IMG/VR virus record: IMGVR_UViG_3300048672_001051
Location: 62,001 to 126,000 of that record
Reading direction: 5' to 3' (one strand)
DNA: 64,000 nucleotides
A program made the position numbers and the translations under genes. Under the pieces are notes generated by a model. The model did not search any database, was not told where the DNA came from, and saw only the letters and a program-made list of their open reading frames with translations. Within the stretch, counting starts at the first letter, position 1. Every line of letters starts with the position of its first letter. Below, in pieces: positions 1 to 64,000 of the stretch.

Positions 1-1
1 A

Positions 2-787
2 TGGTTTTTTGATGCAGGCGTTAACTACGTAAAAATAGATAATATTTATTACGTAAAAGGATTTGAAGACAGTGTTTATAGTAAAACCCTAAAATCACAA
101 ATTGATCAGAAAAGAGTTATCAGTAGTTGCCAACCTAAAAGAGTAACATCTAAAGTAGTTGATGTTGACACTATAGACATAACTACCGCAGATTTATATG
201 GATTCTCTATAGTATCAGTCGAAGAGACACCTATACAGCAAAATTCAAATATAGTTATACCTCTAAAGGAAGAAATTCCTAAAGGTAAGTATTACATAGT
301 TCAGGGTACTACTAAAATAGAGTGTGACCTGAGACTCGGATATATAACTAGTGCTATAGCCGTACTATTTAAAGTATCTGATAATAAAAAAGTTTGGCTA
401 GAAGACAGCTTAAGTAATGTAGTAAAAGTTTTGACACCAGATGAATTCGGTTTTGTTAGCCTTTTAACTGAAGATATGTTTGTATTAAGTTACGATGTAG
501 ATAAGTACTGGCCAGCGCTAGAGCAAACTAAACCTTACACCCTGTTAGATAGTAATTTAAAAACTAACTCACAAAATAAAGTTTTGCAATATAAAGTAAT
601 TAAAACTTCCATATACAATGAAAAACATATTAGCAACTTAAATAAAAATTATTTAAGTATTAAATATTTAAAAAATTGGAAAGAAACTTTTAAAGTTGTT
701 GATGAAACCCTACCTGTAGGTATTAAACAATTTAAATTAAAAGATTGTGGAGTAATAAAAGGAAGTTTGGAGATAATAAATGATTGA
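2..787 (+). CDS. hypothetical protein, probably virion-associated (5' truncated by the window)
   Basis: Frame 2 is open from the window start (WFFDAGVNYVKID...) through the listed 431..787 ORF, so the real CDS is longer than the track shows. No recognisable motif. Confidence 0.6.
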   Translation, partial: WFFDAGVNYVKIDNIYYVKGFEDSVYSKTLKSQIDQKRVISSCQPKRVTSKVVDVDTIDITTADLYGFSIVSVEETPIQQNSNIVIPLKEEIPKGKYYIVQGTTKIECDLRLGYITSAIAVLFKVSDNKKVWLEDSLSNVVKVLTPDEFGFVSLLTEDMFVLSYDVDKYWPALEQTKPYTLLDSNLKTNSQNKVLQYKVIKTSIYNEKHISNLNKNYLSIKYLKNWKETFKVVDETLPVGIKQFKLKDCGVIKGSLEIIND

Positions 788-1358
788 AGTTCAATTTGTA
801 GATGGATTAACAGAGTTTTATAATTACGAAACTAAAACAATTCAAATAGAAATACCAGACACCTCTGAGGTTTATTTATTTGAAGTTAATTTAGATGAAT
901 CAGAAATTGATCCAACAACATTAACATTTATAAACAACACAAACATAGATTTGAGCGAATTGACATTAAGTTTAAATAATAAAAAGTTAGTGTTACAGTC
1001 TTCGACAAGTATAGCTGGTGTTAAGTTATTGATAAGTTATACTTATCTTAATCGAACACCAGATTTTCTATACAGTGTAGACTACATAGAGGGTATTTTA
1101 TATTTTTCAAAAGAACAGACAAAAAGTATAGATATAAAATACACAACTGACCAATTATTACTTGAAGGCAAGTCTGCAGAGCAATTGAAAGAAGGTTCTG
1201 ATTACAACTTTGTTAATAACATAGTAGATATAAAAAACTATGATAATTCAAATATTAGTTTTGTATATGATAACAAACTAAATATATCTAAAAAAATTAG
1301 TCCAATTCTTTCAGATGTAAAATTAAATATAATACTAAAGGATGACTTAAGCCTATGA
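780..1358 (+). CDS. hypothetical protein, possibly structural
   Basis: 192-aa ORF overlapping both neighbours in a tight plus-strand operon; beta-rich composition. Confidence 0.55.
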   Translation: MIEVQFVDGLTEFYNYETKTIQIEIPDTSEVYLFEVNLDESEIDPTTLTFINNTNIDLSELTLSLNNKKLVLQSSTSIAGVKLLISYTYLNRTPDFLYSVDYIEGILYFSKEQTKSIDIKYTTDQLLLEGKSAEQLKEGSDYNFVNNIVDIKNYDNSNISFVYDNKLNISKKISPILSDVKLNIILKDDLSL

Positions 1359-2890
1359 GTAATTTACATGCCGAAACACTTTTTAAAAAAATAGTGTTAG
1401 ATGAAGATTTAAGTAGCACTGAATCGCTTTACATCAAAGCGATTCAGGCTTCACAAAATCACACAACAAGCATAACTGAACTTAAAAAATTTCTTTCACA
1501 AAAGCAGACAGATTTAAAAAATAAGATTAACAAACTTGACATAAATTTAAGAGCTAGTTTGTTAAGTAGTAAAAAATTCATTAATGAAGCATACGCATTA
1601 AATTTGCCATTAACTTCAAATTTATTTATAAATGAAGTTGTGGTTTTAAATGGAGTTCTAACTCCAAGCTTAGAGTTAAGCACTACAGAAAAAATTGATA
1701 TGGATTTTAAAAACTTCAATAGTGAATATGGTACTAAGTTTAAAATATCAAACAATAATATAGTTATTTCTAAGAATCAATCTGAACAATTTCAACAACT
1801 AAGTATTAATATCCCAAAAGATATTTATAGTGGATTTTTTTGTATCAAGTTTGAAACAGATCAATTACTAAGTATTCTTGATAAAAATAATGCTGAAATA
1901 GTTTCTAAAACATTTACGAATATTCTTAAAATACCGTTTGATAAAGATACTATTAAACTAAAATTAAGATTTTTTGATAACAATCAAAGAGTAATTAAAA
2001 TTGTTGACAAGTTTTTTACGAAGTTAGTTTATACACAAAAGCAAGTTTATGAGACAAAGACTTTAGTCGTTAATAAAATTTTAACACAACTTGCACTAAA
2101 CACTTGTGATAATTATTCAAATAATCTTGTCAACATTAAGTACTATTTAAAAATAAACAACGAAGATTATAAAGAAATAAAACCTTTAAATAAAGATAAA
2201 ATTTCTAATGTTCCAAATATTTTGAAAAGTAGTTCACAAACATATACAGAAAAATTAACTAATTACATTGTGACGAATGGCGCTTATTATTATCCAGTAA
2301 GCTCTATTAATAACTTAACAAATATTATATGCTTAGAGCGAGAAATACGTGAGATATCTCAATTCTCAAATAAAAATGATTTAGTAACATGCTATACATA
2401 TAATAGTAATCCTGTGCAATTAATACTTAGTGAGAATGATGAAGTAGTATTAAATGATGTTAGTATTATTGCAAATGTGGATAACTATGTATGTAACATA
2501 CCAGTAGGTATAAATAAATTGGCATTGGATAAATATGTATTTAATCAACCAACAAGTTTTTTAAATGCAGAAATAGTTAATGTTAAAGAAGGAGTTTTGT
2601 TAACATACACTGAAAACTCAATAACAAAATCTATAAATTTATATGATGAAAAATCAATTTGTCTGCAATTGTTAAAAGCAGGCTGTGAGCTATATGAGAG
2701 TAGACCAGTTTTTGAATTAATTTATATTGATGATATAAAATATATTGTAAAAGACAATAGAAACAATCCAAAAATATTTGGAACATCTTTAAATAACAAT
2801 GTACAGAGTGTACAATTAAAGATTGAATTAGAATCACTTGATAGTAAAACAATACCTTACGTCTCAAGTATAACAGTAAAAGGTGCTTAA
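1355..2890 (+). CDS. hypothetical protein, possibly baseplate/virion
   Basis: 511-aa ORF with ATGA overlap; N-terminal helical and C-terminal beta-rich parts; no catalytic motif. Confidence 0.55.
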   Translation: MSNLHAETLFKKIVLDEDLSSTESLYIKAIQASQNHTTSITELKKFLSQKQTDLKNKINKLDINLRASLLSSKKFINEAYALNLPLTSNLFINEVVVLNGVLTPSLELSTTEKIDMDFKNFNSEYGTKFKISNNNIVISKNQSEQFQQLSINIPKDIYSGFFCIKFETDQLLSILDKNNAEIVSKTFTNILKIPFDKDTIKLKLRFFDNNQRVIKIVDKFFTKLVYTQKQVYETKTLVVNKILTQLALNTCDNYSNNLVNIKYYLKINNEDYKEIKPLNKDKISNVPNILKSSSQTYTEKLTNYIVTNGAYYYPVSSINNLTNIICLEREIREISQFSNKNDLVTCYTYNSNPVQLILSENDEVVLNDVSIIANVDNYVCNIPVGINKLALDKYVFNQPTSFLNAEIVNVKEGVLLTYTENSITKSINLYDEKSICLQLLKAGCELYESRPVFELIYIDDIKYIVKDNRNNPKIFGTSLNNNVQSVQLKIELESLDSKTIPYVSSITVKGA

Positions 2891-3327
2891 TGAGTTTATT
2901 TAAAACAGAGGATTTAGATTTTACAGATGGTGTGACAACTATTTATGAGTTAAGTCTAAATTATAAGGCAGGATCTGTTAGTGTAAAAGAGCTAACAGGT
3001 AGTGGGGATATTCCGCTATTATTTAACGAAATAGGTGAGAACTATATTGAACTAGTCGACTTACCGACAACTGGCAACACAATCAGAGTAACTTACACAA
3101 TAGATGAACCTAACAAGAGTGCAAGCAGCCTAGTAGAGCGGCTTGTAGCTCTTGAGGGTATAATAGAAGCACAAAATAAAAAAATAACTACACTAGAAAA
3201 AGCTGTTAGAAATAGAGTTAATGTAGAAACTTTTAATGTGTGGATAAAACTTGTGGAGAAAAAACTTGGAATTTCGGTAGCTGACAGGAATCTGTTTTCT
3301 GCAAGTAATGTGTATACAGGTCCGTAG
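2890..3327 (+). CDS. hypothetical protein with C-terminal coiled coil
   Basis: 145 aa; TAATG coupling to the previous gene; heptad-like LVERLVALEGIIEAQNKKITTLEKAV. Confidence 0.6.
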   Translation: MSLFKTEDLDFTDGVTTIYELSLNYKAGSVSVKELTGSGDIPLLFNEIGENYIELVDLPTTGNTIRVTYTIDEPNKSASSLVERLVALEGIIEAQNKKITTLEKAVRNRVNVETFNVWIKLVEKKLGISVADRNLFSASNVYTGP

Positions 3328-3919
3328 TTAGATCTAATTGTAAAACATCTTCTTCATTTAACCAACTAAATCTATGGCTGTGTACGCCTTTATAGCGATA
3401 GCCTTGGTAGTAACTCCTTACGGCGTTAAAGCGCTGGTCTGTAAATCCAACTGCATAGTATAGATAATTACTAAAAGTTAAATCGTAGTGTGCAATATAT
3501 GACACGTTGTACAACGTGTCATCATACTCCTGGTGCTTAGTCCTATAGTACCGAGACATCGCCGTAGAAAACCCCTCATCCCAGCAATTAATTGCTACCT
3601 CATAATGTTCTTCATTTTTAAAAATACCAAACATAGCTGCAAATCTCAAAAACATTTGGTTGTTAGCACCATCTAAAACATTACCAACATTTACATCAAA
3701 ATCTTGATAAAGCCTGCACAACTTAGTGAATAAAATATCATTATTATACAGCTTATCAGGTATGTGTTTAATTATATAAGGCTTTCTTTCTTTCGAGGTA
3801 GCTAAATGTTTACCAAGATGTTTAACACGCGACCATGGATACTTGCCGTACTTTGTGCCGTAATAATTATCTGAATAATTATTACGTTTATCATAACAAT
3901 CTAAATTAATATGATGCAT
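3233..3919 (-). CDS. hypothetical Tyr-rich protein
   Basis: 228-aa ORF, last of the minus-strand run; its 3' end overlaps the convergent gene by 95 nt. Confidence 0.55.
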   Translation of the reverse strand: MHHINLDCYDKRNNYSDNYYGTKYGKYPWSRVKHLGKHLATSKERKPYIIKHIPDKLYNNDILFTKLCRLYQDFDVNVGNVLDGANNQMFLRFAAMFGIFKNEEHYEVAINCWDEGFSTAMSRYYRTKHQEYDDTLYNVSYIAHYDLTFSNYLYYAVGFTDQRFNAVRSYYQGYRYKGVHSHRFSWLNEEDVLQLDLTTDLYTHYLQKTDSCQLPKFQVFSPQVLSTH

Positions 3920-3928
3920 AAATATACC

Positions 3929-4105
3929 CTAAATTACATGATTATCAATAGTTTCAATAGTTGGATTAAAAACTACTAGCTTAGAGTCAATAGCAAATAT
4001 GTAGTATGCGCCAGTAGTTTCTTCAAATTGATAAGTTATTTCAACTTCTTCTTTATCAAAAAATTCATTAGGGTCAATTTTATATTTAATCGTTTTTAAA
4101 ATCAT
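3929..4105 (-). CDS. small hypothetical protein (58 aa, not in ORF track)
   Basis: Translated by hand: MILKTIKYKIDPNEFFDKEEVEITYQFEETTGAYY...; fills the gap between sbcC and the next gene. Confidence 0.45.
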   Translation of the reverse strand: MILKTIKYKIDPNEFFDKEEVEITYQFEETTGAYYIFAIDSKLVVFNPTIETIDNHVI

Positions 4106-5924
4106 GGCATAAATTCAAGTCTATTATATTAGCATCATCATAGGTTTTGTGGCTTATGATAATAATTTGATATCCAGTGTTTGCAAGAGTATTGAAACAA
4201 GTGTTGAGCATATTAAAACGATCTTCATGTAAAGACTCGTCTAATTCGTCACCGATAAAAACACAAAAATTATCTTTATAATACATTTTTAAGATGGCTA
4301 ATCTTAAAGCAATATTAGAAAGAACTTGAGCGCTACCTTCAACTAAATCGAGTGATATGTTGTCTACTAATAATTTAAAATCATTTGTTATTTCAACAGT
4401 AGTTCTTTCGCCGCCAGTCATCAAATTTAAATAATTTGAAGCAGCATAATTTAAAGTGGGTATAGCAACAAGTTGAACATCTTTTTTAGTCTGTTCTGCG
4501 TACTGTAAACAATTATTTATAAACCTAAGTTTTGAATTATGAGTATTAATGTCAACTAATAATTTATTTTTTAGTTCCATACTATAATCATACATAGTCT
4601 TTGAACGTAAGTAATTTAAAGCATCATCATAAAAACTAACTAACACACTATACTGGGACTCTGCGGCAATAATAGATTCTTCTAACGTATCTAAAGGATA
4701 TCCTAAGATTGCTTCAAGCTTCGCAATCTCATTTAAAATATCAGAGTTACTTAAAAGTATCTCATTATATTTTAAATGTTGGTCTAATTTAAGTTTAGAT
4801 GCCTTATAATCTACATTAGAAATTGTAGCTAACAGTTCTAATTTTTCAGACATTAAAGATTCATAAATATTTTTATCTATAGTAAGCCAATTAATATACT
4901 CTTCAATTTTATTTAAAGAGTACTTAGGCGCTGACTTATAAATACCTTGTGCCAGAAGACTATCAATACTTTCTTGATTCACATTTACAATTGAAGAGCA
5001 TGTCGGACATGTTAAATTGTGCTCTTGGTATTTTAATAAAGTTAGATAATTTTTATATTGAGGATGTTGTTCTTTAATTTCTAAAAGATTATCCAGAGTA
5101 TCATCAATATTATAGGTTTGTATACGACTCAACTTTAAATCTATAGTTTTTAAACTATCGTTAGCCGTATTAAAATCATTACAGATTTTTAAAAGTTCAT
5201 CATAACTTTCAGCTGGAAGGCTCGGGAACTCTTGAACTTTATTTTTATAAAAATTATACTTAAATAAATATTCTTTTTGAGTTGCAATAGCATTAAAATG
5301 TTCTGCAACTAAAAGTTTAATATCAGCTAACTGGTCTTCAGTAAACTCTTCAAATTCTGAATTAATTTCAAAATCAGGAATATTATTATCTGCTAGTAAA
5401 GTTTCATAAGTTTTCTTTTCAGCAGTTAAAATAGATTTTTGTTTTTTAAAGTAATCTATTAATAAATAAGAATCTTTTAAACCAGTCACAGTCTCAATTA
5501 AATTTAATAAAGGTTTTTCTTTCAACGCCGAAAAAGATAACAAGTCATGTTGCTTACAAAAATTAGTTAAATAAAATACATCCTTACCATAAGTTAATAA
5601 TTCTTCTATGTGTTTGTTTGCCGCTGTAACACCACTACAAATTTTTATATATTTAGTATCTAGATAGTATAAAGCTACTGTTGAGCTTCTTACAATTTTA
5701 TAAACTTTATCAACTACTTTAAAGATTAAAGTTACAGACAAGTCTTTATAATTACTTGCAGAATCTCTTAAAGCTCTAGCTCCAAAAAAAGCATAATTAA
5801 TCATCTCTACAAGTTCAGTCTTCCCAGTACCATTCTTACCTGTAATAACATTTAAGCCGTTTGTAAAAGTGATAAAAGAATCTTGATGTGCAAAAGAATT
5901 TTGTATATGTATACTAATCAACAT
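4086..5924 (-). CDS. sbcC: SbcC/Rad50-like (gp46-like) recombination ATPase
   Basis: Walker A GKNGTGKT, central CPTC zinc hook inside coiled coil, Walker B/D-loop FIGDELDESL, H-loop IIISH. Confidence 0.9.
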   Translation of the reverse strand: MLISIHIQNSFAHQDSFITFTNGLNVITGKNGTGKTELVEMINYAFFGARALRDSASNYKDLSVTLIFKVVDKVYKIVRSSTVALYYLDTKYIKICSGVTAANKHIEELLTYGKDVFYLTNFCKQHDLLSFSALKEKPLLNLIETVTGLKDSYLLIDYFKKQKSILTAEKKTYETLLADNNIPDFEINSEFEEFTEDQLADIKLLVAEHFNAIATQKEYLFKYNFYKNKVQEFPSLPAESYDELLKICNDFNTANDSLKTIDLKLSRIQTYNIDDTLDNLLEIKEQHPQYKNYLTLLKYQEHNLTCPTCSSIVNVNQESIDSLLAQGIYKSAPKYSLNKIEEYINWLTIDKNIYESLMSEKLELLATISNVDYKASKLKLDQHLKYNEILLSNSDILNEIAKLEAILGYPLDTLEESIIAAESQYSVLVSFYDDALNYLRSKTMYDYSMELKNKLLVDINTHNSKLRFINNCLQYAEQTKKDVQLVAIPTLNYAASNYLNLMTGGERTTVEITNDFKLLVDNISLDLVEGSAQVLSNIALRLAILKMYYKDNFCVFIGDELDESLHEDRFNMLNTCFNTLANTGYQIIIISHKTYDDANIIDLNLCHDFKND

Positions 5925-6978
5925 TTAAATAAACCTTGTCTGTTATGATAGTTTTTAAGCAGTTCAACTCAGCCTCATTTAAAACTTTCGCTTCTAAAAT
6001 ATTTTTATAGAAACAACTATTAAAATCAACAACATTTGAAACAACTGTAGTTTGTGATGGAGTAGTACTTGACGGTTCAAGTTCTTTTAACTTAAATGTT
6101 AAAGCTAAACACTGTATAGGTTCTGCTAACACATAATTCTTATCAACAAGAAGCCTAACATTTTTATTTTTTAAAGTACTAACATCTATTTCAGAAAGTT
6201 TATCAATATCTATTGTAATATAAAATTCTGAAGTACTATCTTCCGCGTGAGTATAAGGTTGCATCGAACCTGTACATATATAGTCTGTATTGTAAACTTC
6301 ATTTTGAAAAGGTGTATGCTCGTGCCCCGAAACAAAAAGACTGGTACAGCTTATAAGTTCTGAAGAAGGCGCCCAAGTTTTTTCACTGCTTACAACATCC
6401 CAATGTCCAAATGAAACCATTTCAGCAGTAGGTAAAACAGCACTTTGTCTAAATTTAGAATCACCAAAAGGATTATAGCAATCAAAATAAAAATAAAAAG
6501 GTATCTTAATGGTGTCATCAATTAACTCATAAATAGGATTATTCGTTGTAGTCTTTAAATTTGATAAATTTAAAGTATCTAACATAAGTGTTAAAAGTTC
6601 GTAAGAACTTTTTTTAGATATATCCTTAGATAAATCGTGGTTGCCAGAAATTAAGTAGTAGTTAATATTGGTATTTAGTTCAGCGGAATTTTTTAATATA
6701 TTAAAAACTTCTAATTTAACTGTAGGCGTAACTACTGATTTATCAAATAAATCTCCTACTATAACAATATGAGTTATATTCAAATTACAATCAGGATTTA
6801 AAAGAGTTTTAAAAGTTTGTAAAACACTTTTCTCACGAATGCCTAGATTTGAGCTTAAAACACCGGTCTTAAATACTCTACCACAGTGAGGATCACCAAT
6901 TGTTTGCACTTTAATTTTGTAGTCGGGAAATTCAATTATAGGATTTCGTTCACCTGTTACAGTGTACCTAATAGCCAT
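5914..6978 (-). CDS. sbcD: SbcD/Mre11-like (gp47-like) nuclease
   Basis: Metallophosphoesterase motifs GDPH, VGDLFD, SGNHD, GHW, SGHEH; adjacent to sbcC. Confidence 0.9.
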   Translation of the reverse strand: MAIRYTVTGERNPIIEFPDYKIKVQTIGDPHCGRVFKTGVLSSNLGIREKSVLQTFKTLLNPDCNLNITHIVIVGDLFDKSVVTPTVKLEVFNILKNSAELNTNINYYLISGNHDLSKDISKKSSYELLTLMLDTLNLSNLKTTTNNPIYELIDDTIKIPFYFYFDCYNPFGDSKFRQSAVLPTAEMVSFGHWDVVSSEKTWAPSSELISCTSLFVSGHEHTPFQNEVYNTDYICTGSMQPYTHAEDSTSEFYITIDIDKLSEIDVSTLKNKNVRLLVDKNYVLAEPIQCLALTFKLKELEPSSTTPSQTTVVSNVVDFNSCFYKNILEAKVLNEAELNCLKTIITDKVYLNVD

Positions 6979-7005
6979 AGTTAATTTTTTTATTTAATTA
7001 TAAAT

Positions 7006-7035
7006 AAAACAGCCCGGTATTTCACAGGCTGTTTT
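7006..7035 (-). terminator. rho-independent terminator after ssb
   Basis: Inverted repeat AAAACAGCC...GGCTGTTTT; on the minus strand the stem is followed by TTTTATTTA. Confidence 0.7.
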
Positions 7036-7047
7036 TGTTAAAGCATA

Positions 7048-7683
7048 TTAGAACGGGCAGTCATCGTCATCATCAGAGCCTTGAGGTGCTGGTGTTGCCG
7101 CAAAAGAAGCTTCGACAGCTTTTGTAACGGCAGCAGCACCTGAAGCTTTTGCAGCTTCAGCCCACTCGTCACCGTTGTCTTTAGCTTCATACTCGATTAA
7201 GTCAGTTACTAGGATATGTTTTAATTTTGCAAAATCACCATAAGTATTAGAAATAATACTATAACGAGCTTTACCTCGAGAACCATTACCAACTAAAGTA
7301 GTTTCAGTAATATCCCGAATAGTACCAGAAGCATCTTGATGGAAAACGTGAGGGCGTAGTCCTTCAGGCATCGGAGTACCATCAGCCTTATTAACACTTT
7401 GTTTAAGTGTAATCAGGTACTGCAAAGGTTGAGACTCAAAAGGAACGTCAGTTTTGTATTTAGTCATGAACTCTTCGTTATCAATAACTTTCGCTTTTTG
7501 ACGAGGGTGCATCTTACTAAAAGCAGCTGCGTCTTCTTTAGTTAACGCAAGTGTTACTGAGTATTCTTTTTCAGTACTTTCAAACTTATTTTTTGGCTCT
7601 TTAATTGATGTGTAATAGAACACAGCATTGTCTAGTGGAATTGCTTGTTTTTTGTCAGTCATTGTTAAAAATCTATATAACAA
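7048..7683 (-). CDS. ssb: single-stranded DNA-binding protein
   Basis: Phage SSB-like VGNGSRGK motif, acidic C-terminal tail ending in an aromatic residue (SDDDDDCPF); lies next to the polymerase. True start probably the internal ATG (MTDKKQ). Confidence 0.75.
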   Translation of the reverse strand: MLYRFLTMTDKKQAIPLDNAVFYYTSIKEPKNKFESTEKEYSVTLALTKEDAAAFSKMHPRQKAKVIDNEEFMTKYKTDVPFESQPLQYLITLKQSVNKADGTPMPEGLRPHVFHQDASGTIRDITETTLVGNGSRGKARYSIISNTYGDFAKLKHILVTDLIEYEAKDNGDEWAEAAKASGAAAVTKAVEASFAATPAPQGSDDDDDCPF

Positions 7684-7786
7684 TTATTAATAGCATATGG
7701 TATATATTATATACCATATAAGTTGTTATGTACCCACGGTAGGAGTACACGATGAATGTCGTGCAGGTTAAACCTGCACCTCTCAA

Positions 7787-10700
7787 TTAGTGGCATTGAC
7801 CCCAATTAGAACCTACGTTCCATGCCATACCAAGCTCTAAAGAGAACTCGTTATATTTAACTGCACGGTCAATACCTTTTCTAATAATGTCAGGTAAAAT
7901 ATTGTTGAGTCCAACATAATACCTACCATCTTCAAGATGTCCAATTTCACTTGTAAGCGCGTTAGCTTTTACAAATTCTTTAGCATCTTCTTCTTTATCA
8001 AATAATTTAACTGTACACATGTTCCGAGGTACTGCGTACTGGTTTTCATCCAATTACATTACGAGTGTCGCAACACACTCTCCGCCTTTTCAGGTAACTT
8101 TTATAAGTTATTTTACGGGGTTAGACCATATCACGATGTTATATAGTAACATCCCTTCCGTTTCGAATCTACATTAGCTTTAGATTCTACTCTACTCCAT
8201 TCATTTTACAATGTGTTTCGATGGCCGTTGAACTTTTTTAAAAATTATAATTACAAGATATGTGTTTCCAAGTGCTTTTTTGCTTGAGTGCTCTAACTAA
8301 AGCATAGTTGTAGCCTAAGTCTCTTATATTAGCAGATGTATGGCCCGACTCGAGTAATTTGCAAATAGCGTGAACAGTATTTTCAGTTGTAATGCAATTA
8401 GCATTATTTGAACCAACTGCTGACCTATTATTCAGATCAAAAGAGTATTTAATATTATAACCATGAGTACACCATTCAAGATTACTTAACGCATTATTTC
8501 TACGATTAGCATCTTTGTGGTTAACTTCTGGTAAATTTTCAGGGTTTGGTATAAAAGCTTCTGCTAAAAGTCTGTGAATACTCTTGCATAATCTTTTACC
8601 GCCAACTCTTAAATTAAGTATTAAATAGCCTTTGCCATTATCTTGGGGTGTCAAAAGTTTTTTATGTTTATTAAAAACTTCACCATTTACAGTTATAAAA
8701 TAACTGTCATATATTTTTTTCATTTTTAAACTTAGCTGCTGATTGCCATATTATATTTATTGTAAATCTAATTACATATTAATTAGAAATTCAATTTTAC
8801 TATAACTTAGGTTTCCAGTCAATTAAAAAGGTTATTCGATATATATCACTATATAAAGCCACAATGAATTATGGTAAGCGATCATTTGATAAATTTTATA
8901 ATCTGATTTATTGTGAACTAAAGGGTTACCCAATAAATCTAACTCTTCTAATTCTTGACAAATCAGAACAGTTGATAATTTTGCCATAGCAGCGCCAGTG
9001 CCTTGAAATAAAAGATTCAATAAACTGTGCTTACTACGCGACATTAGTTTACGGCCATCTATACCAACAATATATTGTTGACCAGAGTCCATCCACTCTT
9101 GTTCTACTTTATCTTTAAGTTCTTTTAAAGCTGGAACAGATTCCCAAAAAAGATCGTATAGACGTTGAGCTTCTTCCGCCGAAATGCTTAGCATCTTCAT
9201 CAGTTTAGTTGCCTGAGCGCCATAAAGAACAGCGTAAGTAAAACTTTTAGCTGCATCTCTAGTAATGCCAAGTTTTCTGGCATTAATGCAATTACCAGAA
9301 ACAAATATCTTATCAGAACGTTTCACTACAACAAAACTTGAAGGTACTGTAACACAACCTACAAAACCATCATAGTCAACTTCTGAATAATAATTTTTGT
9401 TAACTGTAAGGTTAGACTTATTATTTGAAATATAGCACCGATAAATAGTGCAAATGCCTTTAACAGTAGACTTAACAAATTTATTAAAGTGACCTGCACG
9501 ATTTGTTAAATGGCATAAAGTTTGAATAGTTTTAGCTGTTTTAATTGATGTTGTATCTAACACAACATCACTATTTCTAGTAACAGTACCATCCCAAAAC
9601 TGAATCTCATCTAAAACTAAATTCATTTGGCGTGAACTTAATGTTAATAAATTATCTGTAAGCGATTTATCTAAACTTAAAAAATTACGAATTTTAACTG
9701 TGTCTTCTGAAGAATTTAAATAAAAATGATAACTAGTTTCTCTATCTTTTGGGTAAGTTGTAGTATGTGTATAAGTTATCCCAAGATTATCTAAAATATC
9801 TTTAAGCCTTTGAACTTTGCGTTCTTTACTAAAAGAGAACTTTATTCCAGAACAATCTTTAAGTAAATAAGCATCTGCTTGAACAGCTACAGCTAATTTT
9901 AAAAAGTTATCAGAATACTCTGAATTATCTTCTTGCGTGAGAATACCAGTGTTAGGTATGACTCTTGCAGAAGATCTTTTAGTAAAATTATTTGCAGTAG
10001 TTACAGACCAATTCGTGCTATTAGGTAATCTTGAAACTACACGATGTTCTGGAGTGACTAACTGATCTGTTCTAGCTGATTTTATATTTATCATCTTACC
10101 TGTATGTCGCCTCCAAATAACATTAGAAGGTTTCACAAAGGAGATTACACCATCTAGCCACTGTGCAACAAGACAATCTGTAGTGACTTGGTCGAAAGTT
10201 TTCCAACCAGTACTAGTTAATATTTGAGTATCTTCTGAAAAACAATGAATTGAATTAGGTTTTTCAGCCAATAAGTCACGAGCTAAATTTACACCATCTG
10301 TATAATTTAAGCAAAAGTTAGCTTGCACTCGAGCTTCAAGAGAAGCAAAGTCAAAAGCCATTTGCATAAAGCCGTCACCAGCTTTAAACTGACTTCTAAT
10401 AGCGTAGCCTTCAATAGAGGTTACGCGAGGGACATTACAACATAAGTGTTCCCTTGTCATCGCTAGTGACAAGGCGTTTAAAAAAAACTGCTTCATATTT
10501 CTATGAAGATCGGACTATATCTTTGGCATATTTTGGTATACCATAATCTGTTTCGGGTGTCAAAAGCTTACACCCTACGTTATAAAAACTAGTCTCTGAG
10601 CATTCTTCCTATCTTGTTTCTCAACAATATTTAGAAGCTTCGTGGCTGATTGTCCATTGTAATATCTTCTTTATTTTAAAACATTCACGCTTATCTTTTA

Positions 10701-12360
10701 AGATTACGTTGTAGTTAAAGAAGTTTTAGGAGTTTCCAGCAATTAAGATTATTTTAAGTGGGCTTGTAAAGTCAACACCACTGTGCTTATACCTACCGGT
10801 AGAAGCCCCGATAGTGTCAGCTGGAGTAGGCACACGGCCATCCTCCCGAACCATAGACAAATATCCAGTTAGCGGCTCGCCAGATTCATCTTCACTGCCA
10901 CCTGCAATGCTTGCACGTCTATGTTTATAAGTAAGATACTTATTAACAGCACCGACAAACTCTGCATCAGCTCCAATCTTTTCTAAGTTTGGACATATAA
11001 CCTTTTCAGTACCAACACGTAAGCATGGGCCTGTAGGCACTCGTAGAGGCTTGTTAGGGCTTTGACGGTACTTAGCCATCAAGTCATACTTTAAAGACTG
11101 TGGCTTCGATTTGAGCAGCGCTAGACGAGCCTCTCGGAAAGGACCATTAAGAGTACTCTCAACATACCTATCAATTACTTCTACAACTTTATTAGGATGT
11201 AATTTTTGTTTCTTAGCGTCTTTAGTAACATCACGCTCTTTCCACTCAAATGGATCCCAGCCTAAAGTAATTAGATAAGCTTTTAAATGGTCTAAATCTT
11301 TGATAGTTGCAGTTGTTGTTTCTTTAACACAACCTTCATAAGGAAGTTGATATTCTTTATCTTCGAAAATGTAAACATTTTCATCAGTAATAGTACCACC
11401 ATGCTTTTCTGCAAATTTTAACATTATTGCAGACACTGAACCATCAGCTTTAAATTGACGTTTAGGTAAAGTATAAACTTTCTGTTCACCTTTATTTAAA
11501 CGCTTGTCTGGAAGTATAGGATTTACAAATTCTTCAATATCATGAAGAACTTTATCAAACTTTACTAAACAATCTTTAGCCTTTTCAGTATCATATTCAA
11601 AACCAAATAACTCTTGTTTTAAAGTAATATCTGCAAGTTTAATTTCCATCGCGTAAGCTTTACCCCAAGCCCAGCCATCTTTTTCAGATTCAAGTATATT
11701 ATAAATATCTATGTTTACAAGCGTATCTTGTAAACAATACGTAACCATCTTATAAGAATAATTTTCAAATTCGTGGAAATCGCCTTTATAATTACCAATC
11801 TGTTTACCCCAAGCGCCTAAGCCATGCCCGAATATACGGTCAGGATTTAGTAGCTTAGACCAAAGTAAAGTATCAGTAAATACTATAGGAGTACCGAAAA
11901 CTTTAGAGACAGTTTTATATTTAGAACCACCAGTATCTGGATACCCAACTTCATATTCAATCATGTCAAATAATTGAAGAGTTGGCATGTCAAATTTAAT
12001 ACCATTATGAAAAATTAATTCTTCTGGTTCAAATTTTTTAAAAAACTTTTCAAGGTTTTGTTTAGTTAACACTACTTTTTTAATTGAATTATAAAGTATA
12101 CCATCTTGATCTGGAACTATACGTTCAGCTAGACAACTTTTAATCTCATCGAAATAAGATTCAATTTTTGTAATAGGTGCTTTATAACTCATAAATTCTT
12201 TTGGAATAAAAGCAAAAGAATTTCTAGTGTCAACACAAGTAACCATAACGACATGTAGCTTAGCAGTCGGTTTTAAAGTGTACGGCATTGTAGCATATGA
12301 TAACATATTAGCTAGTAAATTGTTAGACTCTATGTCTAAAACAACTTTTTTGAACATCAA
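7787..12360 (-). CDS. polA: family A DNA polymerase, three exons (12360-10775, 10440-8871, 8050-7787), containing an intein
   Basis: Exo I LDIES, motif A DFASLEAR, motif B RDAAKSFTYAVLYG, motif C YH|DE restored by splicing. Joined exons total 3420 nt (1139 aa, 821 aa after intein removal). Confidence 0.93.
8051..8870 (-). mobile_element. group I intron (polA intron 2, 820 nt) with HNH homing endonuclease
   Basis: 5' splice site after ...TACCAT (U.G with guide GTGG); terminal G before GATGAA; P10 TTCATT/GATGAA; P ATTGACTGGAAAC, Q AATCAGCAGC, R GTTCAACGGCCA, S GATATGGTCT. Confidence 0.92.
8238..8723 (-). CDS. intron-encoded HNH homing endonuclease (I-HmuI-like)
   Basis: [37 protein letters not shown] motif. 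Confidence 0.9.
   Translation of the reverse strand: [161 protein letters not shown]
9291..10244 (-). mobile_element. intein in polA (318 aa) with LAGLIDADG-type endonuclease domain
   Basis: H|CFSEDTQILTSTGWK, block B VTPEH, LAVAVQADAY and QFWDG motifs, C-terminal FVSGN|C; removal restores NSIHCINARKLG. Confidence 0.92.
10441..10774 (-). mobile_element. group I intron (polA intron 1, 334 nt, no ORF)
   Basis: Splicing gives HSGV-CNVPRV; P10 TTACAA pairs with 3' exon TTGTAA; P ATTGCTGGAAAC, Q AATCAGCCAC, R CTCAGAGACTAG, S AAGATATAGTCC; ends in G. Confidence 0.92.
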
Positions 12361-12411
12361 TCTTTCCTCATAGTTGTTAATTTTTCCAGAAACAACTTAG
12401 ATAATTTATTT

Positions 12412-13644
12412 TTAATAACGCATAATTGTAGGCCTGCATATATCACAGTTGCCACAATTATTTGACTCTAGCTTTTGACCAAAATAGGCTAGAATTTGTT
12501 GTCGTCTGCAAACATTAGACGACGCAAAAGAATACATCTTAGATAACTTTTGTAATTTTCGATTATAACTTTCTGGATTTTTGGAATTTTGTTTAGCTAT
12601 AAATTTATGTTTATTATAATCCGCGGCAGAGTAAAACAAATAACTAGTGGCTGGTTGGCCATCTCTTGCGGCTCGCCCAACTTCTTGGGCCCAACCTTCT
12701 AGTGAGGTTGGTAAATCTGCGTGTATGACATACCGTACAGAACTTTTATCTATGCCCATACCAAAAGCAATTGTGGCGCAAATAACTTTAGTTTCGTCAT
12801 TTAGCCAACGTTGTAGTATGTCATTTTTGTCTGATGTTTTTAAAGAAGCATTATAAGGCTCTGCAGTTATCCCCATACTTTGTAAGTATTTTGCAAGCTC
12901 TAGTGTGCTATCTTTTGTATAACAATAGACAATACCTGTAGTTTCAGGCGGATAAGTTTTAATTATTCTATATATTTTATAATTTATATCGCTAGTTTTT
13001 AAATAGCAGCCATAATAAATACTTGGCCTGTCAAAAGAATGCTCATAATACTTACAATTGTAAAGCTGTAAAACATTATGAATGTCCATTTTAGTATTTG
13101 GATCCGCAGTAGCAGTTAATGCAATAACATTTACAGGTAAAACTTGACGAATATCTTTTACCGCTTTATATGCTTTTCTGAAATCATGACCATAACTTGA
13201 AATACAATGAGCTTCATCGAAAGCTATAAAGCTAACTTTAATAGTTTGTAATAATTCTAACATATCGGTTGTCATTAGAGTTTCAGGTGCAACATAAAGT
13301 ATTTTTATAGTGCCGTCTCTAATTTTTTGCAAGGCTTCTCGACGAGCTTTAACGCCGAGAGTGCTATTAACCGTTATTGATTGTATGCCTTTTAATTCTA
13401 AAGAATTTATTTGATCTGTCATAAGAGCAATTAACGGTGATACGACTATAGCCATACCTTCTGTCATTAAAGCTGAAACTTGAAAAACAACCGATTTGCC
13501 GAGAGAAGTTGGTGCCAGAAATAAGACATCATTTCCATTAACAACATCGTATATTGCTTGTAATTGTTGACCTCTAAACTCTTTGTGACCCCAATATTGG
13601 AGTAACAAAGCTTTAGCTTCTTGTTCAAACAATTGAAAATTCAA
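12412..13644 (-). CDS. recQ: RecQ-family DNA helicase
   Basis: PTSLGKS, DEAHCISSYGHDFR, ALTATA, ATIAFGMGIDK, QEVGRAARDG, and the RQC zinc motif CRR...CGNCDIC. Confidence 0.93.
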   Translation of the reverse strand: MNFQLFEQEAKALLLQYWGHKEFRGQQLQAIYDVVNGNDVLFLAPTSLGKSVVFQVSALMTEGMAIVVSPLIALMTDQINSLELKGIQSITVNSTLGVKARREALQKIRDGTIKILYVAPETLMTTDMLELLQTIKVSFIAFDEAHCISSYGHDFRKAYKAVKDIRQVLPVNVIALTATADPNTKMDIHNVLQLYNCKYYEHSFDRPSIYYGCYLKTSDINYKIYRIIKTYPPETTGIVYCYTKDSTLELAKYLQSMGITAEPYNASLKTSDKNDILQRWLNDETKVICATIAFGMGIDKSSVRYVIHADLPTSLEGWAQEVGRAARDGQPATSYLFYSAADYNKHKFIAKQNSKNPESYNRKLQKLSKMYSFASSNVCRRQQILAYFGQKLESNNCGNCDICRPTIMRY

Positions 13645-13683
13645 TTTATATATTTAATTAAAAATTATATATCTGTAGGTGTA

Positions 13684-13887
13684 TTAACAATATAAGCTAC
13701 ACTGCGAGCAAGGGCAACTTAAAGCATGAACACATACACTGTTATTTAATTTGTTTACACCAGATCCTTGACACAAAGAACATTGTCTGTGTAAACATTT
13801 ATTGTTTAATTTATTAGGCGTTAAATTTAATTTCAGTAAGTCCGGAATCATAGACTTTAAGATATCCTGCATTTTCCATATTCTCAT
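13684..13887 (-). CDS. small Cys-rich hypothetical protein
   Basis: 67 aa with CSLC and CPCSQC; overlaps the upstream gene, so the start is uncertain. Confidence 0.4.
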   Translation of the reverse strand: MRIWKMQDILKSMIPDLLKLNLTPNKLNNKCLHRQCSLCQGSGVNKLNNSVCVHALSCPCSQCSLYC

Positions 13888-15508
13888 TTTCTGTTAAACT
13901 TGAATTAAATGTATCAAGCAACTTAGGTAGTAAATTTTTTTGAGTTTGATTTCTAGATAAGTATGTTAAATTTTTTAAATTAACCCAATAATATCTTAGA
14001 CTTACAAATTCACCGTCTACAATAGATCCAGTATCATTTGTAGTTTGATATACAAAATCACCGCGAGACTTGTAAATATTTTTAGATATTTTACTCAAAC
14101 CTCCGACTACACAATAATCTTTTAAAGTACTAATACGTTGAAGCTTTAACTTAAAAAGTTTAGAGGCTTGGTCGTAATATTCTCCAAAAGTAGCTACCAA
14201 GTATAGAATATTATTTTTATCATAAAGGCCGTAAGAAAAAGGATTTTTATAAAAAACATTAAAGCCTTCAAAATGATTTTCTATATGAAAATCTTTAGCT
14301 AGGTCATTAGTTATTAACCTAAGTTCTAACTTTCGGGCAAATACTCTAGTAGATAATTGTAAACAATGTTTAATTAAAGAAAAATACTTATCTTTATTAT
14401 GTAAGTATTTGAAATCATAGATACTTATTAAACGTATGCCTTGCGATTTACAAGCTAACCATTTTGAATAATGGTACTTAAAATCTTTAGAAGTTTTTAA
14501 AGCAAAAGAATTACAGTATAAGCTCCTAGAGCTGTGATGATATAAAGTACCATTATACTCAATTGCTAAATTATACTCTGGAATAAAAATATCTAACTCT
14601 TTACCTGCAAGCCATTCAGGTCTATAACTAGTTAAAATTTCAGTATTAACTAAACTTTTAATGTAATCAACTATTTCAGTTTCAGATTTAGATACGCCAA
14701 CATGTTGACATTTTAAACATCCTAAATGACCTGCTAAATGAGTTTTAGGAGTTTGCTCAAAAAAAGCACCATGTTGATTACAATACAAGGTTACTTTTAA
14801 GTTATTGTAATTACCATAATTAACTAAAGAGTAATTGTATTTATTATCGTACACAGTTTTACTTTTTAATATAAAATCTGCTGTTGTTAAATACTTAGAC
14901 TTATATAAGCAAAATCTACAGCCTGAATGTTCTATAAAATGAGTTCTAAAGTTTACAAACAAATCCCCGTGTACAGGGCAAGTAATAGTTACATCACTAG
15001 CTGTTGATTTATAAGTCTGTAAAACTTTAGAATAATCATACTTATTATTAAAAAATTCTGAAGCGGTTTTGATATGTTGGTTAATAGCAGATTCTGGTAG
15101 CTGTCTGCGCTTATTAAAACAATGCTTACAACCTACACCTTTTAAATGATCTTGTATTTTTAATTTAAAAACACCGTGAGTTTTACAAGTAACATCCACA
15201 GAAGATCTTACTTTAAGATCTTCTGTAAAAGTATAACTAAAAACATCGCCATGAAGCTCTCTAAAGCGCTGTACTAGCTCTTCAGCTGTTGTAGTGCTAG
15301 GTCTGCCTGTGCGCCTTGTCAGAGCGCACTGAGGGCATCCTGAGAGCTTAGAAAGATGATCATTAGGTGTGACATAAAAATATTCATGCAATGGGCATAA
15401 AATTTTTACTTTAGTTTTTGAATTTAAATAGACAACAGCGTCATAATTATAAAAATTATTATGTAATAAATTAGCTTTTTCAATAAAAGCAAAAGTCTTA
15501 TCAGTCAT
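13814..15508 (-). CDS. free-standing putative homing endonuclease with repeated C-x2-H...G-C-x2-C modules
   Basis: Four repeats (CPLH..GCPQC, CKTH..GCKHC, CPVH..GCRFC, CNQH..GCLKC) followed by ELDIFIPEYNLAIEYNG (PD-(D/E)xK/Vsr-like). Confidence 0.7.
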   Translation of the reverse strand: MTDKTFAFIEKANLLHNNFYNYDAVVYLNSKTKVKILCPLHEYFYVTPNDHLSKLSGCPQCALTRRTGRPSTTTAEELVQRFRELHGDVFSYTFTEDLKVRSSVDVTCKTHGVFKLKIQDHLKGVGCKHCFNKRRQLPESAINQHIKTASEFFNNKYDYSKVLQTYKSTASDVTITCPVHGDLFVNFRTHFIEHSGCRFCLYKSKYLTTADFILKSKTVYDNKYNYSLVNYGNYNNLKVTLYCNQHGAFFEQTPKTHLAGHLGCLKCQHVGVSKSETEIVDYIKSLVNTEILTSYRPEWLAGKELDIFIPEYNLAIEYNGTLYHHSSRSLYCNSFALKTSKDFKYHYSKWLACKSQGIRLISIYDFKYLHNKDKYFSLIKHCLQLSTRVFARKLELRLITNDLAKDFHIENHFEGFNVFYKNPFSYGLYDKNNILYLVATFGEYYDQASKLFKLKLQRISTLKDYCVVGGLSKISKNIYKSRGDFVYQTTNDTGSIVDGEFVSLRYYWVNLKNLTYLSRNQTQKNLLPKLLDTFNSSLTENENMENAGYLKVYDSGLTEIKFNA

Positions 15509-17255
15509 AGTCTGAAGTTACAAATAACTCTGGGTGTTCTGTCATGTAGACTTCAAAATCGTGTAACGTGTGCGTAGAATTTTCATAAAAGAAACATCCT
15601 GCATCACCAGTGATACCTGTCTGACGATTTTTAGATGCATACATGCAAGTCTTATTTTTCTCAATAGGGTCGTCTGAATACTTATTACGCGTAAATAATA
15701 GGTTGAAAGAAGCTGATTTAAAAATAGTACTACTGCCAGCGAAGTCTTCTTCCGTAATAAATGCCCCAGCACTGTTAGACTCTTTACCAGTAGGAGATTT
15801 TCTAACATGATTAATATTAATAAAAATAATACCAAAAGATTTAATCATCTCTTTCATCCATTTTAAAAATACCTCTTGAGCATCGTTCGACATACCAGCC
15901 ATCAAATCTTGTAACGGATCAATAATAATAACCTTACAGTCACATTGTATAATAAGTTGTTGGATCAACTCTTTCATACGTTCTACGTCACCATCGCGCT
16001 CTTCAATTAAGTGAAAGCGATCTTGCCCATCAGGTGTGGTGTGAAGCGTCTGTATGGCTGCTACAACATCAGGCTGCTGTAAGTAAGCTACAGCGTCATC
16101 TGGATTAACAAATAAGTTTAATTTTTTACTCAAATGTCGTGAAACAAGTGCACCACCGTACTGGCCACTATCCAATTCCATTGAGATGATACCAACTTTA
16201 TAAGGACTATTAAAAATCCAATAATAAATCATCTCATTTACAAAAGTTGTTTTACCACAGCCCGAAGCTGCACCTAAGTTCATTATACTGCCAACTTTTA
16301 AACCACCACAAAGCATCTCTTGTATCTTATGCATGAAGGGTGGAAATGGCAATTTAGGTGTTTGTATATCTTTTATAATTTCGTCATAAAGACCAGAAGA
16401 ACCTCTAATACCATTAGGATTATAAGGCTTAGCTTTAAAAAAAGCATTTATAAACTCTTTTTCTAAATTTTCTGTTAACATTTTGTTAGCGTCTTTTTTA
16501 GAAAACTCCATAACTAATACTTTACCCTTAGGTAAAACAGAAATTATATTTGGAATAGAAGCTTGGCCAGCTTTATCTTGATCAACACACAGAATGATCC
16601 GATCAAATCTATTTAGGTATTCATACTGGTGTTTAAATTGTTTATAACCACCAGAACCGACTGTAGAAGAAACACAAGGTGTTGGTGGATAATCTTTAGC
16701 TAATGGTAGCAACATCTGGTAAGCTGACAAAGCATCAAGTTCACCTTCAGTTATTAAAATAGATTTAGCTAAAGATTTTTTAAACACAGACTGCCCAAAT
16801 AGTTCAGTTGTGTCAATTTTATTACTACCTTCAGCATAAAAGTTTTTAGGCTCTGCAACTTTAACTTTCATGCCGCAAAAATCTGTTGCGCTGGATAGTG
16901 GATAAAATTGTTTTACAACTTGGCCAGTCTCTTCATTAAACTGATGATAAACGTGATACACATCGCAAGTATTTTGTGTCAAGCCTCTATAACCACGAGG
17001 GTTTGTGCTTGTTTGTTTTTTTAAATCATTCCAGTTGTCTTTCGTAAAAGAACTCAAATTATCACTCTCATATATAGGAAGTTCAATAATTTCATCTTTT
17101 AAATAGTCTGCAGAAATAACTCTATAATCACAATCTGCGGACCAACAATATTGCCCACCATTAGAATATATAGCTAAATTATTTTTAGAGGTGTCTCGGC
17201 CTTTTTCAGTACAACGAGGACAAGCCTCTTTTCTTACAACATAAGATTCAGTCAT
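15501..17255 (-). CDS. DNA primase-helicase (T7 gp4-like)
   Basis: N-terminal Zn finger CPRC...CWSADC, TOPRIM ITEGELDA and CVDQD, Walker A GAASGCGKT, IIIDPLQD, HVRK. Confidence 0.92.
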   Translation of the reverse strand: MTESYVVRKEACPRCTEKGRDTSKNNLAIYSNGGQYCWSADCDYRVISADYLKDEIIELPIYESDNLSSFTKDNWNDLKKQTSTNPRGYRGLTQNTCDVYHVYHQFNEETGQVVKQFYPLSSATDFCGMKVKVAEPKNFYAEGSNKIDTTELFGQSVFKKSLAKSILITEGELDALSAYQMLLPLAKDYPPTPCVSSTVGSGGYKQFKHQYEYLNRFDRIILCVDQDKAGQASIPNIISVLPKGKVLVMEFSKKDANKMLTENLEKEFINAFFKAKPYNPNGIRGSSGLYDEIIKDIQTPKLPFPPFMHKIQEMLCGGLKVGSIMNLGAASGCGKTTFVNEMIYYWIFNSPYKVGIISMELDSGQYGGALVSRHLSKKLNLFVNPDDAVAYLQQPDVVAAIQTLHTTPDGQDRFHLIEERDGDVERMKELIQQLIIQCDCKVIIIDPLQDLMAGMSNDAQEVFLKWMKEMIKSFGIIFININHVRKSPTGKESNSAGAFITEEDFAGSSTIFKSASFNLLFTRNKYSDDPIEKNKTCMYASKNRQTGITGDAGCFFYENSTHTLHDFEVYMTEHPELFVTSDYD

Positions 17256-17422
17256 TTAAACTTTAATATCTTTACAAATTATTTATTAGAGTTAAATTAT
17301 TTATACACTTTCTTTGTTAGTCCTCGATCGACAGTATTCCAAAGTAAATAAATAAATAACTCAATGTCCTCTAATAATATTTATAAAAGTATTATCGGAG
17401 GACATTTGTTTTCCAGTTTTAA

Positions 17423-18517
17423 TTAAAACGAGAAGTCTTCGTCATCATCTAAATCGTTAATTAAAGTTAAATTAACATAGTTAGTGATGTCTTGCTCTTG
17501 AGGGGAGCTTTGTGTTTTATTTATATCTAGCCAATTTTTAATAAAATTAAATGGCAACTTAGGTTCAGGAATACCTTGAACCAATCCAAAAGTCTTTTTA
17601 ACTTTATGTGAACAATAGACCACCCAAGCATTATTTAGTTCTTCGTTTACACCAACAAGTTGGCGACCTTCTGAAAATAGATAAGCGTTAAAGTCTAGCT
17701 CTGTTTGTTCACAGGCCGCTATAAGACTTTGGACTGTAGCTTTATGTTCTAGTAAAAATTGCTTTCCACGAGGAGTCTGCAATTCAATTCTAAAAAACTC
17801 TGCAAATAGTGTTGCATGGAATTGAGATTCGTCAAAAGCAATTTTTTGAACTAGTTGAGCTACAGGTATAAACCAATCGTTTTCTGCTAACGCAAATGTT
17901 GCAGAGAATGAAGCCATAAACTGGACTTGCTCTAGCAAATAAAAAGCAGTGCAAGCTAACATAATACGATTATAAAGAACTTGATCATTTTGAATAATGT
18001 CAAGCCCGTATTGATGTCCAGCTATTCTCAAATCTTCAAGATGTTCTAAAACAACATCAAGACGTTTTGTAATATGCTTATTCTGTTGAATCATTTCAAA
18101 GATTTCATTAGCGTTAGGCAAGCAAAGCCTTACAATTTCAGAATAAGTGGCAGCGTGTGTATTTTCCATTTCACCATTTCTATACAAAGCTCGCCAAAGT
18201 TCTGTATTAGTAATAAATGGGGCTAGCAAAGGTACGATGGTGCGAGAAGCTACAGTGTCACCAGACCATTGATAGGTTAAGTTAATCCAAAGTAGTTCTT
18301 TAATTGCAGTAGGAGCTATTGATAGCTGTTGAGGCACACTTGCTAAATCAACCTCATTCTCAGACCAATCTGCTGCTTTTTGTCCTTTAAAAATTTTAAA
18401 AAGTGAATCGTGTTTTTTATTAACAGTATCGAATAGCCCAGGGTATTGCCCTAATATTAAACTATTTTCACCAGTCTTCCACTCGGTGTTTTCGATGTTA
18501 AATATTTTTACACTCAT
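17423..18517 (-). CDS. nrdB: class Ia ribonucleotide reductase beta subunit
   Basis: WSENEV, ENTHAATYS, EQVQFMASF, DESQFH ferritin-like diiron motifs; acidic C-terminal tail. Confidence 0.92.
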   Translation of the reverse strand: MSVKIFNIENTEWKTGENSLILGQYPGLFDTVNKKHDSLFKIFKGQKAADWSENEVDLASVPQQLSIAPTAIKELLWINLTYQWSGDTVASRTIVPLLAPFITNTELWRALYRNGEMENTHAATYSEIVRLCLPNANEIFEMIQQNKHITKRLDVVLEHLEDLRIAGHQYGLDIIQNDQVLYNRIMLACTAFYLLEQVQFMASFSATFALAENDWFIPVAQLVQKIAFDESQFHATLFAEFFRIELQTPRGKQFLLEHKATVQSLIAACEQTELDFNAYLFSEGRQLVGVNEELNNAWVVYCSHKVKKTFGLVQGIPEPKLPFNFIKNWLDINKTQSSPQEQDITNYVNLTLINDLDDDEDFSF

Positions 18518-18532
18518 ATTTATACCAAAAGA

Positions 18533-18555
18533 TGTGAGCTTTTAAAAAGCTCACA
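18533..18555 (-). terminator. hairpin/terminator between nrdA and nrdB
   Basis: TGTGAGCTTTT/AAAAGCTCACA inverted repeat followed by TCTTTT on the minus strand. Confidence 0.6.
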
Positions 18556-18566
18556 GATCATTTATT

Positions 18567-19517
18567 TTAGAGTGCGCAAGCGCCGCTCTCACAGCCTGAA
18601 GCTGTTTTGTCAGAATCTTCTGCGGAGTCAGTATCTTCTTCAGCATCAGTATCCATTACTGTATAGTAACTAGTTTTCAAACCCATCTTAAAAAAATAAG
18701 CAAGTTCTGCTATAGACTCTCTTAAAGATCTAGTTTTTTTATCACCACGCATATCATAATAAGTATCTGCACTGATAGCTTGACCACAAAATTTTTGAAC
18801 GATTGCATAACAATCAATCATATCATAATAAGGAATATCATATCCAAATTCATAATAACTTTGTAAACGTTCGTACTCAGGTGCAATAAAAATATTCGTA
18901 TAACTGTTATCTGTTTTTACTAAAGTTGGTCTACGTATTGGGTAAAGACCGTTTGTACTATTAGTAGCCTTACTAGAAGCTTCACATGGCATGAAAGCCT
19001 CAAGAACACTAAAAGCAATACCACCTTGTGCAATTATGCCGGCACGTAAAGTTTCCCAATCATATCGTAATTCAAAATTAGCAATTCCATCAACATTTTT
19101 ATTATAAGTGTCAATAGGTAGCCAACCCTGAGGATACTTAGTCTTATGAATCCAGGGAGCATTGCCGTATTTTATTGCAATATCTAAAGCAGCTTTATGT
19201 AGAAAGTAACTATGTCTTTCAGCAATAAAGTGTAAAAATACTTTACCTTCTTTAGAAGTATAATATTTTTTATTACGAGCCATGCAATAAGCAAGATTAG
19301 TAACACCAATCCCTACAGACATTCTATTTTTAGTAGTATAACCTACACGCGGTAAAGTATATTCTGTACCTAAGATGACTGCTCGAGCAGTCATCAACAT
19401 TGTATAACATTTTTTGTAATACTCTTCGTCTGTATAATCTTTGTGTAGATTAATAGCGCCAATATTACAAATAGCAATTTCATTTTTAAATGATTTTGAA
19501 ATAATTTTCTTAGACAA
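18567..19517 (-). CDS. nrdA: ribonucleotide reductase alpha subunit, C-terminal part
   Basis: EIAICNIG, GIGVTNL, AFMPCEASS, LKTSYY, C-terminal CESGAC; TTG start with GGTGA 5 nt upstream. Confidence 0.88.
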   Translation of the reverse strand: MSKKIISKSFKNEIAICNIGAINLHKDYTDEEYYKKCYTMLMTARAVILGTEYTLPRVGYTTKNRMSVGIGVTNLAYCMARNKKYYTSKEGKVFLHFIAERHSYFLHKAALDIAIKYGNAPWIHKTKYPQGWLPIDTYNKNVDGIANFELRYDWETLRAGIIAQGGIAFSVLEAFMPCEASSKATNSTNGLYPIRRPTLVKTDNSYTNIFIAPEYERLQSYYEFGYDIPYYDMIDCYAIVQKFCGQAISADTYYDMRGDKKTRSLRESIAELAYFFKMGLKTSYYTVMDTDAEEDTDSAEDSDKTASGCESGACAL

Positions 19518-20997
19518 TTATGTCACCAACTTTAACATTTTCTACATTAATTTGTTCACCATTAACTTTTAAAATCTCTGAAGCATGTAATAGTTCTGAA
19601 CTACCATCATCATAAATAATTTCATAGTAATCAGCTTCATGAGTTTTAAATAAATCTTTGACGTGAAGCAAAGCTCCAGTAACTAGTGTTATCTCAACAC
19701 AAAGATTAGACATTTTAATAGGCTCAAGAAATGGAGTATGATGATTAACTTCATAACTATTAAACTTATACAGACGACCACTTTCAAAAGGTTCTTTAGC
19801 AATCAAAGCTGCAAGATTAACTGCTTTAATTAAAGTTTTAGGTACATCTGGATTATTTAAATATTTAAAATAAAGTTCTTTAAAACCTTCATAATCATCA
19901 GAATCAAATTTAGCATAAAGATCTGGTGCATGATAAAGACTAATAAGCATCCAAGGAGTTTTTGTATTTATAGCTTCAATTAAAAAAGGATGTAATTTAA
20001 TATTATAATCAATACCAGGAACTCTTCGAGATTCAATTGATTTTGGATTTCGAAGTTTGATAATAATTTCAATTTCAGGATCTAAACTAGATACATAAGT
20101 TGTTGCAGCACCACCCCGGCTATTTTGTTTATTAGCACCAACTAAAGATTGAAGAACTCTGAAATAAGGTAATTTGCCTTGATGTTCAATTGTACCTTTT
20201 TTAATTGGATCCATTAAGCTACGAACACCATAAAGTGAGCCTATTCCAGCGCCTGCAACAGTCATTGTAGAGACTGCATAAGACTTAGCATCAATAGAGT
20301 CAATAGCATCTTCACATTCAATTAAACAGCAACTAGCTCCAGTTTTATTTACAGTTCCAAGATAGACCATATTAGGTGAAGGTAAGTTAACATCATGACT
20401 AGAATAGTCTTCATAGTAAGAAATAATATCATTTAAAAAAGACTGATGATCATACGCCGACAATGTTGTTGAATTAGTGTAAGCTACATAAATTGCAACA
20501 CGCATGTAAGTAAATTGAGGAGTTTCGTATAACTTACTAGTAGCTACATCTTTAATAATATATTTATCTACAAGTTGTTTTAATACTGTATAAGTATAAG
20601 TATAATCTAACTGATGATTGATTTTAGATTCAATAAAGTCTAGATCACTATCAGACAAATTAAAATCTCGGTAAAACCCAAGATCAATCATTCTGTAATA
20701 CTGATCTTTAAAAGTAGCTACAATGTTATCTGGAAAAACATTCTTAATAATTATTGGAAGATATAACCTACCTGCTGCTTTAAGTGATTTATCAGTTTCG
20801 TATTCTAAGCAAGTTTTAATTAAAGCTTCTTGTAGTTGTACAGTAGTACATTTATCATATATTTTTTTAACAGCACGGAGTGATATATCACTCCAAATTG
20901 TATCGTTCTGATACGCGAATTCCATCCACTTATTTAATTTTAATGGATCAAACTCTTGCAGCGAGCCATCTCGCTTTACAATATGGTTTATTGTCAA
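19510..20997 (-). CDS. nrdA: ribonucleotide reductase alpha subunit, N-terminal part
   Basis: ATP cone VKRDG, ETPQF, PSP, ASCCL, SRGGA and the catalytic SNLCVE; stops after a Hint-like tail. Confidence 0.9.
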   Translation of the reverse strand: MTINHIVKRDGSLQEFDPLKLNKWMEFAYQNDTIWSDISLRAVKKIYDKCTTVQLQEALIKTCLEYETDKSLKAAGRLYLPIIIKNVFPDNIVATFKDQYYRMIDLGFYRDFNLSDSDLDFIESKINHQLDYTYTYTVLKQLVDKYIIKDVATSKLYETPQFTYMRVAIYVAYTNSTTLSAYDHQSFLNDIISYYEDYSSHDVNLPSPNMVYLGTVNKTGASCCLIECEDAIDSIDAKSYAVSTMTVAGAGIGSLYGVRSLMDPIKKGTIEHQGKLPYFRVLQSLVGANKQNSRGGAATTYVSSLDPEIEIIIKLRNPKSIESRRVPGIDYNIKLHPFLIEAINTKTPWMLISLYHAPDLYAKFDSDDYEGFKELYFKYLNNPDVPKTLIKAVNLAALIAKEPFESGRLYKFNSYEVNHHTPFLEPIKMSNLCVEITLVTGALLHVKDLFKTHEADYYEIIYDDGSSELLHASEILKVNGEQINVENVKVGDIIV

Positions 20998-21040
20998 TTT
21001 TACACTATTGAATAATAGTTATATATTTATTTTGTTTGTA

Positions 21041-22234
21041 CTAAACAGTTGGTACGAAAATATTATTAACGACTTCACCTTCGCGAAGTGCTATACCAAC
21101 AGGGAATAGTGGTACAGAGTATAACGATAAAGCCTGGTAATCAACTGTTAAGTATGCTACACCTTCTAATGCTTCTTTATTATTAAAATAAGTTTCTACA
21201 TTATACTCTTTAGTTCCTTTAACACTACCAACATCAAAATATCTGTGAGGACTTTCTGGATCAACATTATGATTAACACAAATAATTTGAACTTTAGTTG
21301 GATCATTGGCTGCCAAATAAATTTTATGTATTAAAAATTCATCCGAAAGCATAATTTTGTATTTAAGTAGCCCGTTACTTCGTTGGCCTTGCATGTACGG
21401 TACAGTGTCATCTCTTAACATTACACCTTCATAACCAGCAGTCACATATGCTTCAAATTTTGAACGTACTTCAGTCATATTTAAAACTTTAGTTGTTTCA
21501 ACTAATTTAACTGATAAGCAATTCATCGCAGAAGCTATAGCTGAGTATCTTGTTATAAAAGCATCACTTGAAAACTTATCATATAGATGGTATTGAAGTT
21601 GAGTTATATCGTAGTTTCCGACTACAACATCTTCATCGTCTGAGTTAACTAAACTTGCAATTATTTCAAAAGGAACTGTTTGAGTGAATAACTCACCGTC
21701 AACTATATCCCCAATTGTAAGCATACTTAGTAAGTCTTTTGTAATATGTTTAAAGTTTTTAAACAATTTACCACTTCTACTTAAGTATTTAATAGTGGTC
21801 TCATCAACTTTAAAAGCTAAACATCTTATACCATTTAACTTTGGTTGCAGATAAACATTTTTTATAAATATCTCATCAGGTCCATGCAGTAAATGTTTTT
21901 TCTTACTATATTGATGTGCGAGTTGTGGCAAAATTGAATTGTTAGCGTTCAATTCTGTTTCACTTTTAAAATAGCCAGATTTTAATTGAGCATCATAGAG
22001 TTGCTCTAATTTAAGTTTAGCTTGTTCGGTAATAGTTGTTTCGTTTGCCTTACCTATATTTTTACCCACAGTAACGTATATATCTTTTACTTGCTGCTTT
22101 CCATCAGCATAGCCCCACTCTTTAGTAATTTTTATACCTAGAGCGGGCACTACTGCGTAATCTGTGTACGCTTTCCACACCTTAAGTTTGCCAGAAGAGG
22201 CGGACCCATAAAGTAGTGTATTATTTAAATTCAT
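21041..22234 (-). CDS. lig: ATP-dependent DNA ligase
   Basis: QPKLNGIRC (motif I), DGEL, EGVMLR, LLKYK; N-terminal GKNIGKANET domain. Confidence 0.9.
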   Translation of the reverse strand: MNLNNTLLYGSASSGKLKVWKAYTDYAVVPALGIKITKEWGYADGKQQVKDIYVTVGKNIGKANETTITEQAKLKLEQLYDAQLKSGYFKSETELNANNSILPQLAHQYSKKKHLLHGPDEIFIKNVYLQPKLNGIRCLAFKVDETTIKYLSRSGKLFKNFKHITKDLLSMLTIGDIVDGELFTQTVPFEIIASLVNSDDEDVVVGNYDITQLQYHLYDKFSSDAFITRYSAIASAMNCLSVKLVETTKVLNMTEVRSKFEAYVTAGYEGVMLRDDTVPYMQGQRSNGLLKYKIMLSDEFLIHKIYLAANDPTKVQIICVNHNVDPESPHRYFDVGSVKGTKEYNVETYFNNKEALEGVAYLTVDYQALSLYSVPLFPVGIALREGEVVNNIFVPTV

Positions 22235-22316
22235 TTTAAAGCCAATTTGTAATTTAGTTTAGGTGTAACAATTTAAAATCTTTTTAAAGTTAACTTGTAG
22301 TAAAAAATTAGACAGA

Positions 22317-22781
22317 CTAGTTGTTATCAGCAGCTAATCTTCTATTTTTATGCCATAATTTTTGAGCTTTATTATAAGCTTTTTTTGCTGGGTTAATGTA
22401 ATCCAATCCCGTATACTCGGTAGGTGGATAATTGACAGACTCAACATAATTTTTAAAAATATCGGCATTTTTAAAAGATTTATTATAAGGCACTTCAACT
22501 ACTTTAACTCCTTTGCTATGGAGATACTGTAATTTTTTCAAGTCCAAATCAACAGCTTTATACCACTGGTCTGCATTTTTATAAAAATACCCAATAGGTT
22601 TATAATGCTGTTCGCCGTGAACTTCAATACATATTGCAAGCATTGGTATGAAAATATCCATACGTTGATTTATCTCGTGAATAGGATATTCATGTACAAC
22701 TTCATATTCTGGATATGCCTCACAGCATAAATTATATATTAACCTTTGTTGTGCCGACGCACGATCATCTAATTTAGCCAT
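22317..22781 (-). CDS. Vsr/DUF559-like endonuclease
   Basis: RMDIFIPMLAICIEVHGEQHY motif. Confidence 0.7.
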   Translation of the reverse strand: MAKLDDRASAQQRLIYNLCCEAYPEYEVVHEYPIHEINQRMDIFIPMLAICIEVHGEQHYKPIGYFYKNADQWYKAVDLDLKKLQYLHSKGVKVVEVPYNKSFKNADIFKNYVESVNYPPTEYTGLDYINPAKKAYNKAQKLWHKNRRLAADNN

Positions 22782-23067
22782 CTACTGGAGAGTCTAAATG
22801 TAATCCTTGATAATTGAATAGGTTATGAATAATTTTTTCATAACGATCAAATTGAGCATCATCTTCAATTCTATCAAAGTTAGATAGGGCGTATAGGTTA
22901 ATAGCTTTGGTGTTATTAATCTTGTTTATATAACAACGGTATGTATAATCGTTTGCATAATAAACAAACTCTTCACCATTATCAGCGAAATGAACTAACA
23001 CTTTTTGGTCAGGAGTGTCTATATATTTAGGTTGTTGGCCAGTTACATAGGCATAGATAATTTTCAT
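22774..23067 (-). CDS. hypothetical protein
   Basis: 97-aa ORF coupled to both neighbours. Confidence 0.55.
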   Translation of the reverse strand: MKIIYAYVTGQQPKYIDTPDQKVLVHFADNGEEFVYYANDYTYRCYINKINNTKAINLYALSNFDRIEDDAQFDRYEKIIHNLFNYQGLHLDSPVDG

Positions 23068-23870
23068 TTAGGTGTTTTAAAATTGAGTTTTTGAAATCTA
23101 TTTTGGCTACAATTTTCAGTATATGGGCATTGTAAACAATTGTTTAGGCGAGGTAAGTTTTGAATGTCACTACGAGTGTAATTAGAAGTATCGTGAAGTA
23201 TATTAGCATACTCAAAATAGCTATCAAGTATTTTATAATTTTTATTAGTAAATTTAGTTAATATGTTGGAAGTATCTATCCAAGTAATATGTAAGTAGGA
23301 AGGTATTAAATTAATTGTTTTTAAATAAGCTATAGTTCTAGCAATAGTTAAATAATTATAATATGACGGTATTTCTGAAGTATAAGGAAGTATTAAATAT
23401 AAAGTATAAATATTATTTTTAATTAAGATAGAAGGTAGTTGGTAAGTATAATTATAAATAGCGTCTGTAAAAGGAATTTGAATTGGCTGTGACATACTAT
23501 CAAAAGTTTTAAAATACTCTGTAATATAATCAATTTGATTTTCAATATTTAACCAAGACTTAGCTAAGTTGGCTAATTTAAAATCTACAAATTTATTCTC
23601 TTTTTGTAAATATCCTGTCATATTTGACATATAATATTTTTCAAGTTCTAGCTTTACAGCAGTTTTTACATTTAAAAAATTAATTAAAATACAATAAGTT
23701 AAATAGCTATGAAATATATCTGGAGTATTTTTGTATAAAGCTGATTTATTATAATCAAATAAAGTATTAAAATTATTATAACGATCAGAGTAAGCTAATA
23801 TGTTAGGACAAATCTGCTTCAGCTCGTAGTCAGAAGCAGACTTGAAGAGTCTAGGTGTTGTTTCTAGCAT
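23064..23870 (-). CDS. hypothetical protein, possible degenerate PD-(D/E)xK nuclease
   Basis: C-terminal CLQCPYTENC resembles the Cas4/AddB Fe-S tail; no clear catalytic motif. Confidence 0.45.
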   Translation of the reverse strand: MLETTPRLFKSASDYELKQICPNILAYSDRYNNFNTLFDYNKSALYKNTPDIFHSYLTYCILINFLNVKTAVKLELEKYYMSNMTGYLQKENKFVDFKLANLAKSWLNIENQIDYITEYFKTFDSMSQPIQIPFTDAIYNYTYQLPSILIKNNIYTLYLILPYTSEIPSYYNYLTIARTIAYLKTINLIPSYLHITWIDTSNILTKFTNKNYKILDSYFEYANILHDTSNYTRSDIQNLPRLNNCLQCPYTENCSQNRFQKLNFKTPK

Positions 23871-24070
23871 GAACCTATGCTGTCAGTGTAGTTGTGACTG
23901 TGAGCATAGAATAACTCAATAAACTCTCTGAGTTGATTAGTGTCTTCAGCTTTAATTTCATCACCTACGGAAATGCGACGAGTATTGTACGCACTAAAGG
24001 AAGATCCATTACTCCACTGAGGTCTTTCGACCCCACCTTCAACATATAAAGGGGCTGTTGTTTCAGGCAT
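23864..24070 (-). CDS. small hypothetical protein (68 aa)
   Basis: ORF with biased codon usage, ending HSHNYTDSIGSC. Confidence 0.6.
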   Translation of the reverse strand: MPETTAPLYVEGGVERPQWSNGSSFSAYNTRRISVGDEIKAEDTNQLREFIELFYAHSHNYTDSIGSC

Positions 24071-24071
24071 T

Positions 24072-25283
24072 TTAAAGTACCATTAAATAGTTATTACTTA
24101 TATCGTAAACGATATTTGACTCAGTATCTTCAACTGCCAAAATTCTAGTGTAATACCCAAGTTCATCTGTAATTATATTCGGAGTTATAACATCCGCTGA
24201 CGAATCTGTAAGAACAGCTATATTATATTGGGAATTATTTTCTAAAATTTGAGTAGGTATTTTCAACAAATAACCAAAAGATTTAATATTAAATACTATA
24301 TCAATGGTATGCGAAGCTTCTCTTTCATTTTCAAAAGCTATGAAAGATTTGAAAAATAATTCAAGTACCTCTTTACTGACGTTGTAAAAGTCTTTAAAGG
24401 CTGTAGCTTGAATCTGCAGTGCAAGGTCTATCATTGGAATACAATTTATAGATAACACTGAACTATTTTCAACTACTTTTTCAATAAAGTCAATTTTTAA
24501 TTTGTTAAAAAATGTTACTAATTTAGATTTAACATTAGTTTCAAAATTATTAGATAAATCAAAAGTAAAAGTCAAACACTTTGTAGTATAACCATCATAC
24601 TTTGTATGTTTTAAATTACTTGTATTTTCGCCGTAATATATAGCGGCTAGAATATAATTTATAAAATTAGCGTCTATTACTACATAATTTGAAATAGAAT
24701 TACTACTACCTTCAACTAGCATATCAATAAATTTTGGAATTGTTAAGTCATAAGTATTTTTAATATATTTCTCAATGTCTTTTACATACGGATCTGCATC
24801 TGCTGATTCATACATAAAATAATCAGCTAATAATTTATAGCTAATTTTTAAATCTCTTGATATTTGATACAAATGTTGATTTGGATAATAAGCTTTATTA
24901 TTGACTAGTGTAATATAAGAAAATCTTTTAGAAAGATTAATTACTTCTTTCGGGCTAGTATTAACATAATCAATCCAAGGCACAAAAAAGTAATCATCAA
25001 CATCGTAGGTAGCAGCAGGCTGAGATTCAACTTCATCTGTAACACATACGGTGTTGAAGCCTTTAAGTCTAAAATCTGGAGACACAGTTAATGTCAATCC
25101 AGTACTTAATTCAAAAGTTGTAAAAACTACAGGTTCATCAAGAGTTAATGAAAAAGGTTTTAATATATTTTTAGTGGCGCCAGTATCAAGATATATATTA
25201 GACCTGTCTACTGAGCTGATTGGAAGAAAACCATTAACACTATAAGTTAAAAAGTTTTCTGGGATAAGTGTTTGTAAATTCAT
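24072..25283 (-). CDS. degenerate intein-like (Hint + LAGLIDADG-like) free-standing protein
   Basis: Block A-like LIPENFLTYSVNGFLPISSV, block B-like FELSTGLTLTVSPDF, YILAAIYYGE, block F-like RILAVEDTESNIVYDIS; no Cys1, TxxH His or terminal Asn. Confidence 0.6.
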   Translation of the reverse strand: MNLQTLIPENFLTYSVNGFLPISSVDRSNIYLDTGATKNILKPFSLTLDEPVVFTTFELSTGLTLTVSPDFRLKGFNTVCVTDEVESQPAATYDVDDYFFVPWIDYVNTSPKEVINLSKRFSYITLVNNKAYYPNQHLYQISRDLKISYKLLADYFMYESADADPYVKDIEKYIKNTYDLTIPKFIDMLVEGSSNSISNYVVIDANFINYILAAIYYGENTSNLKHTKYDGYTTKCLTFTFDLSNNFETNVKSKLVTFFNKLKIDFIEKVVENSSVLSINCIPMIDLALQIQATAFKDFYNVSKEVLELFFKSFIAFENEREASHTIDIVFNIKSFGYLLKIPTQILENNSQYNIAVLTDSSADVITPNIITDELGYYTRILAVEDTESNIVYDISNNYLMVL

Positions 25284-25960
25284 ACTTTAAAAAATGGCAA
25301 CTTAAATTTTTTCTTATAAATAAGATCCATTAAAAAATGAAGCTTATCTTTGTAAAGTAACGCTAAATTTTCATCAAGTATGTTCAAACTATTTTTATAA
25401 AAATAATCGAAAACTTCTGATACATTAACGTAAGACTCTTCAGCAATTGTAACTCTGCGACATCTAATCGTAGATGGACTCATGTTATATATGATATAAA
25501 TATTATTAGCTTTTATAGGCTCAAAAAATGAACAAAAATCTTTATATAAACTAAAATCGCTTTGCAATAAATTCGAATCGCCTGGTAAATAATTTGGAGT
25601 ACATGTTAGCAGATAAATTAATTCAATATCACGTTCATTTAAATATGTACATGAAAAATTTTTAACAATTATATTTAAAAAAGTTACTTGTGCTTCGCAA
25701 TTAAAAAAAGTATTTGTAAAATAACCATTTAATAATAAGCTTGTTAAAAAAGATTTTTTAACACTAGGACTTATCTTATGATGATATACAAAAAATAAAC
25801 TTAAAACACTATCTAAATATTCTGCATCTATCAAACTTTGAGTGCTTATAAAAAAATTTGTATGTACAAAAGACATAACACTTTTAAAGTGTTCAAATTC
25901 AGTGTTGCTGCATTGTAAAATATCTTGGATATTTTTAGAATATTGTTCAAGTATTTTCAT
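25280..25960 (-). CDS. hypothetical protein
   Basis: 226-aa ORF, ATGA overlap with the next gene. Confidence 0.55.
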   Translation of the reverse strand: MKILEQYSKNIQDILQCSNTEFEHFKSVMSFVHTNFFISTQSLIDAEYLDSVLSLFFVYHHKISPSVKKSFLTSLLLNGYFTNTFFNCEAQVTFLNIIVKNFSCTYLNERDIELIYLLTCTPNYLPGDSNLLQSDFSLYKDFCSFFEPIKANNIYIIYNMSPSTIRCRRVTIAEESYVNVSEVFDYFYKNSLNILDENLALLYKDKLHFLMDLIYKKKFKLPFFKV

Positions 25961-25971
25961 AAAATTATATT

Positions 25972-26676
25972 TTAAATTTCGATAGTTCTAACTACAAAGC
26001 CAGTTTGATCATGTTTACCACGACCTTTAGCTTTTAAAGCAATATAATGGTTTTCAGGATCATGCCATCTAAGGTCATTTAGATCACCATCTGAGACAGG
26101 TCTGCCTTTCCACACAGCAGGGACTTCTTCAAATACAACAGAAACATTTTTATACCTGTCAAATGCACTTTCAATATCAGACTCAGTCGATACTTCTGAA
26201 CGACTATAAATTAATTTATAATTTGGAATATTGCTAACATCTCTGTCAGTGTGCTTAGTATAATCATAAAATTTTAATTCTGGGTACTCTGTAAAATCTA
26301 GTATAGTTTCCCAGTATAAATCAGAAGTTCCATTAAGCCTTACGTAACCTTGAAAATTATTTTCTAAACAGTAAGCCTTAAAAAGGTTCAAGTCGTTACG
26401 TAAAATCCTAATAAATTCTGAATTATTTTCAAAATACAATTTAGTTTTATTTATTCTAGCTTGCATTACGCTGTTCATAGCACCACGACCCGCTGTGAAT
26501 AAGCAAGCAGTTTCACAGCCAGGAGATCTACTAGTACAAGTATCATAACCACTCATAAGGGCTGGTGCGAGATACATAATAGCAGTTAACTTTGTATCAT
26601 CATCACCTTTAGAAGTTTTGGCATTAGAGCCAACTGCTAAAAGTTTTAATTTTGAATTTAAAGTTGAAATTTTCAA
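25972..26676 (-). CDS. GP88-like phage protein (radical-SAM-like CxxxxxxCxxxC)
   Basis: CTSRSPGCETACL, GRG, VRLNGTSD, FYDYTK, DGDLNDLR, ALKAKG. Confidence 0.75.
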   Translation of the reverse strand: MKISTLNSKLKLLAVGSNAKTSKGDDDTKLTAIMYLAPALMSGYDTCTSRSPGCETACLFTAGRGAMNSVMQARINKTKLYFENNSEFIRILRNDLNLFKAYCLENNFQGYVRLNGTSDLYWETILDFTEYPELKFYDYTKHTDRDVSNIPNYKLIYSRSEVSTESDIESAFDRYKNVSVVFEEVPAVWKGRPVSDGDLNDLRWHDPENHYIALKAKGRGKHDQTGFVVRTIEI

Positions 26677-26867
26677 GAATGATTTACACCAAAATAAAAT
26701 TGAGTGTAAGATAAATCTAGAAAGTTTAAACAGCTAACTTTATAAGGTGTTGCAGGTAAAGTGTTAACAAGTGCAACGAGCTCATTAAATTTATTTTTAA
26801 TTAAAGAAGCTCGTTGTTTTTGTTGTTCAGATAATAAATTAAAATTATCAGTTGTTATGGTGTACAT
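26673..26867 (-). CDS. hypothetical protein
   Basis: 64-aa ORF in the operon. Confidence 0.45.
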   Translation of the reverse strand: MYTITTDNFNLLSEQQKQRASLIKNKFNELVALVNTLPATPYKVSCLNFLDLSYTQFYFGVNHS

Positions 26868-27273
26868 AAGTTAGTAAATTACTTTGTGTAATTTTTAAAC
26901 CATTCGCCGCTAATTTATTTTGTAAAAAATTAAATTGATATGTGATCCGCATTAACTCTATGACAACTCTAGTTTGCGAATCACCACAATATCTAAAAAA
27001 GTTTTGAAATTCATTAGCACTACGTAGGCAATCATTTCTGAATTGTTGCGTATTTAAATTAGCTACGGATGTTTTGAAGTGACGTACATATAGCCGCTCT
27101 TCAGACATTGACCAAAAAATACTATAAAGAGTTTTCTTGTAGTCAAGAGACAACTCACGGAGTGCAGGCACAGAGCCTAGCAAATCCTTAACAGAAGTTA
27201 CAATATGCTGGATACTAGAGTATAGTAAATTTAGTTCTACAAGAGTTAAATCATTATTGACGATGGTTTTCAT
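26848..27273 (-). CDS. hypothetical protein
   Basis: 141-aa helical ORF. Confidence 0.5.
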   Translation of the reverse strand: MKTIVNNDLTLVELNLLYSSIQHIVTSVKDLLGSVPALRELSLDYKKTLYSIFWSMSEERLYVRHFKTSVANLNTQQFRNDCLRSANEFQNFFRYCGDSQTRVVIELMRITYQFNFLQNKLAANGLKITQSNLLTYVHHNN

Positions 27274-27335
27274 AAATCACTGTTTAAGTTAAAATAATAC
27301 AGATAAACTGTAAATGTTGACGGAAGGTTATTTAC

Positions 27336-27779
27336 TTATCTGTAAATAACCAATATGTGATTATATTTTGGTAAAAATAATCCTTCTACAAATTTAATGA
27401 AGTTTAAAATTTTAACTTCATTTGCAGCTGTAGGTGTACAAGAGTACACATCTAAAGACATCGCAGCCTTCTCAGGCCAGGTGTGCCAACAAATGTGAGA
27501 CTCACCTAGCACAAGGGCACCAGAAACCCCCTGAGGCTGAAATTGGTGCCCTGCTGTGGCAAGTACATCAAAGCCTGCAGCTAAAGCTGCGTTAGTCAAC
27601 AGTCTTTCAATATAAACAGAAGACTTGTCAAAATAGTTATTAGGAGCACAAGCAGTGAAATCACAAGTAAAGTGACACCCCAAAGATTCTTCGCATTTTG
27701 GATTAATATTCTTCACATGTCGATGTGTATGAGTCATTATCAGGTCTACCGTAAGGACAATACCTACACAACCAATCAC
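27336..27779 (-). CDS. speD: S-adenosylmethionine decarboxylase proenzyme
   Basis: GCHF...DF, HQFQPQGVSG, pyruvoyl-forming ESH, HTWPE, DVYSC. True start probably downstream of 27779 because of overlap with the upstream gene. Confidence 0.9.
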   Translation of the reverse strand: MIGCVGIVLTVDLIMTHTHRHVKNINPKCEESLGCHFTCDFTACAPNNYFDKSSVYIERLLTNAALAAGFDVLATAGHQFQPQGVSGALVLGESHICWHTWPEKAAMSLDVYSCTPTAANEVKILNFIKFVEGLFLPKYNHILVIYR

Positions 27780-28614
27780 CTATCTTAGTAGAAGGATCTG
27801 CCAAGAATTCATTATAAGCTTTTTTAGTTAAAGCACCTTCTGAATATTTTTTAGTAATTTCTTCTGGTGTATATTGAATTTGGTAATCTGGTGGTGGCGG
27901 AACGCCTTGTTTTAAAAATTCAAATAAAAGTTTTTCTTTATCGAGAATATCTTTAGTGCTAAATTTAGTCTCGACATATGTGTACAAAGAGCCATTCCAA
28001 TAAGTTTCAATCACTGGATTTCCCGCTGCATTTATGCTTATTCTAAATTGCTTATTATTATAAAAACTAGTACAGCTTCTGTCGATATAGACTAAATTAA
28101 CATAGTTAACTTCTGAAACAATCATTAAATAACGAATACATTGCAATAAATTTTGATCTTTAGGTTTAGGCGGTTTGTCTACACTTCCAAGAAGTTCTTT
28201 TGCTGCATACCAATTTGCACCACTATATTGCTTTATCTCACTAATTTCATATTCACCACTGAGTGGATTTATATGCAAGATATCTATCTCGCCAGTTACA
28301 AGTTCATCTGGCTTAGATATACGTACAGAGTGATCTACATAAACTTTAATATTTTTGTATTGTTCAATAATCCAAGATTCCCAAAGTTTACCAGCCTCCA
28401 TAACAAAAATATTATAAATTTTTAAAGGGTTACTTCTAGCTGCGCTAGTTTTATTAAACCAAGCCTGTCGTAAACAAGTCCCTAGTGGTACGCCAGAAGT
28501 AGTATACACCATAGCTTCAGAAGGATTCACTGTAGGTATAATACCTCTAGGGTATTTCAATACTGAAGGCTTTAATAAAGATTTTTCGATAGCTTCTAAT
28601 ATATTAAACATCAT
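27703..28614 (-). CDS. Cas4-like PD-(D/E)xK exonuclease (no CRISPR context)
   Basis: GTCLRQAWF, GEIDIL, ISEIK, CRYCPY...C four-Cys arrangement. Confidence 0.75.
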   Translation of the reverse strand: MMFNILEAIEKSLLKPSVLKYPRGIIPTVNPSEAMVYTTSGVPLGTCLRQAWFNKTSAARSNPLKIYNIFVMEAGKLWESWIIEQYKNIKVYVDHSVRISKPDELVTGEIDILHINPLSGEYEISEIKQYSGANWYAAKELLGSVDKPPKPKDQNLLQCIRYLMIVSEVNYVNLVYIDRSCTSFYNNKQFRISINAAGNPVIETYWNGSLYTYVETKFSTKDILDKEKLLFEFLKQGVPPPPDYQIQYTPEEITKKYSEGALTKKAYNEFLADPSTKIGDWLCRYCPYGRPDNDSYTSTCEEY

Positions 28615-29350
28615 CTTCTTCTTGATAAAAAGATCTTACAATTGGAGCTTTGTCGACATCGTTAATAAAGATTTTGCTAAAAACTTTAATAACAGTATCT
28701 TTTTCATAGCTTGCAATATATTTACTGTAAGTATCTATATGGGCTAGCTTAGCAGCTAAGTAACTATAAAACGGAGTGTAGTCGGCGTTAGAGTGATCGT
28801 AACCCATGTACATAAGTAAAGAACCAGATGTTTTTAAATTATCATAAATTTGTCTAACAAAATCTTTATTATAAATACCTATATCTATATCTTCAAAGTC
28901 GTCGGAACAATCTACAAGAATTAAATCAAATTTAGATTTAAAACACTCGTCTTCCAAAGCATCTTGAAATGTCATATCAACTAGCGTAAGTTTATGAGTA
29001 TCTAAGTTTTCATCAATTTTATTGACAAAAGATGAAGTCTTTAAAAATCTTTTAAAAGGTTCTTCAGTGTATTTATAAGCTAACGGATCAACAATAGTTA
29101 CGTTTGAAGCAACATGTTGAATTGTTTTATAAACTTGTTGGTCTCCACCACCGATAATCAAAATATTTTGATTAGGTTTTAGAAACTTAGCGACAGCTAA
29201 CGACCACATTTTTTGATAGATAAAATATTCTTCCGAAGATAATTCTATAATGTCGTTAGTTGAAATTCGCCAAGGACTGTTAGAATCTTCCAGGTTAGAA
29301 GCTTCTAGTGTTAATTTAATGTTGTCAGTTATAATAGAGTAAGTTTGCAT
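28604..29350 (-). CDS. speE: spermidine synthase-like aminopropyltransferase
   Basis: ILIIGGGDQ SAM-binding loop, FDLILVDCSD, YNKDF..IYDNLKTSG; speD two genes downstream. Confidence 0.7.
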   Translation of the reverse strand: MQTYSIITDNIKLTLEASNLEDSNSPWRISTNDIIELSSEEYFIYQKMWSLAVAKFLKPNQNILIIGGGDQQVYKTIQHVASNVTIVDPLAYKYTEEPFKRFLKTSSFVNKIDENLDTHKLTLVDMTFQDALEDECFKSKFDLILVDCSDDFEDIDIGIYNKDFVRQIYDNLKTSGSLLMYMGYDHSNADYTPFYSYLAAKLAHIDTYSKYIASYEKDTVIKVFSKIFINDVDKAPIVRSFYQEEDDV

Positions 29351-29355
29351 GTAAT

Positions 29356-29883
29356 CTAGTGTGTTATTTTAATATTATTTATGTCAGTTATGCCATAAAG
29401 ATCTAAAGTATCTTTATTTAAGGAACTAGCTGGAGCATGGCAAATTAGCCATTCTTTCCGTATTGTGTGAATTTTTAAATTCGGTACAAGCTTTTTAACT
29501 TCATTTGCAATAAACATTGCCCACGTATCAAATTCAATATATTCATAGTTGTTATCAACAATATATTGAAGACCTCTTAATGTTGCAATTTTTAAACAAG
29601 AGACTATAGATAATGGACAACTTCTTGGATGTATAAATATAGTAGCACCAACAGCTTTTGAGTGGTGATCAATATCTTGTACAAAAAATCCTACTATTTT
29701 ATTATTTTTATTTACAATATAAACTTCAGGCTCTTGAATTAAATTCCAAAATTCTTCTAAAGTATCAATTTCAGATTTAAAATCATTTATTGCATAGCAG
29801 TGATTAAAACAGTCTATTAAAAAAGCAGAAAAACCTCTACTTGTTCCGACTGTTACAGGTGTTAATGTTATCATTCTGGCCAA
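29356..29883 (-). CDS. GNAT-fold-like protein
   Basis: YIVNKNNKIVGFFV and ATIFIHP pattern typical of GNAT strands; weak match. Confidence 0.45.
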   Translation of the reverse strand: MARMITLTPVTVGTSRGFSAFLIDCFNHCYAINDFKSEIDTLEEFWNLIQEPEVYIVNKNNKIVGFFVQDIDHHSKAVGATIFIHPRSCPLSIVSCLKIATLRGLQYIVDNNYEYIEFDTWAMFIANEVKKLVPNLKIHTIRKEWLICHAPASSLNKDTLDLYGITDINNIKITH

Positions 29884-30407
29884 TCACCATTATTTGTAAA
29901 GTAATTAAAAAATATTTCTGAATTTTTAGCCCAATCACTTGGTAATTCAGAATGTTGATAGTCTTCAATAAGCATTATAATATTTGCAGAACTTTTATTT
30001 ATAAATCTGTGCGGCAACGACGCATTAAAATAAAGAGACTCATTAGTAAACTCTTGGCGTATACCATCAACTTCTAAATAAATATCATTTAAGTTTAACT
30101 GATTAGCATTTAAGACAGTAAGAACTCTTGTACAAAAAGTTGCAGTAAATTCAGAGTCAGTATGAATGTTTGTTTCAAAACCAGGTTGGAAACAAACATA
30201 AGATACAGCAAATGGTAATTTATTTTCATAAAAGTCTTTAAAGACTTTTATGAGTTTAGTAGGAAACTGTTGTGCAAAACGATTGTTTAAAACAACTGGG
30301 TAATACTGCCATAGCGGACTATCTTCAATTAAAATATCATCTGAAACTAAAACAGGTTTAGACTTTAAAGAATATTTATCAAAGATAATATAATGTGGAT
30401 TAGACAT
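29871..30407 (-). CDS. cupin/2OG-Fe(II) oxygenase-like (Asp beta-hydroxylase-like) protein
   Basis: QPGFETNIHTD (HxD) and distal FNASLPH..IN; jelly-roll pattern. Confidence 0.7.
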   Translation of the reverse strand: MSNPHYIIFDKYSLKSKPVLVSDDILIEDSPLWQYYPVVLNNRFAQQFPTKLIKVFKDFYENKLPFAVSYVCFQPGFETNIHTDSEFTATFCTRVLTVLNANQLNLNDIYLEVDGIRQEFTNESLYFNASLPHRFINKSSANIIMLIEDYQHSELPSDWAKNSEIFFNYFTNNGDWPE

Positions 30408-31608
30408 TTAAAGTGTTACTAGAAAATTGTGAATAAAGCTCAATGTACCTATTAACAAGTAAACTATAACTTGAATTTAAAATAGAGTCATCAAACACTG
30501 TATTATTAATATAATAAAATGTTAAATCCATTAATAAAAATAAAGGTGTAATTAAATCTTTAGATTTTTGTTGAAGCCACCAGACATCATCTTCAACAAT
30601 ATGCAACTGTTCAAACTGGAAAGATTTGACAGGGCAAGGTGTTATGATATCAAAACGCCTAGTAGACTCTTGATATTCATCACTATTTTTATTTAACTGA
30701 AGTTCTTGAATATTGATTAATTTTAAATCGTTATTTGTTTTATAAATAAGATTCTTATTTTTTAAATACTCTTTATTGTTGATTAAATTACTTTCTTCAT
30801 TAGCCGCTAAATCTCTACAGTAGTAGATGTTACCCCGAGGAGATATCGACCTAACACCGTCAAGACAAGACTTATTTGAAGGATTTTTAAAATACTCAGC
30901 TGAACTTAAAAATTCTCTAGGCACAGAAAAATAACAAAAATCTTCCGCGACAGTATTATTATCAATTGTTTTTAGATTATTTGGTAAAATATTATTTACA
31001 ATTAAATCTGAAACAACTTTAAAATCTGTAGGTTTAACAAATTTTTTAACATTGTCTTCCCATATAGAACCTATTTCAAAGTGAAAATAACGTACACCTA
31101 AGTTTTTAAAATAATTAAAATTATTATTTAAACTAGCAAAATTTAGCTCACTAAATAAAACTAGAGCAACGCCTACACTACAATCTAACGAAATTAACAA
31201 TTTAAGATTGTCGATAATATTTGAATAAATTTTAGGATTAGTTGTACGTTCTAAATTAGTGGTATAAGTACCATCTACGGAGAAAATTATCTCATCAAAT
31301 CTTTGCCAAGTTTGAGAATCTTCTTGGACTTTTAAATTATAATGACCGTTAGTGTAGATTCTAAAATGAACATTTTCATATTTAGAATCTACATACTCCA
31401 TAAGGTCTTTAATATTTTGCCAGTGAATAGTAGGCTCACCGCCAAAAAACTCAATTAAATTCTGCTCATCTTTATACTTAGTTAGATAATAATCTACAAA
31501 ATTTACAGAGTCTTCATAACTTAAAAAAGGTGAAGTATTTTTGTTAGTAATACAACAATAACTACAATCTAAATTGCAGTAATTACTATAAACAACTGTA
31601 AGGTCCAT
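30400..31608 (-). CDS. radical SAM enzyme with SPASM/twitch-like C-terminus
   Basis: CNLDCSYC, FFGGEPT, TNG, FSVDG, KSCLDG...GNIYYC, later PCP. Confidence 0.88.
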   Translation of the reverse strand: MDLTVVYSNYCNLDCSYCCITNKNTSPFLSYEDSVNFVDYYLTKYKDEQNLIEFFGGEPTIHWQNIKDLMEYVDSKYENVHFRIYTNGHYNLKVQEDSQTWQRFDEIIFSVDGTYTTNLERTTNPKIYSNIIDNLKLLISLDCSVGVALVLFSELNFASLNNNFNYFKNLGVRYFHFEIGSIWEDNVKKFVKPTDFKVVSDLIVNNILPNNLKTIDNNTVAEDFCYFSVPREFLSSAEYFKNPSNKSCLDGVRSISPRGNIYYCRDLAANEESNLINNKEYLKNKNLIYKTNNDLKLINIQELQLNKNSDEYQESTRRFDIITPCPVKSFQFEQLHIVEDDVWWLQQKSKDLITPLFLLMDLTFYYINNTVFDDSILNSSYSLLVNRYIELYSQFSSNTLNV

Positions 31609-32204
31609 TAGGTACCACTATGCAAGTCTATAAGTGTTTTTTGTTTTTCAACATCATCTTTAATTGAAAATAAAGCACTAACACTATCTAAATCAGGGTA
31701 TGTGTTATTAGTGTTAAACGTATATGATTGTGCTAATGATCGCAAGTTATTTACAGCAGCTTCAAGCTGTAGAACTTCTTCAAATCCTAAATTATTTGTA
31801 GGATAGCATTGTTCTAATGCTGCATAAGCTTCATAAAAAGCATTAATAGATCTTGTGACAACTTGCAATTTGTTGCTAGTAATTGTATTAAAATTTACGG
31901 CACAAAGAGCGAGTTGTAAATTAGCTTTAGTCACAAAATAAATAACATTAGGTTCATAGTCATTTTGATCAACAATACTAATTAATTTTTGAATTAAAGG
32001 TATCATCGCTTCATCTATGTTATCACGAAGTTCGAGTGAAAGCGTAAATAAGAAATTAATATTATTTAGTTTAGAGATGAAAGTGGGATTATTTAAAATC
32101 CCACTTTCATGAGTTGAGTATAGAGTGTTAATTAAATCTAAATCTTCAAGATTGTAAATCATTAATTGGTATAACTTTGTAAAGATTATAAAATTGCTCA
32201 TCAA
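31608..32204 (-). CDS. hypothetical alpha-helical protein
   Basis: 198-aa ORF coupled (TAATG) to the radical SAM gene. Confidence 0.55.
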   Translation of the reverse strand: MMSNFIIFTKLYQLMIYNLEDLDLINTLYSTHESGILNNPTFISKLNNINFLFTLSLELRDNIDEAMIPLIQKLISIVDQNDYEPNVIYFVTKANLQLALCAVNFNTITSNKLQVVTRSINAFYEAYAALEQCYPTNNLGFEEVLQLEAAVNNLRSLAQSYTFNTNNTYPDLDSVSALFSIKDDVEKQKTLIDLHSGT

Positions 32205-34647
32205 TGATGAGGCTTGTTAATAGTGTTTTATTCGCAGGTGAATTTAAATCAACACCTTCAGATAAATCTGAAGTAGTAATACTGATTGCCTCGCGATACA
32301 GATCTTTTGTAAAAGAAGTCGCAGGAAGTCTAGTGCTAAAAAATTCAAGAATATACTCTCTATTATAGACGCTATTAAGGCCTCTTTTATGAGTATATCC
32401 AAAATAAAATTTAGCTTCCGGAGTACCTAAATTGGTTAAACCAAAAGGTGGACTCTGGTCGACAGTTTTTGAATAAAACTTGAAAACTTTAAAATCAAAA
32501 TTTTCTAAATTGTCTTCAAGTAACTTTTTAATTAAAAAGTAAATATTAAAAAATAATTTAGAAGATCCATGAGGATTTAATTGTACGAGTTTATTGATAA
32601 TAGTCAATACAGCACTTGAGTTATCAACAAGTTTATTGTATAAGTTTTGTAAGTTAGCACGGTCTTGTGCATAACCAGTCCTCAGCCAAGCATGAGTTTG
32701 ATCTGAAGACTCAATTAAAATTTTAAGAGAATTTCTTAAAAATAATAAAAACTCAGGTAGCTCTGGCCTACTCGAACATATCAAATAATATGTAAAAATA
32801 ACGTTAACAAAATTAAACAATTCTTGGTTTTCTGCGACGAGGACTGAAGGTTCAACTACATTTAAAGCTGAAGCTTTTAAAATATCTATATAAGCTGAAG
32901 CTGCAGTATTAAATTTCGAAGGAGCGTAGTAGATTACTCTAGCAGTAGACTCATACATATTTTTTAAAAAATATTCATGATTTTGATAATCATATTTAGA
33001 AACAGTACCCCCCGGACTTATAAGATCTGTATTTACCAGAATATAATTTTCAAACAAAGGCACTTCTGGATTAATATTTCTAAGAACTCTGTGGTTAGAC
33101 TCTTCAAAAGTATAAATACCGGTATATATTTTATCAGGCGTATCTGAAACAGCTCTAGCACTTTTTAAAGACTCTATAAAAGAAGTATGAGCATCTGATA
33201 AAAATTCAATAGTAATATCGACAGGCTCAACACGACTAAACTGTTGAATAATTCTAGTTATATGAGCTTTGCATTCAACATAATTTTCACGTTTGCAAGA
33301 TGGCTTAGCTTTAATAAAAATTACATTACACTCTAAAGTGTTTATATAAGTATCTAAAGTCTTTAGTGGTATATTTCTATCAACTAAAATTATTTTATAA
33401 ATACCAGTACTTACAGTTCTTCGAGTGTATGACATACTAAAATTAACTGGAGAACAATATGTGTAAATAATATTAGATAAATTTCTAATAAAAATATTAT
33501 CAGCATGTTGTGGACTTATCAGCCCTAAACATTCTTCATATCTAATATTTAAATGATCTTTAATATACATTTTAAATCTAATATCACGCTGAATATAATC
33601 TTTGATAACTAATAAATTATCAATATACGTAGTAAAATATTCAGGTCTTGTAAAGTTTGGGTATTTAATTTCAACAGAGAGTTGATGCGTTAGCACATTT
33701 GAATTAAAATCTTGTTTAATTAAGTCGTATTTATTTTTAAGCTTACCTTCATTTCCAGATACAATTGTTATAAATTCACGAGATGGTGTAAAAAGCAACT
33801 CACCAATATTAAATTTTGGTATTATTCTAAAATTAAAAGCAGATGGATTTGAATTCCGGTTATAATTACTTTGATGTGTAAATAGCATATTTTCATAAGG
33901 ATTTGTAAATATATTAGAACCTTGTGTAATATATTTAAAAGAATCTTCAAAGTATGTCGGGTCAGTTATTAAATAATAATGCATGTATTCTTCTACAGAA
34001 TACCAAAAGTTATCTTCAAGTTGTACGTTATTAACATAAACATTTGGTTTAACATTTAAGCATATTAAAACTTGTTTTAATTTTTTTAGTACAATATCTT
34101 TAGTGTAATTCTTAATTGTGTAAACACAAGTTACACCTACAGGTTCATCTAAACATTCTTCTGTCACAATATTAAATATTGGTACAGCATTATCTTGACG
34201 ATAGAATAAAACAGTGTGTTTTAATCCGTCTTTAACACAAAAATATTTAAAGTTATTTGTCAATGCTAAAGGACTTTTAGCACCTAAACCTAAGCAGCCA
34301 GCAAGTGCCGGATCAGCACGCTTACTAGAACTATTCAAAGTGCAAAGATAAGTTTCAGCATCTTGTGCAGTTAAACCAACACCATAATCTTTAATAGAAA
34401 TAGTTAATTCGGCATTGTACATATCTTCTTCTATTAAAATATCGTAAGGGGCTGTTGGCTTGCCAGCGCTTATGTGTGAATCAAAAGCGTTGGAGCAAGT
34501 CTCACGTAATACTGAACCCAGCTTGTCTTGATAAATATCGTCAATAACTGTCGAGAAAGACATAAAGTCTGTTTGAATACCCATCTCTTTAGCTGTAGGT
34601 ATCTTAGCTAGAATACTTGATGTATCAGGTGCGTTAATAATTTTCAA
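32146..34647 (-). CDS. rIIA: rIIA-like protein with N-terminal GHKL ATPase
   Basis: LRETCSNAFDSH, IKDYGVGL, GCLGLGAKSP, GVT motifs; 833 aa. Confidence 0.8.
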   Translation of the reverse strand: MKIINAPDTSSILAKIPTAKEMGIQTDFMSFSTVIDDIYQDKLGSVLRETCSNAFDSHISAGKPTAPYDILIEEDMYNAELTISIKDYGVGLTAQDAETYLCTLNSSSKRADPALAGCLGLGAKSPLALTNNFKYFCVKDGLKHTVLFYRQDNAVPIFNIVTEECLDEPVGVTCVYTIKNYTKDIVLKKLKQVLICLNVKPNVYVNNVQLEDNFWYSVEEYMHYYLITDPTYFEDSFKYITQGSNIFTNPYENMLFTHQSNYNRNSNPSAFNFRIIPKFNIGELLFTPSREFITIVSGNEGKLKNKYDLIKQDFNSNVLTHQLSVEIKYPNFTRPEYFTTYIDNLLVIKDYIQRDIRFKMYIKDHLNIRYEECLGLISPQHADNIFIRNLSNIIYTYCSPVNFSMSYTRRTVSTGIYKIILVDRNIPLKTLDTYINTLECNVIFIKAKPSCKRENYVECKAHITRIIQQFSRVEPVDITIEFLSDAHTSFIESLKSARAVSDTPDKIYTGIYTFEESNHRVLRNINPEVPLFENYILVNTDLISPGGTVSKYDYQNHEYFLKNMYESTARVIYYAPSKFNTAASAYIDILKASALNVVEPSVLVAENQELFNFVNVIFTYYLICSSRPELPEFLLFLRNSLKILIESSDQTHAWLRTGYAQDRANLQNLYNKLVDNSSAVLTIINKLVQLNPHGSSKLFFNIYFLIKKLLEDNLENFDFKVFKFYSKTVDQSPPFGLTNLGTPEAKFYFGYTHKRGLNSVYNREYILEFFSTRLPATSFTKDLYREAISITTSDLSEGVDLNSPANKTLLTSLIIDEQFYNLYKVIPINDLQS

Positions 34648-34657
34648 AGGATTTCCT

Positions 34658-34960
34658 TCAAGTTAAATGTTGCTCAACGATAGTTTCAATATCGCTGAAA
34701 CAGTCAGAAGCTTTTAGTAAAGCTAAATAAGAAATTAAAGACTTTCTAACAGAAATGTTAGTCAAGTCGTTTAAAAGAATTGGAGTAGTAACGTAGTATA
34801 AATTAAGTGTGGACTCTTCTGAAGAGTCCAAGTCAACTACGCTATAAAAAGTAGACATTTTTTTATAATTAACTAAAAAAGTTCTATTATTAAAATGGAG
34901 GATATCACCAGGTTGGTAATCTTTCATAAATATGCGCCGTAACTGAAGGAGATAGCACAT
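34658..34960 (-). CDS. hypothetical protein
   Basis: ORF; likely start is the internal MKDYQPGD. Confidence 0.5.
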   Translation of the reverse strand: MCYLLQLRRIFMKDYQPGDILHFNNRTFLVNYKKMSTFYSVVDLDSSEESTLNLYYVTTPILLNDLTNISVRKSLISYLALLKASDCFSDIETIVEQHLT

Positions 34961-35420
34961 CAGAAGCCATTAAAGTAAGGCCTGCGAGGTCTGGAGTGTA
35001 GGAAATATAACTAGAGTTAGGATCTAGTTCTAATGTAGTACTAAATCTGTTTAAATATAATTTATCAACTATGTGGCCCGTGGCTTCAAATAAGCCAGCT
35101 CCACCTATAATAAACATTTTATCTAAACCTATCTCGTTAGTTATACAAGTCCCTACATGCAGCATCTCCGCGACAGAAGAGCAAGTAATTATGTCTGGAT
35201 TATCTATAACTTGAGAAGTTAACACAATATTAACTCTGTTAGGTAGTGGACGACCAATAGACTCGTAAGTTAAACGCCCCATGCAAACTACAGCATTACG
35301 AGTTAAATTTTTAAAATACTGCAAGTCTTCAGGTAATTTTAAAACAAGATCATTGTTAACACCTAAAATATCATTTTGAGTGAGCGCCATGATCTGCGCA
35401 ATTCTCACATTATTAATCAT
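34905..35420 (-). CDS. folA: dihydrofolate reductase
   Basis: LPEDLQYFK, VCMGRLTYESIGRPLPNRVNIVLT, FIIGGA. Confidence 0.95.
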   Translation of the reverse strand: MINNVRIAQIMALTQNDILGVNNDLVLKLPEDLQYFKNLTRNAVVCMGRLTYESIGRPLPNRVNIVLTSQVIDNPDIITCSSVAEMLHVGTCITNEIGLDKMFIIGGAGLFEATGHIVDKLYLNRFSTTLELDPNSSYISYTPDLAGLTLMASDVLSPSVTAHIYERLPTW

Positions 35421-35421
35421 A

Positions 35422-36303
35422 TTAAATTGCTACCGGAGCTTTTATTGCGGGATGATAATTATAATCAACAAGTTCAAAATCTTCAAATGTAAACTCATTA
35501 ATATCTGTCACTTTACGATTAATAAGCAATCTAGGTGAAGCATACTCTTGCCTTGGCAGCTGGAGTCTAATACTGTCCTGATGATTATTATAAATGTGTG
35601 CGTCAACTGCGTTGTAAACAAGCATGCCAGGCTCTAAATCACAGACATGTGCAATCATGTGTACAAGAAAACCAGCAGCTGCTAAATTAAAAGGTGCGCC
35701 AAGTAACCAATCATTCGATCTTGTTAGAAAGTAGGCATTAAGTTTACCATCACCGGTAACTTTAAATTGAATAAAGTTACTGTGGCAGGGATTTAATACA
35801 CCATTACCTGCAGCTACATTCTCTTCGAATGTAAGATTTTCTTTAGCAGCAAATCTAGGATCAAAAGCTGTCATAACAATTCGCCGAGAGTTAGGCGTAT
35901 TTTTTATCATATCTATACAGTTTTGAAGTTGGTCAATTACTTGAGTAGGATCATTTTTATCAACACGGTATGACCTTAATATAGGACCGTATAAATTGCC
36001 AATCGTACCGTTAGAGTTAGTATCATTATTAACAACAGCCCACTCATTCCAAATCGTAACATTATTATTTTTTAAATAAGTGCAATCTGAAGACCCTTGG
36101 ATAAACATCCAAAGAGTTTCATGCAATGCAGATTTAAATGACACAAATTTAGTTGTTAATAATGGAAAACCGGTAGATAAATCATGTCGAATTGTTACTC
36201 CAAATAATGATTTAGTACCAACACCTGTACGATCGGCGTGGTCTTCGCCGTAATTTAAAATTTCCTCAGCTATTGCTAAGTACTGTGAGTCGATTGTTTT
36301 CAA
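35422..36303 (-). CDS. thyA: thymidylate synthase
   Basis: DRTGVGT, FPLLTTK, IWNEWA, LNPCH, TRSND..LGAPFN, DAHIY; uninterrupted. Confidence 0.96.
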   Translation of the reverse strand: MKTIDSQYLAIAEEILNYGEDHADRTGVGTKSLFGVTIRHDLSTGFPLLTTKFVSFKSALHETLWMFIQGSSDCTYLKNNNVTIWNEWAVVNNDTNSNGTIGNLYGPILRSYRVDKNDPTQVIDQLQNCIDMIKNTPNSRRIVMTAFDPRFAAKENLTFEENVAAGNGVLNPCHSNFIQFKVTGDGKLNAYFLTRSNDWLLGAPFNLAAAGFLVHMIAHVCDLEPGMLVYNAVDAHIYNNHQDSIRLQLPRQEYASPRLLINRKVTDINEFTFEDFELVDYNYHPAIKAPVAI

Positions 36304-36305
36304 AG

Positions 36306-37358
36306 TTAGATATCCAACAAGTTATATTTTTTTAAAAGTGTAATTACATCAAGACGATCATTATCCCATCGACGCATAAAAGCTACATCAACATACATTT
36401 GCAGTAAGTCGACCCAAGTGCCTTCTACGCGCTGGTCCCGCCAATCTAGCCACCATTGAAGATCACCATACCACAACTTATAAAGTGTGACTATAACAGA
36501 CCAACACTCTTTATCGGTGGCGCAGTCTTTAAAAAGGTTAAAAAACCTTAACGGTGAAATGCTTGGGCTACCACTAAGATTAGATCTACCTGCACATTTT
36601 TTTAACAAGTCTAGTGGGTTATAATCATCAACAGGGTCACCCATGACAATTTGATAATAAAGCCATTTTCGGCCTTCACCGTATACAGAGTAAGTTTTCT
36701 TATTAGCTGCACTAATCTTAACATCTAGCCTTAAAAACCCTAATCCAGAAATGTCTAAGATAGTTTCTGTTAGTGGATGATAAACTTTTCCAGCAGTTCC
36801 GCGAGAATCTTTATCAACTGTTGACGCTAGGTACTGGCTGCCATCAGGATGTTTTAAAGACCCTAGATATTGGTATTTTGAAACAATATCATCAGCTTCT
36901 TCATTATCTGAAACGACACAATTTTTAGTAGCTAATAACCACTCACGAAGAGCAGACAACAGCAAAGGTCTTTGTACGTCATCTCGAGACGCCTTATATT
37001 TTACAGGTAGCGATATTTCAGTTCTGAAATTTGTAGGTCCACCTAAAGCTATTACATAATCCGTAGAGGAGGTAAGCTTAAGTATTTTTTTCAATCGAGC
37101 ATTAACAGAAAATTGGCACTTAGTTAAAGACTCGCAAAAATCCTCTTTAAGTCTTTTGCAGTCTTTAATTTCATAAAATTGGCGGACTGTTTTAAAGTCC
37201 GCTCCAATTTCATTTTTTAGCTGAGTAATTCCAGAATATTCTATAATATTTGTAGGGTCTGTTTTTAAAGCTGCCTCTATATACAACTCTTCAGCTGTAC
37301 AAGCTATACTGTAAATTAGCCAGTCACCATCAATACAAATAGTTTTTTTTAATTTCAA
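36306..37358 (-). CDS. 5'-3' exonuclease (T7 gp6/RNase H-like)
   Basis: IDGDWL, NFRTEI...YKASR, EADD, VDKD, GDPVD. Confidence 0.85.
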   Translation of the reverse strand: MKLKKTICIDGDWLIYSIACTAEELYIEAALKTDPTNIIEYSGITQLKNEIGADFKTVRQFYEIKDCKRLKEDFCESLTKCQFSVNARLKKILKLTSSTDYVIALGGPTNFRTEISLPVKYKASRDDVQRPLLLSALREWLLATKNCVVSDNEEADDIVSKYQYLGSLKHPDGSQYLASTVDKDSRGTAGKVYHPLTETILDISGLGFLRLDVKISAANKKTYSVYGEGRKWLYYQIVMGDPVDDYNPLDLLKKCAGRSNLSGSPSISPLRFFNLFKDCATDKECWSVIVTLYKLWYGDLQWWLDWRDQRVEGTWVDLLQMYVDVAFMRRWDNDRLDVITLLKKYNLLDI

Positions 37359-38398
37359 GAATACCCATCCTCGTCGATAGGTGCTACAGCTTCCACTTCA
37401 ACTGCACCTAAAATTTTCGATTTAATTTGAAGTGCCGATGCGTCTTTAAATTTATTAAAAATTTCTGGATCATTATTAAATAAGTTAACTACAGCTTGTT
37501 TACCTTGAAGTTTAAAAGAGTCAAAAGAATACCAAGCGCCGCCTTTATTTATTAAGCCTTGTTGAACACAAATATCTACAAGCTCACTAACAAAATCAAA
37601 ACCTTGACCAAATATTAATTTAGTAGTTACAGTTTGATAAGGAGTGCCTACTTTATTTTTAATAAATTTCAGTTCAATATCTTGACCAATAATTTCTTTA
37701 CTAATAGGATCTGCAATAAGTTCACGTTTTGCAACACGAATGCGTATAGACGCTACAAAAGGTAATGAATTACCACCTTTAGTTTTTTCACCACCACCAT
37801 AAGAACCAATATTGGAATAAATTTGGTTTAGAAAAACACAAACTGTTTGTGTTTGAGCGGCAGCATTTTTTATTTTATTCATGCCTAGAGACATGATCTT
37901 TGCAAGAGATCCCATGGTATTTTCATCCATGCCTTTCTCAATTTGAGCTTGAGTTAAAGAAGCTCCGACTGAGTCGTAGATTATTAAAGAACAACCACCA
38001 CTCAAAGCTAGCATTTCAACAATTTCTAAGCCCTCTTCAGCTGATTGAGGTTGAGCAAATATAAACTTATCTTCGCTCAAATCTAAACCAAAAAGTTTAG
38101 CATACGCTGGAGAAAATGCTTGTTCAATATCTACAAAAGCCACAGCTTTATTAGGATACTTCTTTTGTGCCTGTACGGCGAGCGCTGTAGACATAGAAGT
38201 CTTACCGCTACTAGGAGGGCCATAAATCTCTACGATGCGTCCTAGCGGTATACCGCCAATGCCTGTAGCATTATCTACGATCATAGACCCAAAAGGGATA
38301 ACTTCATAATCGCGCGGTACTGCAGAAACAAAAGCTTCTGCACCCCACTTTTTCTTAATCATATTTTTTGCATTTTCTAAAGCTTTATTACTAGCCAT
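37355..38398 (-). CDS. recA: RecA recombinase
   Basis: GRIVEIYGPPSSGKT, FVDIEQA, YDSVG, FLNQI, GGNSLPF.AS, FIKNKV, GGAWY. Confidence 0.95.
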   Translation of the reverse strand: MASNKALENAKNMIKKKWGAEAFVSAVPRDYEVIPFGSMIVDNATGIGGIPLGRIVEIYGPPSSGKTSMSTALAVQAQKKYPNKAVAFVDIEQAFSPAYAKLFGLDLSEDKFIFAQPQSAEEGLEIVEMLALSGGCSLIIYDSVGASLTQAQIEKGMDENTMGSLAKIMSLGMNKIKNAAAQTQTVCVFLNQIYSNIGSYGGGEKTKGGNSLPFVASIRIRVAKRELIADPISKEIIGQDIELKFIKNKVGTPYQTVTTKLIFGQGFDFVSELVDICVQQGLINKGGAWYSFDSFKLQGKQAVVNLFNNDPEIFNKFKDASALQIKSKILGAVEVEAVAPIDEDGYS

Positions 38399-38416
38399 AA
38401 AAATTAACTACATAAA

Positions 38417-38932
38417 TTATATTTTGCTTTCTATATTTTTTAAAATATTTAAGCTTGTTAACCGAGTATTTAAAAGTTGAATTTTACTATACTGTGCAGA
38501 CCAAAATTCGTAAAAAACTTCTGAAAGTATATACGCATTTTGAATGTCTATAGTTTTATTATACGCTAAAGTTTCTAAAATGTCTGCAGTTGGGACTCTT
38601 TTTTTAAGAGAATTATTTGTAATTGCTAAATTATCTTGCTCTATCTGAGTCAAAACAACTTGTTTTTGAATTAAAATATGTTTAGCTGAAGAACTTTTTA
38701 AACCTGTATAATTAGCTTTAGCTAAACTGTAATTATCAATAACAAGCTGTGTAAGTTTAATTAAATTTAATGTATAAATTTCAAGATCATGTAAGCTGAA
38801 GTCTTCTGTCAATTCAGAAATTGTTAAAGCTTGTTTCCATTGATCTAAGGATCTATCTTTAAATTTGATAACATGCTCAAATTTATTAAAAATATTATCA
38901 TATAGATTTTGATCTAAATTAAAATCAGTCAT
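38417..38932 (-). CDS. hypothetical helical protein
   Basis: 171 aa, coiled-coil-like; sits beside recA (a UvsY-like mediator role is possible but unsupported). Confidence 0.5.
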   Translation of the reverse strand: MTDFNLDQNLYDNIFNKFEHVIKFKDRSLDQWKQALTISELTEDFSLHDLEIYTLNLIKLTQLVIDNYSLAKANYTGLKSSSAKHILIQKQVVLTQIEQDNLAITNNSLKKRVPTADILETLAYNKTIDIQNAYILSEVFYEFWSAQYSKIQLLNTRLTSLNILKNIESKI

Positions 38933-39227
38933 TTATTTTTTTTAAATTCCTTATCACATTAGATTTATGAAGTAACAAATGAGCTGTATTAATAACTTGA
39001 TAGCTAACTAAATTTTCAAGTCCATCATACTTTTGAAAAAATTCATTATAATCAGATTTATCTATAATATTTATATCTACAAAATTAAAAAGTTTATCAA
39101 TACTTTGAAACTTTTCCACATTATCAAATAATAAATTTGATATAAATAAAAGTTTTGTTTCTTCGTCAAGATTTAAAGCATTAAAATTTTCTATAAAATT
39201 GTTATATTTTAAGATTGTGTCGGACAC
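38925..39227 (-). CDS. hypothetical protein
   Basis: 100-aa ORF. Confidence 0.5.
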   Translation of the reverse strand: MSDTILKYNNFIENFNALNLDEETKLLFISNLLFDNVEKFQSIDKLFNFVDINIIDKSDYNEFFQKYDGLENLVSYQVINTAHLLLHKSNVIRNLKKIND

Positions 39228-39775
39228 AAAGGTTTCCTAACAGGAGGTTTTTTAATCTTTTTCTGCGGCAATAGCGCAGGATTTTGTAATATTTTTATAT
39301 AAGCATAGCCTACAGCTACAGCATCTGACTCATCAAAATTGTTTAAAACTTTACCAGTTAAAAATGGTAACAGCTCAACAGCTTGACGTACAACTTCTTT
39401 TTTAGAATTACCATTACCTGCAACAACTTTTTTAACAGTCTTAGGTGCTAAAGTAACTATAGGTACATTTTTAAGCACAAAATAGTTTTTTAATAAACCA
39501 TTTAATTCTGCGAGTTGAGTAACAGCAGTTCCATTAAAAGCATAATTTTCAAAAACCACACAATCAAATTGAATATCGTTAAACTGTTCAAATTGTTCAA
39601 TAAGTTTTGAAAACATTCTAGCTGTTTTAGAAAAAACAATATCTGATTTTCTTGGACTAGATTTTACTGAAAAAACATTGTGGCAAATTACGGGGGTTTC
39701 AACTTCAGGATTATATTCAAAGTAAGCTATACCAGTACAACTAGTAGAACCATCTACACTTAAAAATTTAATCAT
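39209..39775 (-). CDS. ruvC: RuvC-like Holliday junction resolvase
   Basis: SVDGSTSCTG, VVFENY, AELNG, TVKKVVAGNGNSKKE, DESDAVAV. Confidence 0.88.
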   Translation of the reverse strand: MIKFLSVDGSTSCTGIAYFEYNPEVETPVICHNVFSVKSSPRKSDIVFSKTARMFSKLIEQFEQFNDIQFDCVVFENYAFNGTAVTQLAELNGLLKNYFVLKNVPIVTLAPKTVKKVVAGNGNSKKEVVRQAVELLPFLTGKVLNNFDESDAVAVGYAYIKILQNPALLPQKKIKKPPVRKPLCPTQS

Positions 39776-39999
39776 GCATTAAAACAACTAGCTAAATTAG
39801 CTCGAGTCATAACATTGTTAATATACAAATTTTTAACAATTTCTAAAGAAGCTTCTAAAGCTCCAATAAGCTCTATTTGTGTTACATTGTCATAAGTAAT
39901 TTGAGGAAGCTCCCCACCAATGTCAATGTAAATATGTTTCTTTACAGGTGTTTCAGCAACAACTGTTGTATCTATGTCTGTGTTCGTATCAGGAGTCAT
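39772..39999 (-). CDS. hypothetical protein
   Basis: 75-aa coupled ORF. Confidence 0.5.
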   Translation of the reverse strand: MTPDTNTDIDTTVVAETPVKKHIYIDIGGELPQITYDNVTQIELIGALEASLEIVKNLYINNVMTRANLASCFNA

Positions 40000-40288
40000 T
40001 AAAGACGTAATCTTTTTCTGGTTGTATTTTATTTTGTGTAACAGTTACATTATTTTTAATATCTATAAAAAGAGTATTGTCTAGTTGTTTGAAACAAAAC
40101 GGACATCTAAAAATGTCCGTCACAACACAACTCATTACATATGTGGCCATCTGACAGTGACAACAAGTCACTGTCAGATTATCTGCATTAGCAGAGGGCT
40201 GACTTACAAAATAATCTATCTGTTTAATTGATTTTCTTATGCAATAATTTGCAGTAGTAACAACAATTAACTTAGAGAGATTTATCAA
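39989..40288 (-). CDS. zinc-ribbon hypothetical protein
   Basis: CCHC...CPFC; directly downstream of ThiF. Confidence 0.5.
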   Translation of the reverse strand: MINLSKLIVVTTANYCIRKSIKQIDYFVSQPSANADNLTVTCCHCQMATYVMSCVVTDIFRCPFCFKQLDNTLFIDIKNNVTVTQNKIQPEKDYVFNDS

Positions 40289-40294
40289 GCATGT

Positions 40295-42688
40295 TTAAAC
40301 ACATGAAGTATAATTAGCAACACTATTAAGAACTTGATAATGTTGCAATGCTTTTGTTGTAGTACCGGTAGAGCCGTAACGAGCAACATACGCTTGAGCT
40401 GCTGAAACATCTTCACCAGCTAAATGAGTGCGAATGATCTCTTGAACAGTCCGGTAATCATCAAGTGTACGAGAGGCTGACATATTTGAACCACTAATAA
40501 AAGTAACTTTTTTATGTGTGACAATTTCAGTCAAAACACATTGAAATAAGTTAGCTAGTAGTGACGCAGCAATATCATTGCCACTGAACATTTGCTCAGG
40601 ATTATCGTCAGTACCTCGAGCGTCTACCTCAGCACAGGATTCTATTTGAACTTCTTCAAAGTCGCTAAAAATATCTGCATGATCAATTGTATAATAATCA
40701 CGACCTAAACGGTTGTAATAAACTTGACCATTAAATAAATTAACGCCAGCAGAAAAATAGTAATTATTCCAGTTAAATGCTTCAGAATTAGCTGAGATAT
40801 ACAAATCTAATGCTTTTTTAAAACCTTCATTATCGACTAAATTCATAACATGACTTGTATTATCAATACCAATATCTTTGATATCAATAAATAAATCAAG
40901 ATCGCGATTTAGGTCAGCAGGATTTTCATAAGCAAATTCATCGTAGTCTGAATAGTAGCCAAACTTCGGCAAGTACGAAACAGTGATATTTTGATATAAA
41001 CCGTTGTAACGGTTTGACAAAACTTCAGCTTTGTTTAAGCCAATATCTGCTGAAATAAAGTTCTGCCGAAGCAAATTCTTTTGTTCCCATTTGTTACAAT
41101 TTGAAACTTAGATATTTATTATATTTTCTATCTAAAAAAATAGAAGAATCTTTGTACAATAAATCTAAGAATGTATTTACATTTTGCTTACCAGAAAGCG
41201 TTAAAGCATAACAGCAATTTTCAGTATTAAATCTTTTATATAATTTAGTATTAAATTTAATTGAACAATCAGCCTCAATTAAACTTTTAACTTCATTTAA
41301 AAAAGATTTAGTTCCAGCAATAGATGCACAGTAGCGCGTATAGCCATCCTTACATAAAGATTTAGACATACTGCCATCACCATCAAAGTAACCCCTAATA
41401 AAATGAATAAAAAATTCTTTTGGGATATTTGGAAACTTAAAATCTGTTGTTTTATTTCTGGTAAAACCAAGACTGCGTAATTTGCTAATCATGTGTAAGT
41501 TTGAAAAAGACAGCGAACAAACATTTGTTATTTTGCCAGTAAAGGTACATAACTGTGTAAATGTTTTAATTTTAACGTCACTTTTTAAACAAATTTTAAT
41601 TTTTTCTAAGATTTCAATATCTTTTGAGTTTAATGCAATTTTAAGCTCATAGTCACCGACGTAACCGTCAGCAGCAATAAATCCTAAAATGTAAGCTTTT
41701 TCCTCAGTATTTATGATATCAAAAAAATTATAATCTGCTTTAATAGTATTAAGCCAATCAACTGGCCTTTTAAAATTGTGTCTCTTAGCTAGTGCGTTTA
41801 CATTGACTAGGCTGCAGTTATATTTTATAGCTAACTCTGAAGTTGTCAGACCTTTATCATAATCTTTTAATAAATTTATTACGTCATTTTTAACATGAAA
41901 TAAACCTGCTTTGAATAAACGCCTTTCAGCAGTTTTTTCAGAACAATTTAAAATACGCATAACGTCATTTTTATCAATAAGATTTTTAAAAGAAAGACTT
42001 TTTAAAAGAGTTAACTCTTTAATAATAACATCTTGTTTAATTGGTAAGTACATTATTTTGACTCCTATAATTGTACAATGTGGCGAGACCACTATTGAGA
42101 AAAACAATCATATCAGACAAAATTTCAAACGTCAACCTCCTTTCTGTTCGGGGTTGAACTTTGGCTTGATATTATCTTTAAATAATACCTAGTGTATAAT
42201 ATGCCAAAGAGCAGACTATCGCATAAACTAATGTAATCCCTACATTAGTTTCTCTTTCGCTTAGTCGTTCACGGTGCCTTGAGTTTTAATAGATTTTTAA
42301 ATCTATCTCATGCTTCCGCCTTGTTGTCCTTATACTAGGAGTTCCAAGTCAATTAGAAAGAGTTTTATATCGTCCAACATTAAACGATATCGCCATCAAC
42401 AAGAATAATTTCAACTTTAAAGTTGTGACTACGTTTATGCAAAAGATCATTATAGATCTTTAACAGTTTTGGAAGAATCCAACTTGTAGTACCACCAGCG
42501 CCAAAAATAAATAACTTCTGATCTAAGTACTCCCGTGGAAGCTCTTTTGCATTTTTTAACAGACGAAGAAAAGCAAATTTATCTAACGCATCAATAGCTG
42601 AAATTTTTTCAGGTTGTACTGGACGATATTTAAGTGCACGAATCCACTGCGCCAGTGTGATTTGTTTTAAAATAGGTTCTACTTTCAT
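40295..42688 (-). CDS. ThiF/E1-like adenylyltransferase, two exons (42688-42383, 41086-40295), 365 aa
   Basis: FIFGAGGTTS nucleotide-binding loop; spliced VDGDIV|EQKNLLRQNF; NKAEVL; SCAE...EQ...NDIAA as in PRTRC-type ThiF. Confidence 0.9.
41087..42382 (-). mobile_element. group I intron (1296 nt) in ThiF gene
   Basis: P1 ATATCGTT/GACGATAT ending in U.G; P TTGACTTGGAAC, Q ACAAGGCGGAAG, R GTGAACGACTA, S GCGATAGTCT; terminal G before GAACAA; reading frame restored. Confidence 0.9.
41094..42053 (-). CDS. intron-encoded double-motif LAGLIDADG homing endonuclease
   Basis: YILGFIAADGY and FIRGYFDGDGS; likely start MYLPIKQ with AGGAG upstream. Confidence 0.88.
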   Translation of the reverse strand: MYLPIKQDVIIKELTLLKSLSFKNLIDKNDVMRILNCSEKTAERRLFKAGLFHVKNDVINLLKDYDKGLTTSELAIKYNCSLVNVNALAKRHNFKRPVDWLNTIKADYNFFDIINTEEKAYILGFIAADGYVGDYELKIALNSKDIEILEKIKICLKSDVKIKTFTQLCTFTGKITNVCSLSFSNLHMISKLRSLGFTRNKTTDFKFPNIPKEFFIHFIRGYFDGDGSMSKSLCKDGYTRYCASIAGTKSFLNEVKSLIEADCSIKFNTKLYKRFNTENCCYALTLSGKQNVNTFLDLLYKDSSIFLDRKYNKYLSFKL

Positions 42689-42731
42689 ATTAAATCTTAT
42701 TTATTTAAATTGAATAAAAGCAACACTGAAA

Positions 42732-45700
42732 TCAGTGTTGCGTGACTAAAGCGTTGTGATAGCTGTCTATCAAGAATTTCGCCTCTTCGGCAGGATCCAT
42801 ACTGTCATACGGTACGTCATCATCAACTACAATAATGCTAGAATTTTCTGCATCAGGCGCAGAAAAAATGTCTTGCTCAGAACCGACAGCCAGAAGACCT
42901 TGATTGAAAAAGTGACTTAATTCATTCAATTGATCTTCTGTAAAAGCTGTTTGATAGCCAACAATATCTAACAAAGTTGTAAACAAGTCTACAATTTCGT
43001 CCATGTTTAGTGGTACAGAAGTTTTAGCGTAATAAGGCGTAGGCAACAAACGTCCCAACAACTTCTCAAACTCTTGCAGTAACCGGTGCTGTTGAGTATC
43101 AATAGCCCAAAGAGTTAAATAGACACTTAACGGCTGATATCTTGGATAAACCGGTGGAACATATGGTTTACCTTTACCAGCAGGTGGTGTATAACCAAGA
43201 GCACCAACTGACTTATTGTACGAAGCAATTTCAACAATTTTATCTTCAGAGCCAGCAGGTACACTGTAATCAGAATCTTCTTGAAGTTTTTCAATATCGC
43301 GATCAAAAATATCGTTAACTTTCAAAACAACTTGTTGTTGATTTGAAGCAGCACGAACAACAATTTCAGGGACTTCATTACTAAGCTTACCAATAACGCC
43401 AAACAAACGAGAAGCCTTCTCGTCGTTTAAATCACCACCACTGAAGAATGCCATAATATTCAATACAGATCGTTAATCTGTACCCGCACCTATTAAAGAT
43501 GCTGCTTATACTTTCATATAAGAGTAGACTATATCTTCTTTCAGTTTAAACTGAAAGCTCTCCATTTCCACCCACTTGGGTGTACGATACTCGATTCATT
43601 CAAAAAGAATGTCTTTCTCTAGTCGTTGAACTTTTACCGTAGAATAAATTCTTTAGGTACTTAGCTGCTGATTATCCAATTCTATTAATTTTCAAACATT
43701 CACACTTATCTTTTCAGATTATGTTGTAGTTTAATAGACTCTTATGAATTAATAATACAATCTAATACATATTTTTCTGTAATTAATTTTTTATAAATAA
43801 TTCTAACTAATTTAATATTATTATCTAAACAATATTGATTTTTAATCTCATCACATTCTTTTGAATATTCTGAGTACCATATATGATTTTCATCATAATG
43901 TTGTAACCCATCCGCTTCAATCATAAGATTTTTAGAGGGGATATAAAAATCAATCCTTAAAGGGTATCCTTTAGGAGATAATAATTTTTCATTAGTATAT
44001 TCACAAATAATATTATTATAATTAGCACTTAATGCATTATAAATATTATTTTCAAAGTTAGAATTACTTTTAAAAAATCCTAGCATATTATTTAAATTAC
44101 ACATTGAAATTTTTAATTTAGTTAAAGTTTTATTAGATCTTTTAATAGTGTTAATAATTTCACTATTAGTACAATATCTATTCTTACTTAAAATAAATTC
44201 TAAAATTTCTTTTTCTACTACCTCTTTAGTTAATTCTTCAGAGGATCTTCGAGCTTTTGCTGCACAAGATTTTGAGCAAAATATGGTATTAAGTGTATAC
44301 TTAGTGCCATACTGCATATTAGTGTATAAATTTAAATATTCTTTATTACAGAATTTACATATTTTTTTATTACTTTTCATATCCTATTTCCAATTATATT
44401 TTAATTTCTGCTATTAAAAAGCATTAATATAATTATAATTGAAAGACTTATCAAAGTCGAGGAAAGGAACTTCCAGCAATTAGAAGAGTTTTACATGAGC
44501 ACATTTAAGCTTTACTCATATCTACATGCGACATTGTAGATGTGTTATGAATTGTTTTTTAATATACAATTCCTTGACAAGAATTTCTTTGTAATATAAA
44601 CTTTACGTCATTACACCATGACTATATAAGTCAAAATTTTACGACATAAAGCAGGTACATTAAAATTTGTTAAAACTAGAAAAATACAAAGACTATATTA
44701 TAACAAATATAGCGCAAAACAAACCAATTAGCATAATAGCTAAAGAGTTAAATGAATACCCTCAAGCAGTTAGAAACGTAATAAAAAAATACTTACCTGA
44801 TAAAAAATTTATACATGATCAGGGAAATATTTCTTATTTTAATAAAATAGACTGTGATGCTAAAGCATACTTTATAGGCTTCATTGCTGCAGATGGATCA
44901 CTAGTAAAACGTAAAAGTGATAATAGCATAGCATTAAGTATAACTATCAATAAAAAAGATAAATTAATACTAGATACTTTAAAAAATTGTATAGGTTGTG
45001 AAAATCCTGTAAGTTTTTTAAAATTAAATGATTTAGTAAGGTTTGTTATACAAAACAAACAAATATCAGATGATCTACAAACTTACGGAATTGAGCCTAA
45101 CAAATCTTTAACTATGCCGTCAATTATTCATAAAATACCGAAAGAATACAGAAAAGCATTCTTAAGAGGTTATTTTGATGGCGATGGTAGTGTATTCAAA
45201 AGTTCTAAAAACAAATATTATGTAACTATAAGAGGCACGTTAGAATTTTTACAAGCATACATAGAAGAGTTTAATTTAAGTTCGTATTCGTTAAAAAAAT
45301 ACGATTACGAAAAAATTGGGAAATTAACAACAGGGTCTAAAGACTCTATTAAAAAATTTATAACTATGTATGAAAATTCTGAAATACACTTACAAAGAAA
45401 ACATGAAATATTTTTAAATTTCATGGAAAAACATTGTCAAGATCAGACTATCTCATCACCCTAGTTTAACTAGGGTGTGCGGCACTCGTGTCGGTCTTAT
45501 TGGACTAGATCCTCAACCGTTAGTCGTTACACCCAACTGACTACTTTTACTCTATTCGTCAGTCTTGGCACGGTATTGTCCTTTTTCTAGGAGTTTCACC
45601 GTTAGCATTAACTATATTAGTTAACACACCCTTTTCAGGTTCACCGCATTATTCAATTAGCATTACTGCTAAAGGCCACTCGCTTTTAATGGATATCCAT

Positions 45701-46111
45701 AACGATGAAAAAGTTTGAATTGTTAAGCATCGCAGGATCATTTTGAAAATTAACTGTAGCCCCACCAACACGTTGTTCAGGCACATACAGAAAATAGTCT
45801 TGCTTTGCAATATCCCAATAAATTGAGATATACACTTCTGATCGCATCTTATTTTTAATAACGCGGAAAAATTCAACGATATTAGTAAGAAGTGCGACGG
45901 GAATTTTCGGAAGTGCAGAAACGTAGCTAACTTCACAAGTTTGATTAAGACCTAAACGCTTTAGGTCAATCTTATCAATTTGAATAGTAAAAGTGCCTAC
46001 AGGCTCTTTACGACGTTGCCAAATACCATTAGCAAAAGCAGCGTTTGAGAACTTTTTAGTTTCATCAAAACATTCTACTGTAAAGCCATTTAAATCAGGA
46101 AACATACTCAT
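42732..46111 (-). CDS. JAB/MPN metalloprotease (PRTRC protein A-like), three exons (46111-45689, 44531-44514, 43451-42732), 386 aa
   Basis: Spliced sequence reads ...SEV...VPEQ...MDIH|SHVDMS|AFFSGGDLNDE, the canonical E...HSH...S..D JAB motif. Confidence 0.9.
43452..44513 (-). mobile_element. group I intron B of JAB gene (1062 nt)
   Basis: P1 ATGAGT/GCTCAT; P10 AATGT/GCATT; P ATTGCTGGAAG, Q AATCAGCAGC, R GTTCAACGACTAG, S AAGATATAGTCT; ends ...ATTATG. Confidence 0.92.
43742..44380 (-). CDS. intron-encoded Vsr/EDxHD-like homing endonuclease
   Basis: CKFC...FCSKSC zinc motif; RIDFYIPSKNLMIEADGLQHY...DEIKNQYC. Confidence 0.8.
   Translation of the reverse strand: MKSNKKICKFCNKEYLNLYTNMQYGTKYTLNTIFCSKSCAAKARRSSEELTKEVVEKEILEFILSKNRYCTNSEIINTIKRSNKTLTKLKISMCNLNNMLGFFKSNSNFENNIYNALSANYNNIICEYTNEKLLSPKGYPLRIDFYIPSKNLMIEADGLQHYDENHIWYSEYSKECDEIKNQYCLDNNIKLVRIIYKKLITEKYVLDCIINS
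44574..44602 (+). promoter_or_regulatory. sigma70-like promoter for the antisense endonuclease
   Basis: TTGACA (44574-79), 17 nt, TAAACT (44597-602), 65 nt upstream of the plus-strand ORF. Confidence 0.65.
44667..45464 (+). CDS. LAGLIDADG homing endonuclease, antisense within intron A
   Basis: YFIGFIAADGSL and FLRGYFDGDGSV; homologous to the 41094-42053 enzyme. Confidence 0.88.
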   Translation: MLKLEKYKDYIITNIAQNKPISIIAKELNEYPQAVRNVIKKYLPDKKFIHDQGNISYFNKIDCDAKAYFIGFIAADGSLVKRKSDNSIALSITINKKDKLILDTLKNCIGCENPVSFLKLNDLVRFVIQNKQISDDLQTYGIEPNKSLTMPSIIHKIPKEYRKAFLRGYFDGDGSVFKSSKNKYYVTIRGTLEFLQAYIEEFNLSSYSLKKYDYEKIGKLTTGSKDSIKKFITMYENSEIHLQRKHEIFLNFMEKHCQDQTISSP

Positions 46112-46959
46112 TGGAAAAATCTACCTACACGGGTTAGTTCATTACGAGTTATATTACGTAAAAAATTTTGGGATGGGCTTGGCAATACATTGTATTGATA
46201 ATACATGTAAATATAAGACATTTCATTTAATCGCAAATGAGCTTCATTTGTAAAAAAGTCTGGTCTGAAAACAGTTTGAAGAAAATCTTTAAATCCAGGC
46301 GTAGAATTTACTAGATCTCTACCTACAGCCACGTTAGGATCTAAATCTGTATTAAACAAACTGCTTAAGTACAAACGTACAAAACCTGCTTGGTCTGCTG
46401 GTGAAGTAGAATTCAAAACAGCTTGTGCTGTGTCTGCAATGTCATGAGGCCAACAAATTTTATCACTGTAGTGATTATTAAATACACTTTTATGATATTT
46501 TGTTTCGTCTGTAACATTTAAACTCAAGCCTGTCATTTCAGCAAAACAGACATTATAACTAATAAAATTTCGAGAAGCATTATTGTTTGAAATAATAAAA
46601 CCTAAAATATTTTTAAATTTAAATGCTGGAAAGTTTAATGCATGACGATTACCAACACTGTGCACTTTAAAGTGATCGTTTGGTATTAGATACTGACTAA
46701 TCGTATCAACTGAGTTACCAGCAAAATTCAAAGCTACAGTCAATTCTGGATAGTGAAACAAACGTTTAATTCGTGATTCTAAAATGACTTCACGAATTAA
46801 GTTTGTACCAATATATCCAGAGTCTTTACGAGAAACTTTCTGTGCACCAAAAAAGTCAACAATATCTGTATAAGGAATTTGTTTTGTAATTTGACGGCCT
46901 TGCTCTTCAGTGGTAACTGCAACATGAGTAGCTTGTGGAATATATTTAAAAGTAATCAT
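46108..46959 (-). CDS. prokaryotic E2-like protein (Prok-E2 family D / PRTRC protein B-like)
   Basis: YHKSVFNNHYSDKICWP and YLSSLFNTDL patterns; lies between Ubl and JAB. Confidence 0.65.
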   Translation of the reverse strand: MITFKYIPQATHVAVTTEEQGRQITKQIPYTDIVDFFGAQKVSRKDSGYIGTNLIREVILESRIKRLFHYPELTVALNFAGNSVDTISQYLIPNDHFKVHSVGNRHALNFPAFKFKNILGFIISNNNASRNFISYNVCFAEMTGLSLNVTDETKYHKSVFNNHYSDKICWPHDIADTAQAVLNSTSPADQAGFVRLYLSSLFNTDLDPNVAVGRDLVNSTPGFKDFLQTVFRPDFFTNEAHLRLNEMSYIYMYYQYNVLPSPSQNFLRNITRNELTRVGRFFQ

Positions 46960-47318
46960 AAGTATTGTGAACTCTGAAGTGGGGCGCTAAGCGAAGCTTT
47001 AAAAAATGTCTTAAATTCTAAAAAGTAACTTAAAGGAATAACGACACGATCAGTTTCTGCATCTAATGCCTGCAGAAACTGCGTAAGATTTTGATTACTA
47101 GGTTGAAATGCAGAAAAATGCGAATAAGCCGCAGCTTTATCTGCCCGACATCTGCGAAAAAAATCAACTAAATTTTGAAAATTAGTATCAACAACGCCAG
47201 CAGAATTTACAAAATTTTGTAAATTATCATAAAAAATATTGAGCGGTGTAGGTTCGTTATTAGATTGTAATTGGTCTTGGATATTCATAGACGTAATATT
47301 TCTCAGAGTTAGGTACAA
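46956..47318 (-). CDS. hypothetical protein within the Ubl module
   Basis: ORF; likely start MNIQDQL. Confidence 0.5.
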   Translation of the reverse strand: MYLTLRNITSMNIQDQLQSNNEPTPLNIFYDNLQNFVNSAGVVDTNFQNLVDFFRRCRADKAAAYSHFSAFQPSNQNLTQFLQALDAETDRVVIPLSYFLEFKTFFKASLSAPLQSSQYL

Positions 47319-47859
47319 CAGTCAAGGGGACTATAGTCAACCGCGGACCATCTGTAACGTTGCCAGTATTTGCTACTTTAAAATAGCTACCAGCAGAATC
47401 TTTTATGGCAATTCTTTGGCTCATAAATACAGCTAAGAAGTCTTCAGTCTTTGTATGAATAGCAAATTCAAGATAAAGGCTAGGACATAACTGATCGGGA
47501 GTTACGTTAAAAGTGCTACACAAACCATTTTCAAAAGATTTGTAACGTTCTAAAGGGTACAAAAGCAATTGATTTAATAAAGTTGCTTCTAGAGTTTCAT
47601 TTAAGCTAAATACGAAGTTTTTAAAACTAGTACCTAATTGTAAATAATACTCAGGTTTTACTAAAGGTTCTACAGTTGATTTATTATGAATTATAGATAA
47701 ATATTTTTCATAATTAATATGTTCAACTACAGTTTTAACCCACTCTACAAATTTCTGTTTTTTTATATTATCTAAATTTTGACAATATCTATAAAGAATA
47801 TAACCTTTTAATTCGTACATAATAATTTCTTTGGCAGTATAAAAAGGTTGAGGTTGCAC
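47260..47859 (-). CDS. hypothetical protein within the Ubl module
   Basis: ORF; likely start MYELKG at about 47819. Confidence 0.5.
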   Translation of the reverse strand: MQPQPFYTAKEIIMYELKGYILYRYCQNLDNIKKQKFVEWVKTVVEHINYEKYLSIIHNKSTVEPLVKPEYYLQLGTSFKNFVFSLNETLEATLLNQLLLYPLERYKSFENGLCSTFNVTPDQLCPSLYLEFAIHTKTEDFLAVFMSQRIAIKDSAGSYFKVANTGNVTDGPRLTIVPLTVVPNSEKYYVYEYPRPITI

Positions 47860-47871
47860 TCGTGCAACCTC
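47850..47871. terminator. hairpin downstream of the Ubl gene
   Basis: GAGGTTGCAC-TC-GTGCAACCTC perfect 10-bp stem. Confidence 0.55.
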
Positions 47872-47895
47872 ACTAGCTAAGCTTTCGCCAGCTTA

Positions 47896-48108
47896 TTACG
47901 CAGCGTTTTTAGTGCCGGTAGGGATGGTAAATGTTAGAACATTTACACCGTTAACAACGTTAACAACAGGTGTAGCATTACGCAATTCTGCGTAAGTGCC
48001 CGACAATTCAGTCTTAATTTGTTCTGGGGTGTAACCAGTAACAGTAGAGTTGATGCCGCCAGCTGGGTATTGAACTTGGTAAACAGTTTGAGTGAACATA
48101 GTAGTCAT
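47896..48108 (-). CDS. ubiquitin-like protein (PRTRC protein C-like)
   Basis: 70 aa; TPEQIKTELSGTYAELRNA and C-terminal LTFTIPTGTK match the Prok_Ub pattern; ends GTKNAA. Confidence 0.75.
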   Translation of the reverse strand: MTTMFTQTVYQVQYPAGGINSTVTGYTPEQIKTELSGTYAELRNATPVVNVVNGVNVLTFTIPTGTKNAA

Positions 48109-48201
48109 ATAGATAAATCCTAAATAAAATAGCCTAATTGAAAGATAAATTTGAAATTATTGGCTATTTATAATTTCAAAAATTTTACATTTATATGCTT
48201 A

Positions 48202-48447
48202 TTAACGAATCTGAGACGCGATAGTAAGCAGTGAGTTTACAGCAGTTTGCAAAGTTTCAGCAAGTTGAGTCAATTGAACAGCAGCTGGGTTATTAACACC
48301 AGGCGATTGCAGTTGACTTAAAATGTTAGAAGTTTGCGGGGGAGTTGGCGCTTGAACACCAGCCATGAGTTGAGGACCAAGAGCTGGGATAGGCTCTGGA
48401 ATAACTCCGGGTTGGTTGCCTTGGCGCAACTGGGTCATAATATCCAT
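48202..48447 (-). CDS. Pro/Gln-rich low-complexity protein
   Basis: 81 aa; disordered-looking N-terminus and helical C-terminus. Confidence 0.6.
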   Translation of the reverse strand: MDIMTQLRQGNQPGVIPEPIPALGPQLMAGVQAPTPPQTSNILSQLQSPGVNNPAAVQLTQLAETLQTAVNSLLTIASQIR

Positions 48448-48452
48448 AGATT

Positions 48453-48872
48453 TTAAAGTATCAGTTGGTTACGAGCATCTGAGACTGGGCTACAAATATA
48501 CGAGTCGTTTTGGCTCATAAGTGTTGCACGGTCTTCAGGACAATTTGCATTATGGTCGTTAATAAAATCTTGAATAACAGCAGTATTCAAAGCTTTATGA
48601 CCAATAACACGAGTTACGCGTGAGATAACTTTTAAGCGACCAACTTCAGAATAAGGTATAAATCCATGAAATTTATAACTATTCTTGTTAATGCTTAAAT
48701 CATTATTTACACAGTTAAGACGTAGTAAATAAATACCATGCTTAACGTTATCTTTGGCTGCAACAACGTAGTCGTGACCACGAGGATGATGCCAAATACG
48801 TACAACTGTTCCAAGTGTCAAACGACTACTAGGAATTTCAGATTGGACGATAGTAGAAACTGCAGATGTCAA
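48453..48872 (-). CDS. hypothetical protein
   Basis: 139-aa ORF. Confidence 0.55.
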   Translation of the reverse strand: MTSAVSTIVQSEIPSSRLTLGTVVRIWHHPRGHDYVVAAKDNVKHGIYLLRLNCVNNDLSINKNSYKFHGFIPYSEVGRLKVISRVTRVIGHKALNTAVIQDFINDHNANCPEDRATLMSQNDSYICSPVSDARNQLIL

Positions 48873-48953
48873 TCTCTTCCACCTTTTTTTTAGAATTAAA
48901 AAATAAGTATAATTTAAAAACTATACACCAAAGATGCTTAAAAATCTAAAGCA

Positions 48954-49490
48954 TCAAACACTTTTGAAAGAACAGTGTCTAAATTTACGGCGCTGTTTAT
49001 CCACTAAAGAGCTAATCATCTTATAATTAGTTTTAAATGGACGGCTAGCATCCGAGTACAAAGTAACGTGGTAGCCAAGATTTAAAAGTTCATTAAGCAT
49101 TGGATTAAAGATACCATTAATATCTATACCTGCTATGTGAATATCATAATCATCTGGTCTGAAAATAAAAGAGAAATCATCTCCATTAAAACGCAGCTCA
49201 TCATTATCATGCGTATTAATGGTCATTTCATTATCTTTCGATAATAAACTAAACGAATGTATTTTAGTGCTTATCAGTTTTGTAGGCTGAACATCACTAA
49301 ACACATTTGAATCTAGAAAAGTTTCATTTGGGAAATGAAAATTAACAATTGCTGATTTATTTTCATGTGAATCAATAACTGATTTAAGTTGCGTTTCAAA
49401 AGCTTTATGCTCATTGATCTTGCGAATTGATTTTGGGGATAAAAAGGCATCGCCAGCTGCAACTACTATTAGTACAGTATTTTTTTTCAC
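48954..49490 (-). CDS. isochorismatase/cysteine-hydrolase-fold-like protein
   Basis: LIVVAAGDAF, IHIAGIDING, LLNLGYHVTLYSDA pattern; catalytic Asp and Cys not evident. Confidence 0.45.
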   Translation of the reverse strand: MKKNTVLIVVAAGDAFLSPKSIRKINEHKAFETQLKSVIDSHENKSAIVNFHFPNETFLDSNVFSDVQPTKLISTKIHSFSLLSKDNEMTINTHDNDELRFNGDDFSFIFRPDDYDIHIAGIDINGIFNPMLNELLNLGYHVTLYSDASRPFKTNYKMISSLVDKQRRKFRHCSFKSV

Positions 49491-49646
49491 TATTAAACAT
49501 CCAAGTAAAAGGGAATAAATTATTCCATAAATATAACAAAATAAACTGTTTTAAGACTATATCTAAATATAAGTCTTTTAAAAATAACACAATATAAAAA
49601 CAGTAAATTATTGAGTTATAAAAGCATACATTTGTATGCCTAAAAA

Positions 49647-50234
49647 CTAAGTTAATCTTGCATTGATTGCAGCATACAATTCATTAATATTACTCCAGTC
49701 TGGAGTGAAGCTGTGCTGTACATCAAAGTCAAAATTACTTAATTGATTTTCTAATTTTTGAGAAGCTTTATCTAAAATAGGTTGAGCTTTATCAGGTTTT
49801 TCTAAGTGTACAGTTATTATGTTTGACTTACCGTATTTACTTACAAGGTAGTCATACTCAACTTCTCGCCTCCAATCATCACATATTATTGTGGTTTCTA
49901 CAGACGAGTCTACAACTTTAGAAAATTGTCTACCCCAGACATCTATTGTAAAATTGTCTTGGATTATATTTGAGTAATCGTTAACTAATTTTCTAATTAT
50001 AAAAGTAGGGTATTCTGGCAAATTATTGCCCAATGGTATGCTTTTTAAACTGTCAGTATAGAATTCTAATAAATCTTTCTCAGTAATATCTTTAAAAATA
50101 TACTGAAGATGATTTCGAAGGTTGTCCATAAAAGCTAGTTTTTTAACATTTTTATATTTATTTACAAATAAGCTTGCTGTTGTTGTTTTACCAACTCCAA
50201 CCCCGTCAGAGGCTAGCAATATAATCTTCTTCAC
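49647..50234 (-). CDS. deoxynucleoside monophosphate kinase-like P-loop protein
   Basis: GVGVGKTT, KKLAFMDNLR, ICDDWRREVE. Confidence 0.7.
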   Translation of the reverse strand: MKKIILLASDGVGVGKTTTASLFVNKYKNVKKLAFMDNLRNHLQYIFKDITEKDLLEFYTDSLKSIPLGNNLPEYPTFIIRKLVNDYSNIIQDNFTIDVWGRQFSKVVDSSVETTIICDDWRREVEYDYLVSKYGKSNIITVHLEKPDKAQPILDKASQKLENQLSNFDFDVQHSFTPDWSNINELYAAINARLT

Positions 50235-50685
50235 TTACTAATTTTATCTCAACACCAGATGCTTCTAGCATCTGCTTAGATAATTTCCAACTCTCATCCC
50301 ATATGGGTTGCAAGCTTGGTTTGTCTACCATTACAACTTTAGAAATACCTTTAGAGATCAATTGTAATGTACAAGCTGGGCAAGGCTTTAATGGATACAC
50401 ATAAAGCGTATAACCAACCAGTGTAGCGTCATTACAGAAATTTAAACAATTAATTTCAGCATGCTGTATGTATAAATATTTTAATTCTCTGTTATTTAAA
50501 ATATCAGCGGAGTCTGGGATTCTCGAAGGAATCCCATTAAACCCTAAACTTGCTACAGTATTATTAGGCCGTACAAGTATTGATCCAACTTTTGTGCTTG
50601 GATCTTTAGACTTGCGCCTAGTAGCTGCAGCTAAACTTAAATAAAATAAATCCCAACTAAGATCACTCTGAACTAGGTTGCTCAT
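50206..50685 (-). CDS. dCMP deaminase
   Basis: SKDPSTKVG, GFNG, HAEIN, PCPAC. Confidence 0.92.
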   Translation of the reverse strand: MSNLVQSDLSWDLFYLSLAAATRRKSKDPSTKVGSILVRPNNTVASLGFNGIPSRIPDSADILNNRELKYLYIQHAEINCLNFCNDATLVGYTLYVYPLKPCPACTLQLISKGISKVVMVDKPSLQPIWDESWKLSKQMLEASGVEIKLVSEEDYIASL

Positions 50686-50914
50686 TAATTTTATCCAAAT
50701 GGCTTTGAAGATAAGTGTTAAAAGTTGTTAGGGTTTCCTGAACAACTTTTTCAATGATACCGTCAAGTTCTTCAGCATTAACAACACCACGGTGTGTTAA
50801 ATAGCTAATTAGAGCCATAACTACTGCATTCAAAATAAGTAATTGCTCATTATTATATGTGCAGTGTTCTAAAATACTTTTATAATCTTCAGTTTCAACA
50901 AACGGAATCGACAT
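50663..50914 (-). CDS. hypothetical protein
   Basis: 83-aa ORF. Confidence 0.5.
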   Translation of the reverse strand: MSIPFVETEDYKSILEHCTYNNEQLLILNAVVMALISYLTHRGVVNAEELDGIIEKVVQETLTTFNTYLQSHLDKINEQPSSE

Positions 50915-51065
50915 TAGTCTACTTTATTATTTAATAATATATAACCATCTACAACAATAAATTCGTTATTTAAAATATAAGTACCATCAGGTAATAATTC
51001 TAAAACATCGTCATAGGTAGGATGATACATACAAGTTTCAATCTCCTGTATGTTTTGATGTAGTG

Positions 51066-51689
51066 CTATTTCACTTTGCATAAATTTCTAAGAAACAATA
51101 TTGTATTTTCAGGCGCAAGTTTGTTGTGTAAAAATGCGACATGTTGATTTGAAAGACTTTGCCAGTTACTTATATTCTCTGGTGTATCGTCAATTAAAAC
51201 ATGTATGCCAGATTCAACACTACACATTAAATGCTTTGTTGCCCCTGTTTTACTCAAAAGAGTTTCAGAGATATTTAAAATTGGTTTAACATTATTGTCA
51301 ACCCATTTATTTTTACCAACCGAGGCATTAACTATGTTTCCAGTTGCAGACAATATATTAATTTTAAAAAAATCTAATTCTTTTATGGTTTGCAATAGCA
51401 AATCACATTCAAGAGTTTTCTCTAAATTTTCAAATATAGATATTTTATAAGAGTGTTTGTTAGTAAGTTTCCAGAAATTTAAACTTTTTTTAGAACCTGG
51501 ATTCTGTTCAAAAAATTCTCGAAGAGTTAAATCACCAAGATTTAAATTTAGGAGTTCTGCTAATTTTTTATCAAAATTTGCAAGAACTCCGTCTAAATCT
51601 AAATATAAATAAATGTTATCCAAAGACATCAGTACAAATTTCCTCGTAAGAAAAAGGTGTATAAGTTTTTGAATTACAAACACCCACAT
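51066..51689 (-). CDS. HAD-family 5'(3')-deoxyribonucleotidase
   Basis: YLDLDGVLANF, ILSA, GK..W, LIDD. Likely start MSLDNIY. Confidence 0.85.
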   Translation of the reverse strand: MWVFVIQKLIHLFLTRKFVLMSLDNIYLYLDLDGVLANFDKKLAELLNLNLGDLTLREFFEQNPGSKKSLNFWKLTNKHSYKISIFENLEKTLECDLLLQTIKELDFFKINILSATGNIVNASVGKNKWVDNNVKPILNISETLLSKTGATKHLMCSVESGIHVLIDDTPENISNWQSLSNQHVAFLHNKLAPENTILFLRNLCKVK

Positions 51690-52158
51690 TAAATGCTTTA
51701 TTACCTAAGACTGGTTTATGAGTATGAGTATGACCATACACATGCAGTGAGCTATGGTGAGATCTATTCCAAGAGTAAATAGGATAATGCGACATAACAA
51801 TTAGTTTTTTAGCATGTTTGAATTCTAAATAATCAAAAGAAGCTAAAAAATGATCTTTGATAAAACTTGTATGCAACAAGTGTTTATCATGATTACCAAT
51901 TATTAATACCTTACGAATATGTGATATTTGATTAAAAAGTGAATTTAAATACTCTAAATCTTTTGATAGAGTAATATCCCCTAAAATAAATAACAAGTCG
52001 TCAGGCTTTACTGTACACTTAATACCGTCAATTAATGCTTGATCATGTTCTTCAATACTTGCAAAAAGTCTTGAGTCGTATTCTAAGATTTTTGCATGTT
52101 TTAAATGCAAATCACTAGTAAAGTATAGATTATTATACTTTAAGCTATGTATGTTCAT
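51616..52158 (-). CDS. calcineurin-like metallophosphoesterase
   Basis: FTSDLHLKH, LGD, GNHD, MSHYP, YGHTH. Confidence 0.88.
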   Translation of the reverse strand: MNIHSLKYNNLYFTSDLHLKHAKILEYDSRLFASIEEHDQALIDGIKCTVKPDDLLFILGDITLSKDLEYLNSLFNQISHIRKVLIIGNHDKHLLHTSFIKDHFLASFDYLEFKHAKKLIVMSHYPIYSWNRSHHSSLHVYGHTHTHKPVLGNKAFNVGVCNSKTYTPFSYEEICTDVFG

Positions 52159-52586
52159 GGCAATATTAATCCTTTGACCATTGTATGCCTACCGATCGTA
52201 ATATGAAAATTATCAGGGTAGTTGTAGAACCCTAATTCAGATCTAATTTGTTTACAAACTGTAGGTTTAACTGGCAAGTAAACAAATTCATTAATGATTT
52301 GAAGATCATTAGTATATTCAATTTGAAAATTTTTATACTTACTCAAGACAGTATTAACTACAGGAGATGTTTTATTTAAAGGTTTGCGCCCGTCTAAAAT
52401 AGTTAAATGTAAATCATAAGCTGGTGCAAGAAGTTTAATACCAGTTTCTTTATAAAAAAGATGCCGATAATACTCTCCTAGATACCAGTGTACCCGACCA
52501 ATCAAGAAACTAGATTGATGATATCTAGTTCTCTTTAAATTTGGTCTTTGTGGATTTAAAATTAATTCAGCTCTTGTAGTAAACAC
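52155..52586 (-). CDS. 2H phosphoesterase-fold protein
   Basis: Two HxT motifs: LHLTI and FHITIG. Confidence 0.6.
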   Translation of the reverse strand: MFTTRAELILNPQRPNLKRTRYHQSSFLIGRVHWYLGEYYRHLFYKETGIKLLAPAYDLHLTILDGRKPLNKTSPVVNTVLSKYKNFQIEYTNDLQIINEFVYLPVKPTVCKQIRSELGFYNYPDNFHITIGRHTMVKGLILP

Positions 52587-52598
52587 AATTTTTAAACC

Positions 52599-52784
52599 TT
52601 ACTGTAATACACCAATAATTGAATCTAAACTGCAGTAAATTTCTTCACCAGTTGTAAATTTAACAAGCACTTTCGCACGGCTACTCGAATAACCTTGAGT
52701 ATAACCTATCGAACCTTTTTTCATTTGATCTTGTTGCTTTACAAGAGCGACTTTTTGGTCTTCATGCATATCAGAAAGTTGCAT
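52599..52784 (-). CDS. hypothetical protein (SH3-like)
   Basis: 61 aa; KGSIG...VLVKF pattern. Confidence 0.45.
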   Translation of the reverse strand: MQLSDMHEDQKVALVKQQDQMKKGSIGYTQGYSSSRAKVLVKFTTGEEIYCSLDSIIGVLQ

Positions 52785-52806
52785 ATTAAAAATCCTTAAA
52801 TTGGTT

Positions 52807-53037
52807 TCAGTTGTTAAAAATTGCTAAAAGCATGTCTACTTGGTTTTCAAACGCATCGTACAACTCGTCTGTACTTAGAGACTCTAAAGGATACCACAGA
52901 TTGTAAGGTATGCTATCTAAATAGTTTTCAGTATTAAGAAAACTATTATGATATCTCAAAGCCTCATCTTCATCTTCAATGCCAGCAAAAAATGTCAGCA
53001 TTGCAGCTATAAAAGCCTTTTCTTCATTTGAACGCAT
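52807..53037 (-). CDS. hypothetical protein
   Basis: 76-aa ORF. Confidence 0.5.
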   Translation of the reverse strand: MRSNEEKAFIAAMLTFFAGIEDEDEALRYHNSFLNTENYLDSIPYNLWYPLESLSTDELYDAFENQVDMLLAIFNN

Positions 53038-53049
53038 AATAAGACCTGA

Positions 53050-53652
53050 TTATTTAGTTATAGAGTATGTTGCTGTAAGGTTTGACGCAACATTAAACAC
53101 AGCCCCACGAGCACCAGCAACGTCTGCAAATTGCATTTTATTAGCAGCTTTAATGTTTAAGCTCTTTGTATAATCTTCAAAATTATTTAAATTAGCAGCT
53201 AAAAATATAACTTCCCAACCTAAGTTATCTTGAACATCTTTAATAAGTTCTGAGACTGCTGCTTTATTATACTCTTTACTTGCATTTTCTTGACCATCTG
53301 TAATTATGGTAACAATAGTTTTCTTACCAGAATTTTTATGAGCTGTCAGACTAGTGCCAATTGCATCGTATAATGCTGTCATACCACACGGTGAATATTT
53401 TGTTTGAAAACTATCTTCATAGTTTTCAAGTTTACTCAAAGGGTGAAGTCTATTAACAGTACTAGCAAATGTGACAATCTCTATTTTAAATTTAACATCA
53501 GACAACTTACGTTGATCTTCAACATACTTAGCAACAGCTCCTTTAGTTTCATCTGCTGTTGCAGTCATAGAGCCGCTTTCATCTACAATTAAAATTAAAT
53601 TAATTTTATCTTTAGACATATTGATTACTCCAGATTTATTTTTATAAATCAT
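53050..53652 (-). CDS. von Willebrand factor A domain protein
   Basis: MIDAS motif DESGSM, GMTALYDAIG, IITDGQENAS. Confidence 0.9.
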   Translation of the reverse strand: MIYKNKSGVINMSKDKINLILIVDESGSMTATADETKGAVAKYVEDQRKLSDVKFKIEIVTFASTVNRLHPLSKLENYEDSFQTKYSPCGMTALYDAIGTSLTAHKNSGKKTIVTIITDGQENASKEYNKAAVSELIKDVQDNLGWEVIFLAANLNNFEDYTKSLNIKAANKMQFADVAGARGAVFNVASNLTATYSITK

Positions 53653-53656
53653 TGTG

Positions 53657-53854
53657 TTATGGTTTTAATTTATTAGGTACAATTTTTTTAAAGCGCCAAT
53701 GAGCGCTACTTGTAACATGATTTGGTCGAACTAGTTTACAAATAGATTTTGAAAAATCTGCATATTTAAATGCTTCTTGTAACCTAATAACAAAACCTTC
53801 ATTTTTATTTTTATCTAAGTCTTTAATAAATTTTAAAAATCTTCGCCACAACAT
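53657..53854 (-). CDS. hypothetical protein (RNA-ligase-like fragment?)
   Basis: 65 aa containing EGFVIRL...FSKSICKLVRPNHV; too short to be a full enzyme. Confidence 0.35.
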   Translation of the reverse strand: MLWRRFLKFIKDLDKNKNEGFVIRLQEAFKYADFSKSICKLVRPNHVTSSAHWRFKKIVPNKLKP

Positions 53855-54192
53855 CCAGTAGCTAAAATAAGTTCTTGAAGTTCTTCTACTTCATCGTCTG
53901 AAAGATCATAACCACAATCGAAAGCATTTTCAAAAACAATATCATATGCTAAGTCTGTACCCCAAAATATTTTAATTTCTTTTAAAATTTCATGAGTATC
54001 TGACAACATCATGCCAGGATCATAATTATAAGGTAAAATTGCTTGACCAAAATTTACAAATAATGCCCAACGATCTTCTAAACAAATACTGGTATCTTTT
54101 AAGAATCCTTTAAAATCCGACCTAGTTTGAGTTCTTACAGATTCAAATTCCTGAAGTTTTGTTTGCATTGTAATTATTTTTGAATTTTGCAT
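53833..54192 (-). CDS. hypothetical protein
   Basis: 119-aa ORF. Confidence 0.5.
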   Translation of the reverse strand: MQNSKIITMQTKLQEFESVRTQTRSDFKGFLKDTSICLEDRWALFVNFGQAILPYNYDPGMMLSDTHEILKEIKIFWGTDLAYDIVFENAFDCGYDLSDDEVEELQELILATGCCGEDF

Positions 54193-54206
54193 ATCAATCT
54201 CAGTTG

Positions 54207-54566
54207 TTAAATTTTATCAGCACGTTGATGTGCTTCTTTATTACTATAACTACCAGAAGAATATCTGACAGCTAATTTTGATTTATTACCTAGGAGTATC
54301 TCTTCACGAGTAAATCCTAAAATAATTCTTAATTTTGCTAAGAAAAACTCTAAATCACCCAACTCTTCTTTCAAGTTGGGTATATCTAGTTCTTTATTGT
54401 ACATTGTATGCTTTTTAATAGCATCGACAATTTCACCTATCTCGCCAGCCAAACCAGCAGATATGTGATTTAGAGATAGCTTGAAGGGTGTTACTTCTGT
54501 CATTAGGGCGTCACCGTCCTTAAACAAAGCATTAACCATCAAGTCATATTCTTGATCTAAAGTCAT
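54207..54566 (-). CDS. MazG-like nucleotide pyrophosphohydrolase
   Basis: GLAGEIGEIVDAIKK, EELGDL, NKSKLAVRY. Confidence 0.88.
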   Translation of the reverse strand: MTLDQEYDLMVNALFKDGDALMTEVTPFKLSLNHISAGLAGEIGEIVDAIKKHTMYNKELDIPNLKEELGDLEFFLAKLRIILGFTREEILLGNKSKLAVRYSSGSYSNKEAHQRADKI

Positions 54567-54568
54567 AT

Positions 54569-55774
54569 TTAAAATATTTCAAATACAGTTAAGCTTAACG
54601 CTTCAACTGTGGTATTTTCTTCCAAAGCACGAGCATCTCTCTCGTGAGTGTAGCCTATTGGCGCACACTGAAGCTTACATCCATCTACTTCGCCAGCAAA
54701 TGGAGTGTGTGTATTTCCAGTTAAGCTTACACAACCTTTTCGACGCATCAAAAAGTTTGAGTTTTTAACTGTAATGCACCAGAAATTTTCATCTAGTGTT
54801 TGTTTAACAGTTGGAGGATTCTTACAAGTAAGCATACCAAAAGCTTCGCCAGCGTGATCGGAGATTAAAAAAGAATAATCTTCAACAACATTAAATAAAT
54901 CTTTAGCAGGCATAACTGTGTAAGTCATATCTTTATCAAACACAGGCATTCTGTGCAGATCAGTTACACGTTGGTTTACATAGTTATCTGTGTAGTGATA
55001 AACATCACCACTGTATACAACGTCTGTAATATGCTCAATTGGGTTAAACTCAAATTTGCCTGTACTAGGATTATAAGTTTGAACTAAGTCACCAATTATT
55101 AAATCAGGTCTATGCTTCCACCCTGTTTGAGTTAAAATCTCTGTAACCATATCAACACAATGACCAAAAAGCCAATGCTTAAAACCAGCTAAATTTATAT
55201 TATTTGTATAATAAGGATTTAGTTTGTCATTAGCATATTGAGGCGCAATAGTTGCCGGATGAGGTGGGAAATGAGTTAAAACACAAACATCTGGATTATG
55301 TCTATACCTGTTAATCCAATCTAAATGCTTGTTATACAATTCAACATATTCATTTGGTTTTATATAAGCATTGCCATTAGAATTAAGCACATGTTTAAAA
55401 TCACTAATATTCCACTGGGCTAGCATTTTATTTTTAATAACTGTTAAAGGATCATCACCATTAAGTAAAAATCCTGTAAATAAAGTACCGCCTACAAAGA
55501 TCTTACCATTAAAGTTAAATTCTTTACCATCGCGTAGGTAATTAATGCCCAAGTCATCTAAAATATCATACGCATCTTCGATAGTTCTGAAATAAAAATC
55601 ATGGTTTCCTAAAACACACAGATGCTGCTTACCAGCAGCATCGCAGGCGTCTTTAAATTGTTTTAAAAAATTAAAGTCGCCATTTGCAAAATCTCCCGCG
55701 TGTATGACTAAGTCTACATTTGGGGCTATAAGAAAAGGTGATTTATGCGTATCGCTGAGTAGCTGAATTAACAT
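54569..55774 (-). CDS. metallophosphoesterase interrupted by a mini-intein
   Basis: SDTH, AGD, GNHDFY, THFPP, FGH|TH after intein removal. Confidence 0.88.
   Translation of the reverse strand: MLIQLLSDTHKSPFLIAPNVDLVIHAGDFANGDFNFLKQFKDACDAAGKQHLCVLGNHDFYFRTIEDAYDILDDLGINYLRDGKEFNFNGKIFVGGTLFTGFLLNGDDPLTVIKNKMLAQWNISDFKHVLNSNGNAYIKPNEYVELYNKHLDWINRYRHNPDVCVLTHFPPHPATIAPQYANDKLNPYYTNNINLAGFKHWLFGHCVDMVTEILTQTGWKHRPDLIIGDLVQTYNPSTGKFEFNPIEHITDVVYSGDVYHYTDNYVNQRVTDLHRMPVFDKDMTYTVMPAKDLFNVVEDYSFLISDHAGEAFGMLTCKNPPTVKQTLDENFWCITVKNSNFLMRRKGCVSLTGNTHTPFAGEVDGCKLQCAPIGYTHERDARALEENTTVEALSLTVFEIF
54713..55159 (-). mobile_element. mini-intein (149 aa, no endonuclease)
   Basis: H|CVDMVTEILTQTGWK, VTDLH, WCITVKNSNFLMRR, LTGN|T. 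Confidence 0.88.
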
Positions 55775-56429
55775 CGCCAGTCTCCAAAAATTGTGTTATG
55801 TTAATTATTGTCATCCGACATTCTTTATGATTAAAAGGACTTTTACGGAAACAACTGCCAGTATCGCAATAAAAAGCGTTAGCAATTTTATGAACAGTTG
55901 GTACAACTGTATGACCATGAAAAACATAATCAATATTTAAAACAGGTGGAGATTTAACTGCACCAGTATCAAAATGATTCTTAATTTTTGTTCTACTCCA
56001 AATTGCCTCTAAGCAAATCTTTTGAGGTAATTTGGAAATTTTAAATATGTTCCAATTATTATGTGGTACATGTGCATGGACAAAACCAATAGTTTTTGTA
56101 GGCGATACTAATTCAATAGCTAAAGGTAATTTTTCAAACATCTTAATAGCTTTAGAAGAACTAAAGAATTCCTCATGAGGATCATCAATAAAAATAAGTT
56201 CGTGATTTCCAAGCGTAGATTTAAACCAGGATTGCTTTAAAAAATGTAAAGCTAGATTAGACTCAGGTCCACGATCTATCAAATCTCCTGTAGTTATTAA
56301 CAGGTCTTTTTCAAAATCAAACCCAAGATTTTTTAAGTTTCTAAGTAACTCTGTAAACACACCGTGAATATCAGGTGTATAGTAGATATTCCTATAGTCA
56401 GAAACTTTTAATTGTAATAAACTTTTCAT
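55743..56429 (-). CDS. Ser/Thr protein phosphatase (lambda NinI-like)
   Basis: DIHG, GDLIDRGP, GNHE, HGHT, DTG. Confidence 0.9.
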   Translation of the reverse strand: MKSLLQLKVSDYRNIYYTPDIHGVFTELLRNLKNLGFDFEKDLLITTGDLIDRGPESNLALHFLKQSWFKSTLGNHELIFIDDPHEEFFSSSKAIKMFEKLPLAIELVSPTKTIGFVHAHVPHNNWNIFKISKLPQKICLEAIWSRTKIKNHFDTGAVKSPPVLNIDYVFHGHTVVPTVHKIANAFYCDTGSCFRKSPFNHKECRMTIINITQFLETGDVNSATQRYA

Positions 56430-56461
56430 AAGTTTTCACAAAAATAATATATTAAAATGCT

Positions 56462-56629
56462 TCAACTTAAAAGTTGAAGCGTGTCAGCATACCTACTATC
56501 TAGTGGAACTGTCTCAAGCTTATATCTATAAACTTTAAAATTAAATTCAGATGCAATAGTTTTAATACGTTCTAGATTTTCTTCAAATAAAGGCTTAATT
56601 GTTATATGAACTTCAAGATAATGTGGCAT
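56462..56629 (-). CDS. small hypothetical protein (55 aa, not in ORF track)
   Basis: Translated by hand: MPHYLEVHITIKPLFEENLERIK...; its end coincides with an inverted repeat at about 56460-56479. Confidence 0.4.
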   Translation of the reverse strand: MPHYLEVHITIKPLFEENLERIKTIASEFNFKVYRYKLETVPLDSRYADTLQLLS

Positions 56630-57083
56630 CAGGATCTTTTAAAATTCCAACTAAAATTTCACTGTCATATTGACTTGGATAATTTTTGAGAAAATATTGC
56701 ATACCAGCAGGCACAGTTTTTAAATCATTAAGTTTAATGATATCTAAAATTTGATCACAAGTTAATTGCTTTGGCAAATAACTGTCTAAAATTTCTAATT
56801 CAAATTCAAGTTCACGGATAGTGTCTTGATTTGTAGCAACTTTTAGAAAATCTTTAATATTCTTTTTAAAACTTTTAATAGTACTGAGAGTTATCTCGTC
56901 AACAGTTAAAACTTTTTTACCTGAATTTTTAGATTTTTGTTGCTCAACTGCTCCAATTAATGTTTGAATTAACTTAAGCTTTGGCGCGTTTTTATCACGT
57001 CGAGCTTGAATTAAATCTGCACCAATTGTTTCAAATAATTTAGACATATGATTTACCGCGCAATAGACTAATTTTATAGACAA
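56613..57083 (-). CDS. GatB/YqeY domain protein
   Basis: DLIQARRDKN..KL, ELEILDSYLPKQLT. Confidence 0.75.
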   Translation of the reverse strand: MSIKLVYCAVNHMSKLFETIGADLIQARRDKNAPKLKLIQTLIGAVEQQKSKNSGKKVLTVDEITLSTIKSFKKNIKDFLKVATNQDTIRELEFELEILDSYLPKQLTCDQILDIIKLNDLKTVPAGMQYFLKNYPSQYDSEILVGILKDPDATLS

Positions 57084-57342
57084 AAATATGATAAGGAATT
57101 AAAGTTGGCAAGCTATGCTGTGCAATCATTGCAGTATCACCTGCAACTGTAATAGCTTTAAAACGTTTATGCCACACAATTGTCATACCATTTGATAGCC
57201 GAATATGACATTCAGTTGGACTGTCTGACAAAATTTTTGCACGGCCAATAAAATTAGCTAAGTTGTTGAAAACTGCAAGATCTTCCCGTTTACCGTAAAC
57301 TAAGTAAGCAAGAATTATTGCGAGAATTATAATAGTAGTCAT
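57040..57342 (-). CDS. hypothetical protein with N-terminal membrane anchor
   Basis: MTTIIILAIILAYLVY hydrophobic start. Confidence 0.55.
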   Translation of the reverse strand: MTTIIILAIILAYLVYGKREDLAVFNNLANFIGRAKILSDSPTECHIRLSNGMTIVWHKRFKAITVAGDTAMIAQHSLPTLIPYHIFVYKISLLRGKSYV

Positions 57343-57347
57343 TATAG

Positions 57348-57722
57348 TTAGACCCCTTTATGTTTGATAATATTAAAAACAGAAGTTTGCTCTAACTCTG
57401 TTTGCGCTTGATATGCTTTTTCTACTGTATCAAAACAATACTCAACTTGAGTTTCAGTCTCAAATAAGATAGATAGCTCATAAAAATTTACAACAGAGCA
57501 GTTAGTTAAATCAATATCATATATATCTCCAAAGAATTCTTTGGTATATGTACAATAGTAATATTGTATTAACTGGTCTAACTTAAAACTGTCTTCTATA
57601 ACAGCTAAAACTGCAATTGTTAAATGTTCTTTTAAGTATAAGAAGAAATTTAACAATTTTTCACCTTCTAAACCTAGCAGATCACTAACGTAAGCGGGAA
57701 GCTCTGAGAAAGTCAGCCGCAT
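57348..57722 (-). CDS. hypothetical protein
   Basis: 124-aa ORF. Confidence 0.5.
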   Translation of the reverse strand: MRLTFSELPAYVSDLLGLEGEKLLNFFLYLKEHLTIAVLAVIEDSFKLDQLIQYYYCTYTKEFFGDIYDIDLTNCSVVNFYELSILFETETQVEYCFDTVEKAYQAQTELEQTSVFNIIKHKGV

Positions 57723-58635
57723 AAATTATTCTTCCGTTGTTGTAACTATCTAATAGTGGTTGTATATAATTTTTATTGTAAGTATTAACAATTAAAAAAT
57801 AATTATCAATAGCAAATTGTCTAAAAAATCCAGACGTTAAAGTTGTACAGACTTTATATAAAGCTGTTAAAAAACTTTTACGATAAGTAAGAGGTTCAAT
57901 TGCAACACCATCAATAATTTTTTTAATTAAAAATCTTTCTGTTGCAATAACATAACATTCTTCAAGTACGCACATAACACGATGTTCGAAAGATAACTCA
58001 GACCATTTGTAAGGATTACAATAGACAATTTGAGGGTCATCTTGTAAATAAGTATAAATAGGTTGTTCTAAATGTGCATAAATTTGATGCAACCAATCAT
58101 GCTCTACAATCTCAGTAACAGCATTGTCAAAAAACTGGTCTTTAGTTATATTCTTTAAAGGTATTTTAAAGTTTTTACCAAGAACTAAGTTAAGAGTATC
58201 TTCATGTAGAGCTGAAAACTCTTTAATACTAATATTTAAGTTTGCAAGTTCAGGTACAATTACACCATCATTAGGAAACATTTTAGACAAAAAACTATAA
58301 TCTAAAATATGTCTATCCCAATTATGACTCTGTCGGTAAATATGGGCTTTTTTAATTGCATAACATAACTGAAAACTTGCGACAGATTTTAATTCTGAAA
58401 TTTGAGCTAACAATACTTGAAAAGATGGTTGAGAATCAGCTAATAAACATTCAATCTTTTTATCGCCGAACTTAAAAACTAGTGTGCTGGTAGAGGTATG
58501 CAGTATATCTTCAGAAGATATTTGAATGTCTTCTTTAAAGCAGACAATATCTATGTCACCTGAAGGTCTTGTTTGTAAAGCAAAAGATCCAATTACTAAA
58601 AATTTATTAACTGGAATGCTATTAATATTAAACAT
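57685..58635 (-). CDS. conserved phage protein with nucleotidyltransferase-like N-terminus
   Basis: VIGSFAL...GDIDIV (GS...DxD), HDWLH, EECYVIATER. Confidence 0.55.
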   Translation of the reverse strand: MFNINSIPVNKFLVIGSFALQTRPSGDIDIVCFKEDIQISSEDILHTSTSTLVFKFGDKKIECLLADSQPSFQVLLAQISELKSVASFQLCYAIKKAHIYRQSHNWDRHILDYSFLSKMFPNDGVIVPELANLNISIKEFSALHEDTLNLVLGKNFKIPLKNITKDQFFDNAVTEIVEHDWLHQIYAHLEQPIYTYLQDDPQIVYCNPYKWSELSFEHRVMCVLEECYVIATERFLIKKIIDGVAIEPLTYRKSFLTALYKVCTTLTSGFFRQFAIDNYFLIVNTYNKNYIQPLLDSYNNGRIIYAADFLRASRLR

Positions 58636-58645
58636 TATTTAAACC

Positions 58646-59026
58646 TTACTGATAAACAGTATTTACAACTTCTCTAGGCCAAACTTCATAAAGTTTAGAA
58701 AGTTCTTGAACGCCGTCGTATGATGTATAAATACCCGTCTGTTTTAAAAAACGATTATAAGGTACAACCTTAAAAACAGTATAATATTCTTCTCCAGCGC
58801 CTTCGTATCCGCCGTAACTATCTACTATTTCAAATAGTTTTAATTCTAACTCTGTCAATGCTGTAGGCACTGCAGAATCTTGTATTAAAAAATCAGCTAG
58901 CGTGTTATGTCTGAAACAAAAGCTATGTTCATCAATTACTGAGTTAACAAATGCTAACAAGGTATCAAATTCAATATTAGCTTGTAAAACTTCATTATAA
59001 AAAATTTTTAAATCATTTGCGTTCAT
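58646..59026 (-). CDS. hypothetical protein, paralog of the upstream gene
   Basis: 126 aa; GGYEGAGE, YTSYDG, YEVWP. Confidence 0.55.
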   Translation of the reverse strand: MNANDLKIFYNEVLQANIEFDTLLAFVNSVIDEHSFCFRHNTLADFLIQDSAVPTALTELELKLFEIVDSYGGYEGAGEEYYTVFKVVPYNRFLKQTGIYTSYDGVQELSKLYEVWPREVVNTVYQ

Positions 59027-59027
59027 A

Positions 59028-59414
59028 TTAAAATTCTGAAAGTTTTACATACTGTACAGTATGTTTAGGTTTAACTTCGTACATATCGAAATTGTAAGGC
59101 GAGACGCTGTCATAAGAGTTGTAAAAACACTCAATAGAAATGTAACGACCAAATGGTAAAATTTCGTATGTGACCACATCGGTATAATCCTCATTTTCAA
59201 CGTCACATACAAATTTAAATATCAATGATTCAATAGCATTGAGCTTTAAAATATCAGAACTTAAAACTGGAGTGTTGTCTACAAGACCAGCTGAGAGTTG
59301 CATAGAAGCGCTAATGAAACCTAAGTTCTTTTTCAAGACACTTAAAATATCATTAAAATCTAACTCATTACTCAATATTTTTTGATAGTAACTTTCTATT
59401 TCTTCAAATGTCAT
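59028..59414 (-). CDS. hypothetical protein, paralog of the downstream gene
   Basis: 128 aa; YNSYD, YEVKP. Confidence 0.55.
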   Translation of the reverse strand: MTFEEIESYYQKILSNELDFNDILSVLKKNLGFISASMQLSAGLVDNTPVLSSDILKLNAIESLIFKFVCDVENEDYTDVVTYEILPFGRYISIECFYNSYDSVSPYNFDMYEVKPKHTVQYVKLSEF

Positions 59415-59426
59415 TTTTAATCTCTC

Positions 59427-60392
59427 TTAAACGCAATAGTCAGCATAAACTTGTAAAATAAATTTCTCACTATTAAAACAATCTTGCTCTAAATAACTTA
59501 AAAGCATTTCACGGCTATACTGAGACTTTAAATAGTGGATAAACCTACCAAGTGCGTAAGGTTCTAAAGTTATAAGTGATAAAATTTTATCACCTCCAAA
59601 ATTTTCTTTTAATTTTTTATTTAAAGATTCTCTTAAAAAGTCTTCTTTTAAAACTAAAGTTAATTCTGGAAAATTGTATACAACAGCGGATTGTCGATCA
59701 AACTTATAAGTAAATTTTTCTTGTAAGTTTTCACAATAACTTAGAAACATATTGTAAGTTTTTCTTTTACGGTCTCTAACTTTGTTAGCGTGATTTAAAT
59801 TTTCATAGGCATAAATATTTTTATTAAAATACGGAGACTGAGAAACCCAATCAAATAATTCAATATAAGTATCAAAACCTAATTTAAACTTTTCAACGTC
59901 TAATTTTAAAATATCTAAAATTTTAAAATAATCAGTTGTTAATAATGTGGTACTTAGTATACGATCTTTTTGTTCTGATCTATGAATATAAAATAAGCCA
60001 TTATGGCCGTGCTTAAAACCTAAAGATTTACTTAGACGGCCAACAATATTTCCAGCATCATTCCAACTGTAATAGTTTTTAGAGTAAGCTAACTCTTCAG
60101 GTGTAGCTGCAAAAATAAAATCTATTTGAAAATTATTAATCAGCGCAGATAAAACAGAACCATTCTTACTAAAAGCTATACCAGCAGTTGTAAAGTAGTC
60201 TCTAAATTTAGAGACACTACCTAAAACTAAAATATCTAAATCACCAAAACTATCTTTCTCACGGACATAATCAATAGTTTCAAATAAAGCAGCTGGGTCA
60301 ATACCTTTAACAAGCTCGATAATACTCAAAACAGTATTATCATAATCTTCGCGACAAAGGCGAACAGATGACTGCCAAATATTGCCACCCAT
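59427..60392 (-). CDS. nucleotidyltransferase-fold (Pol X-like) phage protein
   Basis: MGGN, SFGDLDILV, FQIDFI. Confidence 0.6.
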   Translation of the reverse strand: MGGNIWQSSVRLCREDYDNTVLSIIELVKGIDPAALFETIDYVREKDSFGDLDILVLGSVSKFRDYFTTAGIAFSKNGSVLSALINNFQIDFIFAATPEELAYSKNYYSWNDAGNIVGRLSKSLGFKHGHNGLFYIHRSEQKDRILSTTLLTTDYFKILDILKLDVEKFKLGFDTYIELFDWVSQSPYFNKNIYAYENLNHANKVRDRKRKTYNMFLSYCENLQEKFTYKFDRQSAVVYNFPELTLVLKEDFLRESLNKKLKENFGGDKILSLITLEPYALGRFIHYLKSQYSREMLLSYLEQDCFNSEKFILQVYADYCV

Positions 60393-60394
60393 AC

Positions 60395-60817
60395 TTATTT
60401 ACTCACTGCAGGTACATGATTAAGCGAACTTAATAAACTAGTTTTTTGAATTTTAACTTTAGCTGCAGAAACTTCATGAATATTATTAAAATTACTGGCA
60501 GCTACAACAATATTAGGTGTGATTCCACGACGATCAAGTTCTTCTGTATATGGTCGAAGATCTTTCAAGTGTATGAAAGTGTCAGATACAACAACATTTG
60601 AATTATTATTTAAAGCATTTAAAAATTTACAGTAACAATAATTATGGGCGGCTTGTAGCCTAGTGGCATCAAACCGGTAAGTCCCATCTGGTTTATACCA
60701 GTACTGGTCTGCCTCGCAATGTACGGCATTTAAAGCAGAAGCTAAGTGTAAAGCAAGGGTGGACTTGCCAGAACCAGACCACCCGCGAATTAAATAAACA
60801 GTTGGTTTACTATTCAT
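60395..60817 (-). CDS. P-loop kinase (AAA_33-like)
   Basis: IRGWSGSGKST, EAD, VVVSDTF. Confidence 0.8.
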   Translation of the reverse strand: MNSKPTVYLIRGWSGSGKSTLALHLASALNAVHCEADQYWYKPDGTYRFDATRLQAAHNYCYCKFLNALNNNSNVVVSDTFIHLKDLRPYTEELDRRGITPNIVVAASNFNNIHEVSAAKVKIQKTSLLSSLNHVPAVSK

Positions 60818-60882
60818 TTTTAAGATCTCTCAATAAAGTAATAATCTCTAAGTAACAGCAGCAACAATTATTACAAACATCT

Positions 60883-60912
60883 AACGACTCTCGAAGATCT
60901 TCGAGAGTCGTT
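60883..60912. repeat. perfect 30-bp palindrome
   Basis: AACGACTCTCGAAGATCTTCGAGAGTCGTT equals its own reverse complement. Confidence 0.9.
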
Positions 60913-60970
60913 GAGAAGTTTGAAACTTGTTTTATAGTTGAGTCGCTAATATTAGCACAAATACAAACTA

Positions 60971-61864
60971 TCATTTTTCGTGCAAGAATTTTTCTAAGTA
61001 TTGTTCATAAAATTGTCCAATACAAGCCATAAGGGTACCGGCTAAAAATCCTATTAGAATACCAATAAGATGTTCAACATATGTATTTATAACAAGTGTA
61101 TGTAAAATTGGATAAACAGTCTCTAGACTGTGTAACAAAATCCCACCACCAACAATATACATTGCAATTGTACCTAACACAGTTAAAAGCTTTAAAAGCT
61201 TAGGCGAAGCTGTTACAGCAAAATTACCAAGCTTATTATAACCACGACGTAAAGCCCAAAGGCCAAAATCATCGAGTCTTAAAATAAGTACAACTGCACC
61301 GTATGTACCTATAAGTACAAAAATAGATACAATTGCAAGAATTAGTAATTTTGCAGAAATTGTGAAGGCTACAGGAATTAATCCTAATATAAGAATTAAA
61401 ATTTCAGCAGTTAAGATGAAATCTGTACGGATTGCATTTTTAATCTTTTTATCTTCATAGTCTTTTAAACTAAAAGATTGGTCTTTGAATTTTTCAACTA
61501 ATTGCAAACGTTCCGCTTGCGCTGTAGGGTGAAATAAAAATTCTAAAACTTTTTCACTAGCTTCATAACAAAGATACAAACCACCTAAAACTAATAGTGG
61601 CAAAATAATCCAAGGAATGAAGGTGCTTAATAACAATGCAATCGGAACTAAAAGCAACTTGTTATAAAATGAGCCTTTAGCTACAGTATAAATAACACGG
61701 AGTTCTCGTTCAGACTTAATGCCATTAAGCTGTTCAGCACTAACGACTAAGTCGTCAATTAGTAATCCAGAAGTTCGTTGTATTGCAGCTTTCGATGTTA
61801 AAGCAATATCATCAAGCAATACACTCAAATCATCTAACAAAGCCAACAATGATAAACCAGACAT
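60971..61864 (-). CDS. yedI: DUF808/YedI-like inner membrane protein
   Basis: LLALLDD, IDDL, ERELRV, KGS..NK, GGLYLCYE, IRTDFILTAEI; several transmembrane segments. Confidence 0.8.
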   Translation of the reverse strand: MSGLSLLALLDDLSVLLDDIALTSKAAIQRTSGLLIDDLVVSAEQLNGIKSERELRVIYTVAKGSFYNKLLLVPIALLLSTFIPWIILPLLVLGGLYLCYEASEKVLEFLFHPTAQAERLQLVEKFKDQSFSLKDYEDKKIKNAIRTDFILTAEILILILGLIPVAFTISAKLLILAIVSIFVLIGTYGAVVLILRLDDFGLWALRRGYNKLGNFAVTASPKLLKLLTVLGTIAMYIVGGGILLHSLETVYPILHTLVINTYVEHLIGILIGFLAGTLMACIGQFYEQYLEKFLHEK

Positions 61865-61949
61865 GATTTAAATAAACCTTAAAAACGTTAAAAATTAAAA
61901 TAGCATAATGGAACGTTCAACTAATATGCATTAAGAAGTTATGAACAAC

Positions 61950-62234
61950 TTAAAGTTGCTCATCTTCATCCAAATATTCTACAACAACATCGGTCGACCA
62001 AGGTTTAGCTGAAAACATATAATTAACTCTATCAATAAAGTGATAACCGTTAAGTATAATTAAAGATCCGCCAGTATCAACAAGAGTCCAAATTAAAGAA
62101 TCATGATTTTTTGAAATAAACTCAAGATCTTTGCCATATGTTTCAAAAAGACCGGCCTCATTTCCAGATTCTGTGGGGCCTAAATAGGGTGAATATTGTT
62201 CAACCCACTCATCATAAGTTAAATTTGTAGACAT
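61950..62234 (-). CDS. hypothetical protein
   Basis: 94 aa; [21 protein letters not shown]. Confidence 0.55.
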
Positions 62235-62362
62235 GCCAAAGTACCTAAGTTAAAGACTGTTAACAAATAGTTGCACCAAAGACTGTCTGATGAACCGCGA
62301 AACGTTGGTATACCAGACTCGGCGCTAATTCCAGCGCCTGTTATAAAAACTAAATTTTCCAC
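62219..62362 (-). pseudogene. truncated Sir2/CobB N-terminal remnant (47 aa, not in ORF track)
   Basis: Translated by hand: [29 protein letters not shown], then divergent sequence and a stop. Confidence 0.75.
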
Positions 62363-63747
62363 TAAGTTAAGTCCTCAGATAACCCTGTAGTCTTAAGTGA
62401 TAATTCCCAATGCATATCTATAAACCTAATTATAGCTTGAGCATCAACATCAGCACTAAATACAATATTTGGACCGTGATGATTTAGATGAACTACCCAA
62501 ATTAATTGGCCATTGTCAAGATAATACTCACGTAAACCTTGTATTGTGTTTTCAGCACAACTTAAACTTATTGTTTTATCAATAGCATTGTGGGAACCAC
62601 ACTCAGCTTCAAATTGAGACTTACAATTAATAAAGTCCCTACTAGCTGACTTTAAAGGGCAATGAAAATGGACAATACAATCTAATGTCGGATATGCATC
62701 AAATACAGATCTTTGAGTCTGACCGCCAACAGATGGCTTAGCACCATAAGCATAAATATGATCTGGGCCATCTGTAACAACTTTAACTAAACCTAAAGAC
62801 TCTAATTCATTAAAATTAGATTTACGCATGGATGTTAAGAAAGTATTAGAACTTATACGCTGTGCAAAATGCCCAACGGATCCGATCTTACCAGTACCAT
62901 CACCTACAGTGAAAGTTTTATAAGCGCCTTTACTTGTAACGTAGTTTACAACGTCTCTAAGAGTGCTAGCGACTTCTTCTGAGTTCCAAGGTACCAATGC
63001 ACTATCAATTACAGTAGAGCGCGTAAACGCTAAATTAGAGCGCTTAATGGCCATATCTACTAATGCTTCTAGTGCATCCTCTCTGGTATTATACCAATAA
63101 GAAGATTCTTCAGGTGTAATTAAACCATTATTTAAAATATCTGGGGAGACATCGTTTACAAAAACAATATTGGCTGAAGATTGTTTTACCAATTTCAGTC
63201 CACGTTCAAACTGAATTTCTTTAGATTTCCCACAAGTGGTTTTAAAACCAACCAATAAAATATCTTTACGAGTTTTACGAATTTTATTAATTACTTTTTC
63301 ATAAGGCTCTAGAGCTAATTCTGCTGAAGCAACATTATGAAGTCTTTCTGCATATTTGTTAAACATTGGTGCATTTAAATCACGGCAAACTCTTGTATAC
63401 CTATGGCCAACATTTAAATTATCTCTAGCGTGATACTTTAAATGTGTAGGTTTAAATTCAACCATGGCGATATTGAATACAACAATACGAACATCTGGGT
63501 CTTCAATAATTCTATCGACTTCTGAAGAAACATCTTCAGGCGTATCCATAGTACTATTAGCAGGATCTGCCATCTTAGTTAATTTTAAAATAACATCCAT
63601 TTTATTTTGTGGATGTTCTTTAAAAAGCTGCTCTAATTGCCTAGCAGTATTGCCGTAAGCAGGTGCAGACAATGCAAAATGATTGTAAACATAGGAGTTA
63701 GTGCCACCACCTAAAATTACTATTTTTTTGTTAGCTGGTAAAGCCAT
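62362..63747 (-). CDS. CoaB/DFP-like domain fused to class II aldolase/adducin-like domain
   Basis: [37 protein letters not shown]; C-terminal [21 protein letters not shown]. Confidence 0.6.
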
Positions 63748-63754
63748 TATATTT

Positions 63755-64000
63755 TTACTCTAAGAAGAGTTTAAAAAACTCTTTTGTTGGAATTTTAACA
63801 CCGCTAGACATCTGATGCCCGCCACCACCAAGCTCTTTAGCTATTTCTGAAACATCTACACCAGTCTCAACTGATCTAAAACTAACATGTGCAACATCCC
63901 CACGTATTTCATACATAATAGAAAAAGTATATGGATTTGCTTTAGCTAAAGCATTTCCAACATGACTACTAAATTTGTAATAACAATTACAAATAGGTAC
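63755..64000 (-). CDS. DHH/DHHA1-family phosphoesterase (C-terminal part; 5' truncated)
   Basis: Translated by hand: SFRSVETGVDVSEIAKELGGGGHQMSSG. Confidence 0.8.
   Translation of the reverse strand, partial: VPICNCYYKFSSHVGNALAKANPYTFSIMYEIRGDVAHVSFRSVETGVDVSEIAKELGGGGHQMSSGVKIPTKEFFKLFLE

What the first reader, a model, noticed from the sequence alone, without database searches (positions are those of the whole stretch)
18567..20997. nrdA split between its catalytic cysteines, with a Hint-like remnant at the break
The N part ends SNLCVE...YYEIIYDDGSSELLHASEILKVNGEQINVENVKVGDIIV*, which resembles Hint block B and the L..GD.I strand. The C part starts in the +1 frame (TTG, with GGTGA upstream) as SKKIISKSFKN-EIAICN, resembling the start of a C-intein. 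There is no Cys1 or terminal HN, so splicing is unlikely. The ORFs overlap by 8 nt with no intervening element. Established precedent: Aeromonas phage Aeh1 NrdA works as two polypeptides. Inference: a decayed split intein acts as an association module. A +1 frameshift or a single-base sequencing error are alternatives.
Basis: partly seen in the sequence, partly recalled or inferred. Interest (0 to 1): 0.65.

Follow-up and report, generated by a model that had tools for sequence, protein, structure and literature searches.

The report
Split phage nrdA joined by dead intein remnant
This jumbo phage encodes its ribonucleotide reductase large subunit as two overlapping genes cut inside a non-splicing intein-like (Hint) remnant, so it appears to be a natural case of a dead split intein kept as a clasp that holds the two halves of an essential enzyme together.

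Summary
nrdA lies on the minus strand as two ORFs, 19510-20997 (495 aa) and 18567-19517 (316 aa). They overlap by 8 nt, and the break falls between the Cys439- and Cys462-equivalents.

The break is not a sequencing error.
- Two other assemblies, one about 90% nucleotide-identical and one about 75% amino-acid-identical, carry the same 8-nt overlap.
- Both halves are under strong purifying selection (dN/dS 0.035 and 0.051).

The two tails are the halves of a roughly 55-aa loop insert.
- The insert is continuous in the NrdA of other jumbo phages (ME3, PhiXhv-16, FLC4-11C and about 45 metagenomic clusters).
- Two AlphaFold models of continuous versions match almost only inteins and Hint domains in Foldseek and VIA-align.
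- The insert profile reaches a bona fide multi-Hint protein at E 4e-4.
- It lacks block A, TxxH, blocks F/G and a +1 nucleophile, so splicing is not expected.

The cut sits in the hairpin where natural split inteins are cut. In three other lineages a homing endonuclease gene sits at exactly that point.

The tails carry opposite charge. A two-chain model scores 0.92 against 0.01 for the best control, and the tails touch in it.

Best reading: two coupled translation products reassemble without a covalent bond. Reads could not be checked.

The parts
19510..20997 (-). nrdA-a: N-terminal gene (495 aa, TTG start). Contains the ATP-cone, the all-alpha domain, the first half of the barrel and the N-half of the Hint remnant.
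   Evidence: ORF and translation. Pfam PF03477, PF00317 and PF02867 positions 1-219. 97% aa identity to the 495-aa orthologue in L006. dN/dS 0.035.
18567..19517 (-). nrdA-b: C-terminal gene (316 aa, TTG start). Contains the last strand of the Hint remnant and the second half of the barrel, with the Cys462, Tyr-Tyr and C-terminal Cys-pair equivalents.
   Evidence: ORF and translation. Pfam PF02867 positions 217-523. Orthologue P0007 in L006. dN/dS 0.051. Residue positions.
19510..19517 (-). 8-nt stop/start overlap TTGTCTAA (TTG start of nrdA-b, TAA stop of nrdA-a). Proposed site of translational coupling.
   Evidence: Sequence. Identical in L006. Same architecture, TTGAGTAA, in L020, where Ser2 of nrdA-b is kept by a different codon family.
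19523..19527 (-). Shine-Dalgarno-like GGTGA, formed by the Gly-Asp codons of the conserved GD motif, 5 nt upstream of the TTG.
   Evidence: Sequence. Its function is inferred.
19513..19656 (-). N-half of the loop insert / Hint remnant (nrdA-a aa 448-495). About five strands, net charge -8.
   Evidence: Alignments A2, A5 and A6. AF2 models of continuous homologues and their fold searches. Charge. Interface residues 448-469 and 488-495 in the two-chain model.
19482..19517 (-). C-half of the Hint remnant (nrdA-b aa 1-12, MSKKIISKSFKN). The last long strand, net charge +4.
   Evidence: Aligns with the last strand of continuous inserts. That strand is confidently modelled. nrdA-b residues 1-23 are in the predicted interface. 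Charge.
19699..19701 (-). Codon of the thiyl-radical cysteine (E. coli Cys439 equivalent, nrdA-a Cys433).
   Evidence: SNLCVE motif. Profile flanks align to E. coli NrdA 439-454.
19467..19469 (-). Codon of the Cys462 equivalent (nrdA-b Cys17).
   Evidence: EIAIC motif. Profile flank aligns to E. coli NrdA 456-472.
20329..20331 (-). Codon of the Cys225 equivalent (nrdA-a Cys223), the disulfide partner of the cysteine carried by the other polypeptide.
   Evidence: ASCCLIE motif compared with E. coli SSCVLIE.
17423..18517 (-). nrdB (364 aa), the small subunit, immediately downstream.
   Evidence: ORF. The orthologue in L006 carries PF00268. 94% aa identity, dN/dS 0.036.

Best explanation

The cut lies inside a roughly 55-60-aa insert in the surface loop that corresponds to E. 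coli NrdA 454-456. That insert is a truncated, catalytically dead Hint (intein) domain. It keeps the central strands of the fold, including the 'dG..l....nG......vKvGD.i' pattern. It lacks block A, TxxH, blocks F/G and a +1 nucleophile.

The gene is cut in the hairpin between the GD strand and the last strand. This is the position where natural split inteins are split and where homing endonucleases sit.

Proposed mechanism (inferred):
- nrdA-b is translated from its own TTG, coupled to termination of nrdA-a at the 8-nt overlap.
- The acidic N-half of the remnant (net -8) and the basic last strand on nrdA-b (net +4) zip together by strand complementation, as split-intein halves do, but without splicing.
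- This helps the two barrel halves rebuild one active site, (alpha-a/alpha-b)2 with NrdB2, as shown biochemically for phage Aeh1.

Origin (inferred): a Hint remnant that travelled with, or attracted, a free-standing homing endonuclease. In this lineage either the endonuclease was lost, or a 1-2-nt frameshift split a continuous insert.
For: Shown by the tool results:
- Anatomy and residue partition.
- The same break in L006 (junction identical over 144 nt, locus about 90% identical) and in L020 (about 75% aa identity, TTGAGTAA).
- dN/dS 0.035 and 0.051 at dS 0.37-0.46.
- No other PF02867 or NrdD gene in the 98%-complete genome.
- The insert is continuous in ME3, PhiXhv-16 and FLC4-11C and in about 45 of 67 representative clusters.
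- About 14 of those 67 clusters are N-fragments that end right after the GD motif.
- Hint likeness, first model: Foldseek's first 31 listed hits are all inteins, best 6bs8 at E 2.4e-3, rmsd 1.3 A over 52 columns, 27% identity. VIA-align's top 27 hits are all Hint-family, Z up to 7.0.
- Hint likeness, second model from the window's sister clade: the same pattern, Z 8.3, with 5bkh at rmsd 1.7 A over 57 residues.
- Profile hit to the tandem-Hint protein P0192 at E 4.3e-4. hhalign 65% probability, E 6e-5.
- Homing endonuclease genes at exactly this point in L012, L013 and L021.
- An endonuclease-less split with a TAATG overlap in L022.
- Charge complementarity in all seven split lineages.
- Two-chain model: ipSAE 0.92 against a best control of 0.01. 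That mark was reached by 51 of 78 solved complexes and 2 of 108 mismatched pairs. The runs agree in at least 93% of contacts, and the partner's pLDDT is at least 87. The interface includes nrdA-a 448-469 and 488-495 and nrdA-b 1-23.

Precedent: Aeh1 NrdA-a/NrdA-b is fully active, and its tails are essential (PMC3045599).
Against: - There are no protein, RNA or read data for this phage.
- Pfam HMMs and a PDB sequence-profile search find no Hint signal. Hint likeness therefore rests on predicted structures of homologues (pLDDT about 90 in the core, MSAs of 11-15 rows), one profile hit and a moderate hhalign score.
- VIA-align Z values of 7-8 are within the range common for small beta domains.
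- The complex score may reflect the model's memory of single-chain NrdA structures.
- In Aeh1 the tails were not needed for alpha-a/alpha-b pairing, only for dimerisation and activity. The remnant here may likewise not be the main glue.
- The SD-like motif is weak in L020.
Confidence: 0.72

Rival explanations
1. Programmed +1 ribosomal frameshifting at the overlap yields a single full-length NrdA, and the two ORFs are not separate proteins.
For: - The C frame is +1 relative to the N frame.
- Skipping one base at GTC-T-AAG would give a product about the same length as the continuous ME3 loop.
- The longest identical nucleotide run between the window and L006 (144 nt) spans the junction.
- An SD-like GGTGA lies upstream, as in prfB.
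Against: - There is no slippery codon. GUC cannot re-pair on UCU.
- The shift window differs in L020 (TTT-GAG-TAA).
- No RNA structure at the junction (z = 0.54).
- The codon after the TTG stays Ser through TCT versus AGT, which suggests it is read in the C frame.
- Relatives function with an endonuclease gene between the same two halves, so two chains are viable.
- L022 uses a classic TAATG restart.
Confidence: 0.06
2. The split is real and the two chains assemble, but the Hint-like tails are passive passengers. The extensive barrel interface alone holds the halves together.
For: - In the model, most of the 390-odd confident contacts lie in the barrel and the N-domain, not the tails.
- Some sister-clade continuous inserts have lost the GD motif (P0160, P0194), so the insert is evolutionarily plastic.
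Against: - The cut falls in the same hairpin of the remnant in at least seven lineages, with conserved opposite charges on the two sides.
- The last strand is confidently paired in the models.
- Aeh1's tails, although different in sequence, were essential for activity (PMC3045599).
Confidence: 0.15
3. The tails are an atypical but active split intein that trans-splices the halves into one chain.
For: - The fold resembles inteins, including class 3 and split ones.
- The genomic layout in relatives (half | endonuclease | half) is that of fractured genes (PMC2677866).
Against: - There is no N-terminal Cys/Ser/Thr or block A. The insert starts about 45-70 residues into the Hint fold.
- There is no TxxH.
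- The C-half is only about 12 aa, has no block F/G, and ends KN followed by Glu, which is not a nucleophile.
- Continuous homologues keep the insert flanked by intact extein sequence.
- Genuine inteins coexist at the separate Cys439 site in FLC4-11C and L012.
Confidence: 0.03
4. Assembly or sequencing artefact, or a recently inactivated pseudogene.
For: The window comes from a metagenome-derived virus record, and reads could not be inspected.
Against: - Three independent assemblies of diverged phages share the break.
- dN/dS is 0.035 and 0.051 on the two sides.
- All catalytic residues are kept.
- This is the sole RNR catalytic gene in the genome.
Confidence: 0.02

Closest known systems
Aeromonas phage Aeh1 NrdA-a / MobE / NrdA-b 'genes in pieces' (Friedrich et al. 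2007; Crona et al. 2011, PMC3045599)
   Same: - Class Ia nrdA is split in the same loop, between the Cys439 and Cys462 equivalents.
- The two products are translated independently, and each carries an extra tail of opposite charge.
- The enzyme is active as (alpha-a/alpha-b)2 beta2, and the tails are essential.
- The authors speculated that the tails might be remnants of a degenerate intein.
   Different: - Aeh1 has an HNH endonuclease (mobE) between the halves. The window has nothing, only an 8-nt overlap.
- The Aeh1 tails show no recognisable similarity to this insert.
- The charge polarity is reversed: the NrdA-a tail is basic in Aeh1.
- Here the tails are halves of a domain that exists in continuous form in relatives and has a Hint-like fold.
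Fractured genes with split inteins and a free-standing homing endonuclease (Dassa et al. 2009, PMC2677866), including NrdA-1..7 and the endonuclease-less gp41-7 locus
   Same: - The gene is cut within a Hint domain at the endonuclease-insertion / split site.
- Relatives (L012, L013, L021) have N-half | endonuclease | C-half with overlapping reading frames.
- The N-half is acidic and the C-half basic, as reported for NrdA-2, NrdJ-1 and IMPDH-1.
- An endonuclease-less version is known (gp41-7).
   Different: - Those inteins are complete and predicted to trans-splice, and in NrdA they sit directly before Cys439.
- This remnant sits about 15 residues downstream and lacks block A, TxxH, blocks F/G and a +1 nucleophile.
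- It is therefore retained in the mature enzyme.
- True split inteins at Cys439 were also found here (P0012, P0021, P0046, P0058, P0098, P0101), and they are distinct from the remnant.
Continuous insert-bearing NrdA of jumbo phages (Acinetobacter phage ME3, Xanthomonas phage PhiXhv-16, Ralstonia/Burkholderia phages FLC4-11C/FLC8)
   Same: The same loop insert at the same position, with the same strand pattern. ME3 belongs to the sister group of the window's NrdA.
   Different: The frame is uninterrupted across the point where the window is cut. FLC4-11C additionally carries a complete mini-intein at Cys439. ME3's ATP-cone is split off by another endonuclease.
Other endonuclease-less split RNRs: Thermus phage phiYS40 nrdJ-a/nrdJ-b (12-nt spacer; cited in PMC3653736) and Pseudomonas aeruginosa NrdJa/NrdJb (from my own knowledge)
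   Same: An RNR catalytic subunit encoded by two adjacent ORFs without an intervening element.
   Different: These are class II enzymes with a different split position, and no Hint-like tails have been reported.
Hint superfamily domains (mini-inteins, bacterial intein-like / PT-HINT domains, e.g. P0192)
   Same: The central beta strands and the sequence pattern around block B and the KVGD strand.
   Different: Only about 55-60 of about 130 residues are present, and none of the catalytic motifs. Pfam models do not score it.

Membership tests
Class Ia ribonucleotide reductase large subunit (NrdA) | ATP-cone, all-alpha domain and 10-stranded alpha/beta barrel | tested here: met
   PF03477, PF00317 and PF02867 positions 1-219 are on nrdA-a. 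PF02867 positions 217-523 are on nrdA-b.
Class Ia ribonucleotide reductase large subunit (NrdA) | Catalytic and radical-transfer residues (Cys225, Asn437, Cys439, Glu441, Cys462, Tyr730-Tyr731, C-terminal Cys pair) | tested here: met
   All are present, but divided between the two ORFs.
Class Ia ribonucleotide reductase large subunit (NrdA) | One continuous polypeptide | tested here: not met
   Two ORFs in different frames with an 8-nt overlap, conserved in L006 and L020.
Class Ia ribonucleotide reductase large subunit (NrdA) | Adjacent nrdB partner | tested here: met
   ORF 17423-18517. The orthologue in L006 carries PF00268.
Intein (self-splicing protein element) | Hint fold | tested here: met
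   The match is partial. The central roughly 55-60 residues of two AF2 models of continuous homologues match inteins, hedgehog and BIL domains almost exclusively. The model was not made from the window's own fused sequence.
Intein (self-splicing protein element) | Block A with an N-terminal Cys/Ser/Thr (or the class 3 equivalents) | tested here: not met
   The insert begins right after extein-like ...LPT...DLF/Y. The first roughly 45-70 Hint residues are absent.
Intein (self-splicing protein element) | Block B TxxH | tested here: not met
   The window has HASE where P0192 has TPNH.
Intein (self-splicing protein element) | Blocks F/G with a terminal Asn/Gln followed by Cys/Ser/Thr | tested here: not met
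   The C-half is about 12 aa and ends KN followed by Glu-Ile-Ala.
Intein (self-splicing protein element) | Recognised by curated Hint/intein HMMs | tested here: not met
   No PF14890, PF01079, PF13403 or PF07591 hit, even at E 10. The PDB sequence profile finds only the NrdA flanks.
Split intein / fractured gene (Dassa 2009) | Host gene cut at the intein's endonuclease-insertion (natural split) site | tested here: met
   The break lies in the hairpin before the last long strand. By interpolation of the VIA alignment to gp41-1 (model 3..81 against 23..103), this is about residue 87, close to the known split after residue 88. The value is approximate.
Split intein / fractured gene (Dassa 2009) | Free-standing homing endonuclease gene between the halves | tested here: not met
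   The window has none, only the 8-nt overlap, and no copy of that endonuclease family is found in the genome. One is present in relatives L012, L013 and L021.
Split intein / fractured gene (Dassa 2009) | Protein trans-splicing | not testable with these tools
   Predicted absent, because the catalytic motifs are missing.
Aeh1-type genes-in-pieces NrdA | Split between the Cys439 and Cys462 equivalents, with extra tails on both products | tested here: met
   compared with PMC3045599.
Aeh1-type genes-in-pieces NrdA | mobE (HNH) endonuclease between the halves, and tails homologous to Aeh1's | tested here: not met
   There is no intervening gene. The tails are dissimilar by inspection.
Aeh1-type genes-in-pieces NrdA | Active (alpha-a/alpha-b)2 beta2 holoenzyme | not testable with these tools
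   Only a model is available: ipSAE 0.92 against a best control of 0.01.
Programmed +1 frameshift gene | Conserved slippery / hungry-codon site with a stimulator | tested here: not met
   No re-pairing is possible. The shift window is not conserved in L020, and no RNA structure is predicted.

The most novel reading that the evidence does not exclude
The Hint remnant and the GIY-YIG-like endonuclease together form a previously undescribed kind of mobile cassette, a non-splicing 'fractured-gene' element. It invades insert-less nrdA genes at the Cys439-Cys462 loop and brings its own protein-level antidote, in the form of complementary dead-intein halves that re-zip the enzyme. Loss of the endonuclease then leaves either a continuous insert (ME3, FLC, PhiXhv) or an endonuclease-less split gene (this phage, L020, L022). 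The Aeh1 tails would be a further-decayed example of the same principle.
Probability: 0.3. Interest if true: 0.8.

Novelty: new variant of a known kind. Interest (0 to 1): 0.66.

Why it matters
Split genes for essential enzymes are rare in phages, and how their products find each other is understood biochemically for only one case, Aeh1.

Here the clasp has a recognisable origin. It is the middle of a Hint domain stripped of all splicing chemistry, and it is cut where split inteins are cut. This gives a concrete and testable form to the Aeh1 authors' speculation that such tails descend from degenerate inteins.

The arrangement is not a single oddity. Of the 67 representative protein clusters that carry this insert, about 14 are N-fragments ending after the GD motif, and these occur both with and without an endonuclease gene.

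It also offers a natural, orthogonal, non-ligating protein-complementation pair of about 48 and 12 residues. Finally, it is a system for studying how homing endonucleases, inteins and their host genes reach a truce.

Tried and rejected
- **Near-DNA relatives.** Megablast of the locus against phages found nothing. The peptide-pattern scan of IMG/VR found nothing. A tblastn with the tail alone gave only chance hits.
- **Read support.** Independent assemblies were used instead.
- **No joined protein.** The two ORFs were always handled as separate references, and the only juxtaposition was a printed display with an 'x' at the break. The window's own remnant was therefore not folded as one chain.
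- **Pfam and PDB sequence profiles for Hint.** Negative. There were only weak Tudor-like noise hits.
- **RNA structure at the junction.** None.
- **My first working idea, 'an ordinary SH3/Tudor-like loop insert, not an intein'.** Abandoned after both fold searches returned inteins.
- **Endonuclease relic in the window or its genome.** None found.
- **A second RNR that could make nrdA dispensable.** None found.
- **Alignment A4.** It mis-aligned the window tail and was discarded.
- **The 116-120-aa ORF between the halves in L009.** It has no family assignment.
- **The tree.** It is FastTree only and is used as a guide, not as proof of the order of events.
Full report
**1. The observation**

The feature is on the minus strand. 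ORF 19510..20997 (495 aa, TTG start) carries the ATP-cone, the all-alpha domain and Pfam barrel positions 1-219. It then continues for about 55 unmatched residues and stops at TAA 19512-19510.

ORF 18567..19517 (316 aa) begins at a TTG that directly follows an in-frame TAA. It is in the +1 frame and carries barrel positions 217-523.

The ORFs overlap by 8 nt (TTGTCTAA). GGTGA, formed by the Gly-Asp codons of the tail, lies 5 nt upstream of the TTG.

The Cys225, Asn437, Cys439 and Glu441 equivalents are on the first product. The Cys462, Tyr-Tyr and C-terminal Cys-pair equivalents are on the second. nrdB follows immediately.

The window is part of a 229,656-bp virus record that is 98% complete. 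That record has no other PF02867 gene and no NrdD gene.

**2. The split is real**

No close DNA relative exists among deposited phages or in IMG/VR. The word-index protein search, however, found a 495-aa protein on a 78-kb Logan contig from SRR28032195.
- That locus (L006) is about 90% identical in DNA over nrdA-nrdB.
- It has the same 495-aa and 310-aa pair and an identical junction.
- Between the two phages, dN/dS is 0.035 for the N gene (dS 0.37), 0.051 for the C gene (dS 0.46) and 0.036 for nrdB.

A third, more distant relative is L020 from a JGI metagenome, whose C part is about 75% identical to the window's.
- It also has a TTG-started N gene of 490 aa and a TTG-started C gene.
- The two overlap by 8 nt (TTGAGTAA).
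- The residues on both sides of the junction differ from the window's, but Ser2 of the C product is kept through TCT versus AGT. This suggests that this codon is read in the C frame.

A sequencing error or a recent pseudogene is therefore excluded for practical purposes.

**3. What the tails are**

The best tblastn hit, Acinetobacter phage ME3 NrdA, aligns through the whole tail. In ME3 the same sequence pattern is continuous from the SNLC motif to the EIALC motif. PhiXhv-16 and FLC4-11C/FLC8 have longer continuous versions.

Profile flanks map the insert between E. coli NrdA residues 454 and 456. The two tails are thus the two parts of one loop insert (alignments A2, A5, A6).

FLC4-11C and the metagenomic locus L012 additionally have complete inteins at the classical site directly before Cys439. 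These inteins end in Gly-Gln. The loop insert is therefore a separate entity from the classical RNR intein.

**4. The insert is Hint-like**

I first expected an SH3/Tudor-like loop domain, because Pfam gives only weak Tudor noise and no Hint hit. The fold evidence pointed elsewhere.

First model: an AF2 model of a continuous, permitted homologue (P0028:1-92, MSA A3), with core pLDDT of about 90 and five to six strands.
- Foldseek against the PDB returned inteins as its first 31 listed hits. The best is the M. smegmatis class 3 DnaB intein, at E 2.4e-3, TM 0.51, rmsd 1.3 A over 52 columns and 27% identity.
- The Foldseek-independent VIA-align scan of 48,161 chains returned inteins, hedgehog and BIL domains as its top 27, with Z 7.0 down to 2.9.

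Second model: from the window's sister clade (P0142:369-462, MSA A6).
- The pattern was the same. Foldseek's first 32 listed hits and VIA-align's top 25 are all Hint-family.
- The best values are Z 8.3, and 5bkh at rmsd 1.7 A over 57 residues.

The Z values on their own are middling. What is informative is that the lists are almost exclusively Hint-family and that the result was replicated.

At the sequence level:
- An hmmsearch with the insert profile against 1.84 billion representatives found 67 proteins at E <= 1e-3. One of them is P0192, a protein of tandem PT-HINT/Hint/intein domains, at E 4.3e-4 over four stretches.
- hhalign of the profile against one of its Hint domains gives 65% probability and E 6e-5. 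The alignment runs from the strand before block B to the KVGD strand.

The matched part of real inteins runs from about residue 35-70 to about 105-140. The insert therefore lacks:
- the N-terminal third (block A and its nucleophile);
- TxxH, where the window has HASE;
- blocks F/G.

Its last residues (Lys-Asn) are followed by Glu. Splicing is not expected.

**5. Where the cut falls, and what sits there in relatives**

In the models the cut lies in the hairpin between the GD strand and the last long strand. By interpolation of the gp41-1 alignment, this is about residue 87, close to that intein's natural split point. This placement is approximate.

A search with the C part, which by length can only retrieve fragments, found many 290-360-aa NrdA C-fragments on long contigs. 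They fall into three groups:
- genuine C-inteins fused to Cys439;
- fragments that start at M-x-DLY;
- fragments that start, like the window's, with the basic last strand.

Their contexts are as follows.

| Locus | N part | Between the halves | C part |
|---|---|---|---|
| L012 | 551-aa piece; nrdA further cut upstream by an HNH endonuclease gene, with a LAGLIDADG intein at Cys439 | 306-aa ORF, homing-endonuclease PHROGs | 321 aa |
| L013 | 496 aa | 309-aa ORF, homing-endonuclease PHROGs | 309 aa |
| L021 | 503 aa | 289-aa ORF of the same kind (weak NUMOD3 hit only) | 308 aa |
| L009 | 494 aa | 116-120-aa unassigned ORF | 310 aa |
| L022 (phiKZ-like contig) | 500 aa | nothing; TAATG overlap | 258 aa (as called) |

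The three endonuclease ORFs in L012, L013 and L021 share an N-terminal GIY-YIG-like motif by eye, and L021 has the weak NUMOD3 hit.

Of the 67 profile hits, about 45 are full-length NrdAs with a continuous insert. About 14 are N-fragments that end just after the GD motif. One of these is a 97-aa mini-gene made of a C-intein plus the Cys439 loop and the N-half of the remnant.

The N-halves are acidic (net -5 to -12) and the C-halves basic (+2 to +5) in all seven split lineages. The same polarity was reported for several split inteins (PMC2677866).

**6. Evolutionary setting (suggestive only)**

I built a FastTree tree of the 300 residues after Cys462, with 75 rows.
- The window, L006 and L020 form a clade with 100% support.
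- That clade is sister (99%) to continuous-insert NrdAs, including ME3.
- The L022 split is independent.
- The four splits with an intervening ORF (three endonucleases plus L009's unassigned ORF) are scattered. L013 is sister to an insert-less NrdA (98%).

Presence of the insert is patchy. This fits a mobile or frequently lost element, but it does not settle the order of events.

For the window's clade there are two routes:
- loss of an endonuclease from an L012-like state;
- a 2-nt deletion or 1-nt insertion in an ME3-like continuous insert.

The combined tail length (16 residues from the GD motif to Lys-Asn, plus the initiator Met) equals ME3's. A small indel would create both the TAA and the TTG, and the GD codons already supply GGTGA. 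This makes the second route attractive. No copy of the endonuclease family is present in the genome.

**7. Mechanism**

Shown:
- two conserved, selected ORFs;
- a Hint-like remnant cut at the split-intein position;
- opposite charges on the two halves;
- viability of this cut in lineages where an endonuclease gene forces separate translation.

Modelled: the two chains dock with ipSAE 0.92 in all three runs, against a best control of 0.01.
- That mark was reached by 51 of 78 solved complexes and 2 of 108 mismatched pairs.
- The runs agree in at least 93% of contacts, and the partner's pLDDT is at least 87.
- The confident interface includes nrdA-a 448-469 and 488-495 and nrdA-b 1-23, which means the tails touch.
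- The pass may partly reflect the model's memory of single-chain NrdA structures.

Inferred:
- termination-reinitiation coupling at the overlap;
- non-covalent reassembly in which the remnant halves zip by strand complementation;
- an (alpha-a/alpha-b)2 beta2 holoenzyme, as in Aeh1, where the tails were essential for activity and dimerisation (PMC3045599).

A +1 frameshift is unlikely. There is no slippery site, the shift window is not conserved in L020, and no RNA structure is predicted (z = 0.54).

**8. Comparison with what is known, and novelty**

- Aeh1 shares the loop, the two-chain enzyme and charged tails. It differs in having mobE, unrelated tail sequences and reversed polarity.
- Fractured genes share the half | endonuclease | half layout and the split position within a Hint domain. 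They are splicing-competent and sit at Cys439.
- Endonuclease-less split RNRs are known for class II (phiYS40, cited in PMC3653736).

Full-text searches found no description of a non-splicing Hint remnant in the NrdA Cys439-Cys462 loop, or of its recurrent fission. I rate it a new variant of a known kind.

**9. Limits**

- No reads, RNA or protein data were available.
- The Hint assignment rests on predicted structures of homologues with shallow MSAs, plus modest profile statistics.

Noticed in passing
L007:1132-4209 (Ralstonia phage FLC4-11C nrdA); L012:1454-3109; P0133: Complete inteins sit directly before the thiyl-radical Cys439 of jumbo-phage NrdA. They end in ...TGQ, a C-terminal Gln rather than Asn. 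One (L012) carries a LAGLIDADG domain. They coexist with the separate loop remnant.
   Followed up: partly
L004 (Acinetobacter phage ME3, KU935715.1 76937-80139): ME3 nrdA is itself in pieces. A 112-aa ATP-cone fragment and the 687-aa main gene are separated by an annotated homing nuclease, while the loop insert stays continuous.
   Followed up: no
L020:2325-2769: In the window's 75%-identical relative, nrdB-proximal nrdA-b stops after ...AFMP, just before the conserved CE(A/S)SS motif. About 200 nt of spacer follow, and then an ORF with Cys/His-rich motifs and no Pfam hit. This is probably a second endonuclease or intron interruption that the window lacks.
   Followed up: partly
P0164 (97 aa), P0172, P0176, P0185 (53-67 aa): These are mini-genes that encode only a C-intein plus the Cys439 loop and the N-half of the remnant, or the loop and N-half alone. 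They imply that nrdA is encoded in three or more pieces in some uncultured phages.
   Followed up: no
P0144 residues 1344-1408 (2719-aa protein with a CHU_C/T9SS signal): The insert profile, without the NrdA flanks, hits a repeated module of a giant secreted bacterial protein at E 3e-11. I cannot tell whether this is true homology or compositional bias in a repeat.
   Followed up: partly
L022:5700-6020: The phiKZ-like relative's nrdA-b is broken again near its C-terminus, where overlapping ORFs carry the YY and CxxC parts. This is either a further split or an assembly frameshift.
   Followed up: no
window 18517-18566 (minus strand): Between nrdA-b and nrdB there is a GC-rich hairpin (about 18532-18556) followed by a T run. 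A TATAAATA motif, resembling a T4-type late promoter, abuts the nrdB ATG.
   Followed up: no
window 20995-20997 and L006/L020 equivalents: nrdA-a itself starts with TTG and has no obvious Shine-Dalgarno sequence. This holds in all three related phages.
   Followed up: partly
window 22317-22781 (minus strand): A 154-aa ORF upstream of the ATP-dependent DNA ligase gene (21041-22234, PF01068) has no Pfam family. It is conserved in position in L006.
   Followed up: partly
L009:3649-4011: The 116-120-aa ORF that occupies the endonuclease position between the nrdA halves in L009 matches no endonuclease family. It may be a decayed endonuclease or something else.
   Followed up: partly

Follow-up and report, generated by a model that had tools for sequence, protein, structure and literature searches.

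The window analysed here, 64,000 nucleotides (positions 62,001 to 126,000) of IMG/VR record IMGVR_UViG_3300048672_001051, belongs to a 229.7-kb freshwater phage and carries a tightly coupled run of seven genes on the minus strand between positions 27336 and 32204. In the order of transcription these encode a helical protein, a radical SAM enzyme (rSAM), an oxygenase, a GNAT-fold protein, a divergent SpeE-like aminopropyltransferase, a Cas4-like nuclease and the S-adenosylmethionine decarboxylase SpeD. The junctions are a 1-nt overlap (TAATG) from helical to rSAM, an 8-nt overlap from rSAM to oxygenase, a 4-nt overlap (ATGA) from oxygenase to GNAT, a 5-nt gap from GNAT to SpeE-like, an 11-nt overlap from SpeE-like to Cas4-like and, taking the ATG at 27737 as the SpeD start, a 35-nt overlap from Cas4-like to SpeD. 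The observation made in the initial annotation was therefore confirmed, and six of its seven gene identities held, the exception being the helical protein, for which no family match was found. Tight packing alone is normal in phages, and what puts this run above chance is that the order is kept in distant relatives.

We first examined each product of the run. The helical protein (31608..32204, minus strand) is 198 aa as an ORF, but its start is probably at Met15 (32162), judging by the gene call in L002, the 91%-identical relative of the window. Its homologues sit directly upstream of the rSAM gene in most relatives, although the family is poorly conserved and has no invariant residue. The rSAM (30400..31608, minus strand, 402 aa) matched Pfam PF04055 at 3e-12 and carries CxxxCxxC at residues 11-18 (C11, C15 and C18). 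Alignment of 33 homologues revealed that only C248, C264 and C325 are invariant in the auxiliary region, and there was no PF13186 hit; this fits a single three-Cys, twitch-like auxiliary cluster and not a seven-Cys SPASM domain with two clusters. When the family profile was searched, the best hit was the thioether-forming peptide maturase CteB (5WGG) at 1.6e-23, about eight orders of magnitude ahead of the next hit, followed by TigE, ChlB, anSME and SkfB, all of which act on peptides or proteins. Foldseek with an AF2 model (pLDDT 88.3) gave the same ranking, with the small-molecule enzyme BlsE also among the structural hits, and the best NCBIfam hits were PapB, SCIFF and CXXX-repeat maturases. 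The enzyme has no N-terminal RiPP-recognition domain, since its cluster motif starts at residue 11 and the CteB alignment starts at CteB residue 99, after the recognition domain of that protein. The rSAM family was not found in 185,579 bacterial and archaeal species genomes, and no close homologue was present in the isolated-phage collection.

The oxygenase (29871..30407, minus strand, 178 aa) has H82-T-D84 and H133, consistent with the HxD...H iron triad of a cupin-type Fe(II)/2OG enzyme resembling Asp/Asn beta-hydroxylases. Its nearest ESM Atlas clusters, by feature and structure matches, are viral PF05118 Asp/Asn hydroxylases (structural TM 0.78), although Pfam itself gave no hit at E<=0.01. 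The GNAT-fold protein (29356..29874, minus strand, 172 aa) had no Pfam or NCBIfam acetyltransferase hit, but its AlphaFold model (pLDDT 89.5) has a GNAT fold, with Foldseek probability 1.0 to many GNATs at TM about 0.57 and a VIA-align Z of up to 12.9, the best being to the polyamine acetyltransferase SpeG, only marginally ahead of other GNATs. The family has 79 representatives at 50% clustering. In the loop where acetyl-CoA pyrophosphate normally binds, the canonical motif A, Q/R-x-x-G-x-G/A, is not present; the consensus is F-x-H-P-x-x-C-K-M-S, the last position being S, A or G, with Cys86 kept in 43 of 47 members.

The SpeE-like protein (28604..29350, minus strand, 248 aa) matched PF01564 at 27.5 bits against a cut-off of 22.9, whereas the NCBIfam equivalog models scored far below cut-off (39.5 against 260, and 33.7 against 249.55), indicating that it is a superfamily member and not an orthologue of SpeE. 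It aligned to solved spermidine synthases over residues 32-177, and V-D147-C-S-D150-D aligned with VDSSDP of Plasmodium spermidine synthase. GGGD67-70, VD88P, D147 and D150 are conserved in 17, 18, 17 and 14 of 18 family members, respectively; the acidic residue of the GGG(D/E)G loop selects decarboxylated SAM (dcSAM) over SAM, and the D-x-x-D pair deprotonates and positions the attacking amine. The N-terminal beta-strand domain that helps to close the putrescine pocket is shortened, with only about 31 residues preceding the core against about 50-90 in the solved enzymes, and no N-terminal domain hit in Pfam. The Cas4-like PD-(D/E)XK protein (27703..28614, minus strand) gave only weak PHROG and TIGR00372 hits (TIGR00372 18.6 bits against a cut-off of 65), but has four candidate cluster cysteines, C47, C283, C286 and C300, the last three forming a C-terminal CxxC...C, which are conserved in a relative, L004; it has no CRISPR context. 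SpeD (27336..27779, minus strand, with the start probably at the ATG at 27737) matched PF02675 at 5.5e-22 and TIGR03330 at 77.0 bits against a cut-off of 75.65. The Glu93-Ser94 cleavage site, His99, Pro102 (in H99-T-W-P102-E) and Cys114 are kept, and Pro together with the Ser/His/Cys triad marks bona fide AdoMetDC as opposed to SpeD-derived arginine decarboxylases (PMC10407285). It is a class 1b enzyme and the only copy in the genome.

To determine which of these genes form a conserved unit, we compared the locus with about twenty distant relatives. Conservation of gene order in relatives had been set beforehand as a test of the pathway, and it was passed strongly: rSAM, GNAT-fold and SpeE-like genes are adjacent in all 18 relatives with enough sequence (loci L001, L003, L005-L016 and L046-L049), at 25-51% identity, with the GNAT-fold gene always between the other two. 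A helical partner was detected upstream in most. SpeD is adjacent in the window, L001, L002 and L005, is fused to a SpeE-like paralogue in L049, and lies elsewhere, often about 20 kb away, in 5 of 5 complete genomes of the DnaE-type relatives; it was found in every complete genome tested. The cassette always sits in the replication module, and in most relatives lies between the two halves of a split DnaE polymerase gene. All carriers belong to one broad phage clade, so shared synteny is partly inheritance. By contrast, the oxygenase was found only in the window and L002, indicating a lineage-specific accessory gene. The Cas4-like nuclease is a backbone replication or recombination gene and probably not part of the pathway: Acinetobacter phage vB_AbaM_ME3 keeps it (gp071, 38% identity) but lacks rSAM and SpeD, and in the DnaE-type relatives it lies downstream of DnaE_C, away from the trio.

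We also found a further companion of the trio that lies outside the interval of the initial annotation and had not been seen there. This gene, g68 (23864..24070, minus strand), encodes a 68-aa protein in which Trp19, His57-x-His59, Asp63, Gly66 and a Cys as the very last residue are invariant. It is present in all 18 loci that include the region and absent from ME3, and independent IMG/VR scans with rSAM and with g68 returned exactly the same 9 contigs. In the DnaE-type relatives the operon reads g68-hel-rSAM-GNAT-SpeE, with touching or overlapping genes and the small gene first, as in RiPP clusters. Searches for a known family matching g68 returned none. It is the candidate substrate or partner of the radical SAM enzyme. 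In the window's own lineage, however, g68 lies about 3 kb downstream of SpeD (about 6 kb from the rSAM gene), behind unrelated genes.

Collectively, these data partly support the interpretation in the initial annotation, that linkage of SpeD and SpeE to peptide-maturase-type enzymes suggests aminopropylation, hydroxylation and acylation of a specific target such as a virion protein, peptide or DNA base. The linkage of SpeD and SpeE to a peptide-maturase-type rSAM and a GNAT-fold protein holds, and a candidate peptide target exists in g68. The oxygenase is not a conserved member, the nuclease is a backbone gene, acylation is uncertain because the GNAT-fold family lacks the canonical acetyl-CoA loop, the DNA-base option has little support, and the proposed analogy to microcin C does not hold.

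The shared, phage-only gene set looks built to attach aminopropyl groups to something other than ordinary putrescine, most plausibly g68 itself. Our tentative best reading is a phage-restricted, RiPP-like modification cassette supplied with dcSAM made by the phage, which would cross-link and aminopropylate g68. The sequences show or strongly indicate that SpeD is a bona fide pyruvoyl AdoMet decarboxylase making dcSAM, that the SpeE-like enzyme keeps the dcSAM-selective motif and the catalytic Asp pair and so should transfer aminopropyl groups, and that the rSAM belongs to the SPASM/twitch group of peptide maturases, closest to the Cys-directed thioether synthase CteB; an open iron site in its auxiliary cluster is inferred. 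The chemistry itself and the following steps are also inferred. In this view, g68 is the substrate, and the rSAM, perhaps helped by the helical protein in place of the missing recognition domain, would cross-link or otherwise oxidise its terminal Cys. The SpeE-like enzyme would add one or more aminopropyl groups, and lineages with two or three paralogues may add more. The GNAT-fold protein would tailor or handle the product, and the oxygenase would be an optional extra step in this lineage. No direct evidence ties the SpeE-like or GNAT-fold proteins to g68, and a complex prediction of rSAM, helical protein and g68 scored 0.02, which gave no answer either way. Moreover, g68 is conserved along its whole length and looks like a small folded protein rather than a leader-plus-core peptide, some homologues have no Lys, so that the acceptor atom is not evident, and no protease or exporter was seen. 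Twitch enzymes such as BlsE act on small molecules, and the SpeG-like structural matches of the GNAT-fold protein fit a small-molecule route equally well.

A small-molecule route to an unusual polyamine is doubtful but nearly as likely. Here dcSAM would be used by the SpeE-like enzyme and its paralogues to aminopropylate a host diamine or polyamine, and the GNAT-fold protein and rSAM would tailor it by acylation, oxidation or C-C/C-H chemistry, the product serving DNA condensation, translation or host takeover; g68 would then be an unrelated small replisome-region protein or an enzyme subunit. This is in line with documented phage SpeD/SpeE pairs that make spermidine (PMC9992855), the conserved amine-deprotonating Asp pair, the SpeG and BlsE structural matches, and SpeE-like paralogue expansion in L005 and L049, which fits stepwise chain extension. 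No diamine-forming decarboxylase is in the genome, so a host amine would be the acceptor. On the other hand, the closest rSAM relatives by sequence profile are peptide maturases, this route gives no role for the strictly co-occurring g68, the SpeE-like enzyme is far from cellular SpeE and N-terminally shortened, and the lack of a detected cellular counterpart of the rSAM family is unusual for an acquired metabolic gene.

Hypermodification of phage DNA or a nucleotide precursor with an aminopropyl-containing group, to evade restriction, is poorly supported and rated unlikely. In this reading the rSAM and GNAT-fold proteins would act in an Elp3- or Mom-like way. The location in the replication module and the phage-only distribution would be compatible with it, and radical chemistry combined with a GNAT fold is known from Mom (PMC7261163); Elp3 provides another case. 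However, the genome has a single ThyA homologue that scores as a canonical thymidylate synthase (280 bits; TIGR03284 263 bits), with DHFR adjacent. Pathways based on 5-hmdU are marked by a dUMP hydroxymethylase in place of thymidylate synthase, a 5-hmdU DNA kinase and an amino-group transferase, and the comparison here rests on the first of these. Known polyamine-thymine pathways take host polyamines through a dedicated DNA transferase (PMC13458397), and no gene in the cassette resembles that route. No DNA-binding or base-flipping motifs were recognised, and the rSAM is not close to Elp3 or QueE. Plain spermidine synthesis, in which SpeD and SpeE simply raise spermidine in the infected cell and the other genes are unrelated neighbours, is equally unlikely, because despite the intact catalytic motifs of both enzymes and the published precedent (PMC9992855), the SpeE-like gene is highly divergent and is never seen without the adjacent GNAT-fold and rSAM genes in 18 loci spanning two different genome architectures, whereas SpeD itself is often distant.

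We then compared the cassette with known systems. ME3 (Metrivirus), the nearest isolated relative found, has rIIA, a divergent GNAT-fold gene (gp073) and the Cas4-like gp071 in the same order, followed by ribonucleotide reductase genes, and its gene in the SpeE position (gp072, 156 aa) shows at most a weak resemblance. In microcin C maturation (MccB/MccD/MccE) a peptide likewise carries an aminopropyl group and a GNAT domain is in the cluster, but that group comes from SAM through carboxy-aminopropyl transfer plus a PLP decarboxylase and not from dcSAM through a SpeE-type enzyme. Unlike a MccB-type E1-like adenylating enzyme dedicated to the peptide, the ThiF/E1-like gene of the phage, about 10 kb away, does not track the cassette, being a backbone gene also present in ME3, which lacks the pathway. 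SpeG and other GNAT polyamine N-acetyltransferases share the predicted fold, but the phage protein has no sequence-family match and has x-x-C-K-M-S in place of their acetyl-CoA loop. The phage and virus SpeD/SpeE pairs of Li et al. 2023 (PMC9992855) also cluster a class 1b AdoMet decarboxylase, with the residues of bona fide AdoMetDC, with an aminopropyltransferase; in those, however, the phage SpeE is close to gammaproteobacterial SpeE and stands in a simple gene pair, while here it is very divergent and invariably coupled to rSAM and GNAT-fold genes. Finally, among RS-SPASM/twitch RiPP maturases, the sactisynthase CteB (5WGG/5WHY) aligns over the radical SAM core plus the start of the auxiliary-cluster domain, and a small gene for a Cys-containing product likewise heads the operon. 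The phage enzyme differs in lacking the recognition domain and in having three conserved auxiliary Cys instead of seven, its putative substrate is a fully conserved 68-aa protein with a single C-terminal Cys, no protease or transporter is present, and the genes reside in a lytic phage genome rather than a bacterial cluster.

The window comprises bases 62,001-126,000 of a single 229,656-bp contig with 34.7% GC from a freshwater metagenome, which belongs to a large tailed phage. The neighbourhood holds an rIIA-like gene, thymidylate synthase, DHFR, RecA-like and RuvC-like genes and a ThiF-like gene. When the region was compared by megablast, and the SpeE-like and radical SAM proteins by tblastn, with 50,697 phage records, nothing useful was found, and no close relative is present in this isolated-phage collection. 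We first asked whether the gene run described in the initial annotation exists. Seven same-strand ORFs were found within 27336-32204, with junctions that overlap by 1-35 nt or are separated by 5 nt, and the observation therefore holds. The radical SAM enzyme (PF04055, 3e-12), SpeD (PF02675, 5.5e-22; TIGR03330 77.0 bits against a cut-off of 75.65) and the SpeE-like protein (PF01564, 27.5 bits against 22.9) were recognised directly. The oxygenase had no Pfam hit but carries H82-x-D84...H133, and its nearest ESM Atlas clusters by features and by structure are PF05118 Asp/Asn hydroxylases. The GNAT protein had no sequence-family hit, whereas a confident AlphaFold model (pLDDT 89.5) showed a GNAT fold with its best Z-scores to SpeG. 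The Cas4-like protein gave weak nuclease-family hits and has the four-cysteine pattern, and the helical protein matched nothing. A promoter and terminator scan was uninformative in this AT-rich DNA.

To determine which of these genes are conserved, we collected relatives. Only five proteins in 5.8 billion resemble the SpeE-like enzyme at word level, and scans of IMG/VR with single proteins found nothing, so that alignment-based scans were needed. The contigs of these five proteins, together with those of radical SAM homologues, gave 18 informative loci from at least six diverged lineages, and family HMMs were run over all of their ORFs. We found that the radical SAM, GNAT-fold and SpeE-like genes are adjacent in every locus that contains the region, with identity to the window proteins going down to 25-30%. 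A poorly conserved helical protein precedes the radical SAM gene in most loci, and a 68-aa protein, termed g68, is always present; in the window it is encoded at 23864-24070 (minus strand), outside the interval drawn in the initial annotation. In contrast, the oxygenase, which had been counted as part of the pathway, occurs only in the window and in its 91% relative, locus L002. One distant relative, L006, carries a different cupin in the cassette instead, a 140-aa protein (L006:7579-8001) between the helical and radical SAM genes that matches the PHROG 'cysteine dioxygenase' family, which is of interest given the terminal Cys of g68. The Cas4-like gene is usually nearby but not inside the cassette.

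Two genome architectures were identified. The first, which includes the window, reads helical - rSAM - (oxygenase) - GNAT - SpeE-like - Cas4-like - SpeD - ... - g226 - g403 - g68, where g226 and g403 (window 24072-25960, minus strand) are two conserved genes without an assigned function that always precede g68 in the window's lineage. The second reads DnaE N-part - g68 - helical - rSAM - GNAT - SpeE-like - DnaE C-part - Cas4-like. Thus, in most relatives (loci L006-L016 and L046-L048) the cassette sits between the N- and C-terminal parts of a split DnaE-type DNA polymerase, the C-terminal part being further broken up by inteins and LAGLIDADG homing endonucleases. A tblastn search with the DnaE proteins of the relatives found no match in the window's own genome (E<=1e-4), and hhalign comparisons were negative for g403 or g226 as cryptic DnaE pieces or as relatives of the helical protein, and for g68 as a DnaE fragment. 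Interrupted genes were also seen elsewhere in these genomes. The ThiF/E1-like gene (window 40295-42688, minus strand), which is intact as 372 aa in the relative L001, is interrupted in the window by a 337-aa LAGLIDADG endonuclease ORF (41094-42107) that could be an intron or an intein. A second gene (window 43260-46111, homologue of L001:1666-2790) is split into two pieces with a plus-strand LAGLIDADG ORF (44667-45464) between them, and in L002 (2236-3940) the thymidylate synthase gene, intact in the window, is split by an HNH endonuclease ORF.

We next examined the link to SpeD, which is adjacent to the cassette only in the first architecture. All five complete genomes of the second type that were tested carry a SpeD homologue about 20 kb away. 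Furthermore, in the relative L049 a SpeE-like domain (residues 13-206) and a SpeD domain (residues 213-311) are fused in one 347-aa protein (L049:13987-15048), while another relative, L005, has three SpeE-like and two GNAT-fold paralogues. The SpeD of the window keeps the Glu-Ser cleavage site, the catalytic His and Cys, and the Pro that distinguishes bona fide AdoMetDC from SpeD-derived arginine decarboxylases (PMC10407285). On the basis of this Pro and the TIGR03330 score, the possibility that it is a neofunctionalised arginine or ornithine decarboxylase was rejected. The genome has one SpeD, one radical SAM gene, one ThyA and no PLP ornithine/arginine decarboxylase.

Acinetobacter phage vB_AbaM_ME3, the only isolated phage with a clear homologue of any of these genes, served as a natural negative control. 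Its gene order is rIIA - rIIB - gp073 - gp072 - gp071 (Cas4-like, 38% identity), followed by one further hypothetical gene (gp070) and the RNR genes. We found that gp073 is a divergent member of the GNAT-fold family (HMM 1.5e-10, hhalign probability 94%), whereas gp072 shows only a weak, inconclusive resemblance to the C-terminal half of the SpeE-like family. ME3 has no radical SAM gene, no SpeD and no g68, although it has a g226 homologue (gp079). These results indicated that the Cas4-like nuclease, listed within the gene run by the initial annotation, is a backbone gene, and that radical SAM, SpeD, g68 and a fully equipped SpeE-like enzyme are gained or lost together. A ThiF/E1-like enzyme that activates the g68 C-terminus was considered, but was rejected as pathway-specific because the ThiF-like gene is also present in ME3 and does not track the cassette. 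In the window the rIIA-like gene (32146-34647, minus strand, 833 aa) is followed by the helical protein and not by a recognisable rIIB, while ME3 has rIIA followed by rIIB at this position. However, the helical protein showed no similarity to ME3 rIIB. A profile of the helical family gave weak ferritin and RNR-R2 hits (E 0.02-0.2), which were discounted because the family has no conserved metal ligands.

To gain insight into the enzymes, we compared each with characterised families. The SpeE-like protein aligns with solved spermidine synthases over residues 32-177, and across 18 family members the GGGD loop, the VDP ribose-binding acid and the D147/D150 pair are kept. We therefore infer, from sequence alone, that it is a working dcSAM-dependent aminopropyltransferase. 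It scores far below the SpeE equivalog cut-offs and has a shortened N-terminal region. Its acceptor need not be putrescine. For the radical SAM enzyme, 33 homologues share the CxxxCxxC motif and three further invariant cysteines, in the motifs SPRGNIYxCRD and TxCPVK, indicating one auxiliary cluster. A profile of the family hit the sactisynthase CteB at 1.6e-23, followed by the cyclopropyl synthase TigE (PMC10878394), ChlB, the sulfatase maturase anSME and SkfB, and Foldseek on a confident model (pLDDT 88.3) gave the same order. The alignment begins after the recognition domain of CteB, and the phage enzyme has none. A search with the radical SAM alignment found no true relative in 185,579 bacterial and archaeal species genomes, whereas the ESM Atlas holds many viral clusters of the family. 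The GNAT-fold family has 79 representatives at 50% clustering, and its alignment was too variable for a pattern scan of genomes. It lacks the canonical acetyl-CoA loop and has a near-invariant Cys at that position, in the consensus F-x-H-P-x-x-C-K-M-S, so acyl-CoA use cannot be assumed.

We then analysed g68. Fifteen sequences were aligned, of which twelve make up the alignment from which the invariant residues are taken; these share Trp19, Asp37, Asp43, Asn45, Arg48, His57-x-His59, Asp63, Gly66 and a Cys that is always the final residue. An IMG/VR scan seeded with g68 returned exactly the nine contigs found with the radical SAM alignment. Comparison with Pfam, PHROGs, NCBIfam and PDB sequences gave no meaningful match, and the ESM Atlas gave only unnamed small viral clusters. 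Some homologues contain no lysine; if g68 is aminopropylated, the acceptor would have to be the terminal thiol, the N-terminus or a histidine.

Our data thus support the proposal in the initial annotation of a pathway that modifies a specific target only in part. What the analysis shows is a conserved, phage-only module in which dcSAM supply and an aminopropyltransferase, assigned by sequence, are bound to a peptide-maturase-type radical SAM enzyme. That g68 is the substrate is an inference, which rests on its position at the head of the operon in most relatives, its strict co-occurrence with the radical SAM family and the Cys-directed nature of the enzyme's nearest relatives. The one direct computational test, a complex prediction of the radical SAM enzyme, the helical protein and g68, scored 0.02 and was uninformative either way. 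In the boldest form of this view, g68 would be aminopropylated post-translationally by a SpeE-type enzyme using dcSAM made by the phage, after a thioether or related modification of its C-terminal cysteine by the CteB-like radical SAM enzyme. We consider this somewhat less likely than not on present evidence, although it is not excluded. If true, it would be a new kind of protein or peptide modification and a new use of the polyamine machinery, maintained only in a clade of large lytic phages.

The main alternative is a tailored small-molecule polyamine, which would be a new phage-made polyamine. It fits the predicted SpeG-like fold of the GNAT protein and the paralogue expansions, but leaves g68 unexplained. 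DNA hypermodification is suggested only by the location inside the replication module, and a canonical thymidylate synthase with DHFR argues against the thymidine (5-hmdU) routes. Plain spermidine synthesis does not explain the invariant coupling.

Targeted full-text literature searches found no description of a radical SAM / GNAT / aminopropyltransferase cassette, nor of peptide aminopropylation by a SpeE-type enzyme, which we believe is undescribed. Phage speD is usually read as a simple boost to host polyamine synthesis, and phage SpeD and one phage SpeD/SpeE pair have been characterised as spermidine-making genes (PMC9992855). In the cassette described here, dcSAM production is instead tied to a divergent aminopropyltransferase that never occurs, in the loci examined, without a peptide-maturase-type radical SAM enzyme, a GNAT-fold protein and a small Cys-terminal protein. 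The cassette is built from known kinds of parts, although it could represent a new modification chemistry if the peptide model holds.

What the first reader, a model, noticed from the sequence alone, without database searches (positions are those of the whole stretch)
40295..48108. Complete phage-encoded ubiquitin-like conjugation module (Ubl, E2, JAB, E1) hidden by three group I introns
The ORF track shows only fragments here. Splicing by hand restores a ThiF/E1 (GAGGTTS; DGDIV|EQKNLLRQ; SCAE) and a JAB peptidase (H|SHVDMS|AFFS..D..DE). They lie in one minus-strand cluster with an E2-D-like protein (NNHYSDKICW) and a 70-aa Ubl (LTFTIPTGTK..). Established: this gene set matches PRTRC cassettes, whose function is unresolved, and bacterial E1/E2/JAB/Ubl systems act in anti-phage defence (CBASS Cap2/Cap3, Bil). 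Inference: the phage runs its own protein-conjugation pathway, perhaps tagging host or phage proteins or countering host Ubl defences. Homing introns usually persist in conserved, functionally important sites, so their presence suggests these genes are under selection. No ParB gene is seen in this window.
Basis: partly seen in the sequence, partly recalled or inferred. Interest (0 to 1): 0.92.

Follow-up and report, generated by a model that had tools for sequence, protein, structure and literature searches.

The report
Intron-split ubiquitin-like tagging genes in phage
A giant bacteriophage carries a six-gene cluster that looks like a complete ubiquitin-style protein-tagging kit (tag, E2-like, JAB protease, E1), with the active-site codons of two enzyme genes split by three self-splicing-type introns; the kit is common in large phages and has never been studied.

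Summary
On the minus strand of 40295-48108 lie a 70-aa Ubl-like gene, two small unknown genes, a 283-aa E2-like gene, a JAB/JAMM peptidase gene in three exons and a ThiF/E1 gene in two exons. The three insertions are group I introns. They give Rfam hits (all below the curated threshold), have a U.G pair at each 5' splice site and a terminal G, and form P1/P10 pairings. Intron-free relatives align across every junction without gap or overlap.

E1 and JAB identities are solid. The E2-like assignment rests on profile-profile similarity to Prok-E2_D/PRTRC_B and an invariant Asn...Cys; a confident structure model found no solved E2. The Ubl call is weaker.

The closest known system is the PRTRC cassette (Iyer 2006 class 6d), but every component scores below family cut-offs and no ParB was seen.

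The cassette is not unique. It occurs in Acinetobacter jumbo phage ME3, in Bacillus jumbo phages and in many large metagenomic contigs, often split at the same sites.

Protein conjugation by the phage is the best-supported mechanism, but it is inferred. Targets and biological role are unknown.

The parts
47896..48108 (-). Ubl-like gene (70 aa). Invariant Gly65-x-Lys67 is followed by a short variable tail.
   Evidence: ORF. The only NCBIfam hit is PRTRC_C, E 0.054. 11 of 15 family members hit PRTRC_C and no other family recurs. AF2 model has pLDDT 79, strand-strand-helix-helix-strand-strand order and a disordered tail at 66-70. 70/70 aa are identical to L003 despite 14 synonymous codon changes. 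Foldseek was not significant.
47260..47859 (-). Conserved 199-aa gene of unknown function. It may correspond to the fast-evolving helical partner of class 6d operons.
   Evidence: ORF. No Pfam, PHROG, NCBIfam or PADLOC hit. Positional homologs of 91-199 aa occur in L003, ME3, L010, L012, L015, L016 and L017.
46956..47318 (-). Conserved small gene of about 100-120 aa with unknown function. Its start is uncertain because the ORF overlaps the end of the previous gene.
   Evidence: ORF, alignment. No family hit. The same position is occupied in all relatives.
46108..46959 (-). E2-like gene (283 aa), a divergent relative of Prok-E2_D / PRTRC protein B. Asn161 and Cys168 are invariant.
   Evidence: The family has 32 representatives. 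Invariant residues are D45, G47, L53, R55, N161, C168, W169, Y196, N202 and D204. hhalign against 5 Prok-E2_D-type proteins gives 94.7%, E 6e-8, over 168 columns. 21 metagenomic ORFs hit both HMMs. AF2 pLDDT is 89. There is no PDB fold match and no Pfam hit.
45689..46111 (-). JAB peptidase exon 1 (141 aa). It ends with the first His of the JAMM motif and contains the conserved Glu92.
   Evidence: It aligns to residues 168-237 of an uninterrupted Prok-JAB protein (L006), E 2e-5.
44532..45688 (-). Group I intron 1 (1157 nt).
   Evidence: Rfam RF00028 at 45698-45423, 48.8 bits, E 3e-10. P1 pairs CCAU with GUGG, with U.G at the splice site. P10 pairs GCGA with UCGC. The last base is G. The intron is absent at this site in L010, L015 and L016.
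44667..45464 (+). LAGLIDADG homing-endonuclease gene (265 aa) on the antisense strand, inside intron 1.
   Evidence: ORF. It is 95% identical in DNA to L003, where the product hits PF14528 LAGLIDADG_3. L017 has the same arrangement.
44514..44531 (-). JAB micro-exon (6 codons, SHVDMS) carrying the second His of the JAMM motif.
   Evidence: In L003 it is continuous with exon 3.
43452..44513 (-). Group I intron 2 (1062 nt).
   Evidence: Rfam RF00028 at 43729-43505, 43.3 bits, E 1.3e-8. P1 pairs AUAUGAGU with GCUCAUGU, P10 pairs AAUGU with GCAUU, and the last base is G. The site is empty in L003. An ORF-less homologous intron sits at the same site in L010. The core matches intron cores in phages phiR1-37, LPJP1 and the Lactococcus AM phages.
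43742..44380 (-). Intron-2 endonuclease gene (212 aa).
   Evidence: PHROG 559 'HNH endonuclease' E 3e-20, phrog_9084 'homing endonuclease', phrog_7140 'intron encoded nuclease'. Weak Pfam DUF5889 hit.
42732..43451 (-). JAB exon 3 (239 aa). It starts AFFSGGD, which supplies the Ser and Asp of the JAMM motif.
   Evidence: Weak PRTRC_A hit to profile positions 146-187.
42383..42688 (-). E1 (ThiF-family) exon 1 (102 aa) with the nucleotide-binding loop GAGGTTS and DGDIV.
41087..42382 (-). Group I intron 3 (1296 nt).
   Evidence: Rfam RF00028 at 42392-42199, 30.6 bits, E 1.4e-5 when searched alone. P1 pairs AUAUCGUU with GACGAUAU, P10 pairs UGUU with AACA, and the last base is G. The site is empty in ME3, L010, L015 and L016. 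The core is 88-91% identical to L003, which carries a different endonuclease gene at a different place in the intron.
41094..42107 (-). Intron-3 LAGLIDADG homing-endonuclease gene (337 aa).
   Evidence: Pfam LAGLIDADG_3, 42.6 bits. phrog_4645 endonuclease, E 6e-50.
40295..41086 (-). E1 exon 2 (263 aa) with KNLLRQ, NKA, VDNE, the conserved Cys in SCAE, and DNPEQ.
   Evidence: 43.8% identical to ME3 gp130, E 3e-48. That protein hits Pfam ThiF at 59.2 bits.

Best explanation
The region is a six-gene, co-oriented operon-like cassette of a roughly 230-kb jumbo phage. It encodes a PRTRC-related ubiquitin-like conjugation pathway. Two of its genes are interrupted by mobile group I introns.

Shown:
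- The E1 and JAB reading frames are restored only by removing three group I introns. The introns sit inside the most conserved catalytic motifs: the ATP-binding D-x-D-x-V | E-x-K-N-L-x-R-Q of E1, and the H | S-H-x4 | A-F-F-S-x-x-D zinc site of JAB.
- All catalytic residues are intact.
- The exons are under purifying selection.

Inferred mechanism:
1. After splicing, JAB trims the short variable tail of the 70-aa Ubl, probably after the invariant Gly65.
2. E1 adenylates the new C-terminus and takes it onto the conserved Cys of its S-C-A-E loop.
3. The Ubl passes to the invariant Cys168 of the E2-like protein.
4. The Ubl is then joined to lysines of unknown phage or host targets. JAB can also reverse this.
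5. The two small fast-evolving proteins between Ubl and E2 are candidate specificity or adaptor factors.

The introns are selfish passengers. They home into the conserved motifs, and their patchy distribution among relatives reflects repeated gain and loss rather than regulation.
For: Introns and junctions:
- Searches give Rfam hits, P1 with U.G, a terminal G and P10.
- Searches show collinearity with intron-less homologs.
- Searches show a patchy distribution. The same sites are split in 8 (E1) and 3 (JAB) further metagenomic loci.

E1:
- Uninterrupted orthologs pass Pfam ThiF: 59.2, 36.9 and 41.0 bits against a cut-off of 28.1.
- The best NCBIfam model is PRTRC_ThiF, up to 56 bits.
- GxGG, DxDxV, KNxxRQ, NKA, VDN and the Cys are all conserved.

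JAB:
- The joined exons give an exact JAMM motif.
- The exons align to L006 JAB, which passes Prok-JAB at 34.3 bits.
- PRTRC_A hits are collinear across the pieces.

E2-like:
- hhalign to Prok-E2_D/PRTRC_B gives 94.7%, E 6e-8.
- Asn and Cys are invariant in 33 sequences.
- 21 bridging ORFs hit both HMMs.
- Foldseek links the model to the ME3 protein and to a 241-aa entry, the length of Bacillus phage WH1 gp214.

Ubl:
- PRTRC_C is the only recurrent hit, in 11 of 15 members.
- The predicted topology is compatible with a beta-grasp, with a flexible tail.
- There are zero non-synonymous against 14 synonymous differences to L003, while neighbouring genes are 57-96% identical.

Cassette:
- Gene order is conserved in ME3, L003, L010, L015, L016 and L017.
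- JAB lies upstream of E1 in 73 of 80 metagenomic loci, and an E2 is present in 47 of 80.

Precedent for tail trimming: Type II BilA Ubls have a conserved Gly followed by up to nine variable residues that the JAB enzyme BilC removes (PMC10557695).
Against: - No biochemical evidence exists for any member of this cassette or for PRTRC itself.
- The confident E2-like model (pLDDT 89) has no significant match to any solved structure, including UBC/E2. A profile search of PDB sequences found nothing.
- The Ubl model gives only a non-significant top match, the protein L B1 domain at E 0.2. hhalign to one PRTRC_C is weak, E 0.011.
- The Ubl C-terminus is not Gly-Gly, and the residue after the tail varies among G, V, A, AA, or nothing after KN. 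Lys67, two residues after the proposed cut site, is invariant, which a simple throw-away tail does not explain.
- No E3-like protein or target is identifiable.
- Splicing is predicted, not observed. All three cores score below Rfam's gathering threshold.
Confidence: 0.6

Rival explanations
1. The same enzymes act as a weapon in phage-phage or phage-host conflict rather than in the phage's own life cycle. One version is a Bil-like system that tags the virion proteins of co-infecting phages. The other is an anti-defence device that saturates, mimics or reverses host Ubl-based immunity (Bil, CBASS Cap2/Cap3, Bub).
For: - Bacterial E1/E2/JAB/Ubl operons act in anti-phage defence (PMC10097602, PMC10557695, 10.1101/2023.09.04.556158).
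- Jumbo phages carry defence-like systems, for example the Ter system in ME3 (PMC7824862).
- The E1 gives a weak PADLOC hit to the CBASS E1-E2 model.
- The two small partner proteins evolve fast, at 57-75% identity, which fits arms-race specificity factors.
Against: - The cassette sits in a conserved position among replication and nucleotide-metabolism genes. Its order is kept across distant relatives, like a core module rather than an accessory island.
- No PADLOC Bil/ISG15-like model matches.
- The Ubl is invariant, not diversifying.
Confidence: 0.2
2. The Ubl and E1 form a sulfur-carrier or adenylation system of the ThiS/MoaD-ThiF/MoeB type. It would serve cofactor, nucleoside or DNA modification, with JAB only maturing the carrier. 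No protein conjugation takes place.
For: - ME3's E1 was annotated as a thiamine-biosynthesis ThiF.
- Secondary NCBIfam hits go to ThiF, MoeB and TcdA models.
- The cassette lies among nucleotide-metabolism genes.
- JAB plus ThiS/MoaD-like operons exist in sulfur assimilation (PMC1779556).
Against: - The best E1 model is PRTRC_ThiF, not ThiF or MoeB.
- An E2-like protein with an invariant Cys is always present in this phage clade.
- No rhodanese, cysteine desulfurase or sulfur-insertion enzyme is in the cassette.
- The Ubl lacks the Gly-Gly end typical of sulfur carriers.
Confidence: 0.1
3. The interrupted JAB and E1 genes are decaying pseudogenes disrupted by selfish insertions. The cassette would then be non-functional in this phage.
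For: - All three intron cores score below Rfam's gathering threshold.
- Intron 1 has about 890 nt between the core and the 3' splice site, plus an antisense gene. This could impair splicing.
Against: - The exons keep open frames and every catalytic residue.
- Exon identity to L003 is 83-96% for E1 and 89% for JAB exon 1, with many synonymous changes.
- P1 and P10 pairings are exact at each junction.
- The same split arrangement persists in several diverged phages.
Confidence: 0.04

Closest known systems
PRTRC cassette (ParB-related, ThiF-related cassette; NCBIfam TIGR03734-03742), equal to operon class 6d of Iyer, Burroughs and Aravind 2006 (PMC1779556)
   Same: - The parts list is the same: a small Ubl (protein C), an E2-like Prok-E2_D (protein B), a JAB with an extra N-terminal domain (protein A), a ThiF-type E1 with a conserved Cys, and fast-evolving helical partners.
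- The order E2-JAB-E1 is the same.
- PRTRC models are the best or only NCBIfam hits for E1, JAB and Ubl.
- The function of both is untested.
   Different: - Every component scores far below the curated cut-offs: 56 against 145 bits for the best orthologous E1, 24 against 102 for JAB, and 14 against 46 for Ubl.
- The E2-like protein has no Pfam or NCBIfam hit at all.
- No ParB partner was found.
- The carrier is a lytic-type jumbo phage rather than a plasmid or ICE.
- The genes are split by group I introns.
- The Ubl ends G-x-K-N plus 0-2 residues instead of G-T-K-G.
BilABCD (Type I and II) and CBASS Cap2/Cap3 bacterial Ubl-conjugation defence systems
   Same: - The logic is the same: E1 adenylation and thioester, an E2 cysteine, a JAB protease, and a Ubl or Ubl-like C-terminus.
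- Type II BilA has a conserved Gly followed by a variable tail that the JAB enzyme removes. This is the model for the G-x-K-N tail here.
   Different: - No PADLOC Bil/ISG15-like hit. Only a 14.5-bit hit to the CBASS E1-E2 model.
- The E1 here is a short single adenylation domain without the inactive domain or the helical Cys domain described for BilD.
- It is encoded by the virus, not by the host.
E2_D-JAB-ThiF clusters of Bacillus jumbo phages vB_BauM_KLEB27-3 and vB_BceM_WH1, and of Alicyclobacillus plasmid p1
   Same: - Same order E2-JAB-E1, and phage or phage-like carriers.
- Pfam Prok-E2_D, Prok-JAB and ThiF hits.
- A BFVD entry of 241 aa, the length of WH1 gp214, matches the E2-like model by Foldseek at E 6e-8.
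   Different: - Only about 25% identity in E1.
- No separate small Ubl was recognised. In the Alicyclobacillus protein a Prok_Ub-like domain is fused to JAB.
- No introns were seen.
Multi-intron phage genes: T4 td/nrdB/sunY, SPO1-type DNA polymerase, Staphylococcus phage Twort orf142 with three group I introns (from my own knowledge, not checked here)
   Same: - Group I introns with homing-endonuclease genes inserted in the most conserved codons of essential genes.
- Patchy distribution among relatives.
- A micro-exon between two introns.
   Different: - The host genes are Ubl-pathway enzymes rather than DNA or nucleotide-metabolism genes.
- One endonuclease gene is antisense.
- The ME3 intron at the same site carries tRNA genes instead of an endonuclease gene.

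Membership tests
Group I intron (Rfam RF00028) | Covariance-model score at or above the gathering threshold (50 bits) | tested here: not met
   Scores are 48.8, 43.3 and 30.6 bits. E-values in the local searches are 3e-10, 1.3e-8 and 1.4e-5, and each match covers the full model. The default scan finds none of the three.
Group I intron (Rfam RF00028) | P1 helix with a U.G pair at the 5' splice site, terminal G at the 3' end, and P10 pairing with the 3' exon | tested here: met
   All three 5' exons end in U paired to G, all three introns end in G, and P10 of 4-5 bp lies directly 5' of P1. In intron 3 the P10 is offset by one base.
Group I intron (Rfam RF00028) | Precise removal restores a frame collinear with intron-less homologs | tested here: met
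   The pieces were aligned separately and abut exactly.
Group I intron (Rfam RF00028) | Self-splicing with guanosine cofactor | not testable with these tools
   Needs in-vitro transcription and a splicing assay, or RT-PCR.
ThiF/E1 adenylating enzymes (Pfam PF00899) | Pfam ThiF score above the gathering threshold | tested here: met
   The window pieces alone fail, with exon 2 at 12.6 bits. Uninterrupted orthologs pass: ME3 59.2 bits, L010 36.9 and L015 41.0, against a cut-off of 28.1. Window exon 2 is 43.8% identical to ME3.
ThiF/E1 adenylating enzymes (Pfam PF00899) | Nucleotide-binding Gly loop, D-x-D-x-V...N-L-x-R-Q, Lys, D-N and a catalytic Cys | tested here: met
   GAGGTTS, DGDIV|EQKNLLRQ, NKA, VDNE and SCAE are all conserved with PRTRC ThiF and the Bacillus-phage E1s.
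JAB/JAMM (MPN+) metallopeptidase (Pfam Prok-JAB PF14464) | E...H-x-H-x7-S-x2-D zinc-site motif | tested here: met
   Glu92 lies in exon 1. H|SHVDMS|AFFSGGD spans the three exons.
JAB/JAMM (MPN+) metallopeptidase (Pfam Prok-JAB PF14464) | Pfam Prok-JAB score above threshold (25 bits) | tested here: inconclusive
   No hit for the window pieces. The intron-free ortholog L015 scores 18.9 bits. The more distant L006 scores 34.3 bits and aligns to the window pieces at E 2e-5 and 7e-9.
E2/UBC superfamily (Prok-E2_D PF14460 / PRTRC protein B) | Sequence-profile membership | tested here: inconclusive
   None of 33 family members has a Pfam hit. hhalign to 5 Prok-E2_D-type proteins gives 94.7%, E 6e-8. 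21 metagenomic ORFs hit both HMMs.
E2/UBC superfamily (Prok-E2_D PF14460 / PRTRC protein B) | Catalytic Cys preceded by a conserved Asn (counterpart of the HPN motif) | tested here: met
   N161 and C168 are invariant in 33 sequences. The consensus is FPNHFxxxICW, which aligns with FSNxYxxxLCW of Prok-E2_D proteins.
E2/UBC superfamily (Prok-E2_D PF14460 / PRTRC protein B) | UBC fold | tested here: not met
   The AF2 model has pLDDT 89 and pTM 0.78. Foldseek against the PDB gives best E 0.04 with TM below 0.12 and no E2. The order helix, beta-meander, Cys loop, helices is compatible with UBC, but that is only my reading.
Ubiquitin-like beta-grasp / PRTRC protein C (TIGR03738, Pfam Prok_Ub) | Family model above cut-off | tested here: not met
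   13.6 bits against a cut-off of 45.95. 11 of 15 relatives hit PRTRC_C, best E 0.0078, and it is the only recurrent family. No Pfam Prok_Ub hit.
Ubiquitin-like beta-grasp / PRTRC protein C (TIGR03738, Pfam Prok_Ub) | Beta-grasp fold | tested here: inconclusive
   The model has pLDDT 79 with the order strand, strand, helix, short helix, strand, strand. The top Foldseek hit is the protein L B1 domain, E 0.2, not significant.
Ubiquitin-like beta-grasp / PRTRC protein C (TIGR03738, Pfam Prok_Ub) | C-terminal Gly available for adenylation | tested here: inconclusive
   Gly65 is invariant but is followed by x-K-N and 0-2 variable residues. Exposing it would need processing.
PRTRC system as a whole | ParB-family partner gene in the cassette | tested here: inconclusive
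   None of the cassette ORFs, and none of 10 large ORFs elsewhere in the window, has a ParB domain. Not every ORF of the window was scanned.
BilABCD / CBASS Cap2-Cap3 defence systems | Match to PADLOC system models | tested here: not met
   The only hit is 14.5 bits to the 'E1-E2' model, for E1 exon 2.

The most novel reading that the evidence does not exclude
A widespread clade of jumbo phages runs its own complete E1-E2-Ubl-JAB conjugation pathway as a core part of infection. Its Ubl is as sequence-constrained as ubiquitin and marks host or phage proteins. This would be the first virus-encoded full ubiquitin-like conjugation cascade in the bacterial world. It would also give the first functional handle on the unexplained PRTRC/6d cassettes of plasmids and ICEs.
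Probability: 0.4. Interest if true: 0.85.

Novelty: new variant of a known kind. Interest (0 to 1): 0.62.

Why it matters
Ubiquitin-like conjugation in bacteria has so far been tied to host defence (CBASS Cap2/Cap3, Bil, Bub). Here the same kind of machinery sits on the virus side. It lies in a conserved position among replication genes. It recurs in cultured jumbo phages (Acinetobacter ME3, Bacillus KLEB27-3 and WH1) and in many large metagenomic contigs.

The papers I searched do not discuss it, including a 2021 comparative review of 224 jumbo phages. The function of its closest relative, the PRTRC/6d cassette described in 2006, is still unknown.

Because cultured phages carry it, the question becomes directly testable: what does a phage tag with its own Ubl?

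There is also a practical lesson. Gene callers and default Rfam and Pfam scans miss the two enzymes, because introns cut through their signature motifs. Such modules are therefore under-counted. ME3's JAB is annotated only as a 144-aa fragment.

Tried and rejected
Searches that gave nothing useful:
- Pfam, PHROG, NCBIfam and PADLOC scans of the separate window pieces gave no above-threshold hit for Ubl, the 199-aa gene, the 120-aa gene, E2-like, JAB or E1.
- phmmer of the E1 pieces against PDB sequences gave only noise. Profile searches of PDB with the E2-like and Ubl families gave nothing and spurious ribosomal L28 hits respectively.
- Megablast against GenBank phages matched only an 80-nt intron core.
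- Single-protein scans of IMG/VR returned only the source contig. The profile scan added only ME3.
- A word-indexed search with the Vibrio PRTRC_B protein returned only 2 sequences and was wasted.
- hhalign of a 3-sequence E2-like profile against 2 Prok-E2_D proteins was not significant, E 0.15. It became significant only with deeper profiles.
- Foldseek of both models against the PDB gave no significant fold match.
- A scan of 185,579 GTDB species genomes with two E1 peptide patterns found no relative.

Readings considered and rejected:
- The antisense LAGLIDADG gene is free-standing between two genes. Rejected because the JAB micro-exon lies downstream of it.
- The micro-exon is a chance ORF. 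Rejected because it is continuous with exon 3 in L003, and with exon 1 in L010 and L016.
- Membership in Bil or CBASS. Rejected because there are no model matches.

The pieces were searched apart and compared with natural intron-free homologs.

Full report
SOURCE AND SETTING

The window is part of IMG/VR contig IMGVR_UViG_3300048672_001051, 229,656 bp. It has no close relative among GenBank phages. Megablast of the region matched only about 80 nt of an intron core in phages phiR1-37, LPJP1 and the Lactococcus AM phages. The surrounding genes are on the same strand. They encode replication and nucleotide-metabolism functions: family-A DNA polymerase, primase-helicase, RecQ, RNR, ligase and an SbcC-like ATPase. 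In the syntenic relative L003 they include RuvC, RecA and ThyA. The cluster therefore sits in the DNA-metabolism block of a jumbo phage.

CHECKING THE OBSERVATION

The minus strand of 40295-48108 carries these ORFs in order:
- 70 aa
- 199 aa
- 120 aa
- 283 aa
- 141 aa, ending ..VMDIH followed by a stop
- 243 aa, containing AFFSGGD near its start
- 102 aa, ending ..DGDIV followed by a stop
- 259 aa, preceded in frame by EQKN

Three endonuclease-type ORFs lie in the gaps. Reading the sequence and a script check give these coordinates:
- JAB exon 1: 46111-45689
- Intron 1: 45688-44532 (1157 nt)
- Micro-exon: 44531-44514 (SHVDMS)
- Intron 2: 44513-43452 (1062 nt)
- JAB exon 3: 43451-42732
- E1 exon 1: 42688-42383
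- Intron 3: 42382-41087 (1296 nt)
- E1 exon 2: 41086-40295

The joined JAB exons read H|SHVDMS|AFFSGGD. This is exactly the JAMM motif H-x-H-x7-S-x2-D. The joined E1 exons read DGDIV|EQKNLLRQ, which is the ThiF ATP-site motif.

ARE THEY GROUP I INTRONS?

A default Rfam scan finds none of the three. It finds only a fourth intron at 10491-10837. With E-value reporting, all three cores match RF00028 over the full model:
- 45698-45423: 48.8 bits, E 3e-10
- 43729-43505: 43.3 bits, E 1.3e-8
- 42392-42199: 30.6 bits, E 1.4e-5, when searched alone

Each 5' exon ends in U, and that U pairs with G in a P1 helix:
- Intron 1: CCAU with GUGG
- Intron 2: AUAUGAGU with GCUCAUGU
- Intron 3: AUAUCGUU with GACGAUAU

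Each intron ends in G. The bases directly 5' of P1 pair with the first bases of the 3' exon to form P10: GCGA with UCGC, AAUGU with GCAUU, and UGUU with AACA. For intron 1 this pins the micro-exon boundary, even though about 890 nt and an antisense gene separate the core from the 3' splice site.

NATURAL EMPTY SITES

I therefore searched the pieces separately and looked for uninterrupted homologs.
- L003, the only close relative (Logan contig, 78 kb), has introns 1 and 3 but lacks intron 2. There the DNA runs continuously through SHVDMSAFFSGGD.
- L015, a 227,621-bp contig, has an intron-free cassette. The window's three JAB pieces abut on its 349-aa JAB without gap or overlap.
- Acinetobacter jumbo phage vB_AbaM_ME3 has an uninterrupted 350-aa E1, gp130. 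Window exon 1 ends at its ..DHDEV, and exon 2 starts at the next residue, ETKNIIRQ.

Occupancy of the sites is patchy:

| Site | Occupied | Empty |
|---|---|---|
| J1 (H\|SH) | window, L003, L009, L017, ME3 | L010, L015, L016 |
| J2 (before AFF) | window, L010 (ORF-less intron), L016, L017 | L003, L015 |
| E1 site | window, L003, L017 | ME3, L010, L015, L016 |

- ME3 has an intron six codons downstream of J2.
- Intron 3 of the window and of L003 share an 88-91% identical core. They carry different endonuclease genes at different places in the intron.
- Among 80 metagenomic loci, 8 more have E1 split at exactly ..D-x-D-x-V | E-x-K-N. Three more have JAB split inside the JAMM motif.

This is the expected picture for homing introns.

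WHAT THE PROTEINS ARE

E1
- Window exon 2 is 43.8% identical to ME3 gp130, E 3e-48.
- Uninterrupted orthologs pass Pfam ThiF: 59.2, 36.9 and 41.0 bits against a cut-off of 28.1.
- Their best NCBIfam model is PRTRC_ThiF, at 56 and 45 bits against a cut-off of 145.
- The Gly loop, DxDxV, KNxxRQ, NKA, VDN and a Cys in S-C-A-E are conserved with PRTRC ThiF and the Bacillus-phage E1s.

JAB
- Exon 1 aligns to residues 168-237 of an Alicyclobacillus plasmid protein, E 2e-5.
- The micro-exon plus exon 3 aligns from residue 238 onward, E 7e-9.
- That protein passes Pfam Prok-JAB at 34.3 bits.
- PRTRC_A hits to the two parts of the L010 ortholog cover profile positions 53-151 and 148-191, so they are collinear.

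E2-like protein
- No Pfam, PHROG, NCBIfam or PADLOC hit.
- An exhaustive HMMER search found 32 cluster representatives. None has a Pfam hit.
- N161 and C168 are invariant. The consensus is FPNHFxxxICW.
- hhalign against five proteins was used as the profile test. These encode the gene just upstream of JAB and E1 in a Vibrio PRTRC cassette (Prok-E2_D, 79 bits), its V. rotiferianus homolog (named PRTRC system protein B), the Alicyclobacillus plasmid (26 bits), and Bacillus phages KLEB27-3 (21 bits) and WH1. The result was 94.7% probability, E 6e-8, over 168 columns, with the Asn and Cys aligned.
- In the metagenomic loci, 21 ORFs are hit by both HMMs. This bridges the two families.
- The AF2 model is confident, with pLDDT 89 and pTM 0.78. 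Foldseek found no solved structure; the best was E 0.04 with TM below 0.12.
- In BFVD, Foldseek found only the ME3 protein, a 241-aa entry of the same length as WH1 gp214, and one uncultured-phage protein.
- My conclusion is that the protein is homologous to Prok-E2_D. A UBC fold is not shown.

Ubl
- Its only NCBIfam hit is PRTRC_C, E 0.054.
- 11 of 15 relatives give that same hit, best E 0.0078, and no other family recurs.
- hhalign to a single PRTRC_C is weak, E 0.011.
- The AF2 model has pLDDT 79 with two strands, a helix, a short helix and two strands, followed by a disordered tail. Foldseek is not significant; its top hit is the protein L B1 domain.
- The protein is 70/70 identical to L003 despite 14 synonymous codon changes. 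Neighbouring genes are 57-96% identical. This is ubiquitin-like constraint.
- All 15 homologs end G-x-K followed by N or A and 0-2 variable residues.

CONTEXT AND SPREAD

The order Ubl, about 90-200 aa, about 80-120 aa, E2-like, JAB, E1 is kept in ME3, L003, L010, L015, L016 and L017.

ME3's record already names gp326 'PRTRC system protein A' and gp130 'ThiF'. It annotates no introns. gp326 is only JAB exon 1. The ME3 genome announcement mentions none of this.

Bacillus jumbo phages KLEB27-3 and WH1 carry E2_D-JAB-ThiF clusters.

A JGI/ENA metagenome scan found at least 202 stretches encoding related E1s. Of the 80 kept:
- 73 have JAB just upstream.
- 47 have a recognisable E2.
- 8 have a Ubl detectable with my narrow profile.
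- 12 lie on contigs of 100-460 kb.

No relative was found in 185,579 GTDB species genomes with two E1 peptide patterns. A 2021 comparative review of 224 jumbo phages does not mention JAB, ThiF or a Ubl system. No paper I could find links PRTRC to a function or to phages beyond annotation.

MECHANISM

Shown:
- The gene set.
- Intact catalytic motifs.
- Purifying selection.
- Intron anatomy.

Inferred from family knowledge:
- E1 adenylates the Ubl C-terminus and forms a thioester on the S-C-A-E cysteine.
- The Ubl moves to Cys168 of the E2-like protein and then to target lysines.
- JAB matures the Ubl and reverses conjugation.

Type II BilA offers a precedent. It has a conserved Gly followed by up to nine variable residues that the JAB enzyme BilC removes (PMC10557695). 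By analogy I propose cleavage after Gly65. The invariance of Lys67 is not explained by this.

[quoted passage not shown] They may act as specificity factors.

Terminator-like hairpins follow the Ubl and JAB stop codons. The first could raise Ubl mRNA relative to the enzyme mRNAs. This is speculative.

Targets and role are unknown. The role could be the phage's own cycle, competition with other phages, or counter-defence.

COMPARISON AND VERDICT

The cassette works like, and is distantly related to, the PRTRC/6d cassette. It fails every curated PRTRC cut-off and lacks a visible ParB, so I do not file it as a PRTRC member. It is not a Bil or CBASS system by PADLOC models.

I rate it a new variant of a known kind: a phage-borne, intron-invaded branch of the PRTRC-type Ubl machinery.

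Its functional reading is reasonable but untested. Its sense of uniqueness is overstated, because cultured phages already carry partly annotated versions. The interest lies in three points: the module is widespread in jumbo phages, it is unstudied, and it can now be tested in ME3 or the Bacillus phages.

Noticed in passing
window 10491-10837 (-), flanked by ORFs 10726-12360 and 8832-10496: A fourth group I intron, the only one above Rfam's threshold at 62.8 bits. It splits what looks like a family-A DNA polymerase gene. The downstream ORF carries a LAGLIDADG_3 domain followed by the DNA_pol_A C-terminal part.
   Followed up: partly
L004 (phage ME3, NC_041884) 6027-6694, between JAB exon 1 and the micro-exon: The ME3 intron at the same site as window intron 1 starts and ends like it. 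Instead of an endonuclease gene it contains tRNA-Met(CAT) at 6235-6312. ARAGORN also calls a tRNA-Leu(TAG) at 6331-6429. These would be tRNA genes lodged inside a group I intron of a protein-coding gene.
   Followed up: partly
window 44667-45464 (+); also L003 12149-12946 and L017 11822-12502: The LAGLIDADG homing-endonuclease gene of intron 1 is on the strand opposite to the intron and its host gene, in three different phages. It lies in the roughly 890-nt stretch between the intron core and the 3' splice site.
   Followed up: partly
L004 (ME3) about 6731-8057: ME3's second JAB intron (Rfam 81 bits at 6721-7057) sits six codons downstream of the window's intron 2 site: AFFSSV|DLKDE rather than S|AFFSGG. 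This looks like an independent insertion into the same zinc-site motif.
   Followed up: partly
window 47849-47872 (-) and 42720-42741 (-): Terminator-like hairpins with 10-bp and 9-bp stems and a T-run lie directly after the Ubl stop codon and after the JAB stop codon. They may act as attenuators setting Ubl-to-enzyme ratios. The count in the region is 7, against 3.8 +/- 2.0 in shuffles.
   Followed up: no
window 19510-20997 (-): The ribonucleotide reductase large-subunit ORF is only 495 aa. It matches only the first 219 of 523 positions of the barrel-domain model, so this gene is probably interrupted as well.
   Followed up: no
window 48202-48447 (-) and 48453-48872 (-): Two genes sit just upstream of the Ubl. 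One is an 81-aa Pro/Gln-rich low-complexity protein. The other is a 139-aa protein that is 91% identical in L003. Both are syntenic in L003 and have no family hits. They may or may not belong to the cassette.
   Followed up: partly
L006 (Alicyclobacillus sp. TC plasmid p1) 4895-5836: In this phage-like plasmid the JAB protein carries an N-terminal Prok_Ub-like segment (20 bits, residues 49-86). The Ubl appears to be fused to its protease, as in some class 6 operons.
   Followed up: no
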